Part shown: positions 1 to 64,000 of the stretch, piece by piece | Numbering within the stretch: position 1 is the first letter of the stretch | Layout of the letters: each line of letters begins with the position of its first letter | Assembly: GCA_036253495.1 (NCBI GenBank) | Contig: GCA_036253495.1_4125.1 | Direction: 5' to 3' (one strand) | Length of the DNA: 64,000 nucleotides | Origin: a phage | The notes under the pieces: model-generated | Seen by the model: the letters and a program-made list of their open reading frames with translations, nothing else | What the model was told of the DNA's origin: nothing | Database searches by the model: none | Made by a program: the position numbers and the translations under genes

Positions 1-70
1 GCACTGTGAAAGATATGCGAATCCCTTATGAGTTGATGGTTTCAGTACAGAAATTTATTGAGGATTTCAG

Positions 71-538
71 ATGCGATTTGATCAAGTAGTTAATCGTGAG
101 TACTTGGGTCGTATGGTGGGTGCTGCAATTGACATGATGGTAAAAAAGATGTGCCGTTATCATCCATCACAATGGAATGCTTCATATAGCATTGAGATAT
201 ATGCATATAAACTTCATGGGGCTGCAACTTCATTTGAGAAAATTCACTCATTGAGGCTTCACATGTACAGGGGAACCGAACGTACATACACTGTAATTGT
301 GAATTCCGGTGGTGTTACATTACATTTAACACCATTTAATGCTGTTAATTTGGATTTAAGTTCAGTTATTGAGAGCACAGAAATCTGTCACATTGAAGTT
401 GGTTCTAATTATCATCCATTAACCGAAGAACAGTACTTCCAGATTCAAACACTTCATGATATCCATGACTTTACATACGAAGAAATTCGTGATTTAATAA
501 GATTAAGTGCAATGATTCCAAATAAGGGTACAGTGTGA
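71..538 (+). CDS. hypothetical protein; C-terminal L(S/T)EEQYFQ motif family
   Basis: Track ORF 155 aa; shares C-terminal motif with 1088..1552 and 21189..21767. Confidence 0.55.
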   Translation: MRFDQVVNREYLGRMVGAAIDMMVKKMCRYHPSQWNASYSIEIYAYKLHGAATSFEKIHSLRLHMYRGTERTYTVIVNSGGVTLHLTPFNAVNLDLSSVIESTEICHIEVGSNYHPLTEEQYFQIQTLHDIHDFTYEEIRDLIRLSAMIPNKGTV

Positions 539-641
539 ACAACCACATAACTGTCTGATTTAAATGGGTTGACATTTGAACAATGTAAAAGAATTGTTTC
601 TATATGTAATCGAATTACATATGAGTACACGGAGATATAAA

Positions 642-1088
642 ATGGCATTTGGTAACATTGAAGAAGTACAACTAGTATTTGAAAACTGTGAAGTTCAAAA
701 CTTCAAGTTCACTGACATTCTGTACATGTATGTTGGTGATGAATCGCAACGTGCATATCGTTATGCTAATGGTTTGTCAATTGAATCAGTACTGAAGAAG
801 TTTGCTATTGTCTTTAAGAAAGACACGGAGGCTGATTTTTACAACGGAACTTCATTGGTAGATCGCCTGTCAGAGCGTGATGTTACTCATGTTGTGTTCT
901 TCGGTGCAAATGACAAAATGGCATCATATGTCATTGACTGGGGTGAATATGATTCATGTAATATGCAGTACTCAATCAATCAGAGGTTGCAATTTACACC
1001 TGATGGACATATCATCTTCACAAGCAGTACAGAAGATATGATTAAGATTGATGCAGAAGAGATTGATTCTTTTGCGAGGTACATGTAA
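642..1088 (+). CDS. hypothetical protein
   Basis: Track ORF from 576; GGAGA RBS precedes internal ATG at 642. Confidence 0.5.
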   Translation: MAFGNIEEVQLVFENCEVQNFKFTDILYMYVGDESQRAYRYANGLSIESVLKKFAIVFKKDTEADFYNGTSLVDRLSERDVTHVVFFGANDKMASYVIDWGEYDSCNMQYSINQRLQFTPDGHIIFTSSTEDMIKIDAEEIDSFARYM

Positions 1089-1552
1089 TGCGTCCAGTAC
1101 TGAAAGATATTAAATCCAGGAAATATTTTCCTGGGTTTATGGAGTACATCATTGGGTTAGCTGAATCCAAGACTGGACAGAAAGTTGATATCCAACTCGG
1201 TGATGTACTGATTTGTGCAAGATCTTATCGTAATAATTTCATGGACATTTTTGAAAGATCCAATTCGATTCTTGCATCTCTTGATTTAGAGGGCTATTTA
1301 AATGCTAAATTCGTATTGGATATATACAGTCATGGGTTTTCAATAAGACCTTATAATTCACATTACAATGATGATCCCAAAAACTTCTTTGTGCATGTAG
1401 AAAATGTTGACCAATTCACTGACCTTAGTGATGAAAGTTACTTTCAGATGCAGGTGGCATATGACCTACAGGACTTGACACGTCAAGAAATCAATGCTAT
1501 CCTCTATGTATGTTCTAAATTGAAAGAAAATGAGGTAAGCGGTCGTGTCTAA
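1088..1552 (+). CDS. hypothetical protein; paralog of 71..538 (C-terminal motif)
   Basis: 154 aa; ATG overlaps upstream stop; C-terminal SDESYFQMQ motif. Confidence 0.55.
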   Translation: MRPVLKDIKSRKYFPGFMEYIIGLAESKTGQKVDIQLGDVLICARSYRNNFMDIFERSNSILASLDLEGYLNAKFVLDIYSHGFSIRPYNSHYNDDPKNFFVHVENVDQFTDLSDESYFQMQVAYDLQDLTRQEINAILYVCSKLKENEVSGRV

Positions 1553-1973
1553 TACAGCTAAGATTAAAGTTCATTTTCGTGACACATGGAAAGATGTAGA
1601 TACTGGTAACGTACTAAATGTAGAATACAGTACAGAAACAGTTCATGCCGATGATATGGGAACGGCTAAAGCTCAAGCACAGAAACTGAAAGAAACCGAA
1701 GGTGTTGCCATTTTTGAAGGTGTTGAGCATACTCGTGAATGTATCAATGTAGATGTGATTACTGAAAATGTCACAGTACTATCAAAGGAACAGATGTTTG
1801 ATTTCATTTTAAATCACACTGTATCTATTACACCAGACAACACACTTTGGACCAAAACTGATGGCACAAAGGTACGTAATAAGTACAAAGTTATAATTGA
1901 TGGTATTAACTATCAGGGTTATGACCTGGTAGATGCAATAAATGAACATACTAGTAAGAGTAGAGGTTATTGA
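1545..1973 (+). CDS. hypothetical protein
   Basis: 142 aa ORF, GTG start after GAGG. Confidence 0.5.
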   Translation: MSNTAKIKVHFRDTWKDVDTGNVLNVEYSTETVHADDMGTAKAQAQKLKETEGVAIFEGVEHTRECINVDVITENVTVLSKEQMFDFILNHTVSITPDNTLWTKTDGTKVRNKYKVIIDGINYQGYDLVDAINEHTSKSRGY

Positions 1974-2299
1974 AAATGTATGCTATAATTATCACTGTAA
2001 TATGTTGTGCTACTATAATCATCTGCCGTTGTATTGAAAAGAATGCACACATTCGTGGTATGGAAATTGAAAAAGAACTATATACTGAAAACATAGCAGA
2101 AAAGAAACCACAATCTCCATATAAACTTCAGAGAGATATGCATAATGAGTCAAAAACATGGGGTTATTGCATTACTCAAAATGGCAGTCGTCTAACATCA
2201 AGTTCTGGACATTATCAAATCATCCATAACATTGATGAAGCAAAAGAACTTGTTTGGGAACTAGAGGATCTTGGTGGCTATGAAAGAACGAAATTTTGA
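1970..2299 (+). CDS. hypothetical protein with N-terminal hydrophobic segment
   Basis: 109 aa ORF, start overlaps upstream stop. Confidence 0.5.
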   Translation: MKMYAIIITVICCATIIICRCIEKNAHIRGMEIEKELYTENIAEKKPQSPYKLQRDMHNESKTWGYCITQNGSRLTSSSGHYQIIHNIDEAKELVWELEDLGGYERTKF

Positions 2300-2483
2300 A
2301 ATTTACAAAACAATTCAGGAATTAAACGTAAAGCATGATATAATGCTAGATGTAGACAATAAGATTGCTTACATGAAAAAAGAAACTGTTTCAATGCTTC
2401 AGAGATTTTCACAAAAAGCATTTTTAATGAAGTTCTGTGCAGATGAGCATCTCACGGGACGAAAACTCTATAACGAGGCATAA
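2271..2483 (+). CDS. hypothetical protein
   Basis: 70 aa ORF. Confidence 0.4.
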   Translation: MVAMKERNFEIYKTIQELNVKHDIMLDVDNKIAYMKKETVSMLQRFSQKAFLMKFCADEHLTGRKLYNEA

Positions 2484-2484
2484 T

Positions 2485-2826
2485 ATGGATTTAAGCTCAA
2501 CAATTAATTTTTTGAGTGATAATTACGAAAAGGTCATATCAAGGGGTGGTATTATTATCCACCCTGTAACAAATGAAATGTTCATGGTTCGCTTTGATGC
2601 AAATTCATATGACCAAGTACTTGTAATATCACAATTTATCGATTATAATGAAGTTGTTCAATTTTGCTGTACTGAATTCGGAATCTATCTTAAAGATGCG
2701 GAAACTAATGAGATTGGTCATTACTTATATCAAACTCTGATGGTTACTCTAGATTTTGGACTTACTTTCGAAAATCTGGTACAATGTCACTATATGTTTA
2801 AAAACTTTCCCGCGTCTGGGAATTAA
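2485..2826 (+). CDS. hypothetical protein
   Basis: Internal ATG at 2485 after GAGG; track ORF from 2437. Confidence 0.5.
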   Translation: MDLSSTINFLSDNYEKVISRGGIIIHPVTNEMFMVRFDANSYDQVLVISQFIDYNEVVQFCCTEFGIYLKDAETNEIGHYLYQTLMVTLDFGLTFENLVQCHYMFKNFPASGN

Positions 2827-2836
2827 TGGAGTTCAA

Positions 2837-3679
2837 ATGTCAAACATTATCGTATTCAAAACTGTATCATTCAATAAAGATCTTTATTCTCATTCTTATG
2901 TGTCTTCCAATAATCTCATCATTGAGTTGACAAATGGGGCAACGTTGGCGGTAGAATTCGATTCTAGTCTTGAATCTAACGCTGCACTAAAAGAACTAGC
3001 AATGGTATTAAATGGTGAACCAGTAAACAAATCCAAACCAACTGATGGGTTGGATATGTTGGTCAATAAGATCCTAAATGGCAAATCTTCTGAAATTGTT
3101 GAACTTCTTAAAAATTGTACTGATAAAATCACTGAAACTGTTAGTACTGCAAAATCTAAGGCTGAAGATAAGCTTTATGAAGAAGCATTTAAAGTCGTGG
3201 GGGCCGCAGCAGAATATAAGTTAAATGGTATGATTAATAATCTTGACCAAGTGCTGTCTCATATGTTCACAAAAGAATATGAAACTGAAGAACCTGAATC
3301 CCAAGAACAACCTTCCAAAAAAGAAGATGTAAAATCTAAAGTGAAATCCGCATTTACTGGTGCTAAAAAGAAATTTGGTCTATCTGAAGATATCTTTGGA
3401 TATTCTGATACCACAGCACAAACCGACGATGATTCACAGTCAGATGATATTCTGATTGGTGATATGCTTGATCGTCAGTTGCGTGCTGAAATTTCAGCAT
3501 TCGTTGACAGTGTTGTTAGTTCTGAACGTGCACAAGATATGTTCGAAAGTATCAGTAAGAATTTTGGTGAAGAAGAATCGAAAGCTGCTATTGATGGATT
3601 TAAAAATCTAATTTATTCCGTTGCAGTGCAGCACCAAGATAAAACATTAGAATATGTGATTCGCAATTACTTTATGTAA
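2837..3679 (+). CDS. hypothetical acidic protein
   Basis: ATG at 2837 after GGAG; followed by bidirectional terminator. Confidence 0.55.
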   Translation: MSNIIVFKTVSFNKDLYSHSYVSSNNLIIELTNGATLAVEFDSSLESNAALKELAMVLNGEPVNKSKPTDGLDMLVNKILNGKSSEIVELLKNCTDKITETVSTAKSKAEDKLYEEAFKVVGAAAEYKLNGMINNLDQVLSHMFTKEYETEEPESQEQPSKKEDVKSKVKSAFTGAKKKFGLSEDIFGYSDTTAQTDDDSQSDDILIGDMLDRQLRAEISAFVDSVVSSERAQDMFESISKNFGEEESKAAIDGFKNLIYSVAVQHQDKTLEYVIRNYFM

Positions 3680-3685
3680 TGAGAA

Positions 3686-3717
3686 CGAAAAAGCCTCCAT
3701 ATGGAGGCTTTTTTTAT
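3686..3717. terminator. bidirectional Rho-independent terminator
   Basis: Hairpin AAGCCTCCATATGGAGGCTT flanked by A-run and T-run between convergent genes. Confidence 0.7.
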
Positions 3718-4871
3718 TGTTTGTCATAACCAATCACTACAATCTTAGCATCAAATGCTTCGGCAGAAGTAATTGTAACATTCTCATCATCATCAAGCTG
3801 AATTTCACATTGAACTGCATCATTGTTATTATCATATACTTGAACAAAAACAAATTCTTTTAAGTGTCCAGTACTGGATATATTAATTTCATACATTTCA
3901 CCATTGCGTGTCCATTCAGAAGAAGAGACATTTTGTACATATGGAGATGTTTGCAATGTACTACCCAATATACTTAGTTTTATAGGTGTATTATCATATA
4001 TTGTTACTGTAATATCACCAGTGGAGCTAACATTAATGCCAGCAGATACCAAATTATTATGATTATCATATACCTGAATAGCTAAGTTATTACCACGCCC
4101 ATGTACATCACCAGGGATTCTTGCACTATACACATCACCAGGCCCAGTACTGAATGTAGTTACTGATACAGTAGTGGTAAAGCCGTCATCATCACCAACA
4201 TCTAATATATTAAAATTAACGCTTTTTGTATTATAAAAATCAGACGTAAGAGTTATAGTTGCAGTTCCGGTTGACATAATTTCCGGTACTGTTATAATGA
4301 ATTCATCATTGACTATTGTACTCGTTGAATACTCGGACCCATCTGAAAATTTTACAGTAATTGTCATTCCTGTTGTGTTGATGGTTTGTCCAGCATTGAA
4401 CAGTTTACCCGATATTTCAGTATCCCCAACATGAACTGGATTAACTAAAATATTATCTATATCACGATCAATAATTGAACAAGTTGGTGTGTACATATCA
4501 AAAGTAACATCGGAGTTTCCAAATATCGTTTTGTGTAATTGGAATTTAGTTACAAACCCTGTTGGATCTGTAGGTTTCAATTGATTAGTGTATCCACGAA
4601 CAAAGAAAGTATTCTTTGCAATAACATCCAATAATTCATCATCGGATTTTTTATAGTTAAGTAAATTTCCTACCTTATCATAAGAAGTAATTTGTACGCG
4701 TCTATATATTTTGTTTGTTACAGGATCTATAATATCAAATAGTTTATAACTACGCTGTCTGTAAATTCTTATATTTTTTAATTTGGTTCCATCGATTAGT
4801 AAAGCACCATCCACGATATAACCACATTCACCGAACTTGTATTCTCCGGCATCAGCTATGGTTCTAGACAT
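3714..4871 (-). CDS. hypothetical S/T-rich protein (possible structural/adhesin-like)
   Basis: 385 aa minus-strand ORF, convergent with upstream plus genes. Confidence 0.6.
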   Translation of the reverse strand: MSRTIADAGEYKFGECGYIVDGALLIDGTKLKNIRIYRQRSYKLFDIIDPVTNKIYRRVQITSYDKVGNLLNYKKSDDELLDVIAKNTFFVRGYTNQLKPTDPTGFVTKFQLHKTIFGNSDVTFDMYTPTCSIIDRDIDNILVNPVHVGDTEISGKLFNAGQTINTTGMTITVKFSDGSEYSTSTIVNDEFIITVPEIMSTGTATITLTSDFYNTKSVNFNILDVGDDDGFTTTVSVTTFSTGPGDVYSARIPGDVHGRGNNLAIQVYDNHNNLVSAGINVSSTGDITVTIYDNTPIKLSILGSTLQTSPYVQNVSSSEWTRNGEMYEINISSTGHLKEFVFVQVYDNNNDAVQCEIQLDDDENVTITSAEAFDAKIVVIGYDKQ

Positions 4872-4992
4872 AAAACAAACCCCTCATTGTTGAAATGCTT
4901 ATAAAATATTTATGATAAGGAGGGTGAAAATCGGCCTTGACAGACCTGTATTTTTGAGTATAATGTACATTAATAGTGAAAAGGAGTATTTT

Positions 4993-5577
4993 ATGAATGT
5001 ATTAGAAAATCGTTTAATTGTTAAAAATGGCAAGATGACTGTGAAACTATACTCTGATGAAGCAGATTCTTTCATGGCGAAGGCAATCGAAAAGTCTGAG
5101 CGATATCAAGTTCTTGCACCTGAAAACAAATCACCTTATGGGTTTAATCACGCTCATAGTCATTTTGTTGGAATGGTTTGTGAACACGCATCGTTTGTAT
5201 TGTTCTCTGAAATTGAAGCCAGTACTGGTATTAAGTTAAACATTGATCCAGCATTCCAATGTGATGGACGTGATGGTGAATGTGACATTAAAGTAAATGG
5301 GTTGCGTATAGAAGTAAAAGGTATTAAGTATAAATCATGGAAAGACTTTGGTCCATGTGTCAGTACTCGACAATTGAAAAACATTCAGAAAAAAGCTGAT
5401 GTTATTCTGTGGGTCTTGTATAATGAGAAAAAACAAGAATTTACGTTTGAGGGATTCAATTACGTAAAAGACATTAGTTCGATTCCAGTAGTATTAACAG
5501 GTGTACCAGGTCGTCCATTAATTGAGAATCACCCAGTTATTAGTATTCTTAAGCCACTACAGGAGCTACCACTATGA
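4993..5577 (+). CDS. hypothetical protein; weak PD-(D/E)xK-like motif
   Basis: AAGGAG RBS before ATG 4993; motif D..GECDIKV..IEVKG. Confidence 0.5.
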   Translation: MNVLENRLIVKNGKMTVKLYSDEADSFMAKAIEKSERYQVLAPENKSPYGFNHAHSHFVGMVCEHASFVLFSEIEASTGIKLNIDPAFQCDGRDGECDIKVNGLRIEVKGIKYKSWKDFGPCVSTRQLKNIQKKADVILWVLYNEKKQEFTFEGFNYVKDISSIPVVLTGVPGRPLIENHPVISILKPLQELPL

Positions 5578-5813
5578 TTAAATGTAATATTGAAGTAAAT
5601 GAATACACTACTAATCAATATAACGGTGAGAAAGAGTTTTCATTTAGTACAGTACAACATGTATTGAATTTCCCAGTACTTCCATCTATTGGTTCAGTAC
5701 TGACAATCACAAATACGTATGATACCCAGTACGAGATCCTTGATATTGAGTACAGAGCAAATCTTAGTTCCAGTGCAGATGTTGAAATCTATATCATCGT
5801 AGAAGAGGTATAA
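5574..5813 (+). CDS. hypothetical protein
   Basis: 79 aa, ATGA overlap. Confidence 0.5.
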   Translation: MIKCNIEVNEYTTNQYNGEKEFSFSTVQHVLNFPVLPSIGSVLTITNTYDTQYEILDIEYRANLSSSADVEIYIIVEEV

Positions 5814-6139
5814 TGATGTTCAAGAACTTCATTGCTATAGTAGCAGTACTATTCTTAACTACGTGCTTCATCAATCCAGTTTATGCTGATAAAGTGCGAT
5901 GGAAGGATGTTAAATCACCATCCTATTGTGCTGGTTATGCTAAGGTAAAGGATGAACAACACAATAAGCAGTACTATAAGGATATGTTTTCATTTTACAA
6001 TTCAATGATTTCAGAAACTGACTTGATGGCAAAGAGAGTTGATCGTGAAGATTTCCTTCAAGGCTATGACATGAATGATGATGAAAAAACATTAGAATGC
6101 GTAGAAGTTTTTAATTACATACGAGGGTTTGATGAATGA
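5813..6139 (+). CDS. putative secreted protein
   Basis: 108 aa with N-terminal signal-like hydrophobic segment. Confidence 0.55.
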   Translation: MMFKNFIAIVAVLFLTTCFINPVYADKVRWKDVKSPSYCAGYAKVKDEQHNKQYYKDMFSFYNSMISETDLMAKRVDREDFLQGYDMNDDEKTLECVEVFNYIRGFDE

Positions 6140-6600
6140 CAGCACTGATATGTATTAGTCTATTTGTTATTGTATATCAATTGATTTTTTCTATCATTGA
6201 TGATGTTGAACATATTGCATATAGTAAATCTATATCTAAGTTTGAGGGCAATCTTGCTTTTTTTAAATCATTATTTTGGACATATTTGTTACCCAAAGAA
6301 TTTTTAGTTGTGTCTTCATATTATTCATCATATAATCTAAACTATAGTATTAGTGATTTAGCAAACATTGAACTGGTTTGTCGAAATGCTATCAACAATG
6401 TTAATGGATACAAAGTTGTGATGAAAAATCCAGGGGTGATCCATTTTATAGAACCAGGTAACAGCAGTTCTGAACTAAAACTTAGTGATATGTATCTTTC
6501 ATATAACTCAATGGAAAGATTCGTTTTACCACCGTACTATATTCGTTTGATCCTAAAAGCACTACAAAATAAAACTACAGATGTTCTTGACAGGCTATAG
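6136..6600 (+). CDS. hypothetical protein
   Basis: 154 aa, ATGA overlap. Confidence 0.5.
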   Translation: MTALICISLFVIVYQLIFSIIDDVEHIAYSKSISKFEGNLAFFKSLFWTYLLPKEFLVVSSYYSSYNLNYSISDLANIELVCRNAINNVNGYKVVMKNPGVIHFIEPGNSSSELKLSDMYLSYNSMERFVLPPYYIRLILKALQNKTTDVLDRL

Positions 6601-6664
6601 GTGAAGTGATAAGATAGTACCAATGAAACACAACACTAATTTATAATCTAATGAGGAACCAATC

Positions 6665-7123
6665 ATGACAGTATTAGCTACCCAATTTAAACGAAATACA
6701 GAGCAACGTGAAGGTTACTTGAGTATCAGTGAAGTGGTTGAAGGAAACTTCAAACAATACATTTTCAATGCTTCTATTAAATTAAAAGCGACAAAATCTG
6801 ATAAAGATCGTGGCTTTACTAAGTGGGTGGCTTACTGGGAAGATTCACCTGTTGCAATTGAAATGACAGTAATGACAACAGTACTGGAAACTGGATACAT
6901 TAAAGCGACCATTGTAGATAAACAAGTACGAACCATTGATGAGATTGGTCCTTACCCAGCACGAAATTCTAAAGTATTTGGTAACTTGATTGATGGTAAG
7001 TTTATGTTGGATAAAGATGCACAAGTTTATGTGATGGATAAGGTAGAAAAAGCGGCAGCTAAAAAAGAAGTTGTAAATCAAAGTCAAATTGACTTAATCA
7101 AACAAGCATGGGGTTTAAAATGA
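6665..7123 (+). CDS. hypothetical protein
   Basis: 152 aa, GAGGAA RBS. Confidence 0.6.
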   Translation: MTVLATQFKRNTEQREGYLSISEVVEGNFKQYIFNASIKLKATKSDKDRGFTKWVAYWEDSPVAIEMTVMTTVLETGYIKATIVDKQVRTIDEIGPYPARNSKVFGNLIDGKFMLDKDAQVYVMDKVEKAAAKKEVVNQSQIDLIKQAWGLK

Positions 7124-7563
7124 TTTCTATCAAATCCGTAAAATACATTTATCTTCTTGGTATTTTGTCTTGGTTTGCATTACCAGTACTGGACTTCTTT
7201 CAAGTCACAGATGGTAACAAGTACCAAACAGTAGTTTCAGTGTTTTCACTTTTATTTTTTCTTGGTGTCTTTTTTTCTAGTGCTTTTATGATCTTTAGTG
7301 ATGAAGACGATGCAAGACGTTTCTATGCAGTAGTTTTTGAATTTAAACACTATGGGTGGTATCTAACACTCCCGTTCATTCCATGTATCATTTATGCTTT
7401 CAACTATGAATACTATTCATATATGGGCATGGCAATGATTTTGTTTATTATCCTTGAACGTATGCGAACGGTTCAAAACAAGTTTGCACAGGAGTACGAA
7501 GACATGCAAACTGCGGAAGAGATACGTAGGAAGTCAATTCCAACAACAAAGGTAGATTTATAA
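7120..7563 (+). CDS. small membrane protein
   Basis: ATGA overlap at 7120; multiple hydrophobic helices. Confidence 0.55.
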   Translation: MISIKSVKYIYLLGILSWFALPVLDFFQVTDGNKYQTVVSVFSLLFFLGVFFSSAFMIFSDEDDARRFYAVVFEFKHYGWYLTLPFIPCIIYAFNYEYYSYMGMAMILFIILERMRTVQNKFAQEYEDMQTAEEIRRKSIPTTKVDL

Positions 7564-7988
7564 TGAGAACATACTATAAACTATTACTCGCTCCCTTTTC
7601 ATTTGGTATTTTATGTCTAATCGACGTATTATGCACAAAGTATTCGATTAGTACAGTACTTAATCCAGCGTGGTTTACTATTGCTATTGTTGGATACTGT
7701 CTGTGTGCGGGTATGGCTGCTCTTATTACGTTACTAACAATTGCAATGGATAATGACGAGAAAGATAAAAACAGCTTTGCGAATGACTTTGGGTGGAAAA
7801 CGATCAGTTCAGTAACTATTGTACCATTTGCATTACTGACAGTTTATTTCATTCAAATGGGTGAGATCATTCCTGGTGTTGCATCATCAATACTTTTGTT
7901 AATGACAATAGTTGTTCGTTCACGACAAAATTCAATAATCCAAGAGTTTCTTGAACGAGAGGCAAGGGAAGGAACAAAAACATCTTGA
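7563..7988 (+). CDS. small membrane protein
   Basis: 141 aa hydrophobic ORF. Confidence 0.55.
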   Translation: MRTYYKLLLAPFSFGILCLIDVLCTKYSISTVLNPAWFTIAIVGYCLCAGMAALITLLTIAMDNDEKDKNSFANDFGWKTISSVTIVPFALLTVYFIQMGEIIPGVASSILLLMTIVVRSRQNSIIQEFLEREAREGTKTS

Positions 7989-8013
7989 CATAAAATGTGT
8001 TAAGGGATATAAT
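7985..8013 (+). promoter_or_regulatory. sigma70-like promoter
   Basis: TTGACA, 17 bp spacer, TATAAT; upstream of 8043 gene with AAGGAGG RBS. Confidence 0.6.
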
Positions 8014-8042
8014 TATTTTATCAAAACAAAGGAGGGACACAT

Positions 8043-8294
8043 ATGAATCTCGATGTGGTGAAATCATTAACTGAAGCTTTACAGAAAAATGAAGTTCAAT
8101 GTCAAGAACTACGTGACACTATTAAGGTTGAATACGCTCGACTTCAAGGTATGTTACAAGAATCAGAATGGGTAGTTACTAAAAGCATCGAAGGTATCTA
8201 CAAAGATATCGAATCAATGTTCAATAAGAAAAGTAAGATTGAATCAGATTCTTTTAACAAACGTAAAGAACTAAATGCAGTTTTAGGTATCTAA
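8043..8294 (+). CDS. hypothetical protein
   Basis: 83 aa, strong RBS. Confidence 0.55.
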   Translation: MNLDVVKSLTEALQKNEVQCQELRDTIKVEYARLQGMLQESEWVVTKSIEGIYKDIESMFNKKSKIESDSFNKRKELNAVLGI

Positions 8295-8298
8295 GTAC

Positions 8299-8327
8299 TT
8301 GACAGTACTGAAATATAGGAGTACAAT
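8299..8327 (+). promoter_or_regulatory. sigma70-like promoter
   Basis: TTGACA, 17 bp spacer, TACAAT; GGAGTACAATGTACTCC palindrome overlaps -10. Confidence 0.5.
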
Positions 8328-8367
8328 GTACTCCTACTTTAATTGAAAACCAAAAAGGAAAAACACA

Positions 8368-8643
8368 ATGAACTCTATTCTAGTAGCAGTAAACCTAGTT
8401 GCTTCTCCGTCTTTTGATTTTAAAAAAGTTATTTCTAATAATCTTAAAAACATTTGCCCTGATACTGAACTTACTTTTTGTGTATTCGATTCTGAAAAAG
8501 TTACTAAAGTAGATCTTAATTATCTCATGAACGATGTTAAGAGTGTTCAAGGTAAAACTAATTTAGATGTAGTACGTTCTGTTGCTGACGACTACGATGA
8601 TGCTCTGATCATTTCTGAATCTTTTGAAGAGGGTGTACTGTGA
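8368..8643 (+). CDS. hypothetical protein
   Basis: 91 aa ORF. Confidence 0.55.
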   Translation: MNSILVAVNLVASPSFDFKKVISNNLKNICPDTELTFCVFDSEKVTKVDLNYLMNDVKSVQGKTNLDVVRSVADDYDDALIISESFEEGVL

Positions 8644-9107
8644 ATAAATTAGTTCAATGGGTAGAAAAAACTAAGGTCTATCCACCGTCTGAATTGTTTT
8701 TCCAAGCAGACTCTAAGCAAGCCAAGGCAGAAAAACGCGTTGTAGCCATTTGTGAAGACCTTTATAAACTTGAAGTACATACTCTTAGTGATATGCATAC
8801 TGCGTTCACAGTGCTTGCCAACGCAGCTAAACGCGATATTCATAACATGAAGATGAAGTACATTGAAGAACTATGCGGTGTGCTTGCATTCCATGTTGAT
8901 TATTCGGTTAATGCATTAGATGCTATGCATAAGAAAGATCCTATCCTCCAAGCTTATTACAAAGGATGGTCCGTAAAAGCTAAAGAGCTAAAGGATGAAA
9001 TCAAAGCATTACTTATTGAATCATTCCCTGATATTGATAAGGCAATGTTACTTTCGGAGATGCAGTACTATTATGATTCTGAAAAAGATAAGGTACTTTC
9101 TAAGTAA
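8640..9107 (+). CDS. hypothetical protein
   Basis: 155 aa, GTG start overlapping upstream stop. Confidence 0.55.
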   Translation: MNKLVQWVEKTKVYPPSELFFQADSKQAKAEKRVVAICEDLYKLEVHTLSDMHTAFTVLANAAKRDIHNMKMKYIEELCGVLAFHVDYSVNALDAMHKKDPILQAYYKGWSVKAKELKDEIKALLIESFPDIDKAMLLSEMQYYYDSEKDKVLSK

Positions 9108-9504
9108 ACTAATTCTAAGTAAGCCCAAAGTACAAATACAAGCTCAAGAGGCTTTTGATATATACGAGGCATTGAATAATTGTAATTATGATTTACTCAA
9201 TAAGCATTGTAGATCCAAAGTAGCTGTTGATTTGATTTGTGAACAAATGACAGTTAGTAACTTTTCAAAAAATTACAACATTCACTATTTTGGATTTGAT
9301 GGTTCACCTACAAAATTTGATTATAATTATGCTTATGCAGAATTGGTTAAGAGTAAGGAAAACATCAAAATAACTGAATTCATTGCCTTGTATTTTTTCA
9401 CAAAACTTGGTATAGTAACTGGATGTAAAGATCCCTTCCCATTTGATAAGGTATTGAAAGGAAGAGAACTTGATATATATTCCGCATTCTTAGATAAGGT
9501 GTAG
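9073..9504 (+). CDS. hypothetical protein (start uncertain)
   Basis: Long frame from 8995 overlaps upstream gene; first ATG after a weak RBS at 9073. Confidence 0.3.
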   Translation: MILKKIRYFLSKLILSKPKVQIQAQEAFDIYEALNNCNYDLLNKHCRSKVAVDLICEQMTVSNFSKNYNIHYFGFDGSPTKFDYNYAYAELVKSKENIKITEFIALYFFTKLGIVTGCKDPFPFDKVLKGRELDIYSAFLDKV

Positions 9505-9505
9505 A

Positions 9506-10003
9506 ATGACTACAGTATATGTTGACAAGCGTGTTGGATTATTGCTCACTGATTCACGAGTAACAACCACTACTGAGAGGTACTTTCTCGGATTATTCCC
9601 GTTAAAACCAAAAAAACAATATGGTGTAGTTACTCAAAAATCATTATACATTCATGATCGTCTGTTTAGTGCCGCAGGTTCAGTGAATGAAATCAATAAA
9701 GTATTGATGTATTTGATATATGGTGATATAGTACTGCCCAGTAGAAAAGAGAACTGCCATTGTGTCTTGTTGTCCAAAGATTATTGTATTCACTTAGGAA
9801 CAAAGAACGGGAAGTTTTTTAAGTACCTTGAGTTCATGCATGAGGAATATGTATTCTTCATGGGAAGTGGTGGAGAGTACATGGTTGATGCTGCTGTGCA
9901 TGAGAACCAAGACACACTACTTCAAAAAATATTCAGTACTTTCAAAGAGGTAAAAAACCACGATGAATATACTGACGACAATATTAATGTATACCAATTT
10001 TGA
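9506..10003 (+). CDS. hypothetical protein
   Basis: 165 aa ORF. Confidence 0.55.
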   Translation: MTTVYVDKRVGLLLTDSRVTTTTERYFLGLFPLKPKKQYGVVTQKSLYIHDRLFSAAGSVNEINKVLMYLIYGDIVLPSRKENCHCVLLSKDYCIHLGTKNGKFFKYLEFMHEEYVFFMGSGGEYMVDAAVHENQDTLLQKIFSTFKEVKNHDEYTDDNINVYQF

Positions 10004-10024
10004 TTTTTTCATTAGGAGAAGTAA

Positions 10025-10987
10025 GTGAAGAAACTAGACTTAAACGCAATTTCCGAAGAAGTACTGGATGAATGTTTTGCGAATGAAGAAGTCAATCCAT
10101 TGGAAGCAATTGAACCATCAGAAGTTATTGAAGATGATATTCCACATAAAGTTCGTAGTAAAAGTAACATTAGTCTCAAGCGTCCAGTAGGTGTGACTAA
10201 TGAATCCATCATCGAAGAGATTCGTGCTGGAATTAATGTAAAAAAGAACACTGACCTATTACTTCGTTATAACTATGGTATGATCGTTGATGTTGCTTCA
10301 AAGTGTACATGTTATATTCCGTTTGAAGATAAAATTGCATATGGTGTAGAAGGTTTTATGCGAGCACTTAAAACCTTTGATCTTAGTAAGAATGTCAAAT
10401 TCATTACATATGCAACAACGTCCGTTTATATGACTATGTATAATGAAAGTTCAGATGCAAATTACATGGTGTACTTACCACGTTATATGAGCGTTCATAA
10501 CATCCAAGTACGTCGATTTAATGAATCATATCAACGTGAACACGGTAAGCGACCTACACCAGAATTAATCTCTGAGAGTACTGGTATCGAGCTTCAGCAC
10601 GTTAAGAACTGTTTGTTATACCAGAATGCATATACGACTCTTGATGCACAACTGGGTTCAGATTCAGACGGAACCCTTGGGGATATTCTGAGTTCATCTG
10701 CTCGTGATTATAACCTTAATGTTGATAGCATTTGTAATCCATTACGTTATGCAATCACAGAAATCATTGACGAATTGAGTACTAAAGAACGAGAAATTAT
10801 CATGCGTGTTCATGGTCTGGGGGATTACAAAGCAGAAACCCTTCGTGAAATTTCTGATAATGGATATGTTGATGATAAAGGAAACATTGTTAAGTCCCGT
10901 TCATCTGTGCACCGAAAATATAGTGAAGCTATTCAAAAGCTTAAAAAAATAGTACTTGAAAAAGGGTACGAATACGAAGATTTCTAA
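10025..10987 (+). CDS. sigma-70 family RNA polymerase sigma factor
   Basis: Region 2 signature EGFMRALKTFD..KFITYATTSVYMTM matches the conserved sigma70 FD...G..FSTYA pattern; C-terminal region-4-like segment; GTG start after AGGAGA. Confidence 0.8.
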   Translation: MKKLDLNAISEEVLDECFANEEVNPLEAIEPSEVIEDDIPHKVRSKSNISLKRPVGVTNESIIEEIRAGINVKKNTDLLLRYNYGMIVDVASKCTCYIPFEDKIAYGVEGFMRALKTFDLSKNVKFITYATTSVYMTMYNESSDANYMVYLPRYMSVHNIQVRRFNESYQREHGKRPTPELISESTGIELQHVKNCLLYQNAYTTLDAQLGSDSDGTLGDILSSSARDYNLNVDSICNPLRYAITEIIDELSTKEREIIMRVHGLGDYKAETLREISDNGYVDDKGNIVKSRSSVHRKYSEAIQKLKKIVLEKGYEYEDF

Positions 10988-10994
10988 AGAACAA

Positions 10995-11021
10995 GGGTTG
11001 ACTTAGGTCAGCCCTTTTTTT
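10995..11021 (+). terminator. Rho-independent terminator
   Basis: GGGTTGACTTAGGTCAGCCC hairpin followed by T7 run. Confidence 0.7.
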
Positions 11022-11545
11022 ATGGGACAAAATGGATGTTCATGATACAATGATATTGTACAATTCTGTTGGCATGGATGACATGAACCTGATCCACTCG
11101 AAAATGTAGAGGGCAGTTGAGCAGTCCAGCAGTGCGAAGTGCAGAAGAAACCCGTCAGATGTGGGCATATTATGAACCCCTCACGGCAATGCGGCACTAT
11201 AAAGAACCACGTTAGGATGGCTGGTGGTTCCTCGATAGACATATAAGGATAACACCTTACAAATTATCTAAGGGAGAGTTATCAAATTTTGTACAGGAAA
11301 GTTGCGTCCAAAATTTGAGTACTCACATTAAGTATTTGATTGCATAGATACTTAATGAAGATACACTATGTTTAAAAGTGTAGACCGTCATATGAAACTG
11401 AAGTAGAGAGAAACAGGATGACCCGCTTTCGTACTCATTAAGAGTAATCTTCAATGCAATAGCTCTGATACCATCAGCGTCAAATTCCCCTCCCAGCGGG
11501 GGGAAGAAAAATCCCTTCCTCAAATCCCGTCAATATTAAAAGTCC

Positions 11546-11574
11546 TTGACAGTTATTAATCATTCGCGTAGAAT
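11546..11574 (+). promoter_or_regulatory. sigma70-like promoter
   Basis: TTGACA, 17 bp spacer, TAGAAT. Confidence 0.5.
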
Positions 11575-11638
11575 ACGTAGTATTAGAAGCGAACAGACAT
11601 CTCGAAGAGATGGATGACTAACTATTAAGGAACATTCA

Positions 11639-11848
11639 ATGAATACTACAATCTTTTTAGTAGTTGCTCTTTCAATGCAATCCGGTGTACAAATTACCCC
11701 TATGAATTCATTAAACCAATGTTTTTCTGTACGTGATAGTACATACGAACAAGTAAACAAAAATTCTTGGATGACAGTTAGTGAAGAACAAATGTGGTGT
11801 TACAAAAGTGATATTAAAGCGAAATTTATTGTAGGACAAACTCAATGA
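11639..11848 (+). CDS. hypothetical small protein
   Basis: 69 aa ORF. Confidence 0.45.
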   Translation: MNTTIFLVVALSMQSGVQITPMNSLNQCFSVRDSTYEQVNKNSWMTVSEEQMWCYKSDIKAKFIVGQTQ

Positions 11849-12039
11849 TTTATCGAGTGAGGTTTGAAGTTTGTAAAATTGTTTTCAATAGCAAAGGTGA
11901 AGCCTCACTCGATGAAACTCTGCACATATATAATCTCCAATTTAGGGCAAAAACAGAAGCTGATGCATTAGTAAACATGTTTAATTTCAACCATAGGTGC
12001 GGGTATCATTTAGTAAGAGTTATAGAGGTTAAAAAGTAA
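11845..12039 (+). CDS. hypothetical small protein
   Basis: 64 aa, ATGA overlap. Confidence 0.45.
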   Translation: MIYRVRFEVCKIVFNSKGEASLDETLHIYNLQFRAKTEADALVNMFNFNHRCGYHLVRVIEVKK

Positions 12040-12069
12040 TCACCGAATGCAGTGAAGAGGAAATCTAAA

Positions 12070-12864
12070 ATGAGTACTATCGATGAATTGATTCGACGGA
12101 ATTCAAAATATTACCAACCATCAGAAATTGTGGATAATATTACTAAATCTGAGTTTGGACCTAATACTCGCAAACTCATTCATGTAATGTCTCGTGACGG
12201 CTTTAAATGTGATTGTTGTGGTGAATCCAATGTAGTATTCACTTTACATAAGCACAGTACTAAAGAACGTTATAAATTCAGACCTTATGTACTTAAAGGG
12301 AAACGTCTTGTACGCATGACGTTAGACCATAATGTACTGGACTGTCTCCAGGGTGGTAATGATAAAGAGAACATGACTGCACTGTGTGAGGATTGTAATG
12401 CCTTACGCCAGCATAAGTTCGCAGAGTACAGCGAGTTTAAGTACTGGTATCATAATGCAGACCGTTCAATTGAGCCTAATGTAAACTACTGCTTCATTGA
12501 GTACATCAAGAATGCAAAAGATACATACATTCTTAAATCCATGTCTCCGATTACAGTGTTTCCTGAGAATCTATTCAGTACTATGGAGCGTGATTTCAAG
12601 CGTGGTATCATCAATGCATTCAAGCACTTAGACAAAGGTATCAAGCACTTTGATGTTGAATGTTTAAATTCAGGTATGAATCATTTAGTACAAATTTACA
12701 TGAAATCGTTTATAGGTATTGACAGTGCACGACTACCAGTATATAATTACTTTATTGAAAGCGTAGAAGGTGAATCACTTCGTGATTATGGTGAAAGATT
12801 TAATAAGAAAGTTTTCACTGCAATAGCAAATGAGATTCATTACTATAAACCATATGTAATTTAA
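12070..12864 (+). CDS. HNH endonuclease (putative homing endonuclease)
   Basis: CDCCG ... LDHNVLDCLQGGNDKENMTALCEDCN HNH-type motif; ATG 12070 after GAGGA. Confidence 0.65.
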   Translation: MSTIDELIRRNSKYYQPSEIVDNITKSEFGPNTRKLIHVMSRDGFKCDCCGESNVVFTLHKHSTKERYKFRPYVLKGKRLVRMTLDHNVLDCLQGGNDKENMTALCEDCNALRQHKFAEYSEFKYWYHNADRSIEPNVNYCFIEYIKNAKDTYILKSMSPITVFPENLFSTMERDFKRGIINAFKHLDKGIKHFDVECLNSGMNHLVQIYMKSFIGIDSARLPVYNYFIESVEGESLRDYGERFNKKVFTAIANEIHYYKPYVI

Positions 12865-12878
12865 TTAGAGGAACTATC

Positions 12879-13046
12879 ATGCAAATCATTATCTTAATCG
12901 TTGGTATCGGTTTGGGCATCTATGGACATTCATGGGTAACTGAGAAGTTTCCTGACACCCGTCCAGATTACTGTACAACTAAAACTGAAAGTACTGAAAG
13001 TATTGGAACTAAGATCGATAAAGTAATCGAGGTGATTAAACAATGA
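12879..13046 (+). CDS. small membrane peptide
   Basis: 55 aa, hydrophobic N-terminus, GAGGAA RBS; hand-translated. Confidence 0.4.
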   Translation: MQIIILIVGIGLGIYGHSWVTEKFPDTRPDYCTTKTESTESIGTKIDKVIEVIKQ

Positions 13047-13134
13047 TGAAACTTAATATATTTCTGGTTGTATTCACTGTCGTTGTTATCGGTATTGGTG
13101 CACTGGCATATATCCAACCTTAAAGGAAAAATAA

Positions 13135-13335
13135 ATGTTTAAATCGAATACAAATGTTGGTAAGCAGGTTCAATTACTTGAAGACGTATCCACTATGAGT
13201 GGAACCTTCACTAAAGGTCACATCATGACTATTATTGCCGAAACATCCCGTGGCTGGGACTTGGAAGATGCTGATGGTAATCGCATCCTTGAGGCTGGCT
13301 TCTATGGTCATCGTGAATATAAAATCATTGATTAA
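13135..13335 (+). CDS. hypothetical small protein
   Basis: 66 aa ORF. Confidence 0.5.
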   Translation: MFKSNTNVGKQVQLLEDVSTMSGTFTKGHIMTIIAETSRGWDLEDADGNRILEAGFYGHREYKIID

Positions 13336-13433
13336 GGATGCAAACGTGACTTTAGAGATTATCGTTGGTATTGTTAGTTTTAGTCATCTGTGTTGGTTGG
13401 TTTGGGTATATGATGATTTTTAGTGATTAATAC

Positions 13434-13461
13434 TTGACAGAAGATATCAGTACTGTATAAT
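13434..13461 (+). promoter_or_regulatory. sigma70-like promoter
   Basis: TTGACA, 16 bp spacer, TATAAT with upstream CAGTACTG. Confidence 0.55.
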
Positions 13462-13506
13462 GTTTATATCAAACGAAATCCACTTTAACAAATGATAGGA
13501 AATATT

Positions 13507-13785
13507 ATGTCTTTTACCAAAGAAGAACGTGACCTTATTAAAAAAGCAATCTGGTTTTATGCTAATGAAGGGGAGTGCGATGAAGAAAAAGCACGTGAAC
13601 TGTGTAATATCCTTGAGCAGAAACAAGAACTGAAAGTGTATCGTATCCGTGTTTTGGATGAAGGGGATCGTATTGTCCTAGCTGAAACAAAAGAAGAAGC
13701 AGAACAAATCTTCACTGATAAAAACGAAAATCCACATTGGATGGAAGAAGTCTGTGAAGTAAAAAAAGGTACTTATATCGATTGA
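13507..13785 (+). CDS. hypothetical protein
   Basis: Track ORF from 13492; ATG 13507 chosen. Confidence 0.5.
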   Translation: MSFTKEERDLIKKAIWFYANEGECDEEKARELCNILEQKQELKVYRIRVLDEGDRIVLAETKEEAEQIFTDKNENPHWMEEVCEVKKGTYID

Positions 13786-13810
13786 CTGTACTGAATAATA
13801 GCAGTATAAT
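13782..13810 (+). promoter_or_regulatory. sigma70-like promoter
   Basis: TTGACT, 17 bp spacer, TATAAT. Confidence 0.55.
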
Positions 13811-13816
13811 GTTTAT

Positions 13817-13882
13817 ATCAAAGGGAATGCAGTGAAAGGAAAGACAGCATAATCGTACTCGTCACTGCGTTCCCGCCCTTTT
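13817..13882 (+). ncRNA. candidate short leader RNA or attenuator
   Basis: GGGAATGCAGTGA ... TCACTGCGTTCCC stem followed by GCCCTTTT, between promoter and the RBS of the 13904 gene. Confidence 0.3.
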
Positions 13883-13903
13883 AAATTAAATGAGGAATTA
13901 ACT

Positions 13904-14212
13904 ATGTTTCAAACTAACACTCAAGGTTTTGTAATCATCGATTTGAATCAAAACAGCGGTTATTGGATGAAACCTACTGACGCATGTATGCAGTTTGATT
14001 TTTTAGGTTACAGGATTAGTGTAAGTACTGGTGCTTCTGTACTGCGTGGTGGTTGTATCGTTGAACATCTGGTAACTGATCCAGAAGGTCGTGAGTATGA
14101 AATCGCAGGTTCAGTACAAGATGCCATTATGTTTGTATGTCAGCGTGAAATGAATGGTTCGAATTCAAATGCACTGACTCATGCTCTTTCTCAAGAAGTG
14201 GAGGTTCGTTAA
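13904..14212 (+). CDS. hypothetical protein
   Basis: 102 aa, GAGGAA RBS. Confidence 0.55.
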   Translation: MFQTNTQGFVIIDLNQNSGYWMKPTDACMQFDFLGYRISVSTGASVLRGGCIVEHLVTDPEGREYEIAGSVQDAIMFVCQREMNGSNSNALTHALSQEVEVR

Positions 14213-14457
14213 TGAAATATATTGTAGCAGTACTAATTGCTTTCCTACTCACTGCATGTGATGCTTCAACAAAAGAACGAACTGGTGAGTTTGTTTTACC
14301 AACTGAACTCAAAGAAGCAGGGTGTAAGATTTATCGTATGCAACAGGAAGGTGCAGGTGCAACTTTGTACACTGTTTACTGTCCTAATGCAAACACTACT
14401 ACGTCTTATATGAGTGGTAAAGTTCGCGTGGATACATCTGTGGTTCATGGAGAATAA
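14212..14457 (+). CDS. putative lipoprotein
   Basis: Signal peptide with LLTAC lipobox-like site. Confidence 0.55.
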   Translation: MKYIVAVLIAFLLTACDASTKERTGEFVLPTELKEAGCKIYRMQQEGAGATLYTVYCPNANTTTSYMSGKVRVDTSVVHGE

Positions 14458-14459
14458 CA

Positions 14460-14828
14460 ATGAGTCTTGATACTACTCGTTCGGCAAATATCTTGGAACG
14501 TTTGAATGATGAAGAATATCTTGCTAATGCAAAATATCAGCTTGAAAAACTCATTCGAAATGTAAAATATGTTGATATCACTACACAGCTTCCACTAGAT
14601 GAATATCACAAGTTAAACGAAGATATTGTATATCACCCAAATGAAATTTGGATTGAGTGGGAATCATGGACTCATTCGGTTCTCCGTATCGAAGGATATT
14701 GTGTGAAATATGAAAGTTCACCAGGTGATTTTACAAAAAAACTGTCGATATTGTGCACTGACACACATGAAATAGTTGAGGTGAATTTGAATCATATGAA
14801 GGGTTGCCGTTGGGGAGATGTTAAATGA
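14460..14828 (+). CDS. hypothetical protein
   Basis: 122 aa ORF. Confidence 0.55.
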   Translation: MSLDTTRSANILERLNDEEYLANAKYQLEKLIRNVKYVDITTQLPLDEYHKLNEDIVYHPNEIWIEWESWTHSVLRIEGYCVKYESSPGDFTKKLSILCTDTHEIVEVNLNHMKGCRWGDVK

Positions 14829-15100
14829 TTAAAAAACTCTTGACGGTGTTTGTTGTATTCTGTACAATGTTTCTTACAGCATGTAATGATGACGGCAGGT
14901 TCAGTGCAAAAGACTTAGTTCGTCAGGATTGTACATTCACAGGTAAGTCTTTTATTAACGAATATGAAATATGTACACAAGCAGGACGTATTTGTGGGGG
15001 TTGGGAAAAACGTCAGGAGCGTCTGTATGTATATGATTGTCCAGGACACCTCAACAAAGTACTAAGCACACACAAACTTGTTTATGATAAGGTTGAATAA
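14825..15100 (+). CDS. putative lipoprotein
   Basis: Signal peptide with FLTAC lipobox-like site. Confidence 0.55.
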   Translation: MIKKLLTVFVVFCTMFLTACNDDGRFSAKDLVRQDCTFTGKSFINEYEICTQAGRICGGWEKRQERLYVYDCPGHLNKVLSTHKLVYDKVE

Positions 15101-15309
15101 TGACTACCAATGAAATGATGCAGGTTATTTGGAATAAAGGTTGTGATATTAAAATCACTAGTACTGATGTTCGTGTATTCAAAACTGAATACATGGAATA
15201 CTTGGACCTTGATACTTATAATAATATTGTATCAATTGAACACAAAGGTGCAGTACTGGAAACAATTGACGTTGTTCTCAAGAAAGCAACGGATTTATTG
15301 GGAGCATAA
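15100..15309 (+). CDS. hypothetical small protein
   Basis: 69 aa ORF. Confidence 0.5.
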   Translation: MTTNEMMQVIWNKGCDIKITSTDVRVFKTEYMEYLDLDTYNNIVSIEHKGAVLETIDVVLKKATDLLGA

Positions 15310-15310
15310 G

Positions 15311-15457
15311 GTGAACAATAAAGAATGGGAAGAGTACCGCAAGAAGTGCCGAGAGTTTGATAAAGAACTCACTGGTACTGTGAACGCAGTAATGTGGGTA
15401 TCTGCAATAATTGCAGTACTGGGACTGTTTGCAGTTATCATTAATAAGTTTTTTTGA
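15311..15457 (+). CDS. small membrane peptide
   Basis: GTG after GGAG; C-terminal TM helix. Confidence 0.4.
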   Translation: MNNKEWEEYRKKCREFDKELTGTVNAVMWVSAIIAVLGLFAVIINKFF

Positions 15458-15466
15458 GGAATACAC

Positions 15467-15667
15467 ATGTTTACTTTATATCTAGCCGTAGTACTAACAA
15501 ATGGTGAAATCACACGTACATTCGGTGACGGTGTATATAAAACACCTGAGCAGTGTTATTCTGCGACACACTGGCCTCGTGATGCTGGTGAAGAAACTCG
15601 TACCGAATACAAATGTATGAAGGTCAAAGGTGACTTTGTTAACCTTAAGGTCATTGAGGTGAAGTAG
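15467..15667 (+). CDS. hypothetical small protein
   Basis: 66 aa ORF. Confidence 0.5.
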   Translation: MFTLYLAVVLTNGEITRTFGDGVYKTPEQCYSATHWPRDAGEETRTEYKCMKVKGDFVNLKVIEVK

Positions 15668-16173
15668 TGAATCTTAGTACTGATAAGTTTGTAAAGTTCA
15701 TAGAGTTTATCAACTTCAATGAGAGCTACAATGGTACGTACAATACTATGAATATTGTATCTGATAAAGTATTTGATAGTACAATGTTCTATTTGTATGA
15801 TACAAACGGTGATAAGCTGTGTGATGTTACATTCGGTATTGGTGATCTTTTTGAATCTGCGGTTTATCTATCTAAACCAACGGTGCGTGATACATATGAA
15901 ATTCACTTTCATAATAGACCGAATCACAAAAACATTGTAGAATATGATATACCATCATCACACGAACTGTTCATTGTAGATTACAGTACTGAAGAGGGTG
16001 TATTTCAAAGTTCATTGCTATACAACTTTGAACTACACGATCCTGATATTCCTAAAGTACTGGCAATTTCCAATAAGGTATGTGAATTGCCATATAACAT
16101 ATACATGTCAGTTCCTGGTAAAAGAGTAGGTAATTTCTGTAAAGCCTTTGACATACAAGCGGATGATAAATGA
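15667..16173 (+). CDS. hypothetical protein
   Basis: 168 aa ORF. Confidence 0.55.
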   Translation: MNLSTDKFVKFIEFINFNESYNGTYNTMNIVSDKVFDSTMFYLYDTNGDKLCDVTFGIGDLFESAVYLSKPTVRDTYEIHFHNRPNHKNIVEYDIPSSHELFIVDYSTEEGVFQSSLLYNFELHDPDIPKVLAISNKVCELPYNIYMSVPGKRVGNFCKAFDIQADDK

Positions 16174-16394
16174 ACAGATACGTGATTGAATACGTGGGTA
16201 TATCTGAATTTGATAACATTCGTGGCTATGAAAAGGTCATGAGTGAACGCACGATATATGTTAGGGGTCGCGATGAAGCCCATGTTCTCTCTTTACTGTT
16301 AAATGACCTGACAAAGTTCAATACAACAAAGACACAACGTTATATTGAAACAATTAAATCTATTAAACTTTTAGACGAGGATGATGAAGAATGA
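16170..16394 (+). CDS. hypothetical small protein
   Basis: 74 aa, ATGA overlap. Confidence 0.5.
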   Translation: MNRYVIEYVGISEFDNIRGYEKVMSERTIYVRGRDEAHVLSLLLNDLTKFNTTKTQRYIETIKSIKLLDEDDEE

Positions 16395-16603
16395 ATTTAT
16401 ATCTAGTAGAAGGTACAGTGCAGGTTTTCCGTTTTGATGGTGATCGTGGTATGCGTTTCTCACATGTTGAAGAATTTAAATTTGTCGTACATGCAGAAGG
16501 TGAGTACGAAGCAGAGATTAAAGTATCTGAATCCTTTGATAAGAAAGAAACAGTAGATGTACAGTATCAGCAACTACAATTTAAAGTGTGGCCTACGCTT
16601 TAA
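16391..16603 (+). CDS. hypothetical small protein
   Basis: 70 aa, ATGA overlap. Confidence 0.5.
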   Translation: MNLYLVEGTVQVFRFDGDRGMRFSHVEEFKFVVHAEGEYEAEIKVSESFDKKETVDVQYQQLQFKVWPTL

Positions 16604-16607
16604 AAAC

Positions 16608-16636
16608 TTGACACGCATGTAAAAAGCGAGTATTAT
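16608..16636 (+). promoter_or_regulatory. sigma70-like promoter
   Basis: TTGACA, 17 bp spacer, TATTAT. Confidence 0.5.
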
Positions 16637-16667
16637 ATCTGTATTATGAATTAACTGAGGAATACGT

Positions 16668-17333
16668 ATGCTCGCCAATTTAAGTTACATTATTAGTGAT
16701 GATATGGTACAAAGTCGTGGTATGTATCTTGAGAAAGTTCCATACGATAGCGATGGTATCAAAGGAACTTTATACGAAAGTCGTTTTGACAGAAAGCATC
16801 CATTCTGGGAAAAGGCTAATCTAACGGAAGAAGATAGTAATCGTTTATTTTGTGCTGTGCAGACGCCTACACCTGGTATATTAGCGGGTTATGGTATAGA
16901 TAAAGTCATTAACTTTATGACAGACTATGAAGTTATTAAAAGTCTGCAATATATTAATACGAACAATGGTGAGTTCTATAATTCTGATGATTTTCTTGCT
17001 ATGTGTAGTGCTTCATATGAGAGTGAATTATTGCCAAGTGGTAGACCATTCCCATTGTCAACACATTGTAATTCCCCTTACGGTGTAGCTGACAACTTAC
17101 AGCAGATCCTTAAGAAACATAAGAATGTTCTTACATCTGAAATGGAAGTTGTTATTGGATTTCATCCAGTGTACAAGGAAGATCAACCTGAACATGGTGG
17201 GTGGCGTTGGCATAAGCACGGCACATACATTGGTACTCATAAGAAAAAGCATGAGTACTTGTATGATGAAGAAGGTATTGATGTTGTTTATTGTTACGAA
17301 CTAATCCCAGTAAAGAAAAAGGAAACACTATAA
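16668..17333 (+). CDS. hypothetical protein
   Basis: 221 aa, GAGGAA RBS. Confidence 0.6.
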   Translation: MLANLSYIISDDMVQSRGMYLEKVPYDSDGIKGTLYESRFDRKHPFWEKANLTEEDSNRLFCAVQTPTPGILAGYGIDKVINFMTDYEVIKSLQYINTNNGEFYNSDDFLAMCSASYESELLPSGRPFPLSTHCNSPYGVADNLQQILKKHKNVLTSEMEVVIGFHPVYKEDQPEHGGWRWHKHGTYIGTHKKKHEYLYDEEGIDVVYCYELIPVKKKETL

Positions 17334-17575
17334 TGTTAATTTTATACGTTGTACTGATTTTATTAGTTAACTTTTCTCCAACTATTTTAACTTTAGTATG
17401 GGGTAAATTTTATGATGCTGTAAAAGTATTTCTCTTGAATACTGCATGGGTATTGGTAAGTCTGACTCTTTATTGGTCTACTGATTGGATGATGATTGTG
17501 AGTCATATACTACTATATATTTCATTCCTAATGTTGTTCCAAGAAAAAGAAGTACTTGACAAACTTGAAGGTTAG
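17333..17575 (+). CDS. small membrane protein
   Basis: TAATG overlap; two hydrophobic helices. Confidence 0.5.
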   Translation: MLILYVVLILLVNFSPTILTLVWGKFYDAVKVFLLNTAWVLVSLTLYWSTDWMMIVSHILLYISFLMLFQEKEVLDKLEG

Positions 17576-17584
17576 ACCTATAAT
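17556..17584 (+). promoter_or_regulatory. sigma70-like promoter
   Basis: TTGACA, 17 bp spacer, TATAAT. Confidence 0.55.
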
Positions 17585-17607
17585 ATCCTTCTACTAAGGG
17601 GGATATT

Positions 17608-17868
17608 ATGGCAGTAGGGTTTGGTTCACCAGATAACCACCAAGAAACGATACAAGCAACTATTGATAATGCTATTGACTTTGCTCGCTCAAATCTGTAT
17701 AGTGGTGAGTCTGAAGAGTACTGCATCGACTGTGACTGTGAGATACCAGAGAAGCGGAGGTTAGTACTGAAGGGTGTAAAACGATGTGTTCAGTGTCAAT
17801 CAAAGGTTGACAAGGTATATCAAGAGCGTTATAATAGACGTGGAAGTAAAGACAGCCAACTCCGTTAA
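17608..17868 (+). CDS. TraR/DksA-like C4 zinc-finger protein
   Basis: CIDCDCEIP ... RCVQC four-cysteine arrangement in an 86-aa protein. Confidence 0.5.
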   Translation: MAVGFGSPDNHQETIQATIDNAIDFARSNLYSGESEEYCIDCDCEIPEKRRLVLKGVKRCVQCQSKVDKVYQERYNRRGSKDSQLR

Positions 17869-17888
17869 ATTAATATGAGGAACTACTA

Positions 17889-18221
17889 ATGTTATCATTT
17901 ATTCTTTCTATCCCTTGTTTTGTTCTTCTTTTTGTATTACTTTTTGAAGCATTCCAGAAAGATGAAGAAGTTAAAAATGACCTACGTAAACTATTCAATC
18001 TGGATAGTCCAGTAGTTGGGATCTTTTATGTTTTAGTATGTGTGTATGCTGTTGTGTGGCTATTGGGCTTTTTATTACCACTATCTACTGTACTTGCATG
18101 GATTTCCGTTGTTGAAAATTTAGTAGCTATTGTATGGTTTATTCAATGTTTGTTTAGTGGTTTGGTTTCTGATTGGATTTTCTTACTTAAAGTGAAGTTT
18201 AAATCAAAATCTGATAAGTAA
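17889..18221 (+). CDS. small membrane protein
   Basis: 110 aa hydrophobic ORF. Confidence 0.55.
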   Translation: MLSFILSIPCFVLLFVLLFEAFQKDEEVKNDLRKLFNLDSPVVGIFYVLVCVYAVVWLLGFLLPLSTVLAWISVVENLVAIVWFIQCLFSGLVSDWIFLLKVKFKSKSDK

Positions 18222-18312
18222 TAACCAAGTACTCATATAAAATACAGAATAGTATTAAATACTTGTGTACTAGTTAAGTACGCAAGTATTTTTTTATTAT
18301 TTTGAGGTTAAT

Positions 18313-18678
18313 ATGGGAAAGCTTACAATTATAATAGCCATGATAATGGCACTTAATGTTATGCCAGTTGAAGCTAACGAGGACGTTGCGTGGTTCGATT
18401 GCATAGGAAATGATGGACAGTGGCATACGTTTTCCAGTGATCCATATAATGGTACTGATATACTAATAGATGGTGAAAATTATCGTTTTGTTAGTGAAAG
18501 TAAAATTGGCAACAAAAAGGTATCGACATTTAGAACTGATTCTGGTATAATTGCTAATGTCATACTGATAGTTGATCCTGAAAATAATACAGGGGATATA
18601 TATGTAGTGGTTTACCGTGATCATTCCAATAAAAGAAGTCTGGATCTTGATAAACTTCATTTACATTGTCAAATATAA
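18313..18678 (+). CDS. putative secreted protein
   Basis: Signal peptide-like N-terminus; paralog of 19064..19417. Confidence 0.55.
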   Translation: MGKLTIIIAMIMALNVMPVEANEDVAWFDCIGNDGQWHTFSSDPYNGTDILIDGENYRFVSESKIGNKKVSTFRTDSGIIANVILIVDPENNTGDIYVVVYRDHSNKRSLDLDKLHLHCQI

Positions 18679-18692
18679 TTTAAGGTAAATCT

Positions 18693-19067
18693 ATGTTCAA
18701 TAGTATCATTGGGTTCTCATTAGTACTTCCACAAATCATTTTTGGTATTTGTTTTGTAACTTTTATGATGGGGTCAATCTATGGTATATGGTATTACATT
18801 TTAAAACAATCAGATGGAATCATTTTAAAAATAACAATGCATTTTGATGTGGATTCACCAGCATGGAATTCATCTATTATTACCAATACATTGTATTTTA
18901 TGATGATCATTTTGGAACAATTGGGATTTGTATCTAATAGTAATGTTTCTATGACCGCAGGTATGGCAAGTATTTGTTGTTTGTGGTATATTGTTTATAA
19001 GATTGATGTGTTGTATAATATGTATCGTGAAATGGTATTGAACAGAGATATGCAGAGGAAAAAATGA
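18693..19067 (+). CDS. small membrane protein
   Basis: 124 aa hydrophobic ORF. Confidence 0.55.
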   Translation: MFNSIIGFSLVLPQIIFGICFVTFMMGSIYGIWYYILKQSDGIILKITMHFDVDSPAWNSSIITNTLYFMMIILEQLGFVSNSNVSMTAGMASICCLWYIVYKIDVLYNMYREMVLNRDMQRKK

Positions 19068-19417
19068 TGAAAGTTATATTATTTTTTATGTGTATTATTA
19101 TGTGTGGTGTCTCTTATGCTGCACCCTTAGCCGGATTGCTTTGTAAAGAGAATTCTGAACAACACATATTCCAAGGGGATTCAGATGACCTTGATATCAT
19201 TTACATCGATGGTACTGAATATACATACGTTAAAGACCATACTGTTGGTGATATCAGTTTCACTGAATATGCAAAAACAGGTGACACTGATTATAGAGCC
19301 TACCTTCAAGTGAATATGATAGAGGGTGAAGACGGAACACAAGAAGTCAAACTCGTACTTAAACGTATTGGAGATAAGGAGGCTGATTTTGGAGGTGAGT
19401 GTACATATGATGATTGA
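19064..19417 (+). CDS. putative secreted protein
   Basis: Signal peptide; C-terminal KLVLKRIGDKEADFGGECTYDD. Confidence 0.55.
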   Translation: MMKVILFFMCIIMCGVSYAAPLAGLLCKENSEQHIFQGDSDDLDIIYIDGTEYTYVKDHTVGDISFTEYAKTGDTDYRAYLQVNMIEGEDGTQEVKLVLKRIGDKEADFGGECTYDD

Positions 19418-19425
19418 TTAAAAAA

Positions 19426-19458
19426 GGTTGACTAACGTCAGCCTTTTTTGTTATACTG
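19426..19458 (+). terminator. terminator hairpin overlapping promoter -35
   Basis: GGTTGACTAACGTCAGCC hairpin, T-run, then TATACT. Confidence 0.6.
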
Positions 19459-19466
19459 ATCCCAAT

Positions 19467-19592
19467 ATGCTTGCATTTCTTCAAGTTGATGTATATGAAG
19501 AAAGTAATGGCGAACAGTATGTTAAACTTGTGATGATGCGTAAGGCAGCAAAACAGGCAACATTCGGTGGCTTGTGTAAATATGAGGACTAA
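19467..19592 (+). pseudogene. truncated paralog remnant of the 19064 secreted-protein family
   Basis: 41-aa ORF ending KLVMMRKAAKQATFGGLCKYED, resembling the C-terminus of 19064..19417. Confidence 0.35.
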
Positions 19593-19596
19593 ACAT

Positions 19597-19788
19597 ATGT
19601 TGATTTATCAATGTGATAACATTCGTGTTATACAGCATCCCTACTTACAAATCTTTGATGTGCAGCAGTATATGGAAGGTGATGACCCAAGAACCTATGG
19701 TCGTAAGTATGATTACTTCACTGTAAAGCAGTGTCGTAACATCAAAGAAGTACGACAATTAGTTCAAGAACTTCAAAATAAAGGTTGA
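19597..19788 (+). CDS. hypothetical small protein
   Basis: ATG 19597 after GAGGA; track ORF from 19567. Confidence 0.5.
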   Translation: MLIYQCDNIRVIQHPYLQIFDVQQYMEGDDPRTYGRKYDYFTVKQCRNIKEVRQLVQELQNKG

Positions 19789-19814
19789 CTTCGGTCAGCC
19801 TTTTTTGTTATAAT
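19783..19814 (+). terminator. terminator hairpin overlapping promoter -35
   Basis: GGTTGAC-TTCG-GTCAGCC, T-run, TATAAT. Confidence 0.7.
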
Positions 19815-19843
19815 CATTTCATCTACTACTGGGGATTTTAATT

Positions 19844-20284
19844 ATGTATGTATATCGTTTTGAACTTAAATTCAGTTATATTGAACCTAACTTAGATCCT
19901 GCAAAAACAGTAGGACCGTTCGCACGGTACTCTTCGCGATACAGTACTAAAAATGGATTTGAACGTTTGTGTATGACTACACCTTCGCAATTCCAACCTG
20001 AGCCAACTGAAGATGGGATCTATTCAATCAAACGTGGCTGGGCATTTGGATGCCAAAGTTTAAACGACCTGTTCAGATTCTTTACAATGGACTTAGGTAA
20101 ACTTCATCGTTCAGGATTTTCTGTTTTTGTGTATGAAGTTCCTGATAACCATGTAGACATTGGACATAACCAAGTGCAGTACTATTGTGGTAGTGCAAAA
20201 CTACTTCGTATTATGTCAGTAAAGGAAGCTAAAGAAGAATTTCGTGCTACAAGATTTAATAAGGAAGAGATGGCATATGGATAA
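19844..20284 (+). CDS. hypothetical protein
   Basis: 146 aa ORF. Confidence 0.55.
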   Translation: MYVYRFELKFSYIEPNLDPAKTVGPFARYSSRYSTKNGFERLCMTTPSQFQPEPTEDGIYSIKRGWAFGCQSLNDLFRFFTMDLGKLHRSGFSVFVYEVPDNHVDIGHNQVQYYCGSAKLLRIMSVKEAKEEFRATRFNKEEMAYG

Positions 20285-20633
20285 AACATCAACACGATTT
20301 GCAAAGTTCTTGAGTTATGAGATACCACAAGATCCGTATTTCGACCAACGTGACGATGAAGATTACATAAAGTTAACTCGTGAACTACGAAATAAGTTCC
20401 AACAGATTTTAAGTTCATACACTAATACACATCCACATTTAAAGTACTTCATTAAGGCAGATATAGATTCAGATGATTCTGAACTATCATTCCTTGAATA
20501 CACAGTTGAGTGTGTTGGGTATGTACCTGATAATAGTGTAATTAATCACAACAAAATAAAGTTCGACTTGTACGTTATTTGTGTTATAATGAACTTAATT
20601 GCACAAATGAACAACTATTCAATAGGGGATTAA
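20277..20633 (+). CDS. hypothetical protein
   Basis: ATG 20277 overlapping upstream stop; track ORF from 20244. Confidence 0.5.
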   Translation: MDKTSTRFAKFLSYEIPQDPYFDQRDDEDYIKLTRELRNKFQQILSSYTNTHPHLKYFIKADIDSDDSELSFLEYTVECVGYVPDNSVINHNKIKFDLYVICVIMNLIAQMNNYSIGD

Positions 20634-20897
20634 ATGAAACTGAAATTGAACTATCATGGTTTTCGTCTGCGTGATGATGTGGAGTTCCTTCGTCGCACAC
20701 CAGGTGCTGAGTTGTTTTTAACTGAAATGGGTGTCCCATTTAAAGTCGAGCACATTGGTGACAATGACTGCCTGGTATATGATAATCAACCGGATATCAA
20801 CGTTCCGTGGTATTCTGAACATATGTACATTGATATGGCGGCTCGCTACAACTGTACGTTTGAAATTACATCTAAAGGTATTGCTATTCAATTCTAA
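20634..20897 (+). CDS. hypothetical protein
   Basis: 87 aa ORF. Confidence 0.5.
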   Translation: MKLKLNYHGFRLRDDVEFLRRTPGAELFLTEMGVPFKVEHIGDNDCLVYDNQPDINVPWYSEHMYIDMAARYNCTFEITSKGIAIQF

Positions 20898-20918
20898 TAG
20901 TCTGATGGACACGAGTAA

Positions 20919-21143
20919 ATGAAATACATGCTGGTGGCATTAATGTTTGTGAGCACAATAGTACAAGCCAGAATCAAGTACTTTGTGAAGTGTACAAACG
21001 TTAGCGGTGGCTACACAGAGACATATCAGGGTAAGTCGGTTAAGATGGCAATACACAATGATAGAGGAACAGTGATTTTCCTTGTGAATGATATAATCAT
21101 TTTGTACAAACCAGATGTACCATGTGAAGTAAAAAGATATTAA
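20919..21143 (+). CDS. putative secreted small protein
   Basis: Signal-like N-terminus. Confidence 0.5.
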   Translation: MKYMLVALMFVSTIVQARIKYFVKCTNVSGGYTETYQGKSVKMAIHNDRGTVIFLVNDIIILYKPDVPCEVKRY

Positions 21144-21148
21144 ACTAC

Positions 21149-21180
21149 GGGGTTGGCATAAGTCAGCCCTTTTGTATAAT
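21149..21180 (+). terminator. terminator hairpin overlapping promoter
   Basis: GGTTGGCATAAGTCAGCC hairpin, T-run, TATAAT. Confidence 0.5.
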
Positions 21181-21188
21181 GGTGACTT

Positions 21189-21767
21189 ATGAACCGTAAA
21201 GGTAAGTTTAAAGTATCAAAGAAGAATAAAAGTGGAAGGTTCAATGATATATGCTTAGGTTTTATCAAAGCACACAATAAACTTTCTGCCCTGAGTAGAA
21301 AGATAGTATCTAACAAGATTGATATTAGATATATAAGTACTAACAATAGTACAGGGAAAGATGCACATCCAACTGAAAATATTATTTCAGTATCCTTCGT
21401 ATACGATGGTCTGGACATTACGATAGATGATTACAGACGATACGGTACTGGGTTTATACGTATCTATTGCAGAGATGCATCTGATAAGCCGGAACGTATT
21501 CGTATTATCGGTACATTGAGTGCTGGTATATTTGAGTGGGAGATTGTTCAACTTAAAACTATCGATGAGTACACCACAAGTTCTAATATTATTGAGTTGA
21601 ATTGCAATGTGAAAGACCTCCCAAACTTGAGCGAAGAAGAATATTTTCAAGAAAGCTTGCTAACGCCAAATTTGGATGATATAATTAAACAATATAAGAC
21701 GATGGTGTACTTCTTCAAATGTATCAAACCTAAGACTTGTTTGATGAATATTGTCCGTGATCTATAA
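21189..21767 (+). CDS. hypothetical protein; LSEEEYFQ motif family
   Basis: 192 aa; motif shared with 71..538 and 1088..1552. Confidence 0.55.
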   Translation: MNRKGKFKVSKKNKSGRFNDICLGFIKAHNKLSALSRKIVSNKIDIRYISTNNSTGKDAHPTENIISVSFVYDGLDITIDDYRRYGTGFIRIYCRDASDKPERIRIIGTLSAGIFEWEIVQLKTIDEYTTSSNIIELNCNVKDLPNLSEEEYFQESLLTPNLDDIIKQYKTMVYFFKCIKPKTCLMNIVRDL

Positions 21768-21778
21768 CAGGAAAAAAT

Positions 21779-22210
21779 ATGTGGGTTAACGTTAATAGTA
21801 CTGAACTTAATGAAATTGATATCTTTGCATTTGTTAATCTGGAAACTGATACCTTTGTTCGTGGACGTTTGTTCATGAGTTCTTCCTGTGTTCGCAGTAT
21901 TGCAGTTATGGATGAACTCGGTCAGGTAATTGAGTGTCTACCATTACCTGCATGGGCATATAGCAGTACTGAAGAAGATGTAATGCATAAGATCTTTGAA
22001 GGTATCAATAAGCTACCTGGTGCAGATGTGAAGAATAAGATATTCAACATTGAGAATAAGAACTACAGTGCAGATGTACTGCGTCCTTTAGTTGATTCAG
22101 TACTGCAAGCTGCATTAGCTAAACCTAAGTGCATTATTTTAAAGTACATTCCAGAACTTTCCCTAACTAAAGAGGATATGAAAGGATTTATATTCTCATC
22201 GGAGTTGTGA
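21779..22210 (+). CDS. hypothetical protein
   Basis: 143 aa ORF. Confidence 0.55.
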   Translation: MWVNVNSTELNEIDIFAFVNLETDTFVRGRLFMSSSCVRSIAVMDELGQVIECLPLPAWAYSSTEEDVMHKIFEGINKLPGADVKNKIFNIENKNYSADVLRPLVDSVLQAALAKPKCIILKYIPELSLTKEDMKGFIFSSEL

Positions 22211-22434
22211 TGAAAAGGTATAAAATTGAATACCTACTTAAAGTAAGAGAGAAAAGTATTAGTAGTGAGAAATACACCAGTGAGATATTCGTCAGAGATG
22301 AGTATTACATTGGTGAAAATGAAGTTGAAGTACTGTTACAATGCATAGAAAATGAATTTCGAGATATGACACGTTATATGTCATTTGAGATATCGTGTGC
22401 AAAAGTTACATTCTTGAACAATACTTCATATTAA
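22207..22434 (+). CDS. hypothetical small protein
   Basis: 75 aa, ATGA overlap. Confidence 0.5.
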   Translation: MMKRYKIEYLLKVREKSISSEKYTSEIFVRDEYYIGENEVEVLLQCIENEFRDMTRYMSFEISCAKVTFLNNTSY

Positions 22435-22437
22435 AAA

Positions 22438-22480
22438 AGGGTTGACTTTTGTTGACCCTTTTTGCTATTCTATAAATATA
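22438..22480 (+). terminator. terminator hairpin overlapping promoter
   Basis: GGGTTGACTTTTGTTGACCC imperfect hairpin, T-run, AT-rich -10. Confidence 0.5.
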
Positions 22481-22524
22481 GACATAGAGAATATATAACA
22501 TGAAATCTATGGAGAGAAATCAAA

Positions 22525-24063
22525 ATGCCAGGTAAATTCACTGACAAAAACGGCGGCAATATGGCTGGACACTCTGATAAATGGAGTGATGAGAATCGTC
22601 GCAAAAATAGTTTCCAAGCGGGGCAAGGTTCCCGTGGCTCTCGCAACCAAGGAACGGGAGAAGCTGGGAAAGCAAACACAGTTGCATCACAGGGTCTTGA
22701 TACTTCAAACATGTCCCAGCATGAAAAATTGAAGTACTTCAATAGTCTTGGTCTTTTAAATCCGCAGCAGAAGCAACAACTTGCTGCTCTGGATAAAGCA
22801 CAAGAACAACCTAAAGCAGCACCTGAAGCACCTGCACAGCCTAAAGCGGCTAATCCGGTAAAAGAACTAAGTGATAAACTTGGGAAGATCTTTGCTAACA
22901 AACCACAACTAATTCAAGGTATCGTAAAAGCACTTCAAGCGGTTCCTAAAGAACAACTCAAGGATAAAGCACAAGCTGTTCTTGATAGTATGAAAGGGAA
23001 TACCAGTACTGAACCAACTGAAGTATTCAGTACTATCATGCGTGCACTTGAAGGTAAGCCACAGGCCGATGATGATATTGAGTTTGATGAACCTGCACAA
23101 GAAGTAGCAAATCTTGACTCAATCGTTTCTACATTTGGAAAAATTGGTGCAGAAGATAAGACTAATGCACAACAAGTTAAGAATGTACAAGCTAAGTTAC
23201 AAAATCGTCTTGAAGGTAAAGATGAAAAGATTAAACTTGCAGCAGATGCGTTGAAGAAAGCATTAGAATCATATAAACCTGGTGAGAAATCTCGCTTCAT
23301 TACTGCAATGAATGCAGTATTCGGTGCAATGAAAAAGTATGAAGCTGAACACGGTGAGAAAGTAACTCCTGATGGATATCTCCTTCGAAAAGATGAAGAA
23401 GGTGCTGTTGACCAGAAGGACGCTGAACCAGACTATGGTGATTTACCGGATACAGTTGATATGGATGGTTACATTCATCGTCCTGATATGCAAGAATTTG
23501 GTTCAGACAAAGAAGGTTTTGAACATGCTATGGCTGTGTACAAAGCATTAGTCGATAATCCACAATATGCAAATAGTTTTGTAGATGAGTTTGATAGTGC
23601 ATGGAACAACTACCAAGACAAAGGATATGATTTCCCAGCAGAAGCAGCATTCTTTGAACTAGGTAAACTTCTTGCTAAAAATGGTATTAATGTTGGTTCT
23701 AATGGTGAAGCAAACACTTCAGAAATGGACGCTGAATTGGCTAAAGATCGTGAAATGACTGATAAGTCAATTCATGAACTACAAAAGCTAATGATGTGGA
23801 TTGCTGAAATTGGTAAGAAAGCTGGTGCAGATCCTAAGAGCATTAACAGCAATATTAGTTGGATTAAACATAAGGTTGATAACAATGCCCGTAAATTACA
23901 AAAGGCATGGACCGACCTAGTGAATGGTGCAGACGATGTTGATATCGATTCACCGGAAGCATACGAGTACGCATTGAACACACTTGATAACTCTTTCCAG
24001 GATTACGAAAATGGTAACGTAACTGATTGGGAAAAGGATATCATGCATAAGTACGGTAAATGA
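22525..24063 (+). CDS. hypothetical K/A/E/Q-rich low-complexity protein
   Basis: 512 aa, GGAGAG RBS; largest plus-strand ORF in the left module. Confidence 0.65.
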   Translation: MPGKFTDKNGGNMAGHSDKWSDENRRKNSFQAGQGSRGSRNQGTGEAGKANTVASQGLDTSNMSQHEKLKYFNSLGLLNPQQKQQLAALDKAQEQPKAAPEAPAQPKAANPVKELSDKLGKIFANKPQLIQGIVKALQAVPKEQLKDKAQAVLDSMKGNTSTEPTEVFSTIMRALEGKPQADDDIEFDEPAQEVANLDSIVSTFGKIGAEDKTNAQQVKNVQAKLQNRLEGKDEKIKLAADALKKALESYKPGEKSRFITAMNAVFGAMKKYEAEHGEKVTPDGYLLRKDEEGAVDQKDAEPDYGDLPDTVDMDGYIHRPDMQEFGSDKEGFEHAMAVYKALVDNPQYANSFVDEFDSAWNNYQDKGYDFPAEAAFFELGKLLAKNGINVGSNGEANTSEMDAELAKDREMTDKSIHELQKLMMWIAEIGKKAGADPKSINSNISWIKHKVDNNARKLQKAWTDLVNGADDVDIDSPEAYEYALNTLDNSFQDYENGNVTDWEKDIMHKYGK

Positions 24064-24072
24064 TAAAAAAGA

Positions 24073-24104
24073 GGTTGACTTCGGTCAGCCTTTTTTGCTA
24101 TAAT
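24073..24104 (+). terminator. terminator hairpin overlapping promoter -35
   Basis: GGTTGAC-TTCG-GTCAGCC, T-run, TATAAT. Confidence 0.7.
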
Positions 24105-24131
24105 ACTCACATAACCTAAAGGAGAAACTCT

Positions 24132-24407
24132 ATGAACACATACGAACGTTTAGTTGGCTCAATGCGTTATGAAGAAATTTTAAGTGATATCGAAGAACTG
24201 AAAGACTCGAAAAGTTACATCCACTTAGATGAACTTATCGTGAAGTATGGGGAGGTTGGTGCAAAAGAATTAATTTGCTTTATGGTTCATGTTCGAAATT
24301 TAAATTACTTTGATCTTTCATCGAAGAACGGTGAACCGAATCTTTATTATCTATATTATTTGAAACATAAAGATGCATGTAATAAATTATTCTTAGAACT
24401 TTTATAA
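24132..24407 (+). CDS. hypothetical protein
   Basis: 91 aa, AAGGAG RBS. Confidence 0.55.
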   Translation: MNTYERLVGSMRYEEILSDIEELKDSKSYIHLDELIVKYGEVGAKELICFMVHVRNLNYFDLSSKNGEPNLYYLYYLKHKDACNKLFLELL

Positions 24408-24420
24408 CTGGAGATATCTA

Positions 24421-24681
24421 ATGCAAAACCCTGAATTGAAAATGTTTACACAAATCCGTCTTGCTCGTGTTGAACATGACACTAACTATGTACTGAACGA
24501 TGGTCCTCCACAACGCGTTGAAGTTGGTTATATTGACGTTGATAATTCACAATCTCTTCTGATTACCATTGGTTCTAACTCTTACAGTGTTGCTACACTG
24601 GAGAGTGTATTGTCCTTGGCACAATCCGCAAGGATTGCCCGTAACGCTCTTATGAACTGTGATGAACCTGATAATGAATGA
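24421..24681 (+). CDS. hypothetical protein
   Basis: 86 aa ORF. Confidence 0.5.
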   Translation: MQNPELKMFTQIRLARVEHDTNYVLNDGPPQRVEVGYIDVDNSQSLLITIGSNSYSVATLESVLSLAQSARIARNALMNCDEPDNE

Positions 24682-25012
24682 TTATATGTATGAATTAAAC
24701 ATGATATCGTTTGTTTTATCGGGTATCGGATGGATGTACTATATGCTTGGGTATATTTTATTATTCTTCCGATACAATACATTCTACAAACGCTATTGGG
24801 ATGATGCACCAATTCACTTCTTCGCATTTGTATTCTTAACTATGGCAGTGGGTGAAGTACTGCTAACTGGTATCCAAAATACTGGTGGAATGATGTGCAC
24901 ACTAACAACATTCTTTGTTGTTTTTGGGACTGTAGTTTGGTTTTTCGCGTGGGGACTCTTCTCTTTGATTATGAAACTTGAGAAACTCCGAGACAAATTA
25001 CCAGAGCGTTGA
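24659..25012 (+). CDS. small membrane protein (start uncertain)
   Basis: 117 aa hydrophobic ORF overlapping upstream gene. Confidence 0.45.
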   Translation: MMNLIMNDYMYELNMISFVLSGIGWMYYMLGYILLFFRYNTFYKRYWDDAPIHFFAFVFLTMAVGEVLLTGIQNTGGMMCTLTTFFVVFGTVVWFFAWGLFSLIMKLEKLRDKLPER

Positions 25013-25022
25013 TGAAAAGTAT

Positions 25023-25078
25023 TTGACAAACTCAACTAGTACTGTATAATGTTTATCAAGGGGATGAACTTCTCATCC
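25023..25078 (+). promoter_or_regulatory. sigma70-like promoter plus 5' hairpin
   Basis: TTGACA, 16 bp spacer, TATAAT, then GGGATGA-ACTTC-TCATCCC hairpin before the RBS. Confidence 0.55.
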
Positions 25079-25097
25079 CTACAATCGAGGAACTACC

Positions 25098-25652
25098 ATG
25101 ATTACTTTTAAGAAAACTGCCAACCACATCCATGAAATCTACATTAACGGTCACAAAGCTGGCCTTCTTCGTTTACTCGCCCATCATCCTGATGCTACCG
25201 TATCTGATAATGAACCTAAAGATTGGCGTGTCTTTTTCTTTGGGAAGTACAGTGATTTTCAAGTATCAAACCTGAAGAACATTCGTTCAGTATGCACGTT
25301 AACTGAAATTAAAGAAAAGTTAGCCAAAGCATTGAAAACTAATCCAGATGGTGTTCTTCCACCTGATAACTTTGTAGAGAAAGGATATGCCTTAGCTCAT
25401 TTCAAAGATGGTACTATTCAATCTATCAGTACTGAATATGAATACCAATGGACTGAGTACTTCACTTATGGCTCCCGTGATACTTTGATGGCTTCACGTA
25501 GTAAATTGGAAGAAGTACTGACTCGTATGAATGAACGCGAGCGTCAGTACTATGACAAACCAGAAATGTGGAGTTCAACTTACATTGACCGTATTGACTA
25601 TGTTATGATGACTCCAATCTTTGACACTGCTTACTATGATTCTTTGAAATAA
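25098..25652 (+). CDS. hypothetical protein
   Basis: 184 aa, GAGGAA RBS. Confidence 0.6.
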   Translation: MITFKKTANHIHEIYINGHKAGLLRLLAHHPDATVSDNEPKDWRVFFFGKYSDFQVSNLKNIRSVCTLTEIKEKLAKALKTNPDGVLPPDNFVEKGYALAHFKDGTIQSISTEYEYQWTEYFTYGSRDTLMASRSKLEEVLTRMNERERQYYDKPEMWSSTYIDRIDYVMMTPIFDTAYYDSLK

Positions 25653-25663
25653 GGATAACTTAT

Positions 25664-25840
25664 ATGAAACTACGTACTCGTAATCGACTGATGGATGCCC
25701 TATATCATGAACAGTGTTCATTAAATGAAGTAAAGCGTCAGTTAATGTACACATATCAGTTACCCGCTCGTGTTGCAAAACAACGTGCTAACGAATTGCT
25801 GAAAGAAGCAATCGAGTACTGGGAATCTGATTCGTACTAA
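25664..25840 (+). CDS. hypothetical small protein
   Basis: 58 aa hand-translated; AAGGAT RBS. Confidence 0.4.
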   Translation: MKLRTRNRLMDALYHEQCSLNEVKRQLMYTYQLPARVAKQRANELLKEAIEYWESDSY

Positions 25841-25879
25841 TATTACGTGATATGTCACGTTAATTAAGTGAGGCGATAA

Positions 25880-26131
25880 ATGAAAATTTTATTAGTTCTA
25901 ATACTACTAATTGTTTTACCATTTACTTTAGTATCCCCTGAACTTGCATGGAATGTGTTTGTGTACTTAGTATGTACTATTGTAGTAAATGGTATCTTGT
26001 TCTTAGTTCTATTCATAAATGGAATAGGACACGGTGGAGGATGGACCAGTACTGCTGATATTGTACATAAAACCACTATGTCTTTATTTGTAGTGTGGAA
26101 TTTATTCTGGACTTGGTTTGTGTTCTTCTAA
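25880..26131 (+). CDS. small membrane protein
   Basis: 83 aa hydrophobic. Confidence 0.5.
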   Translation: MKILLVLILLIVLPFTLVSPELAWNVFVYLVCTIVVNGILFLVLFINGIGHGGGWTSTADIVHKTTMSLFVVWNLFWTWFVFF

Positions 26132-26140
26132 TTAAAAAAT

Positions 26141-26512
26141 ATGAATATAGATTTGAAAGGTGCAACACGAACTGTCATACTCATTGGGGAATATGCTATC
26201 AAGATTCCAACCTTCAAAAGCTGGAAGTTATTCCTAATTGGAATGATAGCTAACCTCAATGAACGCTCATGGATGCAGTACTCCAAGCGTAGTGATAGTG
26301 GGATATGTCCTACTCTGTGGTCATCGCGAACTGGCTTAATAACAGTACAGAAACGTTGTAAGCCAGTACAACATAGGGGTTTGTTTTGGGTGGAGTTGAG
26401 TGCATTAGCATTGAATTCAGAGTTGAGTACTGACTTCTTCTATTCAGATGCGAAGCCAGAAAACTTTGGATATTTGAATGGTAAGTTAGTTAAGCTTGAT
26501 TATGGAGATTGA
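26141..26512 (+). CDS. hypothetical protein
   Basis: 123 aa ORF, weak RBS. Confidence 0.4.
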   Translation: MNIDLKGATRTVILIGEYAIKIPTFKSWKLFLIGMIANLNERSWMQYSKRSDSGICPTLWSSRTGLITVQKRCKPVQHRGLFWVELSALALNSELSTDFFYSDAKPENFGYLNGKLVKLDYGD

Positions 26513-26597
26513 TAAGTTTATGGAAATTGTTTTAATCGTTGCATTTGTTACATTAGTATGTACTACCATTTAATATATTTTACGAGGATAATGTGAA

Positions 26598-26927
26598 ATG
26601 AAAAAACTACTAACTATTTTAGTACTATCTGCTATTACGTTGACGGCTGGATGTACCGTTAAAAAAGATTTATTCCCTGTTGGTGGAAGTAAAGCTGATG
26701 GTGTTATTAGGCTTGGATACACATTCGACCAGCGATCTGAAATTCCATTAATTGATTTGGAACAGGGATTGTATGTAGCTACTAAACGATGCCAAAAGTG
26801 GGGATATTCAGGTGCTGAAATTTTTGGTGGCTCCACAACAATGTGTTCTGACCAACGTCCACTGGGGTGTGTTGCAACAAATGTCACATATGAATATCAA
26901 TGTACTGGTGACTTAAAAGAAAAATAA
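26598..26927 (+). CDS. putative lipoprotein
   Basis: Signal peptide with LTAGC lipobox-like site. Confidence 0.55.
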   Translation: MKKLLTILVLSAITLTAGCTVKKDLFPVGGSKADGVIRLGYTFDQRSEIPLIDLEQGLYVATKRCQKWGYSGAEIFGGSTTMCSDQRPLGCVATNVTYEYQCTGDLKEK

Positions 26928-26935
26928 TCTTTTAC

Positions 26936-26968
26936 ATGGGTTGACTTCGTTCAGCCCTTTTTGCTATA
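26936..26968 (+). terminator. terminator hairpin overlapping promoter -35
   Basis: GGGTTGACTTCGTTCAGCCC, T-run, TATAAT. Confidence 0.65.
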
Positions 26969-26998
26969 ATTATTTCATCAAGACGAGAGGATGAATAC

Positions 26999-27436
26999 AT
27001 GACCCGCATTAACTTAGTACACGTTAAAGAACTTGCTGACCAACATCTGATGGCTGAATATCGTGAACTTCCACGTGTATTTGGTGCTGTACAAAAACAT
27101 GTTCAAGCACGTAAGCGTGTACGTGATTTCAAAATTAACAGTACTTATCTGTTAGGTTCAGGTCATGTAACATTCTTCTACGACAAGTTACTATACTTAC
27201 AGAAGCGTCATATTGATATTGTTAACGAATGTTTGCGTCGTGGTATGAAGATTCAAAACACTGAAGTAAACGACATTAGCGGCTTCCCTGCTGAGTTTTG
27301 TAATGACTACGTACCATCGGAGTCCGAGATTAAAACATCACGCGAGCGTTTGATTGAGAAGCTTCAGATGAAGCCTAAGTGGTATAAGTTTACTGATGTT
27401 GAGCTACCTATATATTATGTTGATATGATACAATGA
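26999..27436 (+). CDS. denV: pyrimidine dimer DNA glycosylase (T4 endonuclease V homolog)
   Basis: N-terminus [30 protein letters not shown]...KRVRDFKI and HVTFFYDKL closely match T4 EndoV as recalled from memory. Confidence 0.88.
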
Positions 27437-27660
27437 ATGATGAAGAATTCAAAAAATATGCGATTGCGAAGCTTGATTCATACAAGTCACGCGAAACGTA
27501 TAAATTTAATCCTGATAAAACAAAAGCATCTATAAGATGGATGATTAATTCACCCAAATATACATTTGACGAAAAATATTCATGGATAGTGCAATGTAGT
27601 GATTATGAGGATTTGGTATATAATATTAAACTGTGTTGGTATGAATACAACAATAAATGA
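27433..27660 (+). CDS. hypothetical small protein
   Basis: 75 aa, ATGA overlap. Confidence 0.5.
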
Positions 27661-27666
27661 TATAAG

Positions 27667-27699
27667 GGGTTGACTTCGGTCAGCCCTTTTTGCTATAAT
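27667..27699 (+). terminator. terminator hairpin overlapping promoter -35
   Basis: GGTTGAC-TTCG-GTCAGCC, T-run, TATAAT. Confidence 0.7.
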
Positions 27700-27725
27700 C
27701 ATTTCATCAACTCAAGAGGTAATAC

Positions 27726-27965
27726 ATGAAACTATCTTTTATACGTTTAGCAGAATTCTTCGGTACTGATATAATTACTTTACAACAAATTGCAGACAAT
27801 ACTTCATTAAGCACACAAGAAGTACTTGACTTAGATGTGATAGAGTGTGATAATACTTCTATCGATTATAAAGAAGGTCTTGTCGAAAAAGATAAGATTC
27901 AGGCTAAGATTAATGGTGCTGGACGGGTTCAGTACTGGAAAGGGGTTTTAAGTAATGCGTGTTGA
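27726..27965 (+). CDS. hypothetical small protein
   Basis: 79 aa ORF. Confidence 0.5.
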   Translation: MKLSFIRLAEFFGTDIITLQQIADNTSLSTQEVLDLDVIECDNTSIDYKEGLVEKDKIQAKINGAGRVQYWKGVLSNAC

Positions 27966-29289
27966 TATTAAAGTACCTTTTAAATGTGAACCACTGAAAT
28001 TTGTCCAAGATTATGAAATATCTAAAACTATCGAATTTAGTGAAACCGCTTCAAAACTTGATATTAGTAGGAAAATTTTAGGTGAAAAGTATCCAGATGT
28101 AATATGGGATGATTTCAATCCATATAATATGGAAAAAGATGAAATGTGTAAAGACGAAATTATTGGCTTTGTTCGTATGGGAGTTCAAAATCTAAAATAT
28201 TATGCATATATATGTCAAAAATGCTCGACAAATTCAAAACAAAATGGTTTAGGTATATTTTTTACATTAAAAAGATATATTAAAAATAAAATTACATGTA
28301 TGTGCTCAAAAACACCACTATATACAAATTATCAACGAACTATACAACTTCATAATAAATCTATAAGTTTAGGTTATGTGTTTATTGGATATAATAAAGA
28401 AAAACAAATAACTTCGGATGCTAAAATAAAACTAGGATGTTATAATCATGGTATGTGGGATACTATAACAATAAATTCGTATAACACCAACTCACGCGGC
28501 TGTTCAAAATGTGCTGGTGTTCATTCACCATCACAGGAAGAAGCAAATGAAAAAATAAAACAAATTTGTAATGAAAATAAATTAGTATTTCAACCTTTCC
28601 TATATAAAAATAATAAAACTAAAATTTTTGTAAGATGTTTGGTATGTAATGAATCATGGGAGTCAAACTATTTTAAACTTTATACCATGAAATATGGTTG
28701 CCAACGTTGTGTAGGAACAAAAAAGTTAACTACTGAGATTTCTACAGGAATTGTATCAGATTATTGTACAAAATATAAGTTGACTTTCATTCCATTTGTG
28801 TATGATAATAATAAGATGAAAATATCTCTACGTTGTGATATTTGTTCACATGAATGGATAACACCATTCAATGGTATTACTAATAGAATGGGGTGTCCAA
28901 GATGTAATCCAACTGAAGCAATACGTATTTCTAAAGATTTAGATCCATTAATAGATGATTTTCAGCCGGAAAAGAAATTCCTTGAACTTGGAAAGATGCG
29001 ATTTGATAGATTCAGTCAACGATTAAACATTCTGTTTGAATATGATGGGGAACAACACTTTATTTCCAATAGGGTTTGGCATTCTACTACATCTAAGTTT
29101 GAATCTTCTCGTGAACGTGACAGTATAAAAACAGAATACGCAATAAAAAATGGATATAACTTCATTCGTATTGCGTATTATGAAGACCATATTGGAGCAT
29201 TGAAATCTTTCCTTAAACTCATTGAAGAGAATCCAGGAAAGCAAATCGTACAGATCTATGGTGATGTTCAAATCTTAGACAAGAAATAA
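27955..29289 (+). CDS. zinc-ribbon-repeat protein with C-terminal nuclease-like domain
   Basis: Repeated C..C pairs (CQKCS, CSKCAG, CLVCNE..GCQRC, CDICSH..GCPRC); C-terminal FEYDGEQHF..R..D..K..G..IRI motif. Confidence 0.5.
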   Translation: MRVDIKVPFKCEPLKFVQDYEISKTIEFSETASKLDISRKILGEKYPDVIWDDFNPYNMEKDEMCKDEIIGFVRMGVQNLKYYAYICQKCSTNSKQNGLGIFFTLKRYIKNKITCMCSKTPLYTNYQRTIQLHNKSISLGYVFIGYNKEKQITSDAKIKLGCYNHGMWDTITINSYNTNSRGCSKCAGVHSPSQEEANEKIKQICNENKLVFQPFLYKNNKTKIFVRCLVCNESWESNYFKLYTMKYGCQRCVGTKKLTTEISTGIVSDYCTKYKLTFIPFVYDNNKMKISLRCDICSHEWITPFNGITNRMGCPRCNPTEAIRISKDLDPLIDDFQPEKKFLELGKMRFDRFSQRLNILFEYDGEQHFISNRVWHSTTSKFESSRERDSIKTEYAIKNGYNFIRIAYYEDHIGALKSFLKLIEENPGKQIVQIYGDVQILDKK

Positions 29290-29299
29290 CAATACAAAA

Positions 29300-29332
29300 G
29301 GGTTGACTTCGGTCAGCCCTTTTTGCTATAAT
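29300..29332 (+). terminator. terminator hairpin overlapping promoter -35
   Basis: GGTTGAC-TTCG-GTCAGCC, T-run, TATAAT. Confidence 0.7.
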
Positions 29333-29360
29333 TATTTCATCAACTGATGAGGACAACGAA

Positions 29361-30131
29361 ATGACCAGAGAAGCACGCAGCATTCAAATTCAGAAAAACT
29401 TCAACTCCATGATGGTTGCTCTTGAGTGTTTGCTCGATGATAGCAGTACTGTAAAAAGTATGGTTGTCAGCGGTGCTCCTGGTGTTGGTAAGACTTACAC
29501 CCTCTCTAAACGCCTCCAGAAAGCACATGACGCGGCAGAATGGAACGTAGCTACCATCAGTGGTAAAATGACCACTCTGGCTCTGTACGAAGTTCTGTAC
29601 AAGAATCGTCATAGCACCAACGTGTTAGTACTGGATGATATGGACAGCATCTTTGATTCAGAAGACGGTATGAACCTGCTCAAAGCAGTACTGGATAGTG
29701 GCAAGCGTACTGTTTCTTATATGACTAGCTCGAAGTATCTGAGCAGCAACGGTATCCCTAACAGCTTTGATTTTAATGGTCGCATCGTATTCATTACTAA
29801 CAAAGATTTAGCACTGAATGCTAAAGCTAAAACTAAAATGTCTGCTCACTATGCTGCTCTTATGTCTCGCTCTGTATACGTTGACTTACAGATCCAGACC
29901 AAAAGCGATATCATGATTCACATTGAGAACGTGATGAACCAGACCAACATTCTGGAATCTAAGGGTATTAACAGTAATGGTAGTAAAGCAATCCTGAACT
30001 GGATGTTGAAGCACGAAGATTCACTTCGTTCACCTTCACTGCGTATGCCACTGTTGATTTCGGCAGTATATAACAACAACCCATACGATTGGGAAGAGCA
30101 ATGTGAAAACTTGTTCCTGGAGAAAAATTAA
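29361..30131 (+). CDS. P-loop NTPase (AAA-like ATPase)
   Basis: Walker A GAPGVGKT and Walker B-like VLVLDDMD; codon composition looks GC-richer than its neighbours. Confidence 0.75.
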   Translation: MTREARSIQIQKNFNSMMVALECLLDDSSTVKSMVVSGAPGVGKTYTLSKRLQKAHDAAEWNVATISGKMTTLALYEVLYKNRHSTNVLVLDDMDSIFDSEDGMNLLKAVLDSGKRTVSYMTSSKYLSSNGIPNSFDFNGRIVFITNKDLALNAKAKTKMSAHYAALMSRSVYVDLQIQTKSDIMIHIENVMNQTNILESKGINSNGSKAILNWMLKHEDSLRSPSLRMPLLISAVYNNNPYDWEEQCENLFLEKN

Positions 30132-30350
30132 TTGATAACATATAACATCGATAAGGTCATGTTATTATATGCATGTATTAACATGATTGTCGTTTTAGTT
30201 AAAGTTTATAGATGGTTTCATACACTTGATATTGATACTGAAAAGGAGTATAATCCTCAAGAAGCACCACTGGGTTTAAAAGTTATTGTTTTAATTACTG
30301 TAGTGTCTGTATACATGGTATTACTATCAACTATGATTAAGTTCACTTAA
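30132..30350 (+). CDS. small membrane protein (tandem array 1/8)
   Basis: 72 aa hydrophobic. Confidence 0.5.
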   Translation: MITYNIDKVMLLYACINMIVVLVKVYRWFHTLDIDTEKEYNPQEAPLGLKVIVLITVVSVYMVLLSTMIKFT

Positions 30351-30360
30351 CGAGGAACAT

Positions 30361-30693
30361 ATGATTAATTTATTTTCAACTGAGGTTATGATTAAAATTA
30401 CATTAGTATACATGTGTCTATTCGTATACTACCACGCTCTCATCGGAATCTTGTGGTTCTTTAAGAAAGGTCGTCTTCTTGAGAAATTGTACCCAGACTA
30501 TATGATATTGTATACAATTGTCCAGGGTGTAGGAATAGTACTGGGAATTCTAGTGCACTTGATATATTTGTTTGAACCACACCTTCCGTGTATTACACAA
30601 TACATTGTATTCGGAACTACTATTATGTGGCTTGTAATGATGGGTGTGTATGGTCTGTATTTGTACAGGAAACGTATAGTGGGAGATTTCTAA
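30361..30693 (+). CDS. small membrane protein (tandem array 2/8)
   Basis: 110 aa; LWFFKKGRL motif. Confidence 0.55.
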   Translation: MINLFSTEVMIKITLVYMCLFVYYHALIGILWFFKKGRLLEKLYPDYMILYTIVQGVGIVLGILVHLIYLFEPHLPCITQYIVFGTTIMWLVMMGVYGLYLYRKRIVGDF

Positions 30694-31046
30694 TGCAAGA
30701 GATTATAAAATGGTTGACAACCAGTGATATTGCTAGTACACTGAACTATGTACTCATTATCTTATATCCGTTTTTGATGGTTCTAAACTTCATTGGATGG
30801 TATTTCAAACGTCCAATTTACTACAAGATTAATAATTCAGAGTACTATGAAAGTGTTGTAATTGCAACCTCAATCACGTATACTATGGGTGCAGTTCTTA
30901 CAGTCATAGGATTAGGTCAAGGTGATAATCTTAACTTTATGCTATGTACCTTTGTTATGATATGTATTCCAACACTAATTGTAATTCTATCGAATATTGT
31001 GTGGAAAAAAATGTTATTTGCACGCAACAAAATACCGGAGGCATAA
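30693..31046 (+). CDS. small membrane protein (tandem array 3/8)
   Basis: TAATG overlap at 30693; GWYFKRPIYY motif. Confidence 0.55.
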   Translation: MQEIIKWLTTSDIASTLNYVLIILYPFLMVLNFIGWYFKRPIYYKINNSEYYESVVIATSITYTMGAVLTVIGLGQGDNLNFMLCTFVMICIPTLIVILSNIVWKKMLFARNKIPEA

Positions 31047-31381
31047 TGGAGTACTTTATCAGTTTACTACCGTGGTACTTGAAAGTAAGTACAATTTACT
31101 ACATCATTTCCGCTGGGTTTTATTTCTTGATGTGGTTCTTTAAACGTCCAATCAGTGAATTCATCGATAATAATCTGTTGGATGTTAAACTTCACTGCTG
31201 GTTTTGGACATCGACTGTGATGCCATTCATCCATTACGGAATTATCAGTACTGGTAACCGTTCTAATGGTGAAATCATTTCCTTTGGTTTTTACTGGATA
31301 TCGACTATTGTTTACATTGGTGTGCTTTTGTATCCATTTGTAGTTAAACTACGAAACTCTATCCCAGATCACAGGAAATAA
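31046..31381 (+). CDS. small membrane protein (tandem array 4/8)
   Basis: TAATG overlap at 31046; MWFFKRPISE motif. Confidence 0.55.
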   Translation: MEYFISLLPWYLKVSTIYYIISAGFYFLMWFFKRPISEFIDNNLLDVKLHCWFWTSTVMPFIHYGIISTGNRSNGEIISFGFYWISTIVYIGVLLYPFVVKLRNSIPDHRK

Positions 31382-31382
31382 T

Positions 31383-31703
31383 ATGAAGATTGAATTGATT
31401 CTTTTCACAGTAAGTGCATTCTACTTTTGGGTTTGCTGGATTGGTTTTCTCTTTGCACTAAAACCATTTGACTTCTATGCAAAGCAGTGTAAAAATGCTG
31501 CTGTTGGTAATGTAGCTTTTACATTGCTTAGTACATTATGGGTAGTACTGCTTATATTCAATCCACCTGATAATGATTTGGAAATGTCATTGTGTACATT
31601 ATTTGCAGTCCTGTGTGTATTCGCAGCATTCTGTAGTTATATTGGAAAGTTATGTTCTTTGGTATCAAATTTCCATCGTAAACAAAAAGATAAGAGGGTA
31701 TAA
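31383..31703 (+). CDS. small membrane protein (tandem array 5/8)
   Basis: 106 aa hydrophobic. Confidence 0.55.
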   Translation: MKIELILFTVSAFYFWVCWIGFLFALKPFDFYAKQCKNAAVGNVAFTLLSTLWVVLLIFNPPDNDLEMSLCTLFAVLCVFAAFCSYIGKLCSLVSNFHRKQKDKRV

Positions 31704-32086
31704 TGTACACAACAATATATGTTATTCTTAATATCCTAATTGCATTTCTAACAATAGGTGCATTACTATACATTGGAAAGTTCTTTTGTGTAAAGTTCGT
31801 CGAAGATGTGTATGATGATATTGAATCCGACTACGAATCTAAGTGCTTCTTCCATGTTGGATATATCATTTGCTTAGTAACCACTATCCTCACATGGATT
31901 GTATACGTATTCGGGATTGGAATCACTTCAATTGGTGAACCAGTACTGTGCATTATTGGATTAGTGTTTTCTTCAATGTTCGGGTTATTGTTCATGATTA
32001 TTCTTATGTATAATTTAATCTGTACTGCTATTGTTCCTTTCTTTTATGAAATTCACAATAACATTAAACGTAAAAAACGAGGTTAA
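31703..32086 (+). CDS. small membrane protein (tandem array 6/8)
   Basis: 127 aa hydrophobic. Confidence 0.55.
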   Translation: MYTTIYVILNILIAFLTIGALLYIGKFFCVKFVEDVYDDIESDYESKCFFHVGYIICLVTTILTWIVYVFGIGITSIGEPVLCIIGLVFSSMFGLLFMIILMYNLICTAIVPFFYEIHNNIKRKKRG

Positions 32087-32088
32087 TT

Positions 32089-32442
32089 ATGTTTTCTCCT
32101 GCTGGGCAAGTTATATTCATGTTATGTACACTGGTATTCTTTATGTTCTCTGTACTACTTGTGATGAAATTCTTTCACATGAAACCATTCAGTACTTGGT
32201 ATGATAATATTGTGTACTATATTGGTAATGCTATAACACTCTTTTCAGTTGCATACTATTTCGGTTATTTTGCAATGCTATTTGGGTTATTACTTGAGGC
32301 TCGTGCATTGCTTGTAGCTGGTATGATGGCAGATTTAATGTGTATAACACTAGCCTGTATTGGATTTACTGTATGTATGTCGTTAACCATTTTTGACAAA
32401 TTATGTAAACTACACAAACGTTTAGGTGAGAGGATGAAATAA
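32089..32442 (+). CDS. small membrane protein (tandem array 7/8)
   Basis: 117 aa hydrophobic. Confidence 0.55.
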   Translation: MFSPAGQVIFMLCTLVFFMFSVLLVMKFFHMKPFSTWYDNIVYYIGNAITLFSVAYYFGYFAMLFGLLLEARALLVAGMMADLMCITLACIGFTVCMSLTIFDKLCKLHKRLGERMK

Positions 32443-32825
32443 TGACTTACCGTGATTACTTTTGTATTTTTGAAATTGCAGTATTCGCTTTAGGTTCAGT
32501 CTGGTTACTTCTATACTACTTCTGTATTAATCCAGTATTCAATTGGGTTCGTCGTGCTGAACAAAGTAGTGCTGGACAAATAGCAGTTGTTATGGGTATG
32601 ACATATTATATGTTCGCCGTAGCTTCTGTTGTTATTGAAGTAATATTTGGTGGCATGAATGGTGATGATGGGGCAACGTTCTATGGATTCGTTACATTCT
32701 TTAGTGTGCTGATTCCGTGTGGTGCTCTTATTATTACTGCGTTCTATTGGCTATATCGTGGTGTTAAGAAGCTGGAATCAATTCACGTAGATATGCGTTC
32801 AAAACGAATGGGGATTGACAAATAA
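32442..32825 (+). CDS. small membrane protein (tandem array 8/8)
   Basis: 127 aa hydrophobic, ATGA overlap. Confidence 0.55.
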   Translation: MTYRDYFCIFEIAVFALGSVWLLLYYFCINPVFNWVRRAEQSSAGQIAVVMGMTYYMFAVASVVIEVIFGGMNGDDGATFYGFVTFFSVLIPCGALIITAFYWLYRGVKKLESIHVDMRSKRMGIDK

Positions 32826-33376
32826 TGAAACGAAGTTCTAATGTCATTCGTGAACGATTTCGTAAAGTAAAAACTATTAAGTACGGAGCGATTGCCTTGG
32901 CACTTAGTAGTACTTTTATTATGACTGGATGTGAACGCTCTGAAGATATTTCTGTATATCAGAATGTGGACCAATGTAAAAGAAGTGGTAGCAATCCGGT
33001 ACAATGTGAAGATGATTATAAAAAAGCACTAACTGAATCGGAAAAGGTAGCACCAAAATATAGTTCACAAAGTGATTGCTCTAGTGATTTTGGTAATCAG
33101 TGTCAACAGCATAGCTCTGGATTCTTTTGGATGCCAATTATGAGTGGATTCCATAGTAGTGGTAATGGGTTTGCTAGTCAACCATTATACAACTCTAAAG
33201 GGAACTTCTATGATGCTGGTGGTAACTCCTACGGTAGCAGTACTGCAAAAGGTACAACACGTACTGTATCAAGTTCCGCATTAGCTCCAAAACCTCCTAC
33301 AACGACCACAATCACCCGCAATGGGTTTGGGTCTTCAGTAGCCAGAAGTGCCGCTCACACGAGTTCTGGTGGATAA
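32825..33376 (+). CDS. putative lipoprotein, S/G-rich
   Basis: Signal peptide with IMTGC lipobox-like site. Confidence 0.6.
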   Translation: MKRSSNVIRERFRKVKTIKYGAIALALSSTFIMTGCERSEDISVYQNVDQCKRSGSNPVQCEDDYKKALTESEKVAPKYSSQSDCSSDFGNQCQQHSSGFFWMPIMSGFHSSGNGFASQPLYNSKGNFYDAGGNSYGSSTAKGTTRTVSSSALAPKPPTTTTITRNGFGSSVARSAAHTSSGG

Positions 33377-33407
33377 TAAAAAAAGCCCACTTAATGTGGG
33401 CTTTTTG
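33377..33407. terminator. bidirectional Rho-independent terminator
   Basis: AGCCCACTTAATGTGGGCT hairpin flanked by A-run and T-run between convergent genes. Confidence 0.7.
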
Positions 33408-36400
33408 TTATTTGTGTTTTATGTGTAAAGTGTCTAATATTGTATTGAACAATGATTTAGCAGAAATCATGATTACTTGATCAAAATCTTTAGTATAAGA
33501 AATATTAGCAGTACTGGAAGAATCTTTCACCTCATCCGGTAATGCATCAAACTCTTCTTTTTCCATAATCTTTTCAAGTTCTTCACGAGAAATGGCTTTT
33601 ACGTTTTCAATAGTCCTTAGTTGTATATTATAATCTTTATAATACGAAACTAAGTTCGTTGCGTATGAACCATCTTTAGATGCTGTGCCAGTAAAATCAT
33701 AACATCCTGTATCAGTACTAACCCAATCGATTTTCCCTGAACTACCACTATATACACCTTTGTTAAATTTAATATTAACAACATCGCCAATAGTTTTCAA
33801 TATACCACCTTTACATTCATTAAATGCGTTTAATTGATAACTTGTAGTCATATAGAATTTCGGTTCTAATGTAACAGTATCACCTACAGTTGCTTTCATA
33901 TCAGAAACACTTAAGAACAATTCATTAAATCCTTTTGAATAAGTCTTGGTAATTGTTGTCCCATCCCTGTTAGTTACTGTGTATTCTAAGTCCAATTCAC
34001 AAATACTATTCAATGATAAGTAAGGGATATCAAATTTATCAGTACTAGCATCATAAGGACATCTTGAGGATGGTAGTATACCAGTAGGGTTTGGTACGTA
34101 TTGAACTTTTGTTAACTCATACCCGCTTGCATTCGCTGGTGTAACTGTAATAGACGGTGTAGATATTCCTTTCATTCCACAGAAGTATATGTTATCTGGA
34201 AAATCATTTATTACGAAGTCAGTGACAGGAATATCATAAGTATCTTTATCAGTCCAATTAAGAACAACATTAGAACTGGTTGGATCAACAATATGTTCAC
34301 TAGAACCACAGAAATATACTGATTTGGTATTAGTAATCATTAGTAATGTTTTGGATGATGAGTTCAATTCAAGAACATCTTTCACTTCAAGACCAGATGG
34401 TAATGTCAATGGTAACTTCGTGAATGATGTTAAATCTTGTTCATCTTTAACACCACTAGTCCCCGCCGGAAACTTACCTGAACCATAGAAAACACCTTTA
34501 TTCGTCATGAAATACATGAACGGGGTTGATGTTCCTTTGTCAAATAGTTTAATGTCATCACATGTTAAACCATCAGGTAAACTTACTTTAGATGGAGTTC
34601 TATAAACACCAGGCTTAATACCACCTTCACCATTACTTACATCACCTAGTACATATAAATCTTTACCTAGTTTTAAGAACATTGATTTATTTTTAGCACA
34701 CAAGAATGTATCATATGATTTATCATCAATTGGTAGCTTGGTATACTCGGTGTATGTATGTATTGAATCATCAATCCACGAACTATCACCACTAATGTAA
34801 ATGTGATTGTTTCTGTCAATATAATATGAATACACATCAGTACTGTTCATATATAAAGCATTTAGTGCATTTGTTTTCACTAAGTGATTGAACTTAAGAA
34901 CTTGTTTTCCATCGTACTTATGGGAGTTGACACCAATATCACCATTCAGGCTACTACCAAATGAATATATGTGACCACGTGGTAATAGAACTTGAACACC
35001 ACTTTTGGTTAAATTATATTTGGAGTGCAAGAGATCGTTATATACAACTCTAACTTTCTTAAAGATATCAGTACATTCAATCCACGATTTAGATGGTGTA
35101 CCATCCATTCCTATTATTGCTGGATCACCATAATAATAAGCTTTATTTTCATATGATATTTTAAAAGATGATTTACCATCTTTTGTATTAGCACTGAAAT
35201 ACACATCTTTACTATCTTTAATTGGATAAGTACTATTCTCTACAAAAGTATTATATGAGATATCGTTGTTAGCACTATTAAGAACAAAAGAAGTAGATGT
35301 ACTATTGGACTTATAGACTGCTACGGAAGATGTATCACTGAAATCAATTTTAGTGAACGTATCTTTGTATGTTTCGTTTAATAATCCTACATAAAAAACA
35401 TCAGTGCCATCAGTAACGAATATAGCATTTCTATTATTACATAAAGAAGTAATATTTTTTACTACTTTATTTGAATTATAGTTCGGTAACTTCTTTAATC
35501 CACGAACAAAATTATCACAAATAATACCAGTACCATAGAAGTTATAATCTTTATCACAGTATATAAATGCTGTATCATATGGTGAAGTACTTAAATTCTT
35601 ATAGAATGGGAATGGAGTGAATGTGAATTGTAGAACATTACGCAATTCCCCTACTGTCTCTGTTGGGAATTGTCTGTTTTTATTATTTCCAAGAAAAACA
35701 ACTCTATCTGTTAGGTATGTGTACATAATTCCATATGGTTTTACGTACAAGTCATTATATCCTAATGATAATTTAGTTGGTGATGTTAGTGGACCGGAAT
35801 TTATTTTATTTTGGTTAAAAGAAAATTCATTTGAATTATAACCAGCCCCATATGTATTACCATCAGTACTTAAATAATATACAGTAGCTTCCCCTGCTCC
35901 AAGAAAAGTCTTTACATCAGTTGCTAACGTTTTTTTGAAAGTTGGATAAAATTTATTATATGTTCCCGTTCCCATCATCAGTTCACCATTGCGGTTATGA
36001 CCACGAGCATATAGAATACCTTTGTCTGTATCTAAGAAGAACATTCCATTATATGTTTTGTAAATCTTACCTTTTGTAATATCGAAATTGGAAAAATCAT
36101 CACTAATATCAATGAATATTGTCTCAAGGTTATCTTCAAGGGAGTTTAGAGATTTACCACAATACCATACTGAGTTATCTTTTTTAACAGCAACACAACC
36201 ACACGGACTGGCATCAAAATATGTTACATCGGAAAGAACCAGTGATAAGTTCTTTGTACTGCAATAGTTATCCATTGCATATAAATCGGAATCTTTAAGT
36301 ATATATACGGAATTCCCAACCGCTTTAATCGAATTTATCATGTTTATATCCTCATAAATTGATACCAATTCTAATGTATTTACCCACTTAAAGTACAAAA

Positions 36401-36431
36401 AATGATCAATTAAATGGGGAATCTTTAACAA
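33408..36431 (-). CDS. large RCC1-like repeat protein (putative adhesin; N-terminus uncertain)
   Basis: 1007 aa; GHNRNGELMMGTG and GSSLNGDIGVNS repeat signatures; last gene of the minus-strand cassette. Confidence 0.65.
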   Translation of the reverse strand: MLKIPHLIDHFLYFKWVNTLELVSIYEDINMINSIKAVGNSVYILKDSDLYAMDNYCSTKNLSLVLSDVTYFDASPCGCVAVKKDNSVWYCGKSLNSLEDNLETIFIDISDDFSNFDITKGKIYKTYNGMFFLDTDKGILYARGHNRNGELMMGTGTYNKFYPTFKKTLATDVKTFLGAGEATVYYLSTDGNTYGAGYNSNEFSFNQNKINSGPLTSPTKLSLGYNDLYVKPYGIMYTYLTDRVVFLGNNKNRQFPTETVGELRNVLQFTFTPFPFYKNLSTSPYDTAFIYCDKDYNFYGTGIICDNFVRGLKKLPNYNSNKVVKNITSLCNNRNAIFVTDGTDVFYVGLLNETYKDTFTKIDFSDTSSVAVYKSNSTSTSFVLNSANNDISYNTFVENSTYPIKDSKDVYFSANTKDGKSSFKISYENKAYYYGDPAIIGMDGTPSKSWIECTDIFKKVRVVYNDLLHSKYNLTKSGVQVLLPRGHIYSFGSSLNGDIGVNSHKYDGKQVLKFNHLVKTNALNALYMNSTDVYSYYIDRNNHIYISGDSSWIDDSIHTYTEYTKLPIDDKSYDTFLCAKNKSMFLKLGKDLYVLGDVSNGEGGIKPGVYRTPSKVSLPDGLTCDDIKLFDKGTSTPFMYFMTNKGVFYGSGKFPAGTSGVKDEQDLTSFTKLPLTLPSGLEVKDVLELNSSSKTLLMITNTKSVYFCGSSEHIVDPTSSNVVLNWTDKDTYDIPVTDFVINDFPDNIYFCGMKGISTPSITVTPANASGYELTKVQYVPNPTGILPSSRCPYDASTDKFDIPYLSLNSICELDLEYTVTNRDGTTITKTYSKGFNELFLSVSDMKATVGDTVTLEPKFYMTTSYQLNAFNECKGGILKTIGDVVNIKFNKGVYSGSSGKIDWVSTDTGCYDFTGTASKDGSYATNLVSYYKDYNIQLRTIENVKAISREELEKIMEKEEFDALPDEVKDSSSTANISYTKDFDQVIMISAKSLFNTILDTLHIKHK

Positions 36432-36561
36432 ATGAATTCATGATGTACTTGATGAATTGCCCATACCAACGGATTCCCCAGTCCCAGCATACCACATGGT
36501 ATTATCGAACTTTTTTATAATTGTAGTATCATAACCACACCAAACATCATCAACATTAGTA

Positions 36562-37914
36562 TTACAACAATTGTATTTCTGTGAGTGTTTGATATGTTGT
36601 ACCGTTGTACACACCTCTCCAATATACCCTACCTTCAGTACTAACCACTAATAGTCCATATGTTGTAAACCCAAGAGTACCACCAACATACATAGCATCT
36701 TTAATTCGAATACCAATGTCTTCATATGTAAATGAAGCGACTGCTCCCGCTTGCCACGAAGGACTAGCGTAGTAATCACTATAAACACCATGTGCTTTAT
36801 ATATTGATGTTGTTCCTGGTTCAAAAATTACAGTTCCACAGTAGTTCATTCGTATTTTAGTACTGGATGAAGTCGGTACATTTATACCTATGCCATCTTT
36901 TATCCCTGTCGTTAGGACGTTAAAACCACCCGCCACACGGTTGACGTCATTCGCACCGATTAAAAACATACCAACGTTGTATCCCATATAATATACACTA
37001 CTACTTCCATTCCAGAAAGAAAAACCACCACCATTACCACAGCGATATAGTTGTGAATTTGAGCAGTACATCATACCTTCGTTTGTCGCATCAAATTCAT
37101 CTGCTGTTCCTATTGTAGCTACAGTAGTCCACGTTTTAATCACTTGGTTTGTACTAGCTGGTGTTTGTATACCATATCGTATATTATATCCCTTACCAAC
37201 GATTGTACCATCTTCTAATTTAGCATAAAGTACAGGTCTATTACCAACAAAATACATATTATTGTGTGACATGTCTATTGTGCATCTTAATGAAACTACT
37301 TTTTGTGTCAATTGATTATCTTTAGTAAAAGAAGTAAAGTAGTAATCCGATGTTGAGTTGTTTATTAAACCTTGTATTGACAATCCCATATACCAGATTT
37401 CACCATTGCTGTTTAATGCTGCCAAAATACAACTATATTTTGAAGTGTATGCTGGTGATGTTGTTGAAGTTGCTGGTCCTTTATCATATCCACCACAGAA
37501 TACCATCTCCACAACTTCACCTACGTTCGAAAAATAAGAAGATACATTGATAAAACCATTTGTTATAAAAGGTGCTGTATTCATACTTGAATGTGTGAAT
37601 ATCCCATTTGCATATACACCACAAAAATGATATGAACCATCATTATCTTGGACTATTATTCCATTTGATAGTAACCAAAAATTGTTTACATTTTTTCTTA
37701 CTAATTCAACTCCTGCACCATTGGTTGGTGTTATACCAAAAGAAACATATTTTGTTTGACCAATACCATATAAATTTCCATTAGTTGCTAGTATTGCACC
37801 AAACCAGTTCCCACCACCATTCCTATCATGACCCATACCAATGGAGTCGAATTTCTTTACAGTAGGAACTTCAACTTTATTCCCATAATCCAACATTCTT
37901 ACAAAAGGTAACAT
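36562..37914 (-). CDS. RCC1-like propeller paralog 1 (putative receptor-binding protein)
   Basis: Start reassigned to MLPFVRMLDYGN after AAAGGAGG RBS; G-N-G-x-L-G repeats. Confidence 0.7.
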   Translation of the reverse strand: MLPFVRMLDYGNKVEVPTVKKFDSIGMGHDRNGGGNWFGAILATNGNLYGIGQTKYVSFGITPTNGAGVELVRKNVNNFWLLSNGIIVQDNDGSYHFCGVYANGIFTHSSMNTAPFITNGFINVSSYFSNVGEVVEMVFCGGYDKGPATSTTSPAYTSKYSCILAALNSNGEIWYMGLSIQGLINNSTSDYYFTSFTKDNQLTQKVVSLRCTIDMSHNNMYFVGNRPVLYAKLEDGTIVGKGYNIRYGIQTPASTNQVIKTWTTVATIGTADEFDATNEGMMYCSNSQLYRCGNGGGFSFWNGSSSVYYMGYNVGMFLIGANDVNRVAGGFNVLTTGIKDGIGINVPTSSSTKIRMNYCGTVIFEPGTTSIYKAHGVYSDYYASPSWQAGAVASFTYEDIGIRIKDAMYVGGTLGFTTYGLLVVSTEGRVYWRGVYNGTTYQTLTEIQLL

Positions 37915-37985
37915 ATATCCTCCTTTATTCATTATATTATATTTAATCAAAAAAGAAAAGCCAGTACAGAGTACTGGCATTTAAA
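37915..37985 (-). promoter_or_regulatory. conserved inter-paralog module
   Basis: Hairpin GCCAGTACTCTGTACTGGC + T-run, then GATTAAATATAATATAATGAATAAAGGAGG. Confidence 0.6.
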
Positions 37986-37989
37986 ATAA

Positions 37990-39165
37990 TCAAAATGTAG
38001 GAAGTTTGAATTCTCTCATAACAGATGAACTGCTTGCAGATACATTATCTGGTGATTTCCCTGCGTAGTATAATTTATTATCAATGAACATATACAATGT
38101 TGCATCATTTCCTGCTACAAGTGATTCACTTTTCTTAAATTTAACACCACTAGGTAAAATTGCTTCAACAAATGAACCTGATTCTCTTGTAGTATTATTT
38201 GCCAATTGACCATTGTTATTATAACCAGTACTATAAATTTTACCTGAACTATAATATACGAGTCCACGAGTACTAGTGTTTTCTATTCGAATGAATTCAC
38301 TATCATCTGGAACTGTCGTTGATAGTACTGGGTTTAACTTATAAGCAGATGATACATTATTATTACCCAATTGACCATAACCTTGAAAGCCTAGTGTATA
38401 CATAGGACATGATTCTGGTGTACCTTTTGTTATAATACCAATATAATTCACACTACAAAAAATGTCTATTACTTCTGTAATAGGTGTACCCTTATATTGA
38501 ACCCAAGGGAATACATACGATTGTTGCTTACCATTTCCCAAAGTACCGGAAGTTGTTGTCCCAGTACGCCACATTGTATCATCAAGTTTAATAATCCAGT
38601 TAGCTGTCGTTATCGATGAACAGAATTTTTTAACATTATCCACTAAAAATGTAAATTGATTATAATATGATGCAGTGTTTATACCAAACTTAGCACCAGT
38701 ATTATCACCTAACAAATATAAACTATTATCTGTACCTAAAATCAAAGCATAATCATAACCCACGTATATATCTTTAATTCTTGAAATTCCAAATTGTGTA
38801 AAATAGCTTGTACATTCTGTGAATGTTGTTATATTATTGGTTGTATTATTACCTAGCCATTTATCTAAACCACTATAAAAGAATCTATCATCATTTGTGC
38901 GTATTAGACAAAAAGCGTTCATTGTACTGCACCAAAAATCTTTAACATTGCTATATATTTTTGTCCATTCAGTTACTGCATTAGTATGACCTAAACCAAA
39001 AATTCCACCATTCTGAAGACCAATAGCCCATATTGAACCATTTTTATCAAGCATCATTGTACATGTATGTGAATAACCACCCGATGGTGTAACTAATTTA
39101 ACAAAATTGGGAATATATGGTAAAACTTTATTTCCATAATCCAACATTCTAACAAAAGGTAACAT
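37990..39165 (-). CDS. RCC1-like propeller paralog 2
   Basis: N-terminus MLPFVRMLDYGN; GYGQLGNN and GYNNNGQLANN repeats. Confidence 0.7.
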   Translation of the reverse strand: MLPFVRMLDYGNKVLPYIPNFVKLVTPSGGYSHTCTMMLDKNGSIWAIGLQNGGIFGLGHTNAVTEWTKIYSNVKDFWCSTMNAFCLIRTNDDRFFYSGLDKWLGNNTTNNITTFTECTSYFTQFGISRIKDIYVGYDYALILGTDNSLYLLGDNTGAKFGINTASYYNQFTFLVDNVKKFCSSITTANWIIKLDDTMWRTGTTTSGTLGNGKQQSYVFPWVQYKGTPITEVIDIFCSVNYIGIITKGTPESCPMYTLGFQGYGQLGNNNVSSAYKLNPVLSTTVPDDSEFIRIENTSTRGLVYYSSGKIYSTGYNNNGQLANNTTRESGSFVEAILPSGVKFKKSESLVAGNDATLYMFIDNKLYYAGKSPDNVSASSSSVMREFKLPTF

Positions 39166-39236
39166 AATTCCTCCTTTATTCATTATACTATATTTAATCA
39201 AAAAAGAAATGCCAGCATCGAGTACTGGCATTATTG
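39166..39236 (-). promoter_or_regulatory. conserved inter-paralog module
   Basis: Same hairpin/T-run/TATAAT/RBS block. Confidence 0.6.
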
Positions 39237-40424
39237 TTATAGTTGTCTTGGTGTATCAAGTACATATCTATTTGTACTAGGACCACCATCATCATACGTT
39301 CCGGTTGAATAGATATTTTTCATATCAGTTAGAAATGTACGATACGAACCTCTATATATTTTTATTTTATCATACATAGAATATGTTATTTGTGCTGGCA
39401 GTGGACATGCAGTAAATTTACCAATAGTAACATTAGAACCAACACCCAACGAACCAGCATAACTACTCGCATTTAAACCAGTTGCATATACACCAGTACT
39501 CGTAACTAGTATACTAGATTGTGTTGGGTATCCAGTATGGATTGAATACAAAGTTCCAGTTGGTAGAGTAGTACTATTATTTCCTAATACTGCTAGTGCT
39601 GTACTAGTCGTAGTGTTATTACCCCATGCACCATTACTAGCTAAACCACCCACAAGGAACTGTCGTGCTCCTGTACTTGGATTTTCAACTAAAGCACTGA
39701 CCGCACCACTTGAACAACCAGTATATTGTAATGTTTTTGTATATGTTGTACTTGGCTGATATAAAGTATATTCATTATAGGGAGTCCATGTAGTACTGGA
39801 ACTTATACCGGATGTACCACCACCAATATATAAATTATTTTGTGTATCAAAAAACATTACACAGTTATTTGTTGACTGTATTTGTGCAATATCAACATTA
39901 GGTGTGACAGCTTTTACAAATGATCCATCTGTTATTTGTTGAGTTTGTCCAGTACCATCAGCGAATTGTCTACCCCCACTCCAACCAGTACTCCATATTG
40001 TATTATTATCCATTAAGAAAGTAAACCACGTAGTACCTGCATACATCTGTTTAATTGAAGTACTTGAACTTTGTGTGTACAAATTTTCAATATATTGGTT
40101 ATAACTTAAAAATGATGTAGTACTAGTTTCTAAACCAATATGACTACCATATCCACAATAAAAATAATTTAAGTCATTATCTTGTACTAACAAAGTTCCT
40201 TGTGTCACCCAGCAATCTTTGACATTTTCTCTAATTAATGTCCATGATCTTAGTGCATTATTATTTCCTCTCCCAAATTTTCCAAAACTATTACTTCCTC
40301 GTGCGTATAGTTGACCATCAGTATAAAGTACAACAACATCAGTATCAGTTGGTATTATTTTCTTAATTTGAAGTGGAATAGGTACAATATTTCCATAATC
40401 AAACATTCTAACAAAAGGTAACAT
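39237..40424 (-). CDS. RCC1-like propeller paralog 3
   Basis: N-terminus MLPFVRMFDYGN; GSNSFGKFGRGNNN repeat. Confidence 0.7.
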   Translation of the reverse strand: MLPFVRMFDYGNIVPIPLQIKKIIPTDTDVVVLYTDGQLYARGSNSFGKFGRGNNNALRSWTLIRENVKDCWVTQGTLLVQDNDLNYFYCGYGSHIGLETSTTSFLSYNQYIENLYTQSSSTSIKQMYAGTTWFTFLMDNNTIWSTGWSGGRQFADGTGQTQQITDGSFVKAVTPNVDIAQIQSTNNCVMFFDTQNNLYIGGGTSGISSSTTWTPYNEYTLYQPSTTYTKTLQYTGCSSGAVSALVENPSTGARQFLVGGLASNGAWGNNTTTSTALAVLGNNSTTLPTGTLYSIHTGYPTQSSILVTSTGVYATGLNASSYAGSLGVGSNVTIGKFTACPLPAQITYSMYDKIKIYRGSYRTFLTDMKNIYSTGTYDDGGPSTNRYVLDTPRQL

Positions 40425-40494
40425 AATTCCTCCTTTATTCATTATATTATATTTAATCCAAATAAGAAAGCCAGTATCAAGTACTGGCCTATAT
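40425..40494 (-). promoter_or_regulatory. conserved inter-paralog module
   Basis: Same block, hairpin GCCAGTACTTGATACTGGC. Confidence 0.6.
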
Positions 40495-41664
40495 TTAAAC
40501 TGGTGAATCTAATACAAATTCTAAACTACTAATGCCACCATATGTGACATTTGTCCCTGTGCTATATACAAAATTACCATCAGTTATATAAGTTCGGTTA
40601 TACCCACCTGCCATCTGCGACTTACTATAATCAAACCCATCAGGAACGATTGCTTTGGTATATACTAATGCATTATTAGATGTACCAATACCTAACATAC
40701 CAGCTCCTGAAGATTTATTGTAGCCGCAACAATATATACCATCTGTTGTAGCAATAACTTGGTTATAATATGAAGTAATGTTAGCAATGCTTACTACATC
40801 ACCGGGTGGCATTAGTGAAGCAGTTTGAACCTCAAATGCTCTATAATCACTGAGAGAACCATTTATCCCATCTGCTTGTGCACCAAATATTCTCGAACCG
40901 CCATTTGCGATGATGGTTTTACCAGTGGGATCAGTACCAATTGCCATTGCCATTGAAGTACTATTCTCCATATAGTACTTGATATTAATTGTATTTCTTA
41001 AGCTGGTAGGAGCACCATAATATATAGTATATAACTTACCTCCTGAACTTGTAACTGCATTTACTCTTCCTGTATAAAATAGCCATCCTTGGTTTGTAAC
41101 ATAACCGTGCATTAAATTACTTGCAAACAATTTAACAGGTAATTGATCTGCTGCGGTCGGAACAGTACTTTTGACGAATTTTCTAGCAACATTGTTAGTT
41201 GTTGTCCCATCACCCAACTGACCATCACCCCCTGCTCCAGTACTCCATATTGTTTGGTCTGTTAGTAATACACTTGTAGTCTGATAACTAACTGCTATAT
41301 CTAATATTGGTAATGTTAACGTATCGAATGTTGGCATAGCAGAAGTCCATATTGATACTGCTGCCCCTGGCATACCAACAGTTGTTGAACTTCCACTGTA
41401 CCATATTTCATCATTGCTTTTCTTAATAACTATCGACGTGGCTCCCATCCAAAAATCTTGAACATCAGAAGTGCTAAAAGTCCATGTAGTAACAATATTT
41501 TTGTGACCTAAACCCAAAAGACCATTTGTATTCTCACCACGCACATATAAATCACCACTGTTTGTTAAAACAGCAACATTATAGTTGTTAGCTAGTATTT
41601 TTTTAATATTTGGTTTAGCAGGTGCAATATTCCCATACTCTAACATTCTTACAAAAGGTAACAT
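40495..41664 (-). CDS. RCC1-like propeller paralog 4
   Basis: N-terminus MLPFVRMLEYGN; GDGQLGDGTT and GAGMLGIGTS repeats. Confidence 0.7.
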   Translation of the reverse strand: MLPFVRMLEYGNIAPAKPNIKKILANNYNVAVLTNSGDLYVRGENTNGLLGLGHKNIVTTWTFSTSDVQDFWMGATSIVIKKSNDEIWYSGSSTTVGMPGAAVSIWTSAMPTFDTLTLPILDIAVSYQTTSVLLTDQTIWSTGAGGDGQLGDGTTTNNVARKFVKSTVPTAADQLPVKLFASNLMHGYVTNQGWLFYTGRVNAVTSSGGKLYTIYYGAPTSLRNTINIKYYMENSTSMAMAIGTDPTGKTIIANGGSRIFGAQADGINGSLSDYRAFEVQTASLMPPGDVVSIANITSYYNQVIATTDGIYCCGYNKSSGAGMLGIGTSNNALVYTKAIVPDGFDYSKSQMAGGYNRTYITDGNFVYSTGTNVTYGGISSLEFVLDSPV

Positions 41665-41734
41665 AATTCCTCCTTTATTCATTATATTATATTTAATCCA
41701 AATAAGAAAGCCAGTATCAAGTACTGGCTTTAAT
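41665..41734 (-). promoter_or_regulatory. conserved inter-paralog module
   Basis: Same block. Confidence 0.6.
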
Positions 41735-42883
41735 TCATTGTATAAATGACATATCAACTTCGGTATATCTTGTAGTGTACTGCCCAGAACTTCCACCCAT
41801 TACTAGATTGGAAAAACCAGTATAAAATAACTTACCTTCATCTGTGAGAATCAAACTACCGATGTTATTCAGTACTAAACTGTAAGAACTATTAAAATTA
41901 GCATAGGACTGGGTATAATAGAACTGATTTGTAAGATTACCAACACCCAATTGTCCACCAGTGTTAACCCCAGTTGCAAATATCGTAGTACCAAATCTGC
42001 GAATATGTGAGGCCATATTGCCGACGCAACAATGTACATTCTGAACATCCGAATTCAATAAAGTTGGTGTTGTGTATTGCTTAAGTGTTGTGCCTGTACC
42101 GAATTCATTACCATATGATACCCCATACTGTGTACCACAAGCGTACAATTTATTATCATCTTTAATAAAAAATGTACTCTGATAACTTACATCGACATCT
42201 ATAACATTAGTCTGTATTCTAACAACTCCAGTACTAGCAGTTTGATTGCCTGTCCCTAACTGATAGTAAGTGTTAATACCACAACCCCATAATGTATTAT
42301 CTTCTTTTAGGTATATGTTACCAACAGCTTTTTTTACCGATGATATGGCTTCAATCTTAACAAAGGCGTTAAATGAATTTGTATTTGTGCCATTACCAAA
42401 AGATGATCTGGTTGATGTGCTGTTTGTTCCGCAGCAATATAAAGTACCATCAGTTGTTATCAAATTCACTTTAAGATCACTGTAACTACTCATGTATTTT
42501 ATATCAGAAACATTAATACCACTGGATGTTATCCATGAAGTACAATCTGTCCACGTGTTATAATATGCACCTGAACCAGAAAACGCACTCGGACTTCCAG
42601 TTATAAACACTTTTCCAGTACCGTCTTCTTCATATAATTGACAACCACTACTGTTATTTTCCAAAAGGACTCTTTTAACATTAGTCGCACTAAGAATAAA
42701 TTTACTCGACGCTACACCAGTTCCAGTACCCTGACTGACTGCCGCTGATGCATACAAATTTTTCGTGTATGTATCATGAAAATACATAGCACTACCGCCG
42801 GAATATATTTTAAAACGTGTACTAGGATCAGGCGGGTTAGGTGCAATATTCCCATAATCTAACATTCTTACAAAAGGTAACAT
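41735..42883 (-). CDS. RCC1-like propeller paralog 5
   Basis: N-terminus MLPFVRMLDYGN; YYQLGTGNQ and GGQLGVGN repeats; closest paralog of 45279..46427. Confidence 0.7.
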   Translation of the reverse strand: MLPFVRMLDYGNIAPNPPDPSTRFKIYSGGSAMYFHDTYTKNLYASAAVSQGTGTGVASSKFILSATNVKRVLLENNSSGCQLYEEDGTGKVFITGSPSAFSGSGAYYNTWTDCTSWITSSGINVSDIKYMSSYSDLKVNLITTDGTLYCCGTNSTSTRSSFGNGTNTNSFNAFVKIEAISSVKKAVGNIYLKEDNTLWGCGINTYYQLGTGNQTASTGVVRIQTNVIDVDVSYQSTFFIKDDNKLYACGTQYGVSYGNEFGTGTTLKQYTTPTLLNSDVQNVHCCVGNMASHIRRFGTTIFATGVNTGGQLGVGNLTNQFYYTQSYANFNSSYSLVLNNIGSLILTDEGKLFYTGFSNLVMGGSSGQYTTRYTEVDMSFIQ

Positions 42884-42954
42884 AATTCCTCCTTTATTCA
42901 TTATACTATATTTAATACAAAAAAGAAAAGCCAGTATCAAGTACTGGCATTATG
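42884..42954 (-). promoter_or_regulatory. conserved inter-paralog module
   Basis: Same block. Confidence 0.6.
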
Positions 42955-44064
42955 TTATTTTGGTAAATCAATTTTAGTAAAGACTGCAACATCCTCGCTT
43001 GCACCGGGAATGGCGTAATACGTTCCAGTACTATATACATCTCCATTTTTGGTTAATATTGAAGTCAAACCATCACTAAAAAGAACATCCCTAATCTCAC
43101 TAACTTCAACGGGTAATTGTAAATTTGTAGCACTATATATAGCACCAGTTTGAGAATTGTTTAATCCCAAACCACGGTTCGCCCCAACACCCTTCTGATA
43201 TGTACTGGTAATTACCATTTGTGTAGCAGTATTTAATGCAGGTGAATTCGTCATAAACAACGGAGAACTATTAGGAAAAGTACTTGCAGGAACTGCACGG
43301 AATGTAGTCGTGCCTGAACTAAGAAAGTTTGGAGTTTGACCACATACGAAATATGATGTACCATTATAGTAATTAAATGCATTACCACCAATGGCTGCAT
43401 CGATTACACCAGAACTACGTAATCCCCAAGTGTTAATTTGTGTTTGGTCCCCTGTACCATGCTGCCCACTGCTATTCCATCCAGAACTATATAGCTTATT
43501 ATCTAATGTAATATACATACTATCATTTGCATTAGTCATTACTTTACGCACGTTAGTAGCACATTGAGTTAATGTGTAAATCGATGATGAGCCAATACCT
43601 AAAGAACCACGATATCCATTATCTCCTGCACCATAGAGTACTGAACTAGTGCTAAGTACAAATATTAAACCATTTGTACATACAATATTAGCAATTTCAC
43701 TCACTGGTATAGCATTGGTAAACCAATTAGTCCTTTCAACTAATATAGTACTGTAAGAAGTAGTTGTAGAAGATGAGAACCAGTACGTTTCACCCGATGT
43801 CCATATCGTATTATCATTTTTAATAATAACAAGTGTACGACCACCCACGAAAAAATTAGAAACATCTGAACTTACTAATATCCATGAAGATACCGTGTTG
43901 TTATTACCATTTCCAGATTCACCACCTTGATTTCTACCTATGTAATATAAATCATGTGAATCAGTCAATAAGAATTGACCCTGTGTAGAAGCACCAACTT
44001 TAATTATATTTTTAGGACCGGGTGTAATATTTCCATAATCAAACATTCTAACAAAAGGTAACAT
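42955..44064 (-). CDS. RCC1-like propeller paralog 6
   Basis: N-terminus MLPFVRMFDYGN; GWNSSGQHGTGDQ repeat; coupled to upstream gene with only an RBS between. Confidence 0.7.
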   Translation of the reverse strand: MLPFVRMFDYGNITPGPKNIIKVGASTQGQFLLTDSHDLYYIGRNQGGESGNGNNNTVSSWILVSSDVSNFFVGGRTLVIIKNDNTIWTSGETYWFSSSTTTSYSTILVERTNWFTNAIPVSEIANIVCTNGLIFVLSTSSVLYGAGDNGYRGSLGIGSSSIYTLTQCATNVRKVMTNANDSMYITLDNKLYSSGWNSSGQHGTGDQTQINTWGLRSSGVIDAAIGGNAFNYYNGTSYFVCGQTPNFLSSGTTTFRAVPASTFPNSSPLFMTNSPALNTATQMVITSTYQKGVGANRGLGLNNSQTGAIYSATNLQLPVEVSEIRDVLFSDGLTSILTKNGDVYSTGTYYAIPGASEDVAVFTKIDLPK

Positions 44065-44074
44065 ATTTCCCTCC

Positions 44075-45205
44075 TTAATTTAATAATGCCCCTGGCAAAT
44101 CCACTTTGACGAATTGTGCATATGCTGAGGAATTTTGATCAAAGTTTGGTCCCAATCCATAAAATGAGCTAATGCCGTCTTCATTTGTGTATATGATATA
44201 AACGTTCTTTACATCATTTCCGCATATAAATCGAATGTCTTTCGTTTGTGTTCCCGCTGGAACATTACGAAGGTTAACAACGCCATTACTTGCATTGTTA
44301 TCAGCCGACGCAATTGGTAATTGATTTTGATCATATTGACCACGCATATTTTTTGCATCTAAACCAAACACAGTATTTGATACCGCACCAACTTTCAAAA
44401 ATGAACCAAAACTATTATTGAATGACTTTGGAAATTTACCACTATAAACACTTCTCCCATCTGATAATACCGCTGAACTGAATGCCCCGCTATTCGATAT
44501 GGCAAATTCATTGTAAGGAAGTGTACCCATTTTGGTATATACAGAATATGAATTAGTGGAAGTATTATCAATAATCTTATTACCATTATATCCAATACCA
44601 TACTGGTATCCGTCTGCATCTTGAACTATACACAAAGGACCACTTGGGGTTTGTGTCAACGAAACAACACGTTCAACTTGTATATCACCAAATGTATTTC
44701 TTCGCCATGTTCTATCTATTATAGTACTAGTATTACCCAAAGATAATGCCACACTATATAATAGATTGTTTTCAGTAAAAATGGCAACATAATATGGGTG
44801 GTTAATAACTTGCTTCATCCCAGCATCAATAACTTCCTGTGGAATATGATCAGTAACATCCAACCAATCAAGGTTAGATGATGCAATATCTGGAGTACTG
44901 AATTTGTCAAATCTAGTTGAGCCACAAACTAGCACTCTATCATCATTTGTCAAAGCCACTGTGCTAGTCTGCATATTAGAACTGAATGATTTAACATTAC
45001 TAATGTTAGACTTGTACCAACCCTTATCAGCAGCACCCACCGTGAATCCGGTTCCCATTGATCCACTTGTACTTGTACCATAAGCCCACATCTCACCACT
45101 ATATGTTAGTGCCATACAGTGGCTTCCATTTGCTTGGAAATCCTTTATACCAGTGGGAGCAACCACTGTATTCCCATAATTAAACATTCTAACAAAAGGT
45201 AACAT
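44075..45205 (-). CDS. RCC1-like propeller paralog 7 (more divergent)
   Basis: N-terminus MLPFVRMFNYGN; RBS GGAGGG. Confidence 0.65.
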   Translation of the reverse strand: MLPFVRMFNYGNTVVAPTGIKDFQANGSHCMALTYSGEMWAYGTSTSGSMGTGFTVGAADKGWYKSNISNVKSFSSNMQTSTVALTNDDRVLVCGSTRFDKFSTPDIASSNLDWLDVTDHIPQEVIDAGMKQVINHPYYVAIFTENNLLYSVALSLGNTSTIIDRTWRRNTFGDIQVERVVSLTQTPSGPLCIVQDADGYQYGIGYNGNKIIDNTSTNSYSVYTKMGTLPYNEFAISNSGAFSSAVLSDGRSVYSGKFPKSFNNSFGSFLKVGAVSNTVFGLDAKNMRGQYDQNQLPIASADNNASNGVVNLRNVPAGTQTKDIRFICGNDVKNVYIIYTNEDGISSFYGLGPNFDQNSSAYAQFVKVDLPGALLN

Positions 45206-45278
45206 ATTTCCCTCCTTTATTCATTATACTATATTTAATCAAAAATAAAAGCCAGTACTTGAGTACTGGCATATTAAT
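45206..45278 (-). promoter_or_regulatory. conserved inter-paralog module
   Basis: Same block, hairpin GCCAGTACTCAAGTACTGGC. Confidence 0.6.
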
Positions 45279-46427
45279 TCATTGTATAAATGACATATCT
45301 ACTTCTGTATAATTAAGAACGTTCTGTCCAGAAATACCACCCATTACTACTATTGCAATGCCACAATAATATAATTTTCCAGTATCCGTAAGTATAAGTG
45401 ATCCAGATGGACTGCGTACCAAATTACAAGAGGTATTAAACGAAGTATATGAAGGAGTATAGGAGTACTGATTAATATTATTACCAACACCTAATTGACC
45501 AGACGAGTTGCTTCCAGATGCATAAAGTACTTCATCACCTTTAACTATATGTGATGCCATGTTACCAACACAAGTATATAAACTATAAACACCTGCACTC
45601 AATAATGTGGGAGTTTTATATTGTATATCAGTAGAAGAGGAAGTACCACCTGTACCAAATTCGTTCCCATATTGTGCACCGAACTGTTTACCACAAGCGT
45701 ACAAATTATTATCCGATTTGATAAAAAATGTACTCTGATAACTTACATTAAAATCTATAACATCCGAAGAAATCATCGTCACCCCAGTAATAGAAGTTTG
45801 ATTACCCGTGCCCAACTGGTAGTAATAGTTAAAACCACAACCCCATAAAGTATTATCTTCTCGCAAATAAATGTTACCAACTGCCTTTTTAACCGAAGTT
45901 ATAGTATCTACTCTTTTGAATGTGTTAAAAGAATTAATGTTTGTACCATCACCAAATGATGATATGTTCGATATATTGTTAGCTCCACAACAATACAATG
46001 TACCATCGTTTGTTATCAAATTCACCTTCATATCATAAAAACTACTCATGTATTTTATATCAGAAACATTAATACCACTTGATGTTATCCACGTAGTACA
46101 GTCCGTCCACAAAGTTTTTCTATCAGTTACACCAGTGAATGCCTTCGTGTTACCAGTGATAAAAACTTTTCCAGTACCTTTCTCTTCATACAATTGACAA
46201 TCACTACTGTTATCTTCCAATAGAACTCGTTTAACATTCTCCGCACAAAGAATAAATTTACTCGATGCTACACCTGTACCAGTACCCCAATTCGTCGCAG
46301 AAGATGCATACAACTTATCAGTATAAGTATCATGAAGATACATGGAATCACTGGAATATATTTTAAAACGTCCATCATCACCAGGGGCAATATTCCCATA
46401 ATCAAACAATCTAACAAAAGGTAACAT
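45279..46427 (-). CDS. RCC1-like propeller paralog 8
   Basis: N-terminus MLPFVRLFDYGN; strong similarity to 41735..42883 along its length. Confidence 0.7.
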   Translation of the reverse strand: MLPFVRLFDYGNIAPGDDGRFKIYSSDSMYLHDTYTDKLYASSATNWGTGTGVASSKFILCAENVKRVLLEDNSSDCQLYEEKGTGKVFITGNTKAFTGVTDRKTLWTDCTTWITSSGINVSDIKYMSSFYDMKVNLITNDGTLYCCGANNISNISSFGDGTNINSFNTFKRVDTITSVKKAVGNIYLREDNTLWGCGFNYYYQLGTGNQTSITGVTMISSDVIDFNVSYQSTFFIKSDNNLYACGKQFGAQYGNEFGTGGTSSSTDIQYKTPTLLSAGVYSLYTCVGNMASHIVKGDEVLYASGSNSSGQLGVGNNINQYSYTPSYTSFNTSCNLVRSPSGSLILTDTGKLYYCGIAIVVMGGISGQNVLNYTEVDMSFIQ

Positions 46428-46529
46428 AATTCCTCCTTTATTCATTATAATATATTTAATCAAAAAAGAAAACCCTTGACACCCTTTCAGTACTGATGTA
46501 CTATATGAGAAATCTAAGGAGAATCGTAC
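46428..46529. promoter_or_regulatory. divergent promoter region between the two cassettes
   Basis: Minus side carries the TATAAT-rich motif and RBS for paralog 8; plus side has TTGACA (46475) and AAGGAG before ATG 46530. Confidence 0.5.
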
Positions 46530-46757
46530 ATGCCATATGCTCTAAAGTACTACATCAATGAACTAAATGAACTAGAGTACGCAAAGGTTCTCTCTGACCA
46601 ATCGTGGCTAATTGAACTAAAAAATCAGAAGAGCACTGGGTGTAACCTTATGCTTGGTAGTGCACTGAATACCCTTACTGTGAGCATTGTACACAATACA
46701 CTATTAGGGGATACCCGTAAACAATTTTTAAACATCTTAGTACTAGTGGCTATATGA
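46530..46757 (+). CDS. small tandem-family protein 1
   Basis: 75 aa; YY..L N-terminus and hydrophobic L/I/V C-terminal tail. Confidence 0.5.
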   Translation: MPYALKYYINELNELEYAKVLSDQSWLIELKNQKSTGCNLMLGSALNTLTVSIVHNTLLGDTRKQFLNILVLVAI

Positions 46758-46954
46758 ACATTAACCCGTACTACATCAATGCATTGCACCCTGGGCTACA
46801 AGATGCAATGAAGAACCAAAAAACAGTACTGAAAAATGCTAAACGCATACCAGGACTCCTGAACTCAAACAGGAATAACCTCATCTGGAATGCAATAGAA
46901 GGTAACGAAAGTATGCAGTACTATTTCATCTTAACACTACTATTGGAGTACTAA
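46754..46954 (+). CDS. small tandem-family protein 2
   Basis: 66 aa, ATGA overlap, ends YYFILTLLLEY. Confidence 0.55.
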   Translation: MNINPYYINALHPGLQDAMKNQKTVLKNAKRIPGLLNSNRNNLIWNAIEGNESMQYYFILTLLLEY

Positions 46955-46955
46955 T

Positions 46956-47165
46956 ATGAATACTGAACATAAAGAATTCTACACCAAATACCTCAGCAAC
47001 GAAGAACAAATGTTTCTAAGGAGTGTACCACCTGTAAGTATAGACACACCCAACACAAGGAATTGCTTTAATAATTGTATACGTAGTACTCTAGAAGCTA
47101 TTGAATGCAATAACAAAAATATGCAGTACTCAAGTTTAATCGGACTAATATACTTCTATGAATAA
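46956..47165 (+). CDS. small tandem-family protein 3
   Basis: 69 aa; HKEFYTKYL ... LIGLIYFYE. Confidence 0.55.
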   Translation: MNTEHKEFYTKYLSNEEQMFLRSVPPVSIDTPNTRNCFNNCIRSTLEAIECNNKNMQYSSLIGLIYFYE

Positions 47166-47352
47166 TCATAAAGATTTCTACTGTAGTAAACTACACAAGC
47201 AAGACCAGCTATCATTCTCTTTAGCACCACCTATGAGAAAGGATAATCTATATTACAATTACGATTTCAGGATGGCGACACGTTATGCAATAGAACATCA
47301 GTTCCCTGAAACTAAGTACCGCTCTATCCTGAACCTCATCTTTAAGTTCTAA
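47158..47352 (+). CDS. small tandem-family protein 4
   Basis: 64 aa; HKDFYCSKL ... LNLIFKF. Confidence 0.55.
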   Translation: MNNHKDFYCSKLHKQDQLSFSLAPPMRKDNLYYNYDFRMATRYAIEHQFPETKYRSILNLIFKF

Positions 47353-47363
47353 AAAGGTACTAT

Positions 47364-47576
47364 ATGAAAACTACAAACATTCATCAGTACTACATAGATA
47401 TTCTACCTAAAGATGTACAGTTCATACTTAAACAAGAATTCAGTACTTTTAAAAAACTTAAAAGAACCGCACCTTCAGCAATCATCCTGCACCACAAACA
47501 TGTCGTGCGTAATATTCTACAAGGTGCAACAGGGACCGAGTACTTTAATATAGTAAGGCTAATTACATTACAATGA
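47364..47576 (+). CDS. small tandem-family protein 5
   Basis: 70 aa; HQYYIDIL ... VRLITLQ. Confidence 0.5.
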   Translation: MKTTNIHQYYIDILPKDVQFILKQEFSTFKKLKRTAPSAIILHHKHVVRNILQGATGTEYFNIVRLITLQ

Positions 47577-47758
47577 ATCATATAAGCTACTATTACCAAA
47601 AACTATCCGACAGAGACAAGTACAGCCACAACTCCCATGTGTGGTACTACAAACGCGGCAGTATAAGAGACAAACAACATTACTTCTGTACTGCTATAAA
47701 AGAAGTACTAACAACTAAGTACACGTACAGAGCAGTACTTAAACTTATTGAAATGTAG
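47573..47758 (+). CDS. small tandem-family protein 6
   Basis: 61 aa; YYYQKL ... VLKLIEM. Confidence 0.5.
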   Translation: MNHISYYYQKLSDRDKYSHNSHVWYYKRGSIRDKQHYFCTAIKEVLTTKYTYRAVLKLIEM

Positions 47759-47766
47759 AGAATACA

Positions 47767-47946
47767 ATGCTAGAATACTACCTAAGCGTAATTTACCCAG
47801 AAGATAGATACGGCTTCAATTACTTCTCAATGAGCTATCATTGTAGTTCGCAAAGAAAACAAAGAAAATTACTCCTGAATTGTACTAAATTGGCACAGGA
47901 CGAAATGTTCACATATAATGAAGTACTGAAACTAATTTCTATCTAA
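47767..47946 (+). CDS. small tandem-family protein 7
   Basis: 59 aa hand-translated (below track cutoff); MLEYYLSVIY ... EVLKLISI. Confidence 0.5.
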   Translation: MLEYYLSVIYPEDRYGFNYFSMSYHCSSQRKQRKLLLNCTKLAQDEMFTYNEVLKLISI

Positions 47947-47954
47947 GGTACACT

Positions 47955-48134
47955 ATGCAAGAATTCTATATCTATAAACTCCAGAACAAAGATAGATACA
48001 TCTATAATCAATTCCAAAGGTACTACACAGTCGGGAACAAAAGAGATAAAAAACGATACCTGCTATCATGTACAGTAGAAGCACAAAACGAAAAGTACAC
48101 GTACAGAGAAGTACTGAAACTAATCTCTATATAA
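47955..48134 (+). CDS. small tandem-family protein 8
   Basis: 59 aa hand-translated; MQEFYIYKL ... EVLKLISI. Confidence 0.5.
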   Translation: MQEFYIYKLQNKDRYIYNQFQRYYTVGNKRDKKRYLLSCTVEAQNEKYTYREVLKLISI

Positions 48135-48144
48135 GGAATAAACT

Positions 48145-48324
48145 ATGCTAGAGTACTACACCGATAATCTCAGTACTAAGGATCGTTTCATGTACGACAC
48201 CTTCGTGAAGTACTACAACCTGGGAACAAAAAGTACTAAAACTATTAATCTCAATAGCTGCATTCATCACGTCCTGACAAAAAATAACCCATACAGAGAA
48301 ATAATCTCGCTTGTAACAGTATAA
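48145..48324 (+). CDS. small tandem-family protein 9
   Basis: 59 aa hand-translated; MLEYYTDNL ... EIISLVTV. Confidence 0.5.
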   Translation: MLEYYTDNLSTKDRFMYDTFVKYYNLGTKSTKTINLNSCIHHVLTKNNPYREIISLVTV

Positions 48325-48352
48325 GCAGTATAAGCAATTTAAGGAGACTAAA

Positions 48353-49024
48353 ATGAAACTCAATCCACAAAGCAAACGATACCTACAGCACTTCAAGTAC
48401 CTGCAATCAATCCAGGCTGAATCTACCACTAATGCATATACTTATCACCCTAATGTACTAAAGAACCTAAAGAAAAGTAAAAAAACCAGTACAAATGGAG
48501 TTAACGTATCAAAGAACCTTGAATTGTACATGAAGAAAAATAATATAGCTGTTCATTATATGAATATCTATAATACTGATTTAAAAGTATTGAGTACTAA
48601 TACGAGCATGAAGGTACTAAAGAACGCATCCTTCATCATCCATATGCAGTTGGATAATACCCCGTGCACTTTAATGCTATACTTCGGGAATACATACTTC
48701 TTCGGGAATTGTAACACCTCCCACGATGTCAATACAGCACAATTCCAAATGGGTGGCATATACAGTATGGGTTCAGAAGAAATACACGATAACATGCATT
48801 TCTTCCAACAGCAACGTACAGAAGAAACTAAATCAATTGTAGAATTCCTCAAAGAACTAGAACACAAAGAATTATCAGAAGAAGAACTATTCATGTACAG
48901 TACTGTAATCGATAATCCTGTACTGTACAAAAACGCGTACAATCTTACAAAACATGTACAGGAACTTATCAGTACTAATAAGAAAATTCATCACCTCATT
49001 ACATATATTACAAACTATGCATAA
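48353..49024 (+). CDS. larger protein embedded in the small-protein array
   Basis: 223 aa; N-terminus RYLQHFKYLQ resembles the family start. Confidence 0.55.
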   Translation: MKLNPQSKRYLQHFKYLQSIQAESTTNAYTYHPNVLKNLKKSKKTSTNGVNVSKNLELYMKKNNIAVHYMNIYNTDLKVLSTNTSMKVLKNASFIIHMQLDNTPCTLMLYFGNTYFFGNCNTSHDVNTAQFQMGGIYSMGSEEIHDNMHFFQQQRTEETKSIVEFLKELEHKELSEEELFMYSTVIDNPVLYKNAYNLTKHVQELISTNKKIHHLITYITNYA

Positions 49025-49199
49025 AGAATACTACGTAAGTAAACTTACAATAGATCTCCAAAAACTTATTCCCCAAAAACCTGTAGATTTCAAAGATAAA
49101 AGCCAAACTATATTCTACCGATATCAAACAGAATCTGCAATAAATGAAGATGATATCTATAACTTGTACAATGTACTAACACTTATATACAGGTACTAA
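49017..49199 (+). CDS. small tandem-family protein 10
   Basis: Start at MHKEYYVSKL (track ORF from 48954); ends LTLIYRY. Confidence 0.55.
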   Translation: MHKEYYVSKLTIDLQKLIPQKPVDFKDKSQTIFYRYQTESAINEDDIYNLYNVLTLIYRY

Positions 49200-49200
49200 T

Positions 49201-49389
49201 ATGCACAAAGAATACTACACAAAATATTTCCCAATGTACCTCATAACTAATCTATTAGATAAACCTCGCGGTATCAATGCACAAAACGATAAAAAGTACT
49301 TTACTATGTGCACTAAAGCATGTATACAAGATTATGATAGCTATCATCGAGCACTGTACCACACCCTGTACCTCGCATTCGTGTACTAA
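49201..49389 (+). CDS. small tandem-family protein 11
   Basis: MHKEYYTKYF ... CTKAC ... LYLAFVY. Confidence 0.6.
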   Translation: MHKEYYTKYFPMYLITNLLDKPRGINAQNDKKYFTMCTKACIQDYDSYHRALYHTLYLAFVY

Positions 49390-49398
49390 GGAAATAAT

Positions 49399-49584
49399 AT
49401 GCATAAAGAATACTACATAAATAAACTCCCAATGCATCTACAATACCTTGTACCAACAAAACCATTGGGTATAGAAAAAGACTACGAAAAAGACTACTTC
49501 GTTAAGTGCACTAAATCCTCGATAGATATTGACGACTATAATCGAGTACTGTATCACATCCTTTTACTAATATATAAGTACTAA
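49399..49584 (+). CDS. small tandem-family protein 12
   Basis: MHKEYYINKL ... CTKSS ... LLLIYKY. Confidence 0.6.
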   Translation: MHKEYYINKLPMHLQYLVPTKPLGIEKDYEKDYFVKCTKSSIDIDDYNRVLYHILLLIYKY

Positions 49585-49585
49585 T

Positions 49586-49774
49586 ATGAACGACTATAAA
49601 GAATACTACCAAGATAAACTCCCAATGCATCTCCAACACCTTGTGCCAACAAAACCATTGGGCATAAAAGATCATGCAAAAATAATGTTCCAACAATGTA
49701 CTAAGTACACCCTAATATACGATGACAATCCATATATGCTGTACTACATAACAATGCTAATATTCAGGTACTAA
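49586..49774 (+). CDS. small tandem-family protein 13
   Basis: MNDYKEYYQDKL ... CTKYT ... TMLIFRY. Confidence 0.6.
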   Translation: MNDYKEYYQDKLPMHLQHLVPTKPLGIKDHAKIMFQQCTKYTLIYDDNPYMLYYITMLIFRY

Positions 49775-49776
49775 TC

Positions 49777-49977
49777 ATGTATAAAGAATACTATATGAGT
49801 AAACTATCAAGCACCGAAAGAATCTGGTGCGAAGCCGCCGCCCCCGTTAATCCAAAAAGTGCATACGCAAAAATGGGCTTTAGGAAAGCTACAACGAACT
49901 CAATTGAAGCTCTAGAACAAGATGACACTAAAGCACTATACTCTAACCTAATGTTGCTAGTATATATCTATGGATAA
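49777..49977 (+). CDS. small tandem-family protein 14
   Basis: MYKEYYMSKL ... LMLLVYIYG. Confidence 0.55.
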   Translation: MYKEYYMSKLSSTERIWCEAAAPVNPKSAYAKMGFRKATTNSIEALEQDDTKALYSNLMLLVYIYG

Positions 49978-50161
49978 TTATAAAGAATACTATAAACAAT
50001 TTGTTAAAGAGAACTACAAAGATGCCGTCCCCGTAATCCCTTTAAATTCCCATGACCCAAGTTCTATATTCTTGTTTAAGGACGCAATACGTACAGTACT
50101 CAATACTAAAGATGAACAGGTGCAGTACGTATTCTTACTATTACTTATATACAGACACTAA
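49970..50161 (+). CDS. small tandem-family protein 15
   Basis: MDNYKEYYKQF ... LLLLIYRH. Confidence 0.55.
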   Translation: MDNYKEYYKQFVKENYKDAVPVIPLNSHDPSSIFLFKDAIRTVLNTKDEQVQYVFLLLLIYRH

Positions 50162-50162
50162 T

Positions 50163-50360
50163 ATGAATGACCATAAAGAATTCTATATAAGTAAACTCAA
50201 AGAGAATGAACAAGTATGGATTAACGCTCTAATCCCTCTACCAATGACTCGATATGAATTTAATAAATGTACTAATATAGCAATAGACCCTTCTCCTGTT
50301 CTAGAGAATGTACAGTACAATCAGTACTACTATATCTTAATGCTTATATATAGGAAGTAA
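50163..50360 (+). CDS. small tandem-family protein 16
   Basis: Start at MNDHKEFYISKL (track ORF from 50052); ends LMLIYRK. Confidence 0.55.
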   Translation: MNDHKEFYISKLKENEQVWINALIPLPMTRYEFNKCTNIAIDPSPVLENVQYNQYYYILMLIYRK

Positions 50361-50990
50361 TTAAACACATATAGCTAGGGGAAGCTCCGTAGTGCAAGCA
50401 TTATACAGGCTTTAACATATGTTGCATATGTTAAAATTCAGCCTGGACAAATGCGATCACTAGGATTCTCCCCAGGCTAAACCCCGTAATCATAAGTAAT
50501 CATATATAAACATTTAAGTAATCATTTATAATCATTGTAGTGAACAGTATTGAGTACTAGAGTGCAGGAATGATTCAGAATGATTCAGTACTGATATCCC
50601 ACTAAGTAGGCAAATGAAGTCGCCCAAAATTTACATAATTTTACAGTACTGAACAATTGCAAAACAAATCATTTCCAATCAAAAGTAATCACGGAATGAC
50701 CAGTACTGAAAACTCCCAATCACCTATTCAAAAAAGTTCAATTTACCCTTTGTCAAAAATCCCGAATACCCATTGGGGAAAATTCCGAATACCCCTTGAG
50801 GCTCCAGCAAAAAGTTGGTTAGTACTCCATCGTAAATCTGGATCGTAAAAATTTTGGAGTACCTATGAAATAAAAGTTGGATCTTCGAAAGTTGAAATTT
50901 ACATTGGGACATATAGGATTAGTGGGATATAATGAGTTTTGAAGAGATACAGAGTATACGATTTCAGTACTGAATAATGGAAGAAATCTA

Positions 50991-51018
50991 TTGACATTAT
51001 GATTCAGTACTGTATAAT
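50991..51018 (+). promoter_or_regulatory. orphan sigma70-like promoter in the ORF-free region
   Basis: TTGACA, 16 bp spacer, extended -10 TGTATAAT; no ORF follows; T-run near 51131-51141. Confidence 0.45.
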
Positions 51019-51150
51019 GTTCTACATAGAGTGATGAATTGCCGCAAACAATTCAGAGCCTTAGCCCTCCTGTCGTGAGACAGTACAGAAGAGATTGAAT
51101 CCTCCTATGCAGTGGTTCATCTTTGACAACCTCTTTTTTCGTAATATAAA

Positions 51151-51218
51151 CAGTACTGTTATTAACAGAATGGTAGCAGTACTGTTATTAACAGAATGGT
51201 AGCAGTACTGATATTAAT
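51151..51218. repeat. 26-bp tandem direct repeat, about 2.5 copies
   Basis: CAGTACTGTTATTAACAGAATGGTAG twice, then a partial third copy. Confidence 0.8.
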
Positions 51219-51454
51219 CTAATATAATGTTACCATGCAATGTGGTGAATTTCCCTTAACAGTATTCAGTACTACATGATAGTCTTCATCCTCCTAGGGT
51301 AACATAGTGAGGGCTATGATGGCAGTACTGAATACTCCCTTCTTAAAGATAGATCTATGGTATAGTACTGACGGATTTTGGGCGTAGTAACCCTGGGTGG
51401 ATTTTGGACGTAGAGATGCCTAGCCCTCCAGAAGTCTGGAAGTAAAGATGGCTA

Positions 51455-51570
51455 TCCCTCTAGACGGCTGGATGGCTGGATGGCTAGATTTCTAGATGGC
51501 TGTACTGCTAGACGTTTGGACGGCTAAACGGCTAGATGGTTAAACGTCTGGATGTATAGACGGTTAAATC
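51455..51570. repeat. iteron-like array of short degenerate direct repeats
   Basis: GGCTGGAT / GGCTAGAT / GACGGCTAAAC / AGACGGTTAAA units repeated about ten times, followed by an AT-rich T-run. Confidence 0.7.
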
Positions 51571-51731
51571 AAAATTTTTATTTTGTTTTTTCCAATAGTT
51601 CCCCTACCGCGTGGGGATGGTTTCCCCGCAGTATCTGGAGTTAGATTTTTCTGAATCTGGAAACATTATCCCAGTTTTAGCGGGGTATGTCAACCGCCTG
51701 GATGAATATTTTTAAAAAATAATCTAGTACT

Positions 51732-51806
51732 GAATTTTGGGCGTAACTATGCACCCGGTGGGCTAGAGTCTTTCTCGACTTGATGAAATAATTATAGCAG
51801 TACTGA
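51732..51806 (+). repeat. conserved noncoding element family A, copy 1
   Basis: ATTTTGGGCGTA..GCACCCGGTGGGCTAGAG..TGATG.AATAATTATAGCAGTACTG. Confidence 0.6.
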
Positions 51807-51906
51807 ATTATAAAAGCAATAGCCTAAGTGTAAAAAGTTTTAATTAATTTGCTTGCCATCCTGGGGCGTACTATGGTACTATGATTCAGTACTGAGAAAG
51901 TACTTT

Positions 51907-51933
51907 GACCCGCTAGGGTGCGGGAGTGTATCC
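51907..51933 (+). repeat. conserved noncoding element family B, copy 1
   Basis: CCCGCTAGGGTGCGGGAGTGTATCC. Confidence 0.5.
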
Positions 51934-51946
51934 TTTTTAAATTTAC

Positions 51947-52015
51947 TGAATTTTGGGCGTAGTTCCGCACCCCCTGGGGTATCCGCTTTCTCGCGTCTAT
52001 GTAGTAATTATACGC
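51947..52015 (+). repeat. conserved noncoding element family A, copy 2
   Basis: ATTTTGGGCGTAGTTCCGCACCCCCTGGGGTATCC..TCTATGTAGTAATTATACGC. Confidence 0.6.
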
Positions 52016-52264
52016 TTTTTTAGTACTGAGTCAATAGCTAAAAACAAAATAATTGAAAATAATTTAACGCGTTTAAACGGCCCGTAAAGCCCTGGATTGT
52101 TGGGAGTGGTGCAAATGTATAGCTTAGGTGTATTAATGCGTTAGAATGCGTCTGAGGCCGTTTTAAGGGTATAGTACTGAATAATTGTACTCACTGGATT
52201 GATTCAGTACTGAATGATAGTACTCCTATATAGAAAGAAAACTATTTTAAAAGTATTTGCAGAA

Positions 52265-52327
52265 AGTACTTGCATACTATGTTTAAGGGCGTATAATGTT
52301 TTACATCGAGACGGGGGAAACGCTCCT
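52265..52327 (+). promoter_or_regulatory. promoter with 5' hairpin
   Basis: AGTACTTGCAT -35, TATAAT, then GACGGGGGAAACGCTCC. Confidence 0.6.
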
Positions 52328-52353
52328 AACTCACTTTAATAGGAATTAAAACG

Positions 52354-52716
52354 ATGGCGACTCAAATCACTAAAATCATTGCTAACCTGGTTAACTTTCG
52401 CGAAGAGATGAAAGATCTTCCGGCTGAGACTGTAAAGATTCATATTTCAGCTTATCGGGAATTGATTGCAATGTTGCCGCTTAAGCGTGAACAATACGCC
52501 GCTACTGTGATGCTTGATGCGATGATCCACAAGATGATTGCCAGTGATTTAACGATGGCTTATCAGTACATGGGCGAACTATTTGCGGTGTATAGTAAAC
52601 CAGTGCCTGGGATGGAAAGTACAGAAGTATTGCACGGCTTAAACTTAAAACAAGATGCATGGGATAATATGCCTCGTTTCCTGGTATGGGCTGACAGTGG
52701 CAAGATTTACGAATAA
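52354..52716 (+). CDS. hypothetical protein
   Basis: 120 aa ORF. Confidence 0.6.
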   Translation: MATQITKIIANLVNFREEMKDLPAETVKIHISAYRELIAMLPLKREQYAATVMLDAMIHKMIASDLTMAYQYMGELFAVYSKPVPGMESTEVLHGLNLKQDAWDNMPRFLVWADSGKIYE

Positions 52717-52726
52717 GTTTTAAAAA

Positions 52727-52788
52727 GTACTTGCAAAGTAAGTTTAAAAGCGTATAATGTTTTACATCAGGTGGGGAATAGTTCCCCA
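52727..52788 (+). promoter_or_regulatory. promoter with 5' palindromic hairpin
   Basis: AGTACTTGCAA, TATAAT, GTGGGGAATAGTTCCCCAC. Confidence 0.65.
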
Positions 52789-52810
52789 CTATATAAGAGG
52801 ATTTTTAATT

Positions 52811-53050
52811 ATGGCTACTACTAAAACTTTCAACGGTCACAAAAACAAAACTCATTGGAATGTAAGCCTTTGGATTAATAACGATGAGTCATTGTATCGT
52901 CTGGCGAAAGAATTTATCGACGCTAATACTAATCGTAATGATGCGGCCCGTCATATGATGCTATTTTTAGAACAAATTGGACAAGATAAAACTCCAGACG
53001 GTTTCAAGTATAGCACTACGGCGATCCGTGCTGCAATGGTTGGAATGTAA
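52811..53050 (+). CDS. hypothetical small protein
   Basis: ATG 52811 after AGAGGA; track ORF from 52757. Confidence 0.6.
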   Translation: MATTKTFNGHKNKTHWNVSLWINNDESLYRLAKEFIDANTNRNDAARHMMLFLEQIGQDKTPDGFKYSTTAIRAAMVGM

Positions 53051-53132
53051 GAGAATAGATTTAAAGTACTATTGCACGGTGATAGTACTTTATAATAGAT
53101 TTCTTTTATACAACAACGATAGGGGTAACAGC

Positions 53133-53399
53133 ATGAATATTATATACTTTGCAACGCGTGAACAAGCTCGGCAAGCGGCAAAGGTTGACGGTGCAACGTT
53201 TAAAGATATGGGCGTACAATCTGAACGTGGTAAACGTTGGGCCGTAGTAAAGCAAAGTACAGCCCGATCAATTCAGTACTGGCTATCGGCTTTAAAGAGT
53301 CCTGATAGTGTATCGCGTCGAGTGGTAGAAATAAAGCACGACCGCAAGGGCAACCGTGTTACTGTGTACAGTACTAAAAAGATTGCAGTACTTGAATAA
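53133..53399 (+). CDS. hypothetical small protein
   Basis: ATG 53133; track ORF from 52977. Confidence 0.55.
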   Translation: MNIIYFATREQARQAAKVDGATFKDMGVQSERGKRWAVVKQSTARSIQYWLSALKSPDSVSRRVVEIKHDRKGNRVTVYSTKKIAVLE

Positions 53400-53401
53400 A
53401 A

Positions 53402-53463
53402 GTACTTGCAAAGTAATTAGATTAACGTATAATACTTTCTATCAGGTGGGGAATAGTTCCCCA
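53402..53463 (+). promoter_or_regulatory. promoter with 5' palindromic hairpin
   Basis: AGTACTTGCAA, TATAAT, GTGGGGAATAGTTCCCCAC. Confidence 0.65.
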
Positions 53464-53486
53464 CTACAAATAAGAGGATTTTTAAA

Positions 53487-53717
53487 ATGGCTATTATGTA
53501 TATGACCGAAGTTAAAACCGTAAAAGATACTACCACTAATAAAACTACTTACTTACAGCGGGTATGCGGTGTATGGCAACGTATTAGTAAAGCAAAGTAC
53601 TTTAAATTAACATCATATGCTAATCGTTCGGATTCATTCAGTACTGAAATAAAAGGTAATAAATTACACCAATACGGCACTTATTATTATTATAGCCTGG
53701 ACGCGATTGCAGTCTAA
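53487..53717 (+). CDS. hypothetical small protein
   Basis: 76 aa, AGAGGA RBS. Confidence 0.55.
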   Translation: MAIMYMTEVKTVKDTTTNKTTYLQRVCGVWQRISKAKYFKLTSYANRSDSFSTEIKGNKLHQYGTYYYYSLDAIAV

Positions 53718-53799
53718 GCAGTTTACAAATCTTTACAATTGCCGGTATTGACTTATTTTGTCAGTACTGGCATAATGTATCTATTGAAACGAACAATTT

Positions 53800-53824
53800 G
53801 GCCCACGGGGTGCGGGAGTGTATC
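53800..53824 (+). repeat. conserved noncoding element family B, copy 2
   Basis: GGCCCACGGGGTGCGGGAGTGTATC. Confidence 0.5.
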
Positions 53825-53855
53825 TATAGAAAAAGTAGTTTAGTACAGTTACAAT

Positions 53856-53905
53856 TGTGCACCCTATGGGTTAGCTGTTGTCATGGGGTATATTATACCA
53901 GTACT
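53856..53905 (+). repeat. conserved noncoding element family A-like, copy 3
   Basis: GTGCACCCTATGGGTTAGCTG..ATTATACCAGTACT. Confidence 0.45.
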
Positions 53906-53964
53906 TGATAATGCTGTCAATACTTTTTTTTTACTATTCAGTACTGAAAACTATTTTTTAAAAA

Positions 53965-54037
53965 GTACTTGCATACTATGTTTAAAGGCGTATAATGTTT
54001 TACATCAGGACGGGGAACGAAATAAGTAACTCCCCGT
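53965..54037 (+). promoter_or_regulatory. promoter with long 5' hairpin / leader element
   Basis: AGTACTTGCAT, TATAAT, then ACGGGGAACGAAATAAGTAACTCCCCGT; leader resembles 57001-57050. Confidence 0.55.
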
Positions 54038-54085
54038 TAAGTAGCCCAGGAGTAAGGCACACGAAAAACTCCCCTGATAAAATAG

Positions 54086-54113
54086 TTTGACAAATGTTTT
54101 TAAAAGCGTATAA
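54086..54113 (+). promoter_or_regulatory. sigma70-like promoter
   Basis: TTGACA, 16 bp spacer, TATAAT. Confidence 0.55.
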
Positions 54114-54146
54114 TACTTACATCAACTACTGAATGAGAGTTACAAA

Positions 54147-54821
54147 ATGAAAACTATCACTACTACTACTTTCGTTATGGATTTTTCTGAATTGAATGAG
54201 GGTGGCAAAGCGAAAACTATCACTACTACTACTTATGTTATGGCTTTTTCTGAATTGACCGCAGAACAACAAACGTCAGCTATCGAACTGGTTCGGGATC
54301 GTGAGCGTTCATGCGGGGATGATTTCTTTTCTGAGTCAGTGATCGAATACTATAAAGAAACATTATTGCCGGAATATGGCATTAATGACGCAGATTTACG
54401 ATTCAGTGGTTTTTGGTCGCAGGGTGACGGTGCATCAATCAGTACTGATCACGTTGACGGTGTGAAGTTTTTACGCAAGATTAAAGCATTAACTAAGTAT
54501 CGTTCTATCCGTCACCTGCTGAATGAAGATGATTTGGCAATGAGTGTAAAGCGTTCTCACTCCCACTACTCGCATGAAAACACTGTAAGCGGGTACATTG
54601 AATCGGCTTACACTGATTTAACCGCAAAACAAGAAACGTTAGTTAATGAGCTTGAGGAACTACTCACTGAAACTATTCGTGAATTATCTCGCAAGTTGTA
54701 CCGTGATTTAGAGAATGCATATGAGGATCAATTCACTACTGAGAACATTGTAGCACTGATTGAGGGTAACGAATATCAATTCAATGTTATTGATGGCGTA
54801 GTAGAATCAATCGAATATTAA
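54147..54821 (+). CDS. hypothetical protein with N-terminal internal duplication
   Basis: 224 aa; KTITTTTFVMDFSEL repeated as KTITTTTYVMAFSEL. Confidence 0.6.
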   Translation: MKTITTTTFVMDFSELNEGGKAKTITTTTYVMAFSELTAEQQTSAIELVRDRERSCGDDFFSESVIEYYKETLLPEYGINDADLRFSGFWSQGDGASISTDHVDGVKFLRKIKALTKYRSIRHLLNEDDLAMSVKRSHSHYSHENTVSGYIESAYTDLTAKQETLVNELEELLTETIRELSRKLYRDLENAYEDQFTTENIVALIEGNEYQFNVIDGVVESIEY

Positions 54822-54838
54822 TTCAGTACTGAATCAAT

Positions 54839-54857
54839 GGCGGGAGTGGTTCCCGCC
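54839..54857 (+). promoter_or_regulatory. 5' palindromic hairpin (no obvious own promoter)
   Basis: GGCGGGAGTGGTTCCCGCC just upstream of the RBS of 54878. Confidence 0.5.
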
Positions 54858-54877
54858 TATAACCAGGAGTAAGCATC

Positions 54878-55111
54878 ATGATCGAACAAATTCAAACGAC
54901 TACTAGCCGGAGCGGAACGAAAGTACATTCCATCGCTGATACTGATAAAGGTGTACCCTATTGTGCTGTACACGTAAACACTGACGGTGACTATTGGTTA
55001 ACTGTATACGGGCGTTACTCGTTTGCTTTTAGTGCACATAGTAAGATCCTGGAAGTAGTGAAGCCAACGGGTAAAAATATTACCGCTGAAATGTTTTATA
55101 AAAAGCACTAA
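54878..55111 (+). CDS. hypothetical small protein; paralog of 56247..56483
   Basis: Shared GVPYCAVHVNTDG.YW.TVYG ... PTGKNITAEMFYKK. Confidence 0.65.
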   Translation: MIEQIQTTTSRSGTKVHSIADTDKGVPYCAVHVNTDGDYWLTVYGRYSFAFSAHSKILEVVKPTGKNITAEMFYKKH

Positions 55112-55114
55112 AAA

Positions 55115-55176
55115 GTACTTGCAAAGTAATTAGATTAACGTATAATACTTTATATCGAGAGCGGGAATAGTTCCCG
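55115..55176 (+). promoter_or_regulatory. promoter with 5' palindromic hairpin
   Basis: AGTACTTGCAA, TATAAT, GCGGGAATAGTTCCCGC. Confidence 0.65.
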
Positions 55177-55196
55177 CCTATACTGAGGATTATCTA

Positions 55197-55478
55197 ATGA
55201 GCAAAGTAATTAACTATACAGTACTAAGCAAGTCATTGTCTATCAGTGAGTGCACCGATGGTTATTGGCTTTATGATGAAACGCGTGGCATGAATTTAGC
55301 TATGCAGGAGAAAACTACTGATGCGGCATATCTTAAAGCACTGGAATACTACCAGAAGCGTTTAAAGGAAGTAGAAAACGATTATAATAACCTGAAAGCG
55401 AAAGTAGATAATTTCGTTGGTCAATTCGTTGACGATGACGAGGGGCACTACTGCGACCGTTGCGGATCTTACAGTTAA
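55197..55478 (+). CDS. hypothetical small protein
   Basis: 93 aa; C-terminal CDRCGSYS. Confidence 0.6.
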   Translation: MSKVINYTVLSKSLSISECTDGYWLYDETRGMNLAMQEKTTDAAYLKALEYYQKRLKEVENDYNNLKAKVDNFVGQFVDDDEGHYCDRCGSYS

Positions 55479-55495
55479 GTACTAAGGATTATATA

Positions 55496-55699
55496 ATGAG
55501 TGATTTAATTGAACGTATCAAAGAGCTTGAAGAAAAAGAATTGCAGCTAATCGGCTTACAGAATAAAATCTATCATGATTTGGGGAGTTTTATCAATGCC
55601 TGGGATAGTGGCGATCCTGATGCGTTACCTGCTAACCGCCAGGCGATGATCAATGATGTGCGTCGTGTCTTTGAGTATGTTTTTAAGCAATTAAATTAA
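55496..55699 (+). CDS. hypothetical small protein
   Basis: ATG 55496 after TAAGGA; track ORF from 55460. Confidence 0.55.
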   Translation: MSDLIERIKELEEKELQLIGLQNKIYHDLGSFINAWDSGDPDALPANRQAMINDVRRVFEYVFKQLN

Positions 55700-55702
55700 A
55701 AA

Positions 55703-55765
55703 GTACTTGCAATTAGTTTTCAGTACTGTATAATAGTTTACATCAAGGGGAGAAATGGTTCTCCC
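55703..55765 (+). promoter_or_regulatory. promoter with 5' palindromic hairpin
   Basis: AGTACTTGCAA, CAGTACTGTATAAT, GGGGAGAAATGGTTCTCCC. Confidence 0.65.
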
Positions 55766-55784
55766 TGGTAATGAGGAAAATACA

Positions 55785-56006
55785 ATGGCTAACATTACTA
55801 CCCTTTCCCAACTTGAAGCACTGGTTAAATCTATGCGGGAACATGCCGACAATATCGGCGTAAAAGATCCAGCCGTTTGCTTCTGCGACGATGTAAATGA
55901 TGATACACTGGTAATAGCAGAAGTCCAGGACGTTTCTAACTATTCATCGCGTTACACTGGCGGTGTAGCAAATAAAGGTGACTTCTGTTTATACCTTACT
56001 AAGTAA
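55785..56006 (+). CDS. hypothetical small protein
   Basis: ATG 55785 after GAGGAA; track ORF from 55755. Confidence 0.55.
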   Translation: MANITTLSQLEALVKSMREHADNIGVKDPAVCFCDDVNDDTLVIAEVQDVSNYSSRYTGGVANKGDFCLYLTK

Positions 56007-56066
56007 TACAGAGGGGATCGATTGATCCCCTTTATTTTGCAGTACTGAATCATTTAATAGACGGAT

Positions 56067-56127
56067 CTATGCACCCGGTGGGTTAGAGACTGTATCGTCT
56101 TGATGTAGTAATTATGCCAGTACTGGA
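56067..56127 (+). repeat. conserved noncoding element family A, copy 4
   Basis: CTATGCACCCGGTGGGTTAGAG..TCTTGATGTAGTAATTATGCCAGTACTGG. Confidence 0.6.
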
Positions 56128-56169
56128 TGCAGTTGTCAAGAACTATTTTTCAAATACTTTTTATTAAAA

Positions 56170-56225
56170 TACTTGCTAATAGTTTTTAAACGCGTATAAT
56201 GTTTTGCATAGGGGAGCGGTTCCCC
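56170..56225 (+). promoter_or_regulatory. promoter with 5' palindromic hairpin
   Basis: TACTTGCTA, TATAAT, GGGGAGCGGTTCCCC. Confidence 0.6.
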
Positions 56226-56246
56226 TGGTAACTAAGGAATAAGAAA

Positions 56247-56483
56247 ATGCTTGAACAAATCAAAACAACGTCTGCGAATGTAACGGGAACGGTATCACAC
56301 TTTATTGGTGATGAATCGCGGGGCGTACCCTATTGTGCTGTACATGTAAACACTGATGGCAACTACTGGTTTACGGTTTACGGATCTTATTCATTTGGTC
56401 GACCTGGACATCAAAAAATCCTGGATAAAGTACAGCCAACGGGTAAAAATATCACTGCTGAAATGTTTTATAAAAAATCATAA
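56247..56483 (+). CDS. hypothetical small protein; paralog of 54878..55111
   Basis: 78 aa; same conserved core. Confidence 0.65.
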   Translation: MLEQIKTTSANVTGTVSHFIGDESRGVPYCAVHVNTDGNYWFTVYGSYSFGRPGHQKILDKVQPTGKNITAEMFYKKS

Positions 56484-56484
56484 A

Positions 56485-56546
56485 GTACTTGCAATTAGTT
56501 TTTAGTACTGTATAATATTTTACATAGCAAGGGGGAACGGTTCCCC
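56485..56546 (+). promoter_or_regulatory. promoter with 5' palindromic hairpin
   Basis: AGTACTTGCAA, TAGTACTGTATAAT, GGGGGAACGGTTCCCC. Confidence 0.65.
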
Positions 56547-56566
56547 TGGTAACTAAGGATAATCAA

Positions 56567-56866
56567 ATGAAAATTGCAATCATCGCCCTGGCTTTATCTG
56601 TTTCCTCTTTCGCTGTTAATGCGTCATTAGATGTACCTGGTGATAAATTCATTCAGTGCACAGTAGCAATGACAGATGAAAGTACTGGCGAGATTGTTTT
56701 AAAGGATCTGGAATTACAGCCAGAAGCATTTAAAAACGGGCCGTTCCATGAAGAAGACGAAAAAGGTAGCACAACAATTTATTATGATGCAATGAAAAAA
56801 CGTGGTTCTGTCACTGTTATGGATACTGAGAAAGTAACGCATACAGGCGTTATTAACTGCCTATAA
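56567..56866 (+). CDS. putative secreted small protein
   Basis: Signal peptide MKIAIIALALSVSSFAVNAS. Confidence 0.6.
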   Translation: MKIAIIALALSVSSFAVNASLDVPGDKFIQCTVAMTDESTGEIVLKDLELQPEAFKNGPFHEEDEKGSTTIYYDAMKKRGSVTVMDTEKVTHTGVINCL

Positions 56867-56886
56867 TACATCAGTACTGAATCACT

Positions 56887-56913
56887 AGCCCACTATAAGC
56901 AGTGGGCTTTTTT
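56887..56913 (+). terminator. Rho-independent terminator
   Basis: AGCCCACTATAAGCAGTGGGCT + T-run. Confidence 0.75.
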
Positions 56914-56961
56914 GTAGTATCGTAGTACTGGAATACTTTGAAAATAGTTTTAAAAAAGTAG

Positions 56962-57050
56962 TTGACATTACCGCAAAAAGGCGTAGAATGTATTACATCA
57001 AGACGGGGAACACTAAGTAGACCGCCAGTAAGTCGAACGAAAAACTGGAC
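56962..57050 (+). promoter_or_regulatory. promoter plus conserved long leader element
   Basis: TTGACA, TAGAAT; leader ACGGGGAAC..AAGTAG..AGTAAG..CGAAAAACT resembles 54010-54075; about 110 nt 5' UTR. Confidence 0.5.
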
Positions 57051-57112
57051 ACGTCGAGAAAACTTTGATACACTAACTAACGTAAACTAAACTTTAATTG
57101 AGGAATTACATA

Positions 57113-57595
57113 ATGGCTAACGTAAAATCATTCATCAAAGCACTGGTAGCAAATGAAACTAACGTAGCGGCAGAAATCCTGGCCGAACTGGATAGCGATA
57201 CCATGAAAGCAGTACGCAACAATTTTAACATTGCGTACAGCGAAGCGAAAGAACTGCAAGCTAATAAAGCGGCAGCACTTGAAGCTGAGAAGGCAGCACG
57301 CGAAGCTGAATTGCAGAAAACGATTGAAGATATTAACGCCGCCGTCGCTGGGCTTGATCTGGAAGTAGTTACCGAAATGGCACGTAAAGCCCTGGCAGCG
57401 AAATACGGGGAAGACAAGCCAGAAGTAAAAGCTAAAAAATGGATTCAAGAACGTGTGACGGTTGTACTGGATAATGGCGAGGAATACACTGTACCAGTAC
57501 GCGGTAACTGCATTGCGGTAGTACTGGATGCTATCAAAGAAAGCGGATTGACTCGCGAGGAATGGATCGAATCTCATCGCAAAGTTGAAGCATAA
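57113..57595 (+). CDS. hypothetical A/E/K-rich protein
   Basis: ATG 57113 after GAGGAA; track ORF begins at a TTG at 57098. Confidence 0.6.
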   Translation: MANVKSFIKALVANETNVAAEILAELDSDTMKAVRNNFNIAYSEAKELQANKAAALEAEKAAREAELQKTIEDINAAVAGLDLEVVTEMARKALAAKYGEDKPEVKAKKWIQERVTVVLDNGEEYTVPVRGNCIAVVLDAIKESGLTREEWIESHRKVEA

Positions 57596-57616
57596 CAATT
57601 AAAGTACTGAATCACT

Positions 57617-57644
57617 AGCCCACCTTAAACAGTGGGCTTTTTTT
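57617..57644 (+). terminator. Rho-independent terminator
   Basis: AGCCCACCTTAAACAGTGGGCT + T-run. Confidence 0.75.
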
Positions 57645-57660
57645 GTGTCTATAGTATCCC

Positions 57661-57770
57661 AGTCCACCAGCACCGCCTAGAATCGATTCTAACGCATTAA
57701 ACTGATTATCTGATGCATCGCCCTAGCTGGTGGCGTTAAGGTCGTTAGAATGCGATTGAGAGCGTTTAAA
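57661..57770. repeat. long imperfect inverted repeat containing the CGTTAGAATGCG element
   Basis: CCACCAGCACCGCCTAGAATCGATTCTAACGC ... GCCCTAGCTGGTGGCGTTAAGGTCGTTAGAATGCGATTGAGAGCGTTTAAA. Confidence 0.5.
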
Positions 57771-57794
57771 GTATTTTGCAAAAAGTAATAAAAA

Positions 57795-57826
57795 GTACTT
57801 GCACGATAAAGAGATTAGCGTATAAT
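57795..57826 (+). promoter_or_regulatory. sigma70-like promoter
   Basis: AGTACTTGCAC, TATAAT. Confidence 0.55.
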
Positions 57827-57871
57827 TAATTACATCAAGGCGAGACACCTTAACTAACTGAGGATATAAAG

Positions 57872-58024
57872 ATGAATACTTATGAACTGGATTGTTTCAC
57901 TTTACAAGTAATGTCAGTATGCAGTAAAAAAGATTGGTCATCAAAGGAATTTAAAGCAGTTATCGCGTGTGCAAAACACGGCAAGACTATCAATGAAACG
58001 GCATCAATCATTGATAAACTTTAA
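57872..58024 (+). CDS. hypothetical small protein
   Basis: 50 aa hand-translated; GAGGAT RBS. Confidence 0.4.
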   Translation: MNTYELDCFTLQVMSVCSKKDWSSKEFKAVIACAKHGKTINETASIIDKL

Positions 58025-58032
58025 AAAATAGT

Positions 58033-58061
58033 TTGACAATAGTTTTAAGTACTGCGATAAT
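58033..58061 (+). promoter_or_regulatory. sigma70-like promoter
   Basis: TTGACA, 17 bp spacer, GATAAT. Confidence 0.5.
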
Positions 58062-58094
58062 ACATACATCAACTACTGAATAGGAATCAAAACA

Positions 58095-58322
58095 ATGGCT
58101 ATCGTAATCACTCGCGTAACTGGTACTACTGGCAATTCTTCTACTGTTGCTGTAATTACTAATAAGAAAGGTGCGGAATTGCATTTTGCAATGGATACCT
58201 GGGCAGTGAATGAGTTCGGTCAGTGGGCTAGTGTAGAATACATTGAATCCTATCAAGTGCCATCGATTAGCTTAACTGATTTAGGTGTAGAACGTATCCT
58301 TTGCCTGGATGAATTAAATTAA
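58095..58322 (+). CDS. hypothetical small protein
   Basis: 75 aa ORF. Confidence 0.55.
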   Translation: MAIVITRVTGTTGNSSTVAVITNKKGAELHFAMDTWAVNEFGQWASVEYIESYQVPSISLTDLGVERILCLDELN

Positions 58323-58326
58323 AAAA

Positions 58327-58390
58327 GTACTTGCAAAGTAAATCAAATAAAGTATAATACATTACATCAAGGGGAGAAATGGTTCTCCCC
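58327..58390 (+). promoter_or_regulatory. promoter with 5' palindromic hairpin
   Basis: AGTACTTGCAA, TATAAT, GGGGAGAAATGGTTCTCCCC. Confidence 0.65.
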
Positions 58391-58408
58391 ACTAAGAGGA
58401 AACGAAAA

Positions 58409-58552
58409 ATGAAAACTTGTCAATGTGGTAAAAAATCTATTACTGGTTTAAAGCGGGGCGTTGCTCTTTGTCAGTATCACTATAATGCTCAAGTATGGGG
58501 TAAAGAGTGGGCCGACCGGGTTGAAGCATCAAAGAAAGCAAAAAGTAAGTAA
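58409..58552 (+). CDS. small cysteine-containing protein (possible zinc ribbon)
   Basis: 47 aa hand-translated; CQCG ... LCQYH. Confidence 0.45.
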   Translation: MKTCQCGKKSITGLKRGVALCQYHYNAQVWGKEWADRVEASKKAKSK

Positions 58553-58571
58553 AAATATTATCACAGTACTA

Positions 58572-58600
58572 TTGACATAGATTGATAGTACTGGCATAAT
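58572..58600 (+). promoter_or_regulatory. sigma70-like promoter within a ~95-bp duplicated intergenic block
   Basis: TTGACA, 17 bp spacer, CATAAT; block recurs at 58860-58950 and 62740-62830. Confidence 0.6.
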
Positions 58601-58643
58601 AGATTTTATCAAGACAACACATATTAATTTAAGGAATACTAAA

Positions 58644-58856
58644 ATGGCTATCATTATTAAAAACAAAGTTAACAAGACTATCGTTAAACTGGCAGAAGTG
58701 AAAGAAGGTTATAAAGTATCTTGGGAGGGTTTTTATAGGATGTTCACAGATATAGACGATGCAATCAAGTACTACACTGATACGGTTGCTGACTTTGTTC
58801 GTTCTGATGTAGTAATGGCAGTTGCACAACATAAAGCATCGAAAGAAAGTAAGTAA
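58644..58856 (+). CDS. hypothetical small protein
   Basis: 70 aa; MAII start shared with 62828 gene. Confidence 0.55.
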   Translation: MAIIIKNKVNKTIVKLAEVKEGYKVSWEGFYRMFTDIDDAIKYYTDTVADFVRSDVVMAVAQHKASKESK

Positions 58857-58875
58857 AATTATTATCACAGTACTA

Positions 58876-58904
58876 TTGACATAGTTTGATAGTACTGGCA
58901 TAAT
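58876..58904 (+). promoter_or_regulatory. sigma70-like promoter (duplicated block copy 2)
   Basis: TTGACA, CATAAT; leader identical to copy 1. Confidence 0.6.
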
Positions 58905-58947
58905 AGATTTTATCAAGACAACACATATTAATTTAAGGAATACTAAA

Positions 58948-59271
58948 ATGGCTAAAACTATCATTAACACCGTATCCCTGGCTGCAATCCGTGCAATCAA
59001 TGTTGACGGTAAACGTTGGACTGATTCATATGGCAATACTTATCATTCTTGTCATGTAAGCGTTGAACTGGATAACGGTGTGAATGATCTGGCGGTTGAA
59101 TCATTTACTTATGGCTATGAAGATGCATATCAACAAACGGCGTTATCTCTCTTAAAGGAATCAGTAGATGGGCTTGATACTGTTGAAACCTCCCTTAATC
59201 GTTTGTGCAATGATTTGTCTATCCCGTTGCATTGTACTGTACAGAATGTTAAACGCAAAAAAGATCTTTAA
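58948..59271 (+). CDS. hypothetical protein
   Basis: 107 aa ORF. Confidence 0.55.
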   Translation: MAKTIINTVSLAAIRAINVDGKRWTDSYGNTYHSCHVSVELDNGVNDLAVESFTYGYEDAYQQTALSLLKESVDGLDTVETSLNRLCNDLSIPLHCTVQNVKRKKDL

Positions 59272-59351
59272 TTAGCTTTACTTTATGCAGATACTTTGAT
59301 ATAGTGTCTGCATAGGGGAAAGAAATTAAATTAACTTAAGAGGATAGTATA

Positions 59352-59621
59352 ATGAAAAATATCAGTACTTTAATCGATGCAGGTACGCATGTTCGTCGGT
59401 CTATGGTTGCAACCAGTACTACAAAACAAGTAGCGAGCGGTTATCTTGTATTTGTGCACGATGGTAAACTCCTGGAACGTTCAATCAATTTTGATGTTAA
59501 AAACAATTGCCGTTTTATTATCTTTAAGCGTGAACAATATAAAATTGATTTACCAGCGAAGCCCATAAGCGGGGCGTACAACGTGCAATCATTGTTTGAG
59601 CGTCAACCATACACCTATTAA
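59352..59621 (+). CDS. hypothetical small protein
   Basis: 89 aa, AGAGGA RBS. Confidence 0.55.
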   Translation: MKNISTLIDAGTHVRRSMVATSTTKQVASGYLVFVHDGKLLERSINFDVKNNCRFIIFKREQYKIDLPAKPISGAYNVQSLFERQPYTY

Positions 59622-59672
59622 TCAAAACATCGTTAGCGGTTGATTTAGGCCGCTTATATTGAGGATTATACC

Positions 59673-59942
59673 ATGAACGTTAATCAAGTACTGAATGAAG
59701 TTGAAAGCATCATTAAACCAATGAAACGAATTGATGCAATTCCTACACCGGAAGAATGCCGCCTTTATGAGCGTTACAGTGTAGAACAAGCCCAGGCGAT
59801 GGCCCGTATCCGTCCGGTTGCTAGTACTGAGAACGCGGATCAGGACGTTACAGGGGATTATATCATTAATCCAGTACTAGGGAAGATGCCGCCAATCACC
59901 GAAGAACAAAAAGACTATTTGAGCCAGTACTTAAAAGGTTAA
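59673..59942 (+). CDS. hypothetical small protein
   Basis: 89 aa, GAGGAT RBS. Confidence 0.55.
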   Translation: MNVNQVLNEVESIIKPMKRIDAIPTPEECRLYERYSVEQAQAMARIRPVASTENADQDVTGDYIINPVLGKMPPITEEQKDYLSQYLKG

Positions 59943-59947
59943 TTAAT

Positions 59948-60157
59948 ATGCTTACTGTACAGGATAAGATCGACATCTTAAAGGTTAATATGTATGTGAT
60001 TGATGCAGATCCTGAAAAAGTATTTGCATACGATGATTCTAATCGTAGTCCTTTCTATTGTAGTCATGTAGTTGGATACGTGCCGTTGGCGTATGTTATC
60101 GAAAGAGTGGTTGATGCAGCATACAATCATTTTTTAGAAAATAATACTTGCAATTAG
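59948..60157 (+). CDS. hypothetical small protein
   Basis: 69 aa ORF. Confidence 0.45.
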   Translation: MLTVQDKIDILKVNMYVIDADPEKVFAYDDSNRSPFYCSHVVGYVPLAYVIERVVDAAYNHFLENNTCN

Positions 60158-60206
60158 TTTTCAGTACTGTATAATGATTTGCATCGAGAGCGGGAATGGT
60201 TCCCGC
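60144..60206 (+). promoter_or_regulatory. promoter with 5' palindromic hairpin
   Basis: TACTTGCAA, CAGTACTGTATAAT, GCGGGAATGGTTCCCGC. Confidence 0.65.
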
Positions 60207-60229
60207 CTAACTCAAAGAGAGAAAATATA

Positions 60230-60472
60230 ATGGAAACTATTTTAATCAAAGACACTGCAACTACTGTTACTTATGATAATGATTGTATTATCCCTGGCAC
60301 TGATTACGGTGAACGTGTACCCGTTCAAGTCGAGATTGATACTACATACATTGACCAGGCTGAAAAGTGTATCACTATTGTTATTGGTGAATATCGTTTT
60401 CTACCAGAAGAGATCCAAAAATGGCAGTATATGATTGACCGTGCGAAATTAGTCGCACAAAGTTTAAAATAA
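60230..60472 (+). CDS. hypothetical small protein
   Basis: ATG 60230; track ORF from 60179. Confidence 0.55.
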   Translation: METILIKDTATTVTYDNDCIIPGTDYGERVPVQVEIDTTYIDQAEKCITIVIGEYRFLPEEIQKWQYMIDRAKLVAQSLK

Positions 60473-60535
60473 TACTTGCAATTAGTTTTCAGTACTGTAT
60501 AATGTTTTACATGAAGGGGAGAAATAGTACTCCCC
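60472..60535 (+). promoter_or_regulatory. promoter with 5' palindromic hairpin
   Basis: TACTTGCAA, CAGTACTGTATAAT, GGGGAGAAATAGTACTCCCC. Confidence 0.65.
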
Positions 60536-60554
60536 ACTAATTAAGGAATATGAA

Positions 60555-60701
60555 ATGAAAGCATCAAAAAAGAGTAATACTAAGAAAGCATGTTCACCTT
60601 TCGCTGGGGTATTCCCTTTACGTTTCGTTGATGAAGTGGTTTCCTACCCGCCGGGCCTTACTCCTGAGATGGTAGAAAGTTTGCGTAAATCTAAAAAATA
60701 G
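60555..60701 (+). CDS. hypothetical small basic protein
   Basis: 48 aa hand-translated; AAGGAA RBS. Confidence 0.45.
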   Translation: MKASKKSNTKKACSPFAGVFPLRFVDEVVSYPPGLTPEMVESLRKSKK

Positions 60702-60764
60702 TACTTGCAATTAGTTTTCAGTACTGTATAATGTTTTACATAGAGGGGGGAAATGGTTCTCCCC
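60701..60764 (+). promoter_or_regulatory. promoter with 5' palindromic hairpin
   Basis: AGTACTTGCAA, CAGTACTGTATAAT, GGGGGGAAATGGTTCTCCCC. Confidence 0.65.
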
Positions 60765-60782
60765 GATACTAGGAGAATCAAA

Positions 60783-60935
60783 ATGAAACAATATAATGCT
60801 CGGTTTGATGTTACTATCGGCAACGGCAAAGGTCAATTTTCTTTCAGTACTCGTCGCAGTTATACAGAAAACTTCCTGCGTAATTGTGCATTGACCGCCG
60901 CACAAATTAAACATTACTTCCAGGCTAAAAAATGA
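60783..60935 (+). CDS. hypothetical small protein
   Basis: ATG 60783 after AGGAGA; track ORF from 60753. Confidence 0.5.
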   Translation: MKQYNARFDVTIGNGKGQFSFSTRRSYTENFLRNCALTAAQIKHYFQAKK

Positions 60936-61021
60936 AATCATTGGCTTATTACAGTTCGGCGGTGATCGGTGCATTGATCGCGGCATTGTTAGTAACCTAT
61001 CTATTCTTTGTGGTGATTTAA
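60932..61021 (+). CDS. small hydrophobic peptide
   Basis: 29 aa hand-translated, single TM-like segment, ATGA overlap. Confidence 0.3.
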   Translation: MKSLAYYSSAVIGALIAALLVTYLFFVVI

Positions 61022-61159
61022 ATGAATCCTAACGGTTTAATTTATAGTACTCCTAAAACGAAAGCAGATAAAGCGAAAGCACGTAAAGCGAAAGTAAAGG
61101 AGTACATCAAGCAAGGCATGACGCGAAAAGCAGCAGTACTAAAAGCTAAAAATAAATGA
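61022..61159 (+). CDS. small K/A-rich basic peptide
   Basis: 45 aa hand-translated, TAAATG coupling. Confidence 0.4.
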   Translation: MNPNGLIYSTPKTKADKAKARKAKVKEYIKQGMTRKAAVLKAKNK

Positions 61160-61166
61160 AAAAAGT

Positions 61167-61198
61167 GGTTGACTTCGGTCAGCCATTTTGCTATTATA
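61167..61198 (+). terminator. terminator hairpin overlapping promoter -35
   Basis: GGTTGAC-TTCG-GTCAGCC, short T-run, TATTAT. Confidence 0.6.
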
Positions 61199-61221
61199 TA
61201 TTCATTGAGAGATAGCTCACT

Positions 61222-61246
61222 AGCCCACCGGGTGCGGAAGTGTAAA
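61222..61246 (+). repeat. conserved noncoding element family B, copy 3
   Basis: AGCCCACCGGGTGCGGAAGTGTAAA. Confidence 0.45.
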
Positions 61247-61278
61247 TAAAATATATCAATCTAATAAGGAGTACTACA

Positions 61279-61461
61279 ATGTTTAAACCAATCGAACTAG
61301 CGGCATCACATATCATCGGTAAACCTGCCGTTATCATACGCCAGGAAGACGTAAACCTATGGATCATCTATGTAGACATGAAAGAGATTGAGCGTCACGA
61401 TGATTTCAAATCAGCGTCAATTGCGTATGATATGGCGTTATGTGAGTATCAAAGAGATTAA
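61279..61461 (+). CDS. hypothetical small protein
   Basis: 60 aa, AAGGAG RBS. Confidence 0.55.
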   Translation: MFKPIELAASHIIGKPAVIIRQEDVNLWIIYVDMKEIERHDDFKSASIAYDMALCEYQRD

Positions 61462-61477
61462 AAGTATTTTGCAAAAA

Positions 61478-61540
61478 GTACTTGCATTGTACTTAGAATC
61501 AAGTATAATGTTTTACATAGCAAGGGGAAACGGTTTCCCC
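61478..61540 (+). promoter_or_regulatory. promoter with 5' palindromic hairpin
   Basis: AGTACTTGCAT, TATAAT, GGGGAAACGGTTTCCCC. Confidence 0.65.
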
Positions 61541-61561
61541 TGGTAACTAAGGAAATGAATT

Positions 61562-62029
61562 ATGAATAGCATCGAATTCGTCGCAGCAGTACAAGAAAAC
61601 TTCCTGAAAGTATTCCCTAACGGTTTCTTTATCGCCCGACCTTTACCGCTGGGTGGCGACGTGGGGATCACTATGTCACTGACTCGCGAGCTTGCCGACT
61701 GCCCCCACAATATCCGCGATAACGACCGCATGATGATGACCTTTGCGATCCACGGTATGAAGTTCGGGGATAGCGACGAATACACAGACAAGCTGATCAT
61801 GGAACCGTACCGCAGCGTTATCAGTACTATTCCACGTAAACAGTACTACGCGATGGGACATGACAAAATCCCTACCCGTAAGACTACAAACACGCCTGAG
61901 AAGCTGTTAGCGACTCTTAACAAGTATATTCGGGCCGCAGGTAAACAGGTGTTAGATCTTAAAGCATTAAACGAGATTTACCAACAGGAAAACATCAAAG
62001 AGCAGTACTTAGAAATTAACGTAAAATAG
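61562..62029 (+). CDS. hypothetical protein
   Basis: 155 aa ORF. Confidence 0.6.
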   Translation: MNSIEFVAAVQENFLKVFPNGFFIARPLPLGGDVGITMSLTRELADCPHNIRDNDRMMMTFAIHGMKFGDSDEYTDKLIMEPYRSVISTIPRKQYYAMGHDKIPTRKTTNTPEKLLATLNKYIRAAGKQVLDLKALNEIYQQENIKEQYLEINVK

Positions 62030-62093
62030 TACTAGACAACACAACGGGGCTATTATATAATAGTCCCATCTTAAGCAAACAAGGAACTACAAA

Positions 62094-62432
62094 ATGATCT
62101 CAATCGCTCAATCTAACTTTGAAAACGAAATCATCGCCCAGGCACTGCGTTTAAATGATGGTCGGGCCGAAATTAATTACGGTTTCAATTCAGGCGGTTG
62201 TGAAAACTATCAGTACTTTGTAACGGCTGATGGCGGTGTCCTGGGAATCAATACAGTTATTGTAAACATTCAGAAAATTAATTTCAATGATCCAGAAGAT
62301 AGCCAGTTTTACATCACGGGCGTAGACGTGAACTATGAGGATGACTCACTAACTGATGATTGCACTGGTGAGAAGTTAGAAAGTGCATACGGTGAAGATG
62401 ATTATCAGTCCGGTCCAGAAGATTTCGAATAA
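62094..62432 (+). CDS. hypothetical acidic protein
   Basis: 112 aa ORF. Confidence 0.6.
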   Translation: MISIAQSNFENEIIAQALRLNDGRAEINYGFNSGGCENYQYFVTADGGVLGINTVIVNIQKINFNDPEDSQFYITGVDVNYEDDSLTDDCTGEKLESAYGEDDYQSGPEDFE

Positions 62433-62448
62433 TATAAAAAATAGTTTG

Positions 62449-62511
62449 ACAATAGATTATAGTACTGTATAATAAGTTACATCAAGGGGAGAATAGTTCT
62501 CCCCACAAACA
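62449..62511 (+). promoter_or_regulatory. promoter with 5' palindromic hairpin
   Basis: TTGACA, TAGTACTGTATAAT, GGGGAGAATAGTTCTCCCC. Confidence 0.65.
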
Positions 62512-62524
62512 GAGAGAAAACAAA

Positions 62525-62737
62525 ATGGCTAATATCCGCACTGTACTGAAAAATGCAAAACAAGTTTTATTTTCTGATCATGAAAATTTCAACAAGGATA
62601 TCACAGGCGTTCGGAATATCAAAGATGTAAAAAATGTTATGGGTATCTATTGCAATATGAAACGTGTTGGCACGTTCGGCGATAAAGTACTATACCAGGC
62701 AGGGGATTACAATTTTACACTGACTATCATTAACTAA
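62525..62737 (+). CDS. hypothetical small protein
   Basis: 70 aa ORF. Confidence 0.55.
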   Translation: MANIRTVLKNAKQVLFSDHENFNKDITGVRNIKDVKNVMGIYCNMKRVGTFGDKVLYQAGDYNFTLTIIN

Positions 62738-62756
62738 AAATATTATCACAGTACTA

Positions 62757-62785
62757 TTGACAACGTTTGATAGTACTGACATAAT
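62757..62785 (+). promoter_or_regulatory. sigma70-like promoter (duplicated block copy 3)
   Basis: TTGACA, 17 bp spacer, CATAAT. Confidence 0.6.
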
Positions 62786-62827
62786 AACTTTTATCAAGAC
62801 AACGCATATTAACTTAAGGAATTAAAA

Positions 62828-63007
62828 ATGGCTATTATCGCAAAAACTGAAATCGTTGGTCTGGATTCTATCATCATGACGTTTGAAGATCAAAAAGGGA
62901 TGTATGTAGTTTCCTATGGTGATTATGTTCGGGAGTATGAAACGGTAGACGAAGCCTTTGAAAGTTACATTCGCCAGGTGAATAAAGCATACGACGACTA
63001 CCGCTAA
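62828..63007 (+). CDS. hypothetical small protein
   Basis: 59 aa hand-translated; MAIIAKTEIV. Confidence 0.5.
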   Translation: MAIIAKTEIVGLDSIIMTFEDQKGMYVVSYGDYVREYETVDEAFESYIRQVNKAYDDYR

Positions 63008-63034
63008 AATATATTACCAGTACTATTAAAGATA

Positions 63035-63062
63035 TTGACATAGTTTGATAGTACTGTATAAT
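63035..63062 (+). promoter_or_regulatory. sigma70-like promoter
   Basis: TTGACA, 16 bp spacer, extended -10 TGTATAAT. Confidence 0.6.
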
Positions 63063-63106
63063 AAGTTTTATCAACAGTAGTTAACTTAACCTAAGAGAGA
63101 AAGAAA

Positions 63107-63250
63107 ATGATCGCACTGGATTCATTCATCGAAGCAGTACTGGCAAAAACTGGCGAAGATCTGACCGCAGAACAATACGCAATGATCGAACAATGCCAGC
63201 AAGACGGTAAATCGGTGAAAGATACTGTTAAGATTATCCGCAAGATGTAA
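63107..63250 (+). CDS. hypothetical small protein
   Basis: 47 aa hand-translated; AGAGAGAAAG RBS. Confidence 0.5.
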   Translation: MIALDSFIEAVLAKTGEDLTAEQYAMIEQCQQDGKSVKDTVKIIRKM

Positions 63251-63256
63251 GATTAT

Positions 63257-63287
63257 AGCCCACTGGTTAACGCTGGTGGGCTTTTTA
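63257..63287 (+). terminator. Rho-independent terminator
   Basis: AGCCCACTGGTTAACGCTGGTGGGCT + T-run. Confidence 0.7.
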
Positions 63288-63369
63288 GTATATACCTATC
63301 CGATAGTACTACAAAATAGATTAGCTCGTTAGAATGCGTTTGAGAGCGTTTAAATAAGTACTAAAAAGT

Positions 63370-63427
63370 ATTGACAGTACTGATAGATAGTGTATAATGT
63401 TTTACATGAAGGGGAAACATCTTCCCC
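63370..63427 (+). promoter_or_regulatory. promoter with 5' palindromic hairpin
   Basis: TTGACA, TATAAT, GGGGAAACATCTTCCCC; preceded by a CGTTAGAATGCG element. Confidence 0.65.
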
Positions 63428-63445
63428 TACTAAGAGGAAAACAAA

Positions 63446-63634
63446 ATGGAACAATTATCAAGTATTTTAGTACAAGATGAATACGGCAATCCAGGAAGTG
63501 CTATCATTGTTCGGGGTAATAAGGCAACGTTTGTTATTGCTGGTGGACCTGTACAGCGTAGCATTAAAAACAATGCCGTTACTATTAATAATGTACGCTA
63601 TCGTTTAGATAAAGAATTAATTCATAAACTTTAA
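63446..63634 (+). CDS. hypothetical small protein
   Basis: 62 aa ORF. Confidence 0.55.
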   Translation: MEQLSSILVQDEYGNPGSAIIVRGNKATFVIAGGPVQRSIKNNAVTINNVRYRLDKELIHKL

Positions 63635-63638
63635 AAAA

Positions 63639-63702
63639 GTACTGGACAATAGATTATAGTACTGTATAATAAGTTACATGAAGGGGAGAAATGATTCTCC
63701 CC
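63639..63702 (+). promoter_or_regulatory. promoter with 5' palindromic hairpin
   Basis: TGGACA, TAGTACTGTATAAT, GGGGAGAAATGATTCTCCCC. Confidence 0.65.
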
Positions 63703-63720
63703 AGTACTGAGGAAAGAAAA

Positions 63721-63933
63721 ATGCAAGGTCAACTAATCGTTCGTAAATGGTCTGATACTAACGCTAAACCGTGGGATGTACAATACATCGCCCCCAATGG
63801 TGAATCCAGATATCAACCAGGTGTAACGCATAGTACTGAGCAATATGCCGCCGCACACCGTGAACGCCTGTTACAATCCATGCAGCAAGGCTTCGGTGAA
63901 AAATTCATCCAAGATCATTGGCTGAAAGATTAA
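63721..63933 (+). CDS. hypothetical small protein
   Basis: ATG 63721 after GAGGAAAG; track ORF from 63691. Confidence 0.55.
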   Translation: MQGQLIVRKWSDTNAKPWDVQYIAPNGESRYQPGVTHSTEQYAAAHRERLLQSMQQGFGEKFIQDHWLKD

Positions 63934-63937
63934 AAAA

Positions 63938-64000
63938 GTATTTGACAAAGTATCACAGTACTGTATAATTAATTACATCAAGGGGAGAAGTTTTCTCCCC
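63938..64000 (+). promoter_or_regulatory. promoter with 5' palindromic hairpin (window edge)
   Basis: TTGACA, CAGTACTGTATAAT, GGGGAGAAGTTTTCTCCCC. Confidence 0.6.

Follow-up and report, generated by a model that had tools for sequence, protein, structure and literature searches.

The 444-aa protein encoded at 27955..29289 (+ strand, ATG start) of the window, by which we mean the whole 64,000-nt stretch of phage DNA analysed here, is very probably the product of a free-standing (intergenic, not intron-borne) homing endonuclease gene of the CapR-like zinc-finger plus EDxHD/Vsr-like class. The gene is inserted precisely between a conserved 79-aa ORF (orf79) and a terminator/promoter cassette, and this explanation is built on its architecture, fold, residue conservation, insertion junctions, empty-site alleles and alternative occupants. 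The window is classed as an Asteriusvirus-like jumbo phage of E. coli, and the flanks of the gene share 90–99% identity with Asteriusvirus jumbo coliphages (A4, 121Q, PBECO4, slurp01 and others). The protein is identical to the NCBI entry 'hypothetical protein VWH97_05905 [Escherichia coli O157]', encoded on a 352-kb contig, and in the database the exact allele is a single cluster member on a single contig. It matched PHROG families 681, 559 and 9084, which are named endonuclease or homing endonuclease, and an NCBIfam search with it returned no match. The original prediction had proposed either a homing endonuclease or an anti-defence nuclease, and the insertion pattern, domain architecture and conserved residues support the first option. 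These results move the gene from 'hypothetical protein' to a well-supported annotation; it is an ordinary, rare-allele addition to a recently recognised endonuclease family and opens no new biological principle. The features of the locus are as follows.

19782-19814, 24072-24104, 26938-26970, 27667-27699 and 29300-29332, + strand: copies of the cassette
26999..27436, + strand: denV-type pyrimidine-dimer DNA glycosylase (Pfam Pyr_excise, E 8.8e-15)
27667..27699, + strand: upstream copy of the cassette, directly 5' of orf79 (8-bp stem, UUCG loop, T5 tail)
27726..27965, + strand: orf79, conserved 79-aa ORF (PHROG 34150), left border of the slot
27955..29289, + strand: predicted homing endonuclease gene, complete and free-standing, 444 aa
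27955..28176, + strand: N-terminal region, residues 1 to ~74 (pLDDT below 50)
28177..28908, + strand: four tandem CapR/DUF4379/DUF723-type zinc-finger modules, residues ~75-318 (ligand sets, Pfam)
28906..29286, + strand: Vsr-like/EDxHD-like PD-(D/E)xK nuclease domain, residues 318-444
29125..29273, + strand: last ~150 nt of the gene, the sole part with nucleotide-level matches in phage records (nucleotide search)
29300..29332, + strand: downstream, identical copy of the cassette, right border of the insertion
29361..30131, + strand: conserved 256-aa P-loop/AAA-like gene (PHROG 1250), right flank of the slot, no mismatch to A4

Among close relatives the gene is present or absent at a precise intergenic site, and the junctions were mapped to the nucleotide. 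In Salmonella phage SD-15_S21, whose empty-site allele is carried at record positions 160785-161320, the site reads ...GTTTTAAGTAA joined directly to AAAAAGGGTTGAC (in a longer reading, ...GGAGTTTTAAGTAA joined to AAAAAGGGTTGACTTCGG...), and the window reads ...GTTTTAAGTAATG, the gene, ...AAATAACAATAC and then AAAAGGGTTGAC, so that the gene sits exactly between the two empty-site halves. Empty sites were found in 4 of 33 related records, all four from Salmonella phages, and fEgEco12 lacks the entire stretch from denV to the P-loop gene. Other relatives carry a different gene at this position.

A4: 565 aa, same ATG, PHROG 681/559, C-terminus T5orf172-like by motif only
JP4: 372 aa, same ATG, different N-terminus, same nuclease domain at 60% identity
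Metagenomic P0003: 472 aa, same ATG, same architecture at 40% identity
121Q (the fifth occupant): 487 aa, different left junction, N-terminus 25% identical, different C-terminal domain

BLASTP detected no similarity between the 565-aa occupant of A4 and the 444-aa protein. At the left junction (27955), the 444-, 565-, 372- and 472-aa genes share the exact ATG that overlaps the end of orf79, and at the right junction (29290-29299) the genes of the window, A4, JP4 and the metagenomic record stop short of the AAAAGGGTTGAC cassette by a few bases. The slot thus behaves like a start-codon-precise exchange site. Comparison of the window with A4 revealed no mismatch at 27080-27710 and 29294-30140, yet unrelated endonuclease genes lie inside; because the flanks match fully and the occupants are unrelated, the swap was very recent.

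The same pattern bears on whether the protein could serve as a weapon against a competitor (a phage satellite, another phage or host DNA) or as a counter-defence nuclease. There is precedent in ICP1 Odn, which derives from a T5orf172 homing endonuclease, and homing-endonuclease domains have been co-opted in phage-satellite conflicts (PMC10448857); SegB is reported to drive amplification of anti-defence loci (PMC13096335). The gene also lies within a variable accessory region. Against this, the neighbourhood holds no visible satellite- or defence-related gene, selfish turnover classically leaves just such a pattern, with one precise site that is empty in some alleles and holds one of several interchangeable endonuclease genes in others, and the exclusion of markers of co-infecting relatives already belongs to ordinary homing. 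We therefore consider a weapon improbable, and the anti-defence option of the original prediction found no support. Turnover of the slot could also proceed by cassette-mediated recombination alone, without endonuclease activity.

Nucleotide-level comparison located where the gene joins sequence held in common with other phages. The first 1,160 nt had no DNA-level match in any phage record searched, and 29125-29273 is 97% identical to the endonuclease genes of JP4, G17 and Sharanji, which are otherwise unalignable with it. Since 29128-29249 (~120 nt) matches JP4 without a mismatch and the neighbouring P-loop core gene is ~91% identical, a recombination boundary probably lies within the nuclease domain, just after D389. 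Among relatives whose DNA-binding regions differ, the C-terminal ~55 aa (IKTEYAINNGYNFIRIAYYEDH...KQIVQIYGEVQILDKK) stay nearly constant and occur in two tail variants; candidate causes are gene conversion, use as a recombination handle and a constraint from dimerisation. At the other end, the N-terminal 260-320 residues show 25–29% identity to 121Q gp221 and to metagenomic P0016 and P0019, whose C-terminal domain differs. With 121Q gp221 (L002 2360-3823) and P0016/P0019 the protein shares both its N-terminal leader (MRVDIKVPFKCEPLK...) and its zinc modules (27955-28900). By its motifs, the alternative C-terminal domain of A4 gp225, 121Q gp221 and P0016 is probably T5orf172; as a Pfam assignment T5orf172 was not accepted, its scores being sub-threshold (best E 0.083). 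Two different nuclease domains occur on the DNA-binding scaffold, which suggests nuclease-domain swapping on a single scaffold, and several different DNA-binding regions are found joined to the Vsr-like nuclease domain.

The cassette at both ends of the unit is 33 nt long (GGGTTGACTTCGGTCAGCCCTTTTTGCTATAAT). Five copies with ≤3 mismatches, all on the + strand, occur in the window, where none is expected by chance. The cassette combines an 8-bp hairpin with a UUCG loop and U-run (fold z-score −5.7) and an overlapping promoter with an 11/12 sigma-70 match (TTGACT-N18-TATAAT), and resembles the promoter-stem-loop (PeSL) cassettes of T4-type phages. The upstream copy is presumed to be the promoter of orf79 and the endonuclease gene, and the downstream copy is presumed to terminate this unit and to drive transcription of the next gene. 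The last 11 nt of orf79 overlap the endonuclease start, and the two genes are probably co-transcribed. As cassettes lie upstream of orf79 and downstream of the endonuclease gene, the latter constitutes a promoter-less cassette within a small transcription unit. The five cassettes bracket small variable gene modules, and in each of the six relatives examined the variable region is likewise flanked by this cassette. One further ORF (26598-26927, + strand, 109 aa) has a lipoprotein-like signal (…LSAITLTAGC) and no counterpart in A4, which is otherwise ~99% identical; as this ORF adjoins the cassette copy at 26938, it is another cassette-associated indel. In relatives the variable region directly follows denV, and denV itself comes after a gene annotated as an HNH endonuclease in JP4 and fEgEco12, which marks the surroundings of denV as a nuclease-insertion hotspot. 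On the far side of the P-loop gene, seven or eight small ORFs (72-127 aa) follow one another end to end at 30132-32825 (+ strand); every one is very hydrophobic, multi-pass membrane-like in appearance and has a basic C-terminus. BLAST among these ORFs found no similarity beyond one marginal pair (20% identity, E 0.002), and relatives carry a comparable run of ~110-aa ORFs.

The N-terminal two thirds of the protein form a zinc-finger array. All 19 cysteines fall within residues 1-317 and none within 318-444, and the count of six CxxC motifs is a significant excess: 20,000 shuffles averaged 0.77, and a single one reached six. Four ligand sets were recognised: C87xxC90...C115xC117 (module 0), C162xxH165...C183xxC186 (module 1), C228xxC231...C249xxC252 (module 2) and C294xxC297...C314xxC317 (module 3). 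They have the CapR-type arrangement of two cysteine pairs ~20-26 residues apart (CxxC...CxC/CxxC); the spacing of module 0 (CxxC-24-CxC) matches CapR exactly, and module 1 has the form CxxH...CxxC. Pfam profile searches assigned the CapR homology domain (PF21817) to four stretches (E 1.2e-14, 54.7 bits against a gathering cutoff of 24.2) and the treble-clef zinc finger DUF4379 (PF14311) at 29.3 against a cutoff of 24.5, and the domains precomputed for the identical database protein are DUF723, DUF4379 and CapR. Cysteines, ligand sets and Pfam thus agree with the original prediction of repeated C..C pairs in the first two thirds of the ORF, and the estimate of about four zinc-ribbon repeats holds, with four ligand sets and above-threshold CapR in four stretches. 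In the full-length model, modules 2 and 3 have pLDDT values of 60-93, module 1 is moderate and residues 1-120, including module 0, are poor; each module folds as a helix followed by a small beta-sheet with cysteine knuckles. Foldseek against the PDB gave weak, high-rmsd matches of residues ~120-320 to the tandem dsRBD proteins TRBP, Loqs and DGCR8, which may reflect a common alpha-beta-beta-beta-alpha module topology or noise.

By analogy, the four modules are presumed to be a sequence-reading DNA-binding array. CapR is a repressor of the PLE satellite that came from the DNA-binding domain of ICP1 homing endonucleases, and its binding to DNA needs all four cysteines; zinc-dependent, sequence-specific DNA binding has been shown for PLE CapR only (PMC8096241). 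T5orf172 homing endonucleases carry repeated and shuffled zinc modules of the CapR, DUF723 and DUF4397 (that paper's spelling) types (PMC10448857).

The C-terminal third was predicted as a nuclease with good structural confidence. An AlphaFold2 model of residues 318-444, built with 19 homologues as input, reached a mean pLDDT of 92.6 and has the Vsr-type alpha/beta PD-(D/E)xK fold; its top structural match was Vsr, and the full-length model also matched 1vsr (probability 0.97). The motifs named in the original prediction were all located: FEYDGEQHF corresponds to residues 361-369, R..D..K to R386/D389/K392 and G.NFIRI to residues 400-406, and within the family conservation peaks at these positions. 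No variation was seen among 60 diverse representatives at D351, N358, E362, H368, D389 and K392, and conservation reaches 90% or more at D364, G365, Q367 and R405. E321, in the first helix, is the majority residue at its position among the 19 close homologues. The EDxHD residues occur in order as E321, D351, H368 and D389, the references being E25, D51, H69 and D97 in Vsr and E170, D196, H213 and D222 in I-Bth0305I. From motif order and fold we infer that D351/H368/D389 are equivalent to D51/H69/D97 of Vsr. The domain ends in a conserved helix and beta-hairpin tail (residues ~412-442). With a Vsr-like fold and invariant D, E and K residues, the Vsr/PD-(D/E)xK-type reading of the original prediction is well founded, and an absence of nuclease fold or of conserved catalytic residues, which would have spoken against it, was not seen.

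At the level of sequence the relationship is distant. Whereas profile searches placed the zinc fingers above threshold, the PD-(D/E)xK/Vsr part remained sub-threshold: Pfam matches of the nuclease domain to DUF5889, DUF559, RAP and DUF2726, which we take to be members of the PD-(D/E)xK clan, each fell below the gathering score. A PDB sequence search with the whole protein and with a 19-sequence nuclease-domain profile found nothing meaningful. Alignment of that profile with Vsr by hhalign, using a Vsr sequence that agreed with 1CW0, was not significant (probability 0.07%), and paired RFD351 with RPD51 of Vsr. Similarity to Vsr or I-Bth0305I was thus not statistically detectable by PDB search or hhalign, which fits the wording 'distantly related outgroup' of PMC12350094. 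The nuclease-domain profile matched 33,745 50%-identity clusters with E ≤ 1e-3, and 13,063 with E ≤ 1e-10; among the 150 matches listed, nearly all have the domain at or near the C-terminus, with lengths mostly of 130-700 aa. Structural neighbours in BFVD come from phages and giant viruses and bear the labels treble-clef zinc finger, CapR-homology, restriction enzyme, homing endonuclease or group I intron protein. PHROG 559 and several RefSeq relatives carry the label 'HNH endonuclease', which we rejected for this protein: Pfam matches at E ≤ 1 included no HNH family, with its beta-beta-alpha-metal motif, and the predicted fold resembles that of Vsr. On the relatives the name is probably a misnomer.

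Because Vsr was the top structural match and denV lies 520 bp upstream of the endonuclease gene, a DNA-repair enzyme, that is, a Vsr-like mismatch nickase acting alongside denV, was weighed. The gene is not conserved in close relatives, whose slot is empty or filled with unrelated genes. Since residues 318-444 contain no cysteine, the structural zinc site of Vsr is absent from the domain and could not form; moreover, long zinc-finger reader arrays typify site-specific homing enzymes rather than enzymes that recognise mismatches. On the absence from relatives and the lack of the zinc site we rejected a repair role, which is scarcely credible.

A domesticated relic of a homing endonuclease would have a nuclease that does not cut, the protein being either a DNA-binding regulator only or in decay. 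Homing endonuclease genes commonly degenerate once fixed, and the exact allele is rare, with one cluster member on one contig. PLE CapR, a homing-endonuclease DNA-binding domain co-opted as a repressor, offers a parallel (PMC8096241). The ORF is intact, however, with four zinc ligand sets and all family-invariant nuclease residues, and flanks identical to A4 around unrelated occupants indicate a very recent arrival that left little time for decay. A relic is hence a minor possibility, and an active homing endonuclease is the reading we prefer.

The original prediction had also pointed to several nucleases in the accessory region, including an HNH gene at 12070. In the ORF at 12052..12864 (+ strand) HNH was found below threshold only (PF01844, E 0.017, 15.7 bits against a cutoff of 21.4), together with a CxxC...CxxC...HN pattern, so that an HNH gene there is plausible but at best a weak candidate. 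A tblastn search of the window with the 444-aa protein returned no paralogue, and the idea of several related nucleases was not borne out.

For an active homing endonuclease we propose the following course, in which cleavage, target site, oligomeric state and homing are inferred. The gene would have no promoter of its own and would be transcribed with orf79 from the sigma-70-like promoter of the cassette at 27670-27699, with transcription ending at the identical hairpin at 29300; a Shine-Dalgarno-like run, GGAAAGGGG, stands 9 nt upstream of the endonuclease ATG. The four tandem zinc modules, each an alpha-helix and a small beta-sheet with four Cys/His ligands, would lie along the DNA and read a long target, and in the Vsr-fold domain D351, E362/D364, H368 and D389 would bind metal and hydrolyse a phosphodiester bond. 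As one Vsr-like domain provides a single active site, the enzyme would have to dimerise to make a double-strand break, as I-Bth0305I does, possibly via the strongly conserved C-terminal helix/hairpin tail; otherwise the enzyme would only nick. In a co-infecting relative with an empty or differently filled slot, cleavage would occur near the orf79/cassette junction, and repair of the break by recombination with the endonuclease-bearing genome would copy the gene into the recipient, with orf79 as left homology and the endonuclease tail, cassette and ATPase-like gene as right homology. A more speculative and rather doubtful extension is that the orf79/cassette junction is a dedicated landing pad, where genes with differing DNA-reading arrays or catalytic domains are exchanged as start-codon-precise cassettes, and that the highly conserved last ~150 nt of the nuclease gene and the terminator/promoter hairpin form the right recombination handle and possibly a palindromic cleavage target. 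If this were true, promoter-stem-loop cassettes and endonucleases would be a coupled gene-shuffling system in jumbo phages and not independent features.

As this locus shows, Asteriusvirus genomes that are nearly identical can be told apart by endonuclease genes swapped in recently, which is relevant to phage comparison or therapeutic use. It also provides a clean natural example, with a known empty site and at least five interchangeable occupants, for a large endonuclease class.

A study of 2025 reported this architecture for a large outgroup of the EDxHD/Vsr homing endonucleases, most of whose members lack annotation; there, three to five ~60-aa CapR/DUF4379/DUF723-like modules precede a ~100-aa C-terminal EDxHD/Vsr-like nuclease (PMC12350094). 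For this CapR/DUF4379-Vsr-like outgroup, the literature consulted offered no biochemical test of any member. By description, four proteins of that study are intron-encoded, whereas the present gene stands free between genes, and its product adds a ~75-aa N-terminal region and a conserved ~35-aa C-terminal tail to the group's plan. I-Bth0305I, the Vsr-fold prototype of the EDxHD family (PDB 3R3P; PMC3239194), likewise lacks the structural zinc site of Vsr (PMC3239194), but it reads DNA by NUMOD/helix-turn-helix elements in place of zinc modules and is encoded in a recA group I intron, not between genes. E. coli Vsr itself (PDB 1CW0/1VSR) is a single-domain host nickase for T:G-mismatch repair with a structural zinc site, in contrast to a protein with a cysteine-free nuclease domain, four DNA-binding modules and the behaviour of a mobile gene. 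The CapR-domain T5orf172 homing endonucleases of ICP1 and PLE CapR have the same repeated CxxC...CxC/CxxC zinc modules (PMC8096241, PMC10448857), and the ICP1 enzymes also shuffle DNA-binding and nuclease modules; their catalytic domain is T5orf172 (GIY-YIG-like), CapR has none, and that of the 444-aa protein is Vsr-like. In genomic setting, the gene resembles the free-standing endonuclease genes of T4, seven of which are arranged as promoter-less intergenic cassettes (PMC2988022). The seg, mob and Hef genes of T4-type phages are, like the present gene, intergenic, oriented as their neighbours, promoter-less and polymorphic among relatives, and in one T4-type slot segH/hef replace mobC/mobE, so that different families occupy one place (PMC2988022). 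These endonucleases belong to a different phage lineage and mostly to other catalytic families (GIY-YIG, HNH); Hef, which is counted among the Vsr-like endonucleases (PMC3239194), is likened here by description only.

Follow-up and report, generated by a model that had tools for sequence, protein, structure and literature searches.

A predicted early gene unit of an Asteriusvirus jumbo phage: a NrdC.10-family ATPase, an array of small membrane proteins and a YgiB-type lipoprotein

Described relatives and layout of the unit

Parts of the locus studied here resemble genes described in other phages and in bacteria. NrdC.10 of phage T4 (phrog_1250) is an uncharacterised 36.7-kDa AAA+ protein. YgiB, encoded in the tolC-ygiB-ygiC operon of E. 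coli and Salmonella, belongs to the Cpx regulon and is required for fitness under envelope-related stress; cells that have lost it show growth defects at pH and oxidative stress (bioRxiv 10.1101/2022.08.05.503015). Bacterial genes of the DUF1190 family are located in PspA-linked membrane-stress operons (PMC11237479), where yjfL (DUF350) and yjfM (DUF1190) form a pair. T4 Imm and Sp, and T5 Llp and phi80 Cor, are membrane proteins and lipoproteins that are made early and exclude superinfecting phage. Composite motifs consisting of a terminator and an early promoter (PeSL; PMC2839356 and PMC4122927) bound cassettes in the hyperplastic regions of T4-type phages (Arbiol 2010; Comeau 2014).

The window, i.e. 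the whole stretch of 64,000 nucleotides that was analyzed, derives from an Asteriusvirus, a Rak2-like jumbo coliphage, and shares 98.5% identity with phage A4. Positions 29301-33406 constitute a single compact unit made up of a promoter/terminator cassette, an AAA+ ATPase gene, eight small membrane ORFs (m1-m8), a lipoprotein gene and a bidirectional terminator (Table 1). All ten ORFs proposed in an earlier sequence-only reading were confirmed on the + strand; they are intact, and a Shine-Dalgarno-like motif precedes each (10/10). The same reading's description of a compact, envelope-directed gene block was borne out. Of the two kinds of overlap coupling it had proposed, the one-base TAATG overlap was found at five junctions (m2/m3, m3/m4, m5/m6, m7/m8 and m8/lipoprotein), the ATGA overlap at none.

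Table 1. Features of the unit, with positions in the window
Feature	Position	Strand	Remarks
PeSL-like cassette: stem-loop and T-run terminator overlapping a sigma70-type early promoter (TTGACT-18-TGCTATAAT)	29301..29332	+	
AAA+ ATPase, T4 NrdC.10 family, 256 aa	29361..30131	+	phrog_1250 E=1e-103
m1, putative two-helix membrane ORF, 72 aa, TTG start	30132..30350	+	
m2, three-helix family, 110 aa, WFFKKGR motif	30361..30693	+	phrog_19454
m3, three-helix family, 117 aa, WYFKRP motif	30693..31046	+	hhalign m3-m4 94%, 108 columns
m4, three-helix family, 111 aa, WFFKRP motif	31046..31381	+	phrog_27396
m5, three-helix family, 106 aa	31383..31703	+	hhalign m3-m5 80%, 94 columns
m6, three-helix family, 127 aa	31703..32086	+	hhalign m6-m8 88%, 113 columns
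m7, three-helix family, 117 aa	32089..32442	+	profile comparison
m8, three-helix family, 127 aa	32442..32825	+	phrog_27618
YgiB-type DUF1190 lipoprotein, 183 aa	32825..33376	+	Pfam PF06693 E=5e-32
Bidirectional intrinsic terminator between the operon and convergent RCC1-like propeller genes	33380..33406	.	11-bp stem, T-runs on both strands

The PeSL-like cassette is located 29 nt upstream of the ATPase ATG. Five near-identical copies are present in the window (at 19783, 24073, 26939, 27668 and 29301) as against 0 expected, and a search of the 64-kb window found none within the membrane-protein array. The terminator begins 4 nt past the last stop codon, that of the lipoprotein gene. With a single promoter cassette ahead of them, a single terminator behind them and TAATG coupling in between, the membrane ORFs are very probably co-expressed, in agreement with the earlier proposal. 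From the promoter motif we infer early timing of the unit; the related jumbo phage PA5oct needs host RNA polymerase (PMC7318152). A sigma70-like sequence (11/12 match) was also noted inside m1, at 30226-30254. The unit is bounded by the same composite motif as the T4-type cassettes, and here, too, the genes behind a conserved gene are swapped among close relatives; in contrast to those cassettes, the swap is delimited on the left by the stop codon of the ATPase gene and not by a PeSL, and the host genome is that of a Rak2-like jumbo phage.

The ATPase and the lipoprotein

The ATPase carries Walker A (GAPGVGKT) and Walker B (VLVLDD) motifs and is a clear homolog of T4 NrdC.10, whose family comprises 1310 phage records. 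Identity to NrdC.10 is about 40% over 81% of the length, and identity to T2/T6-type proteins is likewise about 40%. The residues of Walker A/B, N147, R170 and R228 are invariant, the Walker, sensor and arginine residues are common to T4 NrdC.10, and both proteins are encoded by early-region genes behind an early promoter. The window protein is a short form, 256 aa as against 322-385 aa, in which the N-terminal extension of about 75 residues present in the T-even proteins is absent. Its AF2 model (pLDDT 93) shows a generic AAA+ fold, and the fold matches lean to DNA-handling enzymes (ORC/Cdc6, RuvB, RFC and MuB), not to membrane machines.

It had been remarked that the ATPase gene is GC-richer than its neighbours and might be a recent acquisition. 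The first observation is correct: GC is 0.422 and GC3 0.471, compared with ORF means of 0.363 and 0.304, and only 2 of 82 ORFs have a higher GC3. The second is not. Because the orthologs in other Asteriusviruses are likewise GC-richer (0.40-0.41, at a locus GC of 0.34), the composition is no sign of recent acquisition, and the gene is identical to that of A4 (0/771 nt differ), encodes a protein with 99% amino acid identity to that of 121Q and has a constant position in Rak2-like phages. Judged by sequence conservation, the locus is anchored by its conserved ATPase, and the array with the lipoprotein is a divergent cassette. No membrane array was found next to NrdC.10-family ATPases outside the Rak2-like clade (T2, VH7D, Pseudomonas 30-2, SonariX and two metagenomic short-form homologs); unlike in T4, such an array stands behind the ATPase in Rak2-like phages only. 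The idea of one coherent module is weakened, as the ATPase belongs to a phage family that is array-less outside this clade; its link with the array is so far only positional and clade-specific.

The last gene encodes, as predicted, an S/G-rich protein with a lipobox-type cysteine. Alignment identified Cys36 of the lipobox, four invariant cysteines and a C-terminal TRxGFG...GG. The protein is 42% identical to E. coli/Salmonella YgiB over the full length (26% to E. coli YjfM) and has in common with YgiB, besides the lipobox and the four cysteines, a basic N-terminal RFRK segment and a C-terminal TRGGFG...GG. On this alignment it is a captured homolog of host YgiB. Unlike YgiB, it is shorter, has no Q/A-rich insert, scores below the equivalog cutoff of NCBIfam PRK11653 (156 bits; cutoff 223), is phage-encoded and predicted to be expressed early, and has no YgiC-type ATP-grasp ligase gene beside it. 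As in the bacterial yjfL-yjfM pair, a small multi-helix gene directly precedes the DUF1190 gene, but the three-helix family is not DUF350 and the phage lipoprotein is of YgiB type, not YjfM type. The lipoprotein is missing from 121Q-type phages, and DUF1190 homologs stand alone in other phages; with 144 records they are widespread among unrelated large phages of enterobacteria, and in these the array is often absent. Tentatively, the locus may be regarded as an assembly of three kinds of genes with different histories, namely the ATPase, the three-helix family and the captured YgiB homolog.

The three-helix proteins and their variation among relatives

All eight small ORFs had been taken for paralogs. 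Profile comparison indicates that m2-m8 (7/8) are true paralogs, whereas no relationship was found between m1 and the three-helix family. Of 45 profile-profile pairs, 24 scored better than the best of 90 reversed controls (the hhalign probabilities of three pairs are in Table 1), PHROG cross-hits agree with the paralogy of m2-m8, and between m3 and m4 there is a residual DNA repeat with an offset of one gene unit. m1 is present only in the window phage and A4, between which it shows 6 synonymous and 5 nonsynonymous changes (dN/dS 0.21).

Each of m2-m8 has three helices, helix 2 of m4 being weakly hydrophobic. The W(F/Y)FK(R/K) motif reported after helix 1 in three proteins was confirmed in m2, m3 and m4; the remaining members have a degenerate aromatic-F-x-K version. 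The K+R counts of 47 family members (N-terminus 18, loop 1 127, loop 2 28, C-tail 236) show, by the positive-inside rule, a predicted topology with the N-terminus outside and the basic C-tail in the cytoplasm. The predicted layout is a periplasmic N-terminus, helix 1, a basic cytoplasmic loop with aromatic-F-x-K, a helix 2/helix 3 hairpin and a strongly basic C-tail, which in most paralogs ends in ...H/R-N-x...KRGK. In the AF2 model of m8 (pLDDT 74.5) helix 1 is followed by a short amphipathic helix, helix 2 and helix 3, the latter running into a long C-terminal helix; the top structural match is an m7-type protein of 121Q. There is no Pfam family for these proteins. Kinship with DUF350/YjfL was considered and rejected (a sub-threshold hit in 1/47 members, hhalign probability 0.8%).

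When 1.84 billion representatives were searched exhaustively with HMMER, only 24 family hits were obtained, all of 106-132 aa and nearly full-length. Those of the ten weakest hits that have a named source come either from Rak2-like phages or from records labelled E. coli that cluster with a phage protein, and all ten named hits of a separate word-indexed search are Rak2-like. These searches show the family, as far as it can be traced by sequence, to be restricted to the Rak2-like clade. Within it, the architecture was seen in 121Q, BF17, RaK2, GAP32, CBB, fHe-Yen9-04, XbC2 and a metagenomic contig with ten copies. As it recurs in at least five genus-level lineages, the arrangement of ATPase and array is far beyond chance. 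The order ATPase-then-array is kept in every Rak2-like lineage examined, also where ATPase identity is only 41-48% (in one contig 41%); in RaK2 and XbC2 unrelated ORFs lie between the two.

Copy number varies from 5 to 10 and is seven (m2-m8) in the window phage. There are lineage-specific duplicates (121Q gp224/225, RaK2 ORF309/310, Mimasvirus group A) and frameshift-split copies (121Q gp228/229, CBB_540/541). Paralog types m2, m3, m4, m5, m6 and m8 are kept between Asteriusvirus and Alcyoneusvirus, some as one-to-one orthologs in the same order. The best-conserved paralog is m4, with 67% identity to 121Q gp227, and the most divergent is m7, with 25-30% identity to the 121Q/BF17 orthologs. 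Homology to 121Q ends at the ATPase stop codon: dS is 0.33 for the ATPase and saturated for the array, and m5, m6 and m8 are equally far from 121Q and from RaK2, which belongs to a different genus. Among 36 related records the array allele is common only to A4, and these comparisons show the array of the two phages to be a deeply divergent allele. Despite the saturated dS, dN/dS of the array genes is 0.1-0.55, a range showing purifying selection and predicting functional genes.

Possible roles of the unit

The explanation we prefer, with a probability of about 0.4, is that these accessory genes form an early module directed at the cell envelope, for superinfection exclusion or host takeover. 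Like Imm, Sp, Llp and Cor, the array proteins are small, predicted to be expressed early, envelope-located, accessory and variable between related phages, and inner-membrane proteins are paired with a lipoprotein; unlike those single genes, they form a family of 7-10 paralogs with no sequence or fold similarity to them. As no similarity of the array to the known exclusion proteins Imm, Sp, SieB, Cor and Llp was found, function is assigned by analogy only, and superinfection exclusion or immunity, also suggested by the sequence-only reading, is a possible role. Membership of the array in a defence system was tested and is unsupported. The array genes would be transcribed early by host RNA polymerase and their products would enter the inner membrane, where each paralog might target a different component of the host envelope; the infected cell would thereby have its envelope conditioned or sealed through the long jumbo-phage cycle, most likely by superinfection exclusion or by a block of host functions tied to the membrane. 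The YgiB mimic is expected to work either in the periplasm or from an anchor in the outer membrane. Ortholog variability is highest in the helix 2/helix 3 hairpin (30-38% identity, as against 44% in the periplasmic N-terminus), a pattern that does not specifically point to contact with an incoming phage.

Alternatively, but improbably, the block could supply an extra YgiB-like lipoprotein and small membrane proteins that buffer inner-membrane and periplasmic stress and keep the cell energised during a long and burdensome infection, without exclusion of other phages. The Cpx and stress phenotypes of host YgiB and the PspA-linked location of bacterial DUF1190 genes (see above) agree with such a role, and the uptake of DUF1190 genes by many unrelated phages, often without the array, suggests a general benefit. 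A housekeeping role of this kind would not, however, lead one to expect that the three-helix family diverges so extremely, undergoes allelic replacement and turns over in copy number; the family has no detectable relationship to Psp components or YjfL/DUF350, and 121Q-type phages manage without the lipoprotein.

Still less probable is that ATPase, m2-m8 and lipoprotein together build one envelope-spanning or hetero-oligomeric inner-membrane machine, in which the ATPase, docked on the basic C-tails, powers transport, membrane remodelling or membrane anchoring of phage DNA. The constant gene order, the single promoter and terminator with translational coupling, the C-tail motif as a potential docking site and the retained paralog types all speak for it. 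Indeed, retained ortholog order and coupling are at least as compatible with subunits of a single complex as with independent effectors, and the persistent position of the array behind the ATPase could reflect a functional link that our preferred explanation ignores. Against a machine, about 1300 phage genomes encode an ATPase of the NrdC.10 family without an adjoining array, the generic AAA+ fold is nearer to DNA-handling enzymes, and 5-10 copies with recent duplicates and frameshifted members are unusual for subunits of fixed stoichiometry; moreover, ATPase and array are separated in RaK2 and XbC2, and 121Q-type phages dispense with the lipoprotein, which is solitary in others. Its sequence does not identify the unit as a recognisable transporter.

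A lysis cassette, with the array as a holin/antiholin/pinholin set and the lipoprotein as a spanin-like partner in joint lysis control, had also been proposed and is very improbable. Class I holins such as lambda S105 are about 105-130 aa long with three transmembrane helices, N-out/C-in topology and a charged C-tail, and the array proteins (106-127 aa, highly charged C-terminus) match this textbook description; but the promoter belongs to a sigma70 cassette of early type, no Pfam holin family is matched at E<0.1 by any of the 47 members, and the sole holin in the fold search had E=1.5. We know of no precedent for 7-10 holin paralogs. The word 'holin' does not occur in the CBB genome paper, a point in favour of this role, whereas the SAR-type (signal-anchor-release) endolysin (CBB_187, 121Q gp532) is encoded far away (PMC5259590). 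Neither an endolysin nor spanins adjoin the array; the lipoprotein is no o-spanin but a YgiB homolog of full length, and an i-spanin partner is missing. Least credible is the view that the small ORFs only fill a hyperplastic region and are in decay or without function: they are annotated as hypothetical everywhere, relatives have frameshifted copies and m1 is lineage-specific with a TTG start, but the dN/dS values, the intact ORFs with their Shine-Dalgarno motifs and the topology and motifs kept in at least five genus-level lineages essentially refute it for m2-m8.

Gene organization and transcription signals

All ten ORFs that the sequence-only reading had placed in this block, encoding an ATPase, eight small membrane proteins (m1-m8) and a lipoprotein, were found at the coordinates it had assigned to them, each preceded by a Shine-Dalgarno-like motif. 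The translational coupling by TAATG that it described was confirmed at five overlaps (m2/m3, m3/m4, m5/m6, m7/m8 and m8/lipoprotein), and the other intergenic gaps in the ten-gene block are 0-10 nt. Hydropathy analysis predicted three hydrophobic helices in each of m2-m8 (the array) and two in m1. Antisense ORFs across the block are short and nested, and the region contains no tRNA, no Rfam family and, besides a motif repeat in m3/m4, no meaningful repeats.

The 4-kb segment matches Escherichia phage A4 (355 kb, Asteriusvirus, a Rak2-like jumbo myovirus) over its full length with 98.5% identity, and 26 further records of jumbo coliphages and Salmonella phages match it (89-97%) over just the first 773 nt, the ATPase. 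There are 61 differences from A4 in 30132-33376 (3245 nt) and none in the 771-nt ATPase gene. The same ten ORFs are annotated in the A4 record, all as hypothetical except the m1 ortholog (8772-8990 in the A4 locus L001), whose label 'endonuclease V' is an annotation error.

A 32-nt element, GGTTGACTTCGGTCAGCCCTTTTTGCTATAAT, is located 29 nt upstream of the ATPase start. The window contains five copies with at most two mismatches, all on the + strand and each ahead of a gene block, where none was expected. The element consists of a stem-loop with a T-run, a -35 box TTGACT and an extended -10 box TGCTATAAT. In T4-type phages the PeSL (promoter-early stem-loop) is a composite element bounding shuffled gene modules (PMC2839356, PMC4122927), and the element found here has the same features, a stem-loop and T-run over sigma70 -35/-10 boxes, repeated between modules. 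Taking into account that a PeSL-like cassette lies upstream of the ATPase, that no copy occurs within the array and that a terminator follows the lipoprotein gene, the ten genes probably form one early transcription unit, as far as motifs can tell. An internal promoter is possible at the weaker sigma70-like match within m1; matches of this kind abound in the AT-rich DNA here (52 found vs 38 expected). PeSL-like cassettes were also seen at module boundaries in phages 121Q, BF17, A4 and RaK2, which suggests that PeSL-mediated module shuffling of the T4 type operates in Rak2-like jumbo phages too.

Features of the ten-gene block and its surroundings (positions in the window)
Feature	Position	Strand	Remarks
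PeSL-like cassette	19783-19814	+	near-identical copy
PeSL-like cassette	24073-24104	+	near-identical copy
PeSL-like cassette	26939-26970	+	near-identical copy
denV homolog	26999-27436	+	T4 endonuclease V, pyrimidine-dimer glycosylase
PeSL-like cassette	27668-27699	+	near-identical copy
444-aa ORF	27955-29289	+	very low GC (0.28)
PeSL-like cassette	29301-29332	+	near-identical copy
ATPase gene	29361-30131	+	256 aa
m1-m8	30132-32825	+	small membrane ORFs
sigma70-like match	30226-30254		within m1
Lipoprotein gene	32825-33376	+	DUF1190
MKR...RFRK segment	32825-32885	+	before the lipobox
Bidirectional terminator	33380-33406		strong; four bases past the lipoprotein stop; divides the block from convergent RCC1-like propeller genes
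1007-aa ORF	33408-36431	-	RCC1-like propeller, convergent with the operon

The three-helix membrane protein family

The proposal that all eight membrane proteins are paralogs held for m2-m8 and failed for m1. In profile comparisons of orthologous groups 24 of 45 pairs scored above the highest of 90 reversed-sequence controls, and each group from m2 to m8 had at least one above-control link. Near full-length profile-profile matches were obtained for m3-m4 (94%), m6-m8 (88%) and m3-m5 (80%), and for groups A and B of Mimasvirus (97%). BLASTP (E<1e-3, composition correction) placed 46 of 60 small proteins from eight phages in one cluster. Paralogy is also backed by PHROG cross-matches and by a residual DNA repeat coding for W(Y/F)FKRP, which is shifted by one gene length in m3/m4. 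A fold search with the m8 model returned an m7-type protein of 121Q as top match, and in the viral fold library the model matched only its own paralogs. The idea that m1 is a truncated family member was rejected, its hhalign scores being no better than the reversed control.

The family members begin with a short N-terminus, acidic or neutral, followed by helix 1, an aromatic-F-x-K motif and a polar loop, then a hairpin of helices 2 and 3 and finally a basic C-terminal tail, which often ends in H/R-N-x...KRGK. The K+R totals over 47 members (18 in the N-terminus, 127 in loop 1, 28 in loop 2 and 236 in the tail) point to an N-out/C-in topology. No Pfam family was reached by these 47 proteins; this is a three-helix family that has no Pfam entry. 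Kinship with DUF350/YjfL, an idea that had come from a weak Pfam match of m8 and from the bacterial yjfL-yjfM gene pair, was discarded: one of the 47 members, m8, matched (17.8 vs the 26-bit threshold), and in hhalign the family profile matched E. coli YjfL with a probability of 0.8%.

The order NrdC.10-type ATPase, five to nine three-helix genes, DUF1190 lipoprotein and convergent propeller genes is shared by RaK2 (Alcyoneusvirus), GAP32, CBB and XbC2 (Mimasvirus) and fHe-Yen9-04 (Eneladusvirus). In 121Q-type Asteriusviruses an unrelated protein of 216-219 aa takes the place of the lipoprotein. A distant metagenomic contig (L018) carries denV, just after it a 41%-identical ATPase, and then ten family members. 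Mimasvirus-type arrays contain extra unrelated genes, one for a ~255-aa protein and one for a protein that has a single helix and an acidic tail. The former, a conserved soluble protein of Mimasvirus/Eneladusvirus-type arrays (GAP32 locus L005, 3416-4180), belongs to phrog_27654 and to no Pfam family; the latter has ~92 aa and a long tail, and its gene precedes that of the lipoprotein (L005 5669-5947; L018 5342-5602). Both are missing from the window. The m5 ortholog of 121Q is split in two (gp228/229; L002 9198-9513), as is one family member of CBB (CBB_540/541; L008 3365-3717); the arrays are otherwise intact, and the splits are apparently due to frameshifts or sequencing errors.

When 1.84 billion representative proteins were searched exhaustively by HMMER with a 17-sequence alignment as query, 24 matches were obtained, all of 106-132 aa, and a word-indexed search gave 10. 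Neither contained a family member from outside the Rak2-like phages: where the ten weakest clusters have named members, these come from Rak2-like phages or are E. coli-labelled records, the sole bacterial labels, which cluster with a phage protein. The literature searched gave no account of the array besides 'putative membrane protein' annotations, and no transcriptome of a Rak2-like phage.

Positional orthologs of m2-m8 in 121Q and BF17 are 25-67% identical, compared with 96-99% for the adjoining ATPase. Relative to 121Q, dS is 0.33 and dN/dS 0.02 for the ATPase, whereas dS is saturated (1.5 to above 3) and dN/dS is 0.1-0.55 for the array genes, which are still under purifying selection. Nucleotide homology to 121Q ends exactly at the ATPase stop codon, this allele of the array was found only in A4 among 36 related records, and m5, m6 and m8 are equally distant from 121Q and RaK2, to which the ATPase is 99% and 70% identical, respectively. 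These observations, together with the saturated dS, indicate that the array, the lipoprotein gene and the propeller region beyond form a cassette that diverged long ago and is attached to a conserved ATPase. Family copy number varies from 5 to 10, with lineage-specific duplicates and occasional frameshifted copies. Identity between orthologs is 44-48% in the N-terminal half vs 30-38% in the hairpin of helices 2 and 3. By segment the periplasmic parts are not the most variable, so outward-facing specificity gains no support. Between the window and A4, dN/dS is above 1 for m4-m6 (20 nonsynonymous vs 3 synonymous changes), a suggestive pattern with counts too small to claim positive selection.

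The ATPase and the lipoprotein

Both the ATPase and the lipoprotein add a member to a family that is known but uncharacterised. The ATPase matched phrog_1250 with E=1.1e-103 over profile positions 77-326 of 327, and through this PHROG its sequence is firmly assigned to the T4 NrdC.10 family (PMC1524935). By tblastn, homologs were detected in 1310 phage records, including T2, T6 and RB phages (about 40% identity to T2, T6 and RB5) and T4-like phages of Acinetobacter, Aeromonas and Vibrio (also about 40%). Several records misname NrdC.10 homologs as 'thioredoxin', 'clamp loader' or 'FleQ'. Searches of Pfam and NCBIfam gave generic AAA+ matches alone. The catalytic residues G38/G41/G43/K44, D92/D93, N147, R170 and R228 are invariant in 44 homologs, and the AF2 model (pLDDT 93) has a canonical AAA+ core and lid. 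The best PDB matches by Foldseek were ORC/Cdc6, RuvB, RFC/Rad24 and Bcs1 (E~1e-6), and MuB; being generic AAA+ fold matches at a TM of about 0.5, they allow no specific placement. Sequence comparison with solved structures gave nothing below E=0.16. The protein is a short form, in which the N-terminal extension of ~75 aa of the T-even proteins is absent; the homologs of T2, VH7D and Pseudomonas phage 30-2 have 322-384 aa. No membrane genes follow the NrdC.10 homolog in these three phages or in SonariX, nor in two metagenomic contigs with short-form homologs. The PADLOC defence models placed the ATPase in no defence family, matching it at the P-loop level only (E about 1e-3), and matched the other operon proteins only in a weak sub-threshold hit of m6 (C3a194, E=0.007).

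The sequence-only reading had described the ATPase gene as GC-richer than its neighbours, and its GC of 0.422 and GC3 of 0.471 do exceed the means of 82 ORFs (0.363 and 0.304). However, the orthologs in 121Q and BF17 share the excess, which is therefore a property of the gene lineage and no evidence of the recent acquisition suggested there. The idea of a recently acquired ATPase is rejected.

The lipoprotein clearly belongs to DUF1190: it matched Pfam PF06693 with 111.9 bits (cutoff 22; E=4.9e-32). It matched NCBIfam PRK11653 with 156.2 bits, under the equivalog cutoff of 223 that would denote a function identical to that of host YgiB. Sequence identity is 42% to Salmonella YgiB, encoded in the tolC-ygiB-ygiC operon, and 26% to E. 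coli YjfM. The predicted lipobox cysteine C36 (IMTGC), C51, C61, C85 and C93, as well as the C-terminal TRGGFG...GG, are invariant in the phage and host sequences. So is the N-terminal MKR...RFRK segment before the lipobox, which is unusual for the n-region of a signal peptide, a part normally cleaved off, and hints that the segment may have a function of its own. None of the ten operon proteins matched an ATP-grasp/GSP-synthetase ligase of the YgiC/YjfC type, and the gene after the lipoprotein is the convergent propeller. DUF1190 homologs were found in 144 phage records (YgiB captures in about 140 sequenced phages), and many carriers lack the array, for example Agricanvirus, the T4-like Moonvirus and SA002. 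Host YgiB has no assigned biochemical function (PMC11762307); its gene is under Cpx control, and the protein becomes important in envelope-related stress (bioRxiv 10.1101/2022.08.05.503015), and DUF1190 was called a metal-chelating lipoprotein of PspA-linked operons in comparative genomics (PMC11237479).

Possible functions and neighbouring genes

The anatomy of the block is certain; as to its function, an accessory block that is expressed early and targets the envelope is what the evidence favours. In their turnover, allelic replacement and place beside variable propeller genes, the genes resemble conflict genes acting between phages or between phage and host, for instance exclusion proteins, a reading to which we would give a probability of about 40 per cent. 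Similarity to Imm, Sp, SieB and Cor/Llp was sought, and no Pfam or PHROG match was found; the lone SieB hit among the 47 members (E=0.055) is noise. A role in buffering stress is plausible for the lipoprotein, but it would leave the evolution of the three-helix family unexplained, and we consider it unlikely. A single machine made of ATPase, array and lipoprotein would fit the invariable place of the array behind the ATPase, the coupled translation and the shared cytoplasmic tail motif, but seems less probable again. Its most specific form receives slightly less credence still: a new, Rak2-like-specific ATP-driven machine of the inner membrane or spanning the envelope, in which the NrdC.10-type ATPase would dock on the basic C-tails of a three-helix hetero-oligomer combined with the YgiB-like lipoprotein. 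It could serve to anchor phage DNA or proteins to the membrane, to translocate them there, or to reshape the membrane itself. The holin/spanin-like lysis role once considered, with the array as class I holins, agrees with three helices, N-out/C-in orientation and a charged C-terminus (hydropathy and K/R counts, 47 members), but the evidence argues against it: no holin Pfam family was matched at E<0.1 by the 47 members and no PHROG lysis family either, the best holin fold match had E=1.5, the promoter is of the early type (from which the timing is deduced), the operon encodes no endolysin or spanin, the endolysin of the clade is located elsewhere (PMC5259590) and the lipoprotein is homologous to YgiB.

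The array block is conserved and clade-defining, and its inner-membrane family gains and loses members and is exchanged as a cassette. The operon also offers an experimental handle on two widespread uncharacterised proteins, T4 NrdC.10 and host YgiB. Rak2-like jumbo phages (121Q, PBECO4, RaK2/K64-1, GAP32, CBB) are phage-therapy candidates, and over 80% of their genes lack an assigned function. Should the family exclude rival phages or disable the membrane functions of the host, it would represent an effector set that is both new and unusually large, and cocktail design would be affected because co-infecting phages could be excluded.

The 444-aa ORF upstream of the block contains CapR/treble-clef zinc-finger repeats with endonuclease/HNH PHROG matches, and is a predicted free-standing homing endonuclease between two PeSL cassettes. 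Over this ORF the window is not alignable with A4, which has a 565-aa ORF there, though the two are 98-99% identical on either side. Downstream, the A4 counterpart of the 1007-aa propeller ORF (98% identical DNA) is annotated as two ORFs of 668 and 314 aa, which indicates a fusion or a frameshift difference. The propeller region likewise differs strongly from that of 121Q and BF17, and CBB relatives of the variable propeller genes are annotated as virion structural proteins.

Follow-up and report, generated by a model that had tools for sequence, protein, structure and literature searches.

Tandem RCC1-like propeller genes of an Asteriusvirus jumbo phage share a short N-terminal tag and may encode a shuffled set of virion binding modules

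We propose that eight consecutive genes of an Asteriusvirus jumbo coliphage encode a recombination-shuffled, hypervariable set of peptide-docked virion binding modules, a reading for which we weigh confidence and doubt about equally. The genes lie on the minus strand at positions 36562-46463 of a 64,000-nt stretch of phage DNA (contig GCA_036253495.1_4125.1; "the window"), encode proteins of 369-450 aa, and share the N-terminus MLPFVR(M/L)(L/F)(D/E/N)YGN ("the tag"). The source phage belongs to the 121Q/PBECO4/phAPEC6 group, with phage A4 as its nearest relative. An earlier note on this DNA described the array as not being a standard described phage module. That is incorrect: the array is annotated in more than 30 genomes and has been noted in papers of 2017 and 2020, which read its products as 'DNA condensation' proteins (PMC5259590; PMC7247149). 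The array itself is already reported; our literature search found no paper on the tag, on an expression module for each gene or on cassette shuffling, and what we add is the occurrence of the tag on virion proteins of unrelated folds, together with the swapping of cassettes. Jumbo phages of this group have been proposed for therapy and their host recognition is poorly understood; about a dozen abundant paralogs per genome bear the misleading 'DNA condensation' label.

Results

Eight tagged genes with divergent bodies

Gene coordinates were set with the MLPF methionine as the start. The first unit of the array is g8 (45279-46427; 382 aa), followed on the minus strand by g7 (44075-45205; 376 aa), g6 (42955-44064; 369 aa), g5 (41735-42883; 382 aa), g4 (40495-41664; 389 aa), g3 (39237-40424; 395 aa), g2 (37990-39165; 391 aa) and g1 (36562-37914; 450 aa), the last being the most divergent propeller. 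Open reading frames and alignment agree with the earlier description of eight tandem minus-strand paralogs with a common N-terminus and divergent bodies; the bodies are mutually 17-29% identical at the protein level. This minus-strand island sits among small plus-strand genes, its neighbours being small hypothetical genes and a DUF1190 lipoprotein gene, and the locus is distant from recognisable tail genes and outside any tail-fibre cluster.

The repeated 5' blocks of the region are the sole point in favour of the array being a single repetitive gene split by sequencing or assembly error, an explanation to which we give next to no weight. Every gene carries a separate start and stop codon, the bodies are only 17-25% identical, and terminators and promoter blocks are present. 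This organisation recurs in 37 phage records from independent sequencing, several of which match segments of the window at 98-100% identity. On these grounds we reject an assembly artefact.

The bodies are predicted to be seven-bladed RCC1-like beta-propellers. Pfam RCC1, RCC1_2 or RLD matches were obtained for seven of the eight genes, and for six of them (g2, g4, g5, g6, g7 and g8) an RCC1 or RCC1_2 match lies above the gathering cut-off; g3 scores 21.4 bits for RCC1_2, where the cut-off is 22, and matches RLD at 9.5e-15. We found no Pfam match for g1, which matches phrog_4219 at 2.4e-16. Indeed, all eight proteins match this family ('regulator of chromosome condensation'; E 2.4e-16 to 1.5e-114) from residue 1, the g7 match spanning only residues 1-255, so that membership in the RCC1 family, as anticipated in the earlier note, is upheld by HMM search. 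Structure prediction agrees: the AF2 model of g6 (pTM 0.81) has UVR8 as its best Foldseek match (TM 0.80, E 5e-21), followed by HERC, RPGR and RCC1, and the model of g1 is weaker (pLDDT 62, pTM 0.70) but still RCC1-like, with HERC2 and UVR8 as best structural matches (E 1e-9). The paralogs are proteins of 39-49 kDa, rich in S/T/N/G, with a net charge of -6 to +2, a pI of 5.0-8.0 and no basic tail. This neutral-to-acidic composition argues against the DNA condensation reading, and DNA binding by the paralogs appears unlikely.

The tag is a short peptide conserved at the amino-acid level

Residues M1, L2, P3, F4, V5, R6, Y10, G11 and N12 of the tag are invariant in all eight window paralogs. The start proposed earlier, MLPFVRM(L/F)(D/E/N)YGN, fits g1-g7 but not g8, whose N-terminus (MLPFVRLFDYGN) has L instead of M at position 7. 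Scanning the 64 kb with a degenerate DNA pattern that encodes the tag gives eight matches, against 0.02 expected, all of them at g1-g8. The tag is retained in homologs with a body identity of just 22-40%, and its codons differ synonymously between the window genes, such that conservation is at the amino-acid level. Residues 1-18 of the g6 model have a pLDDT of 48-59 and lack secondary structure, and the tag is predicted to be an unstructured extension of 12-15 residues with no folded domain. The conserved N-terminal adaptor that had been expected thus exists as a shared element on diversified bodies, but as a low-confidence peptide rather than a domain.

Two alleles of the tag, an acidic VRM[L/F][D/E]YGN and a basic [A/G]RM[V/I]KYGN, coexist in several genomes, implying either that one socket tolerates both or that two sockets exist. 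At position 9 the paralogs and other genomes show D, E, N, K, Q or V, and the first 30 residues contain no Glu that is conserved among the paralogs and genomes compared, which argues that the proteins have no protease site of the T4-type (L/I)-x-E kind.

The tag occurs on other folds and on virion proteins

Proteins of other folds begin with the same tag. It heads Kelch propellers in Rak2-like phages (Pfam 1e-24 and 3.7e-32), a Laminin_G_3 ConA-like lectin domain (7.2e-8, which passes the gathering threshold) as well as further small proteins, and these non-RCC1 payloads are spread over Asteriusvirus, GAP32, CBB, Yersinia and Erwinia phages. In IMG/VR the tag pattern is almost confined to jumbo contigs of 348-378 kb, with one match on a 24-kb contig. 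Published mass spectrometry (MS) detected eight tagged RCC1 paralogs in phAPEC6 virions, including gp003, the counterpart of g4, at low counts of 1-5 unique peptides (PMC7247149). GAP32 gp1 is likewise detected in virions by published MS, and seven of seven CBB proteins (CBB_536, 537, 548, 549, 551, 552 and 553) are both tagged and MS-detected in virions. Virion presence, an expectation of the earlier note, is therefore borne out for homologs in phAPEC6, GAP32 and CBB, not for this phage itself. Three virion RCC1 proteins of W70 (Vequintavirinae) have a different, lineage-specific N-terminus, MLEM(L/M)NLG. The distribution of the tag suggests that it is an independent module tracking virion incorporation. 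As a rule for annotation, the tag finds several ORFs that are absent or truncated in the phAPEC6 annotation. Whiskers or capsid fibres have been seen in phAPEC6 and CBB, and the proteomes of both are rich in tagged proteins.

The virion association of tagged homologs would also fit an internal position in the head, to which the N-terminus would direct the proteins as a capsid-targeting sequence; they would then either be ejected with the DNA, for example as anti-defence proteins, or belong to a DNA-organising inner body. phAPEC6 has an inner body, for which the phage's authors nominated the RCC1 proteins as candidates, and the T4 internal-protein locus is likewise hypervariable with a shared N-terminal peptide. 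Nonetheless, we consider an internal location rather unlikely. The charge and pI of the paralogs are unlike those of DNA-condensing or T4 internal proteins, the T4-type protease site appears to be missing, and a 40-kDa seven-bladed propeller would need to unfold to traverse the tail tube; moreover, the co-tagged Kelch propellers and ConA-like lectin domains are typical surface-binding folds.

A less probable alternative still, to which we give little credence, is that the proteins have an intracellular role as an interaction scaffold or GTPase regulator, with virion detection reflecting carry-over and the N-terminus serving expression or stability. Cellular RCC1-like domains, such as those of HERC, RPGR and RCC1 matched by Foldseek, are protein-interaction platforms; the phAPEC6 peptide counts are low, and its virion list includes a non-structural thymidylate synthase and a RecA-like protein. 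Carry-over is, however, hard to square with independent detection of tagged proteins in three proteomes (phAPEC6, CBB and GAP32), with coverage of up to 50.7% in CBB, or with the 141-233 spectra of the W70 RCC1 homologs. Amino-acid conservation of the tag despite synonymous codon differences, and its recurrence on unrelated payloads in several genera, argue against a purely mRNA-level role.

Most genes have their own expression signals

A 29-nt promoter/ribosome-site block, ATTAAATATANTATAATGAATAAAGGAGG, is present in seven perfect copies in the window (0.00 expected), solely upstream of g1, g2, g3, g4, g5, g7 and g8. Six of these genes (g1, g2, g3, g4, g5 and g7) are also preceded by a GCCAGTA..TACTGGC hairpin with a T-run, with folding energies of -10 to -13.2 kcal/mol and z-scores of -3.5 to -6.0. 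The earlier count of six genes preceded by the same block is accurate for the hairpin but one short for the promoter/ribosome-site block, and the idea that each gene has its own expression signals holds for most of them. The complete modules, all on the minus strand, lie upstream of g7 (45206-45276; hairpin at 45251-45270, -13.2 kcal/mol, then T-run, promoter-like block and ribosome site), g5 (42884-42954; hairpin at 42930-42948), g4 (41665-41734; hairpin at 41707-41731), g3 (40425-40494), g2 (39166-39236) and g1 (37915-37985), the last three each with hairpin and promoter-like block. The first unit, g8, has a module without the hairpin (46428-46463, minus strand; -2.3 kcal/mol upstream), consisting of the promoter-like TTAAATATATTATAAT and the ribosome site AAAGGAGG. 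The 5' end of g6 consists of a ribosome-binding site alone, directly after g7, and g6 is co-transcribed with g7.

The promoter-like element is TTAAATA overlapping TATAAT, and its TAAATA core resembles the predicted late motif of CBB, ATAAATA; a similar motif lies upstream of one virion structural gene in the window, and a sigma-70-like promoter lies directly upstream of the neighbouring plus-strand array. Judging by motif resemblance, we infer that the array is expressed late, and signals that look late rather than early count against an intracellular role.

The minus-strand island extends beyond g1. Next to it is the remnant of a decayed cassette (36438-36560, minus strand), a 40-codon piece of RCC1 blade that lacks both start and tag, matches paralog residues ~67-98 (blastp E 1e-4) and is 74% identical in nucleotide sequence to the terminal gene of 121Q. 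Beyond the remnant, a minus-strand ORF at 33408-36431 had been described as a ninth propeller protein of 1007 aa closing the cassette; the ORF is real, but translation probably begins at the ATG at 36341, for a protein of 977 aa (33408-36341). This untagged protein comprises two tandem RCC1-like propellers and a C-terminal region of ~290 aa, matches phrog_4219 at 8e-31, and is encoded by a gene with its own late-type motif, GGGTAAATA, at 36377-36385; among the genomes compared, the gene is found in A4 only. A bidirectional terminator (33380-33406) closes the island. The adjacent plus-strand DUF1190 lipoprotein gene (32825-33376; Pfam 4.9e-32) is a conserved convergent neighbour of tagged clusters in other Rak2-like genera (CBB_547; Yersinia phage g526).

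Cassettes are swapped between related phages

About 30 cassette types occur in nine Asteriusvirus genomes, in shuffled order and with 8-16 per genome; only types A and B are universal. The window has the order D H A D E B I J (g8 to g1), with g5 as the second type D copy, g6 as type A (9/9 genomes) and g3 as the universal type B. It is a mosaic, its segments matching different phages at 98-100% identity: the body of g8 is 99.1% identical in nucleotide sequence to phage EC.P1; g7, which A4 lacks, is 99.3-99.8% identical to BF17, Turkey5 and EC.P1; g5, 98.2% identical to 121Q, is one whole unit inserted relative to A4; colinearity with A4 breaks in the g4 module; and the g3 allele is replaced relative to A4, its identity being 91.7% where the flanks on either side reach 99.6-100%. 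Homology blocks between genomes end inside the repeated 5' modules. This is partly expected, since the modules are the only sequence common to unrelated cassettes. The suggestion that cassettes are exchanged at the 5' blocks is thus supported by genome comparison, which shows swapped units with block ends within modules. We note that a counter-defence role for the proteins would also fit rapid cassette turnover.

Discussion

In the model that we favour, peptide-docked binding modules shuffled by recombination, each unit is an insulated transcription unit. An intrinsic terminator hairpin at its head ends the preceding unit and is followed by a late-type promoter-like element and a AAAGGAGG ribosome site, which is strong. 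The coding sequence consists of 12-15 codons of flexible peptide, MLPFxRxxxYGN, and a seven-bladed RCC1-like beta-propeller, the payloads presumably being monomeric. Through the tag, as a shared plug, diverse binding modules would attach to a single type of site on the particle, where the propellers would act as interchangeable ligand-binding modules in accessory adhesion or host recognition. By analogy with known systems we infer docking via the tag peptide; the propellers may be exposed on the outside of the particle and may bind ligands there. Homologous recombination at the ~110-nt module at each gene start would insert, delete and replace whole cassettes, and we propose that each isolate thereby acquires its own repertoire. 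A bolder and quite tentative possibility is that MLPFxRxxxYGN fits, as a universal plug, into a socket on the particles of Rak2-like jumbo phages, allowing up to ~16 unrelated modules per virion to be displayed and reshuffled at the 5' module. Candidate sites for this socket are the still unexplained hair-like whiskers or capsid fibres of phAPEC6 and CBB.

If the tag is a docking peptide, it explains how many different binding modules are mounted, provides a sequence rule for spotting virion proteins of unknown fold in relatives, and offers a short handle for loading engineered proteins on a very large virion. If it is a universal plug, the array is a natural plug-and-play system for combinatorial adhesin display, separate from tail-fibre-based host recognition. 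The terminator-promoter-ribosome-site-tag module is a clear natural case of recombination-ready cassettes.

The closest known systems are the 'DNA condensation protein' arrays of Asteriusvirus and Rak2-like phages (121Q_234-248, PBECO4, phAPEC6 gp001-010/549/551 and GAP32 gp1), which belong to the same family and locus. Window cassettes are 74-100% identical in nucleotide sequence to their counterparts there, barring two weak partial phAPEC6 matches; the window differs in its own combination and order of cassettes and in the 977-aa double-propeller gene shared with A4 only. In docking-peptide receptor-binding protein (RBP) systems, secondary RBPs are attached through conserved N-terminal peptides that can be just 7 aa long, and models with such docking peptides exist for two jumbo phages, phiK64-1 and RaK2 (PMC6872550). 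Branched RBP systems (Klebsiella KP32/KP34, Menlow, phiK64-1/RaK2; K1E/K1-5/SP6) likewise have a short N-terminal peptide on unrelated virion proteins, and several interchangeable specificity modules per phage, whose distal parts are exchanged horizontally. Their payloads, however, are trimeric beta-helix depolymerases in tail-fibre clusters, whereas those described here are ~40-kDa propellers at another locus, with up to 16 proteins bearing one peptide; the 64-kb window contains no candidate for a T4gp10-like branching-domain anchor. The T-even internal-protein locus of T4 is hypervariable and encodes unrelated proteins that share a ~10-residue N-terminal targeting peptide; these proteins (IPI-III, Alt) are small and basic, and their capsid-targeting sequence ends in an (L/I)-x-E prohead-protease site. 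Our array resembles this locus in its short shared N-terminus, in the virion association of the proteins and in its variability among close relatives, but the array proteins are large and neutral to acidic, have binding folds, and lack a conserved Glu site. Lastly, the cellular proteins RCC1, UVR8, HERC and RPGR have the same seven-bladed propeller with GxNxxGQLG-type blades, at 9-17% identity; in contrast to these, the tag is confined to this group of phages and the array homologs are virion-associated.

Organization of the tagged array and its surroundings

Eight consecutive genes on the minus strand (36562-46463; g1 to g8 by rising coordinate, with g8 transcribed first) encode proteins of 450, 391, 395, 389, 382, 369, 376 and 382 residues, respectively, counted from the methionine of MLPF. 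All eight begin with a 12-residue tag of the form MLPFVR(M/L)(L/F)(D/E/N)YGN, in which M1, L2, P3, F4, V5, R6, Y10, G11 and N12 are invariant; the bodies beyond the tag are 17-25% identical to that of g1. Searched with a degenerate DNA version of the tag, the 64-kb window gives eight matches (0.02 expected), all within g1-g8. The earlier description of eight tandem minus-strand genes with a common N-terminus is therefore correct apart from details, one being that the proposed start, MLPFVRM, holds overall except in g8, where position 7 is L. An exact copy of ATTAAATATANTATAATGAATAAAGGAGG lies ahead of every gene other than g6 (seven matches; 0.00 expected), and we found no copy elsewhere in the window. 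Directly upstream of this block, six of the seven block-bearing genes (g1, g2, g3, g4, g5 and g7) have a GCCAGTA..TACTGGC hairpin with a T-run (folding energy -10 to -13.2 kcal/mol; z-scores -3.5 to -6.0). The array opener, g8, lacks the hairpin, and g6, downstream of g7, has a ribosome-binding site alone. The "six genes" to which a common 5' block had been assigned are thus those with the hairpin; the expression block is common to seven. We refer to hairpin, promoter-like block and ribosome site as the 5' module, and to module plus gene as a cassette.

Assembly error breaking up one repetitive gene is excluded as the source of the array, which matches 37 phage records, every one from a jumbo phage (310-384 kb) of Escherichia or Salmonella. 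Those that we inspected are members of Asteriusvirus (121Q, PBECO4, phAPEC6, G17 and A4 among them). Phage A4 matches best (97.5% over half of the region). In these records the array genes are annotated as "regulator of chromosome condensation" or "putative DNA condensation protein".

Small plus-strand genes surround the array, a minus-strand island delimited on one side by a bidirectional terminator (33380-33406). On its opposite side, a second tandem paralog family lies just downstream of a sigma-70-like promoter (TTGACA-17-TACTAT, 46476-46504). This family (46530-50360, plus strand) comprises about 18 genes for proteins of 59-102 aa, in which a (H/Y)KEYY… start and a hydrophobic …LIY(R/K)Y-like end recur and which have no Pfam match; it is kept in 121Q (genes 249-265) and G17. 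Tightly packed or overlapping genes for proteins of about 105-150 aa at 30361-32825 (plus strand), upstream of a DUF1190 gene, correspond to the hypothetical-gene run A4_228-234 and, probably, to 121Q_224-232, and may be a third tandem family. The window has no tRNA genes.

Within the cassette block, TTAAATA overlaps TATAAT. The TATAAT is perfect, the -35 element is weak, and a scan for host sigma-70 promoters gave no enrichment (72 vs 79 expected from shuffles), so the scan speaks neither for nor against a host-type promoter. The core resembles ATAAATA, the motif predicted for late genes of phage CBB, and a similar motif lies ahead of a virion structural gene in the window; these likenesses suggest that the array is expressed late. 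The first unit in G17, PBECO4 and 121Q has GGGTAAATA in place of the cassette block. In other genera, the array usually opens with a gene bearing a GGGTAAATA-type motif or a similar one, GTAAATA, and the genes after it are coupled via TAAGGAG; a terminator, promoter-like block and ribosome site for nearly every gene is specific to Asteriusvirus.

The tag is a predicted extension of an RCC1-like propeller

Pfam RCC1, RCC1_2 or RLD models match seven of the eight paralogs, and phrog_4219 matches all eight from residue 1. An AlphaFold2 model of g6 (24 sequences; pTM 0.81) has as its best PDB match UVR8, a seven-bladed RCC1-like propeller (TM 0.80, E 5e-21), followed by HERC, RPGR and RCC1. The most divergent paralog, g1, gave a weaker model (pLDDT 62, pTM 0.70), and its matches are still RCC1-like propellers only. 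In both models, residues 1-18 have low confidence and no secondary structure. The propeller foreseen in the earlier note is thus recovered and its folded N-terminal adaptor is not: the models predict that the stretch with the highest conservation extends freely from the protein, as neither a domain nor a propeller strand. A profile search with the paralog alignment (1.84 billion representatives) returned 139,098 matches, the best 150 of which are all giant multi-RCC1 proteins of 924-7235 aa, uninformative on the tag.

Cassettes are shuffled between related phages

We extracted the tagged ORFs of nine Asteriusvirus loci and clustered their bodies at 60% identity, which gave about 30 cassette types, with 8-16 per genome in an order that differs between genomes; only types A (g6) and B (g3) are universal. 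From g8 to g1, the window has D H A D E B I J. Judged by nucleotide identity, this array is a mosaic: g1, g2, g4 and g6 are closest to A4 (99.5-100%), as is g3 at only 91.7%, while g5 is closest to 121Q (98.2%), g7 to BF17, Turkey5 and EC.P1 (99.3-99.8%) and g8 to EC.P1 (99.1%). Apart from a break in colinearity, divergence from A4 is limited to 39237-40490, which is g3 with its 5' module. Colinearity with A4 is lost at 41731, in the hairpin before g4, and regained at 42839, within the tag codons of g5, indicating that exactly one unit has been inserted. Against four other phages, homology blocks end at 42839/40, 44021-44080, 45169/70 and 45273. A caveat is that the modules are the sole sequence common to unrelated cassettes, so the alignments are bound to end in them: the unit of exchange is clearly the cassette, whereas crossing over within the 5' modules is inferred. 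Cassette swapping between related genomes, as previously proposed, is thus borne out by the mosaic identities and the whole-unit insertion. The two type D genes, g5 (41735-42883) and g8 (45279-46427), are about 78-84% identical to each other in nucleotide sequence, yet each matches at 98-99% a copy in another phage (121Q for g5, EC.P1 for g8). They therefore appear to have been acquired separately, not to stem from a recent duplication in place.

A ninth propeller protein of 1007 aa had been proposed to close the array. The ORF is present (33408-36431, minus strand), but its start is most likely the ATG at 36341, giving an untagged protein of 977 aa. A complete paralog body aligns with residues 9-334 (hhalign probability 98.4%), residues 385-700 or so form a second propeller, and the last ~290 residues match neither the propeller profile nor Pfam. 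The gene has a GGGTAAATA motif of its own about 40 nt upstream and, among the genomes compared, is common to A4 only (98.4% nucleotide identity). Despite that identity, the A4 counterpart of 33408-36341 (A4 locus, 4844-7781) is annotated as two overlapping CDS of 668 and 314 aa, reflecting either a frameshift or a sequencing error in A4. Between this gene and g1, an RCC1-blade fragment of 40 codons (36438-36560, minus strand) lacks a start codon and tag. Its nucleotide sequence is 74% identical to that of the split gene at the end of the 121Q array, and the fragment appears to be a decayed cassette, the stump of a deleted one.

The tag heads unrelated folds across genera

The form MLPF(V/A/G/P/S/T)(R/I)…YGN heads homologs in every Rak2-like genus examined, including GAP32_001 and GAP32_002 of Cronobacter phage GAP32, five genes of Yersinia phage fHe-Yen9-04 and eight of Erwinia phage Kaldavass. 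Tagged payloads include Kelch propellers (A4_245, Pfam 1e-24; CBB_550, Pfam 3.7e-32), a 674-aa RCC1+Kelch fusion, a ConA-like lectin domain (Laminin_G_3, 7.2e-8, above the gathering score) and small proteins with weak or no Pfam matches; the K-type protein of 121Q and G17 (245 aa) has neither a Pfam match nor a PDB sequence match. Among 2.9 million IMG/VR contigs, the tag pattern occurs in 12 stretches, all on contigs of 348-378 kb except one on a 24-kb contig. The tagged cluster is convergent to a DUF1190 lipoprotein gene in the window (Pfam 4.9e-32) and in CBB, and its position is conserved across genera.

Two tag alleles coexist, mixed among cassettes. In the Asteriusvirus comparison loci (L001-L011) and the window these are an acidic form, VRM(L/F)(D/E)YGN, nearly the sole form in the window and A4, and a basic form, (A/G)RM(V/I)KYGN, the main form in 121Q and phAPEC6; BF17, Turkey5, EC.P1 and PBECO4 have both, and either can occur on the same cassette type; the two alleles may reflect two docking sites. 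We make no claim of concerted evolution of the tag within genomes because the gap between tag identity for different types in the same genome (0.836) and for the same type in different genomes (0.825) is too small.

Tagged homologs are found in virions

Published mass spectrometry detected eight tagged RCC1 proteins in phAPEC6 virions, one of which, gp003, is the counterpart of g4 (82% nucleotide identity), and GAP32 gp1 has been detected in virions. Phage CBB has no RCC1 homolog; its virions contain CBB_536, 537, 548, 549, 551, 552 and 553 (2-8 peptides, up to 50.7% coverage), and we confirmed the tag at the start of all seven. Thus, on the evidence of homologs in phAPEC6, GAP32 and CBB, the tag tracks virion incorporation. 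In phAPEC6 (MK817115), full-length tagged ORFs of types A, B and K (11803-12912, 8093-9283 and 7287-8021) are absent or shortened in the deposited annotation, so a proteome search against it could not detect them; the tagged genes are more numerous than the "eleven" reported.

The most economical reading is that the array encodes a set of putative binding modules carried on the virion and shuffled by recombination, each of which would be docked by the short common N-terminal peptide. The main rival, less probable but still plausible, is that the tag is a capsid-targeting sequence, like that of T4 internal proteins, by which the proteins are packaged inside the head, a view that includes the published "DNA condensation / inner body" idea. 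Virion presence as such is common to both, but the paralogs are acidic to near-neutral (net charge -6 to +2) and rich in S/T/N/G (36-43%), which does not fit a DNA-condensing role; the tag has no conserved Glu protease site; and lectin and Kelch payloads occur under the same tag. Returning to docking on the virion, W70, from an unrelated subfamily (Vequintavirinae; OP778610, 23543-27041), has three tandem virion RCC1 proteins with an N-terminus of their own, MLEM(L/M)NLG, the pattern expected of lineage-specific docking peptides. Lectin-like homologs of GAP32_002 in phages of Vequintavirinae size (CR3, PBES 02, GAP31 and 4MG) align only from residue ~16-18, the MLPF tag thus being absent; payload families seem to recur under an N-terminus particular to each lineage.

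Relation to known systems

RCC1 arrays had been put forward as an undescribed phage module; published work already covers the array, with its RCC1 annotation and its association with the virion. What we did not find described is the common tag, its presence on unrelated folds across genera and the way it correlates with incorporation into virions; the same goes for the mosaic cassettes and for the insulated expression module of each gene. The array genes go undiscussed in the UE-S1 and Sharanji papers, the JP4 proteome supplements have no usable entry, and a search for "MLPF" returned nothing apparently relevant. Papers linking RCC1 with phage tail fibers were mostly false positives, and an Ostreococcus virus paper matched solely through "RCC" culture-collection strain numbers.

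The closest parallel is a conserved docking peptide, sometimes of only seven residues, found on secondary receptor-binding proteins and modelled for jumbo phages phiK64-1 and RaK2 (PMC6872550). Membership of that family is not established: its payloads are trimeric depolymerases, whereas those of the array are propellers; its genes lie in a tail-fibre cluster, which this locus is not; and the 64-kb window has no candidate for a partner with a T4gp10-like domain. The kinds of known system to which we relate the array are modular virion proteins with docking peptides and hyperplastic phage loci.
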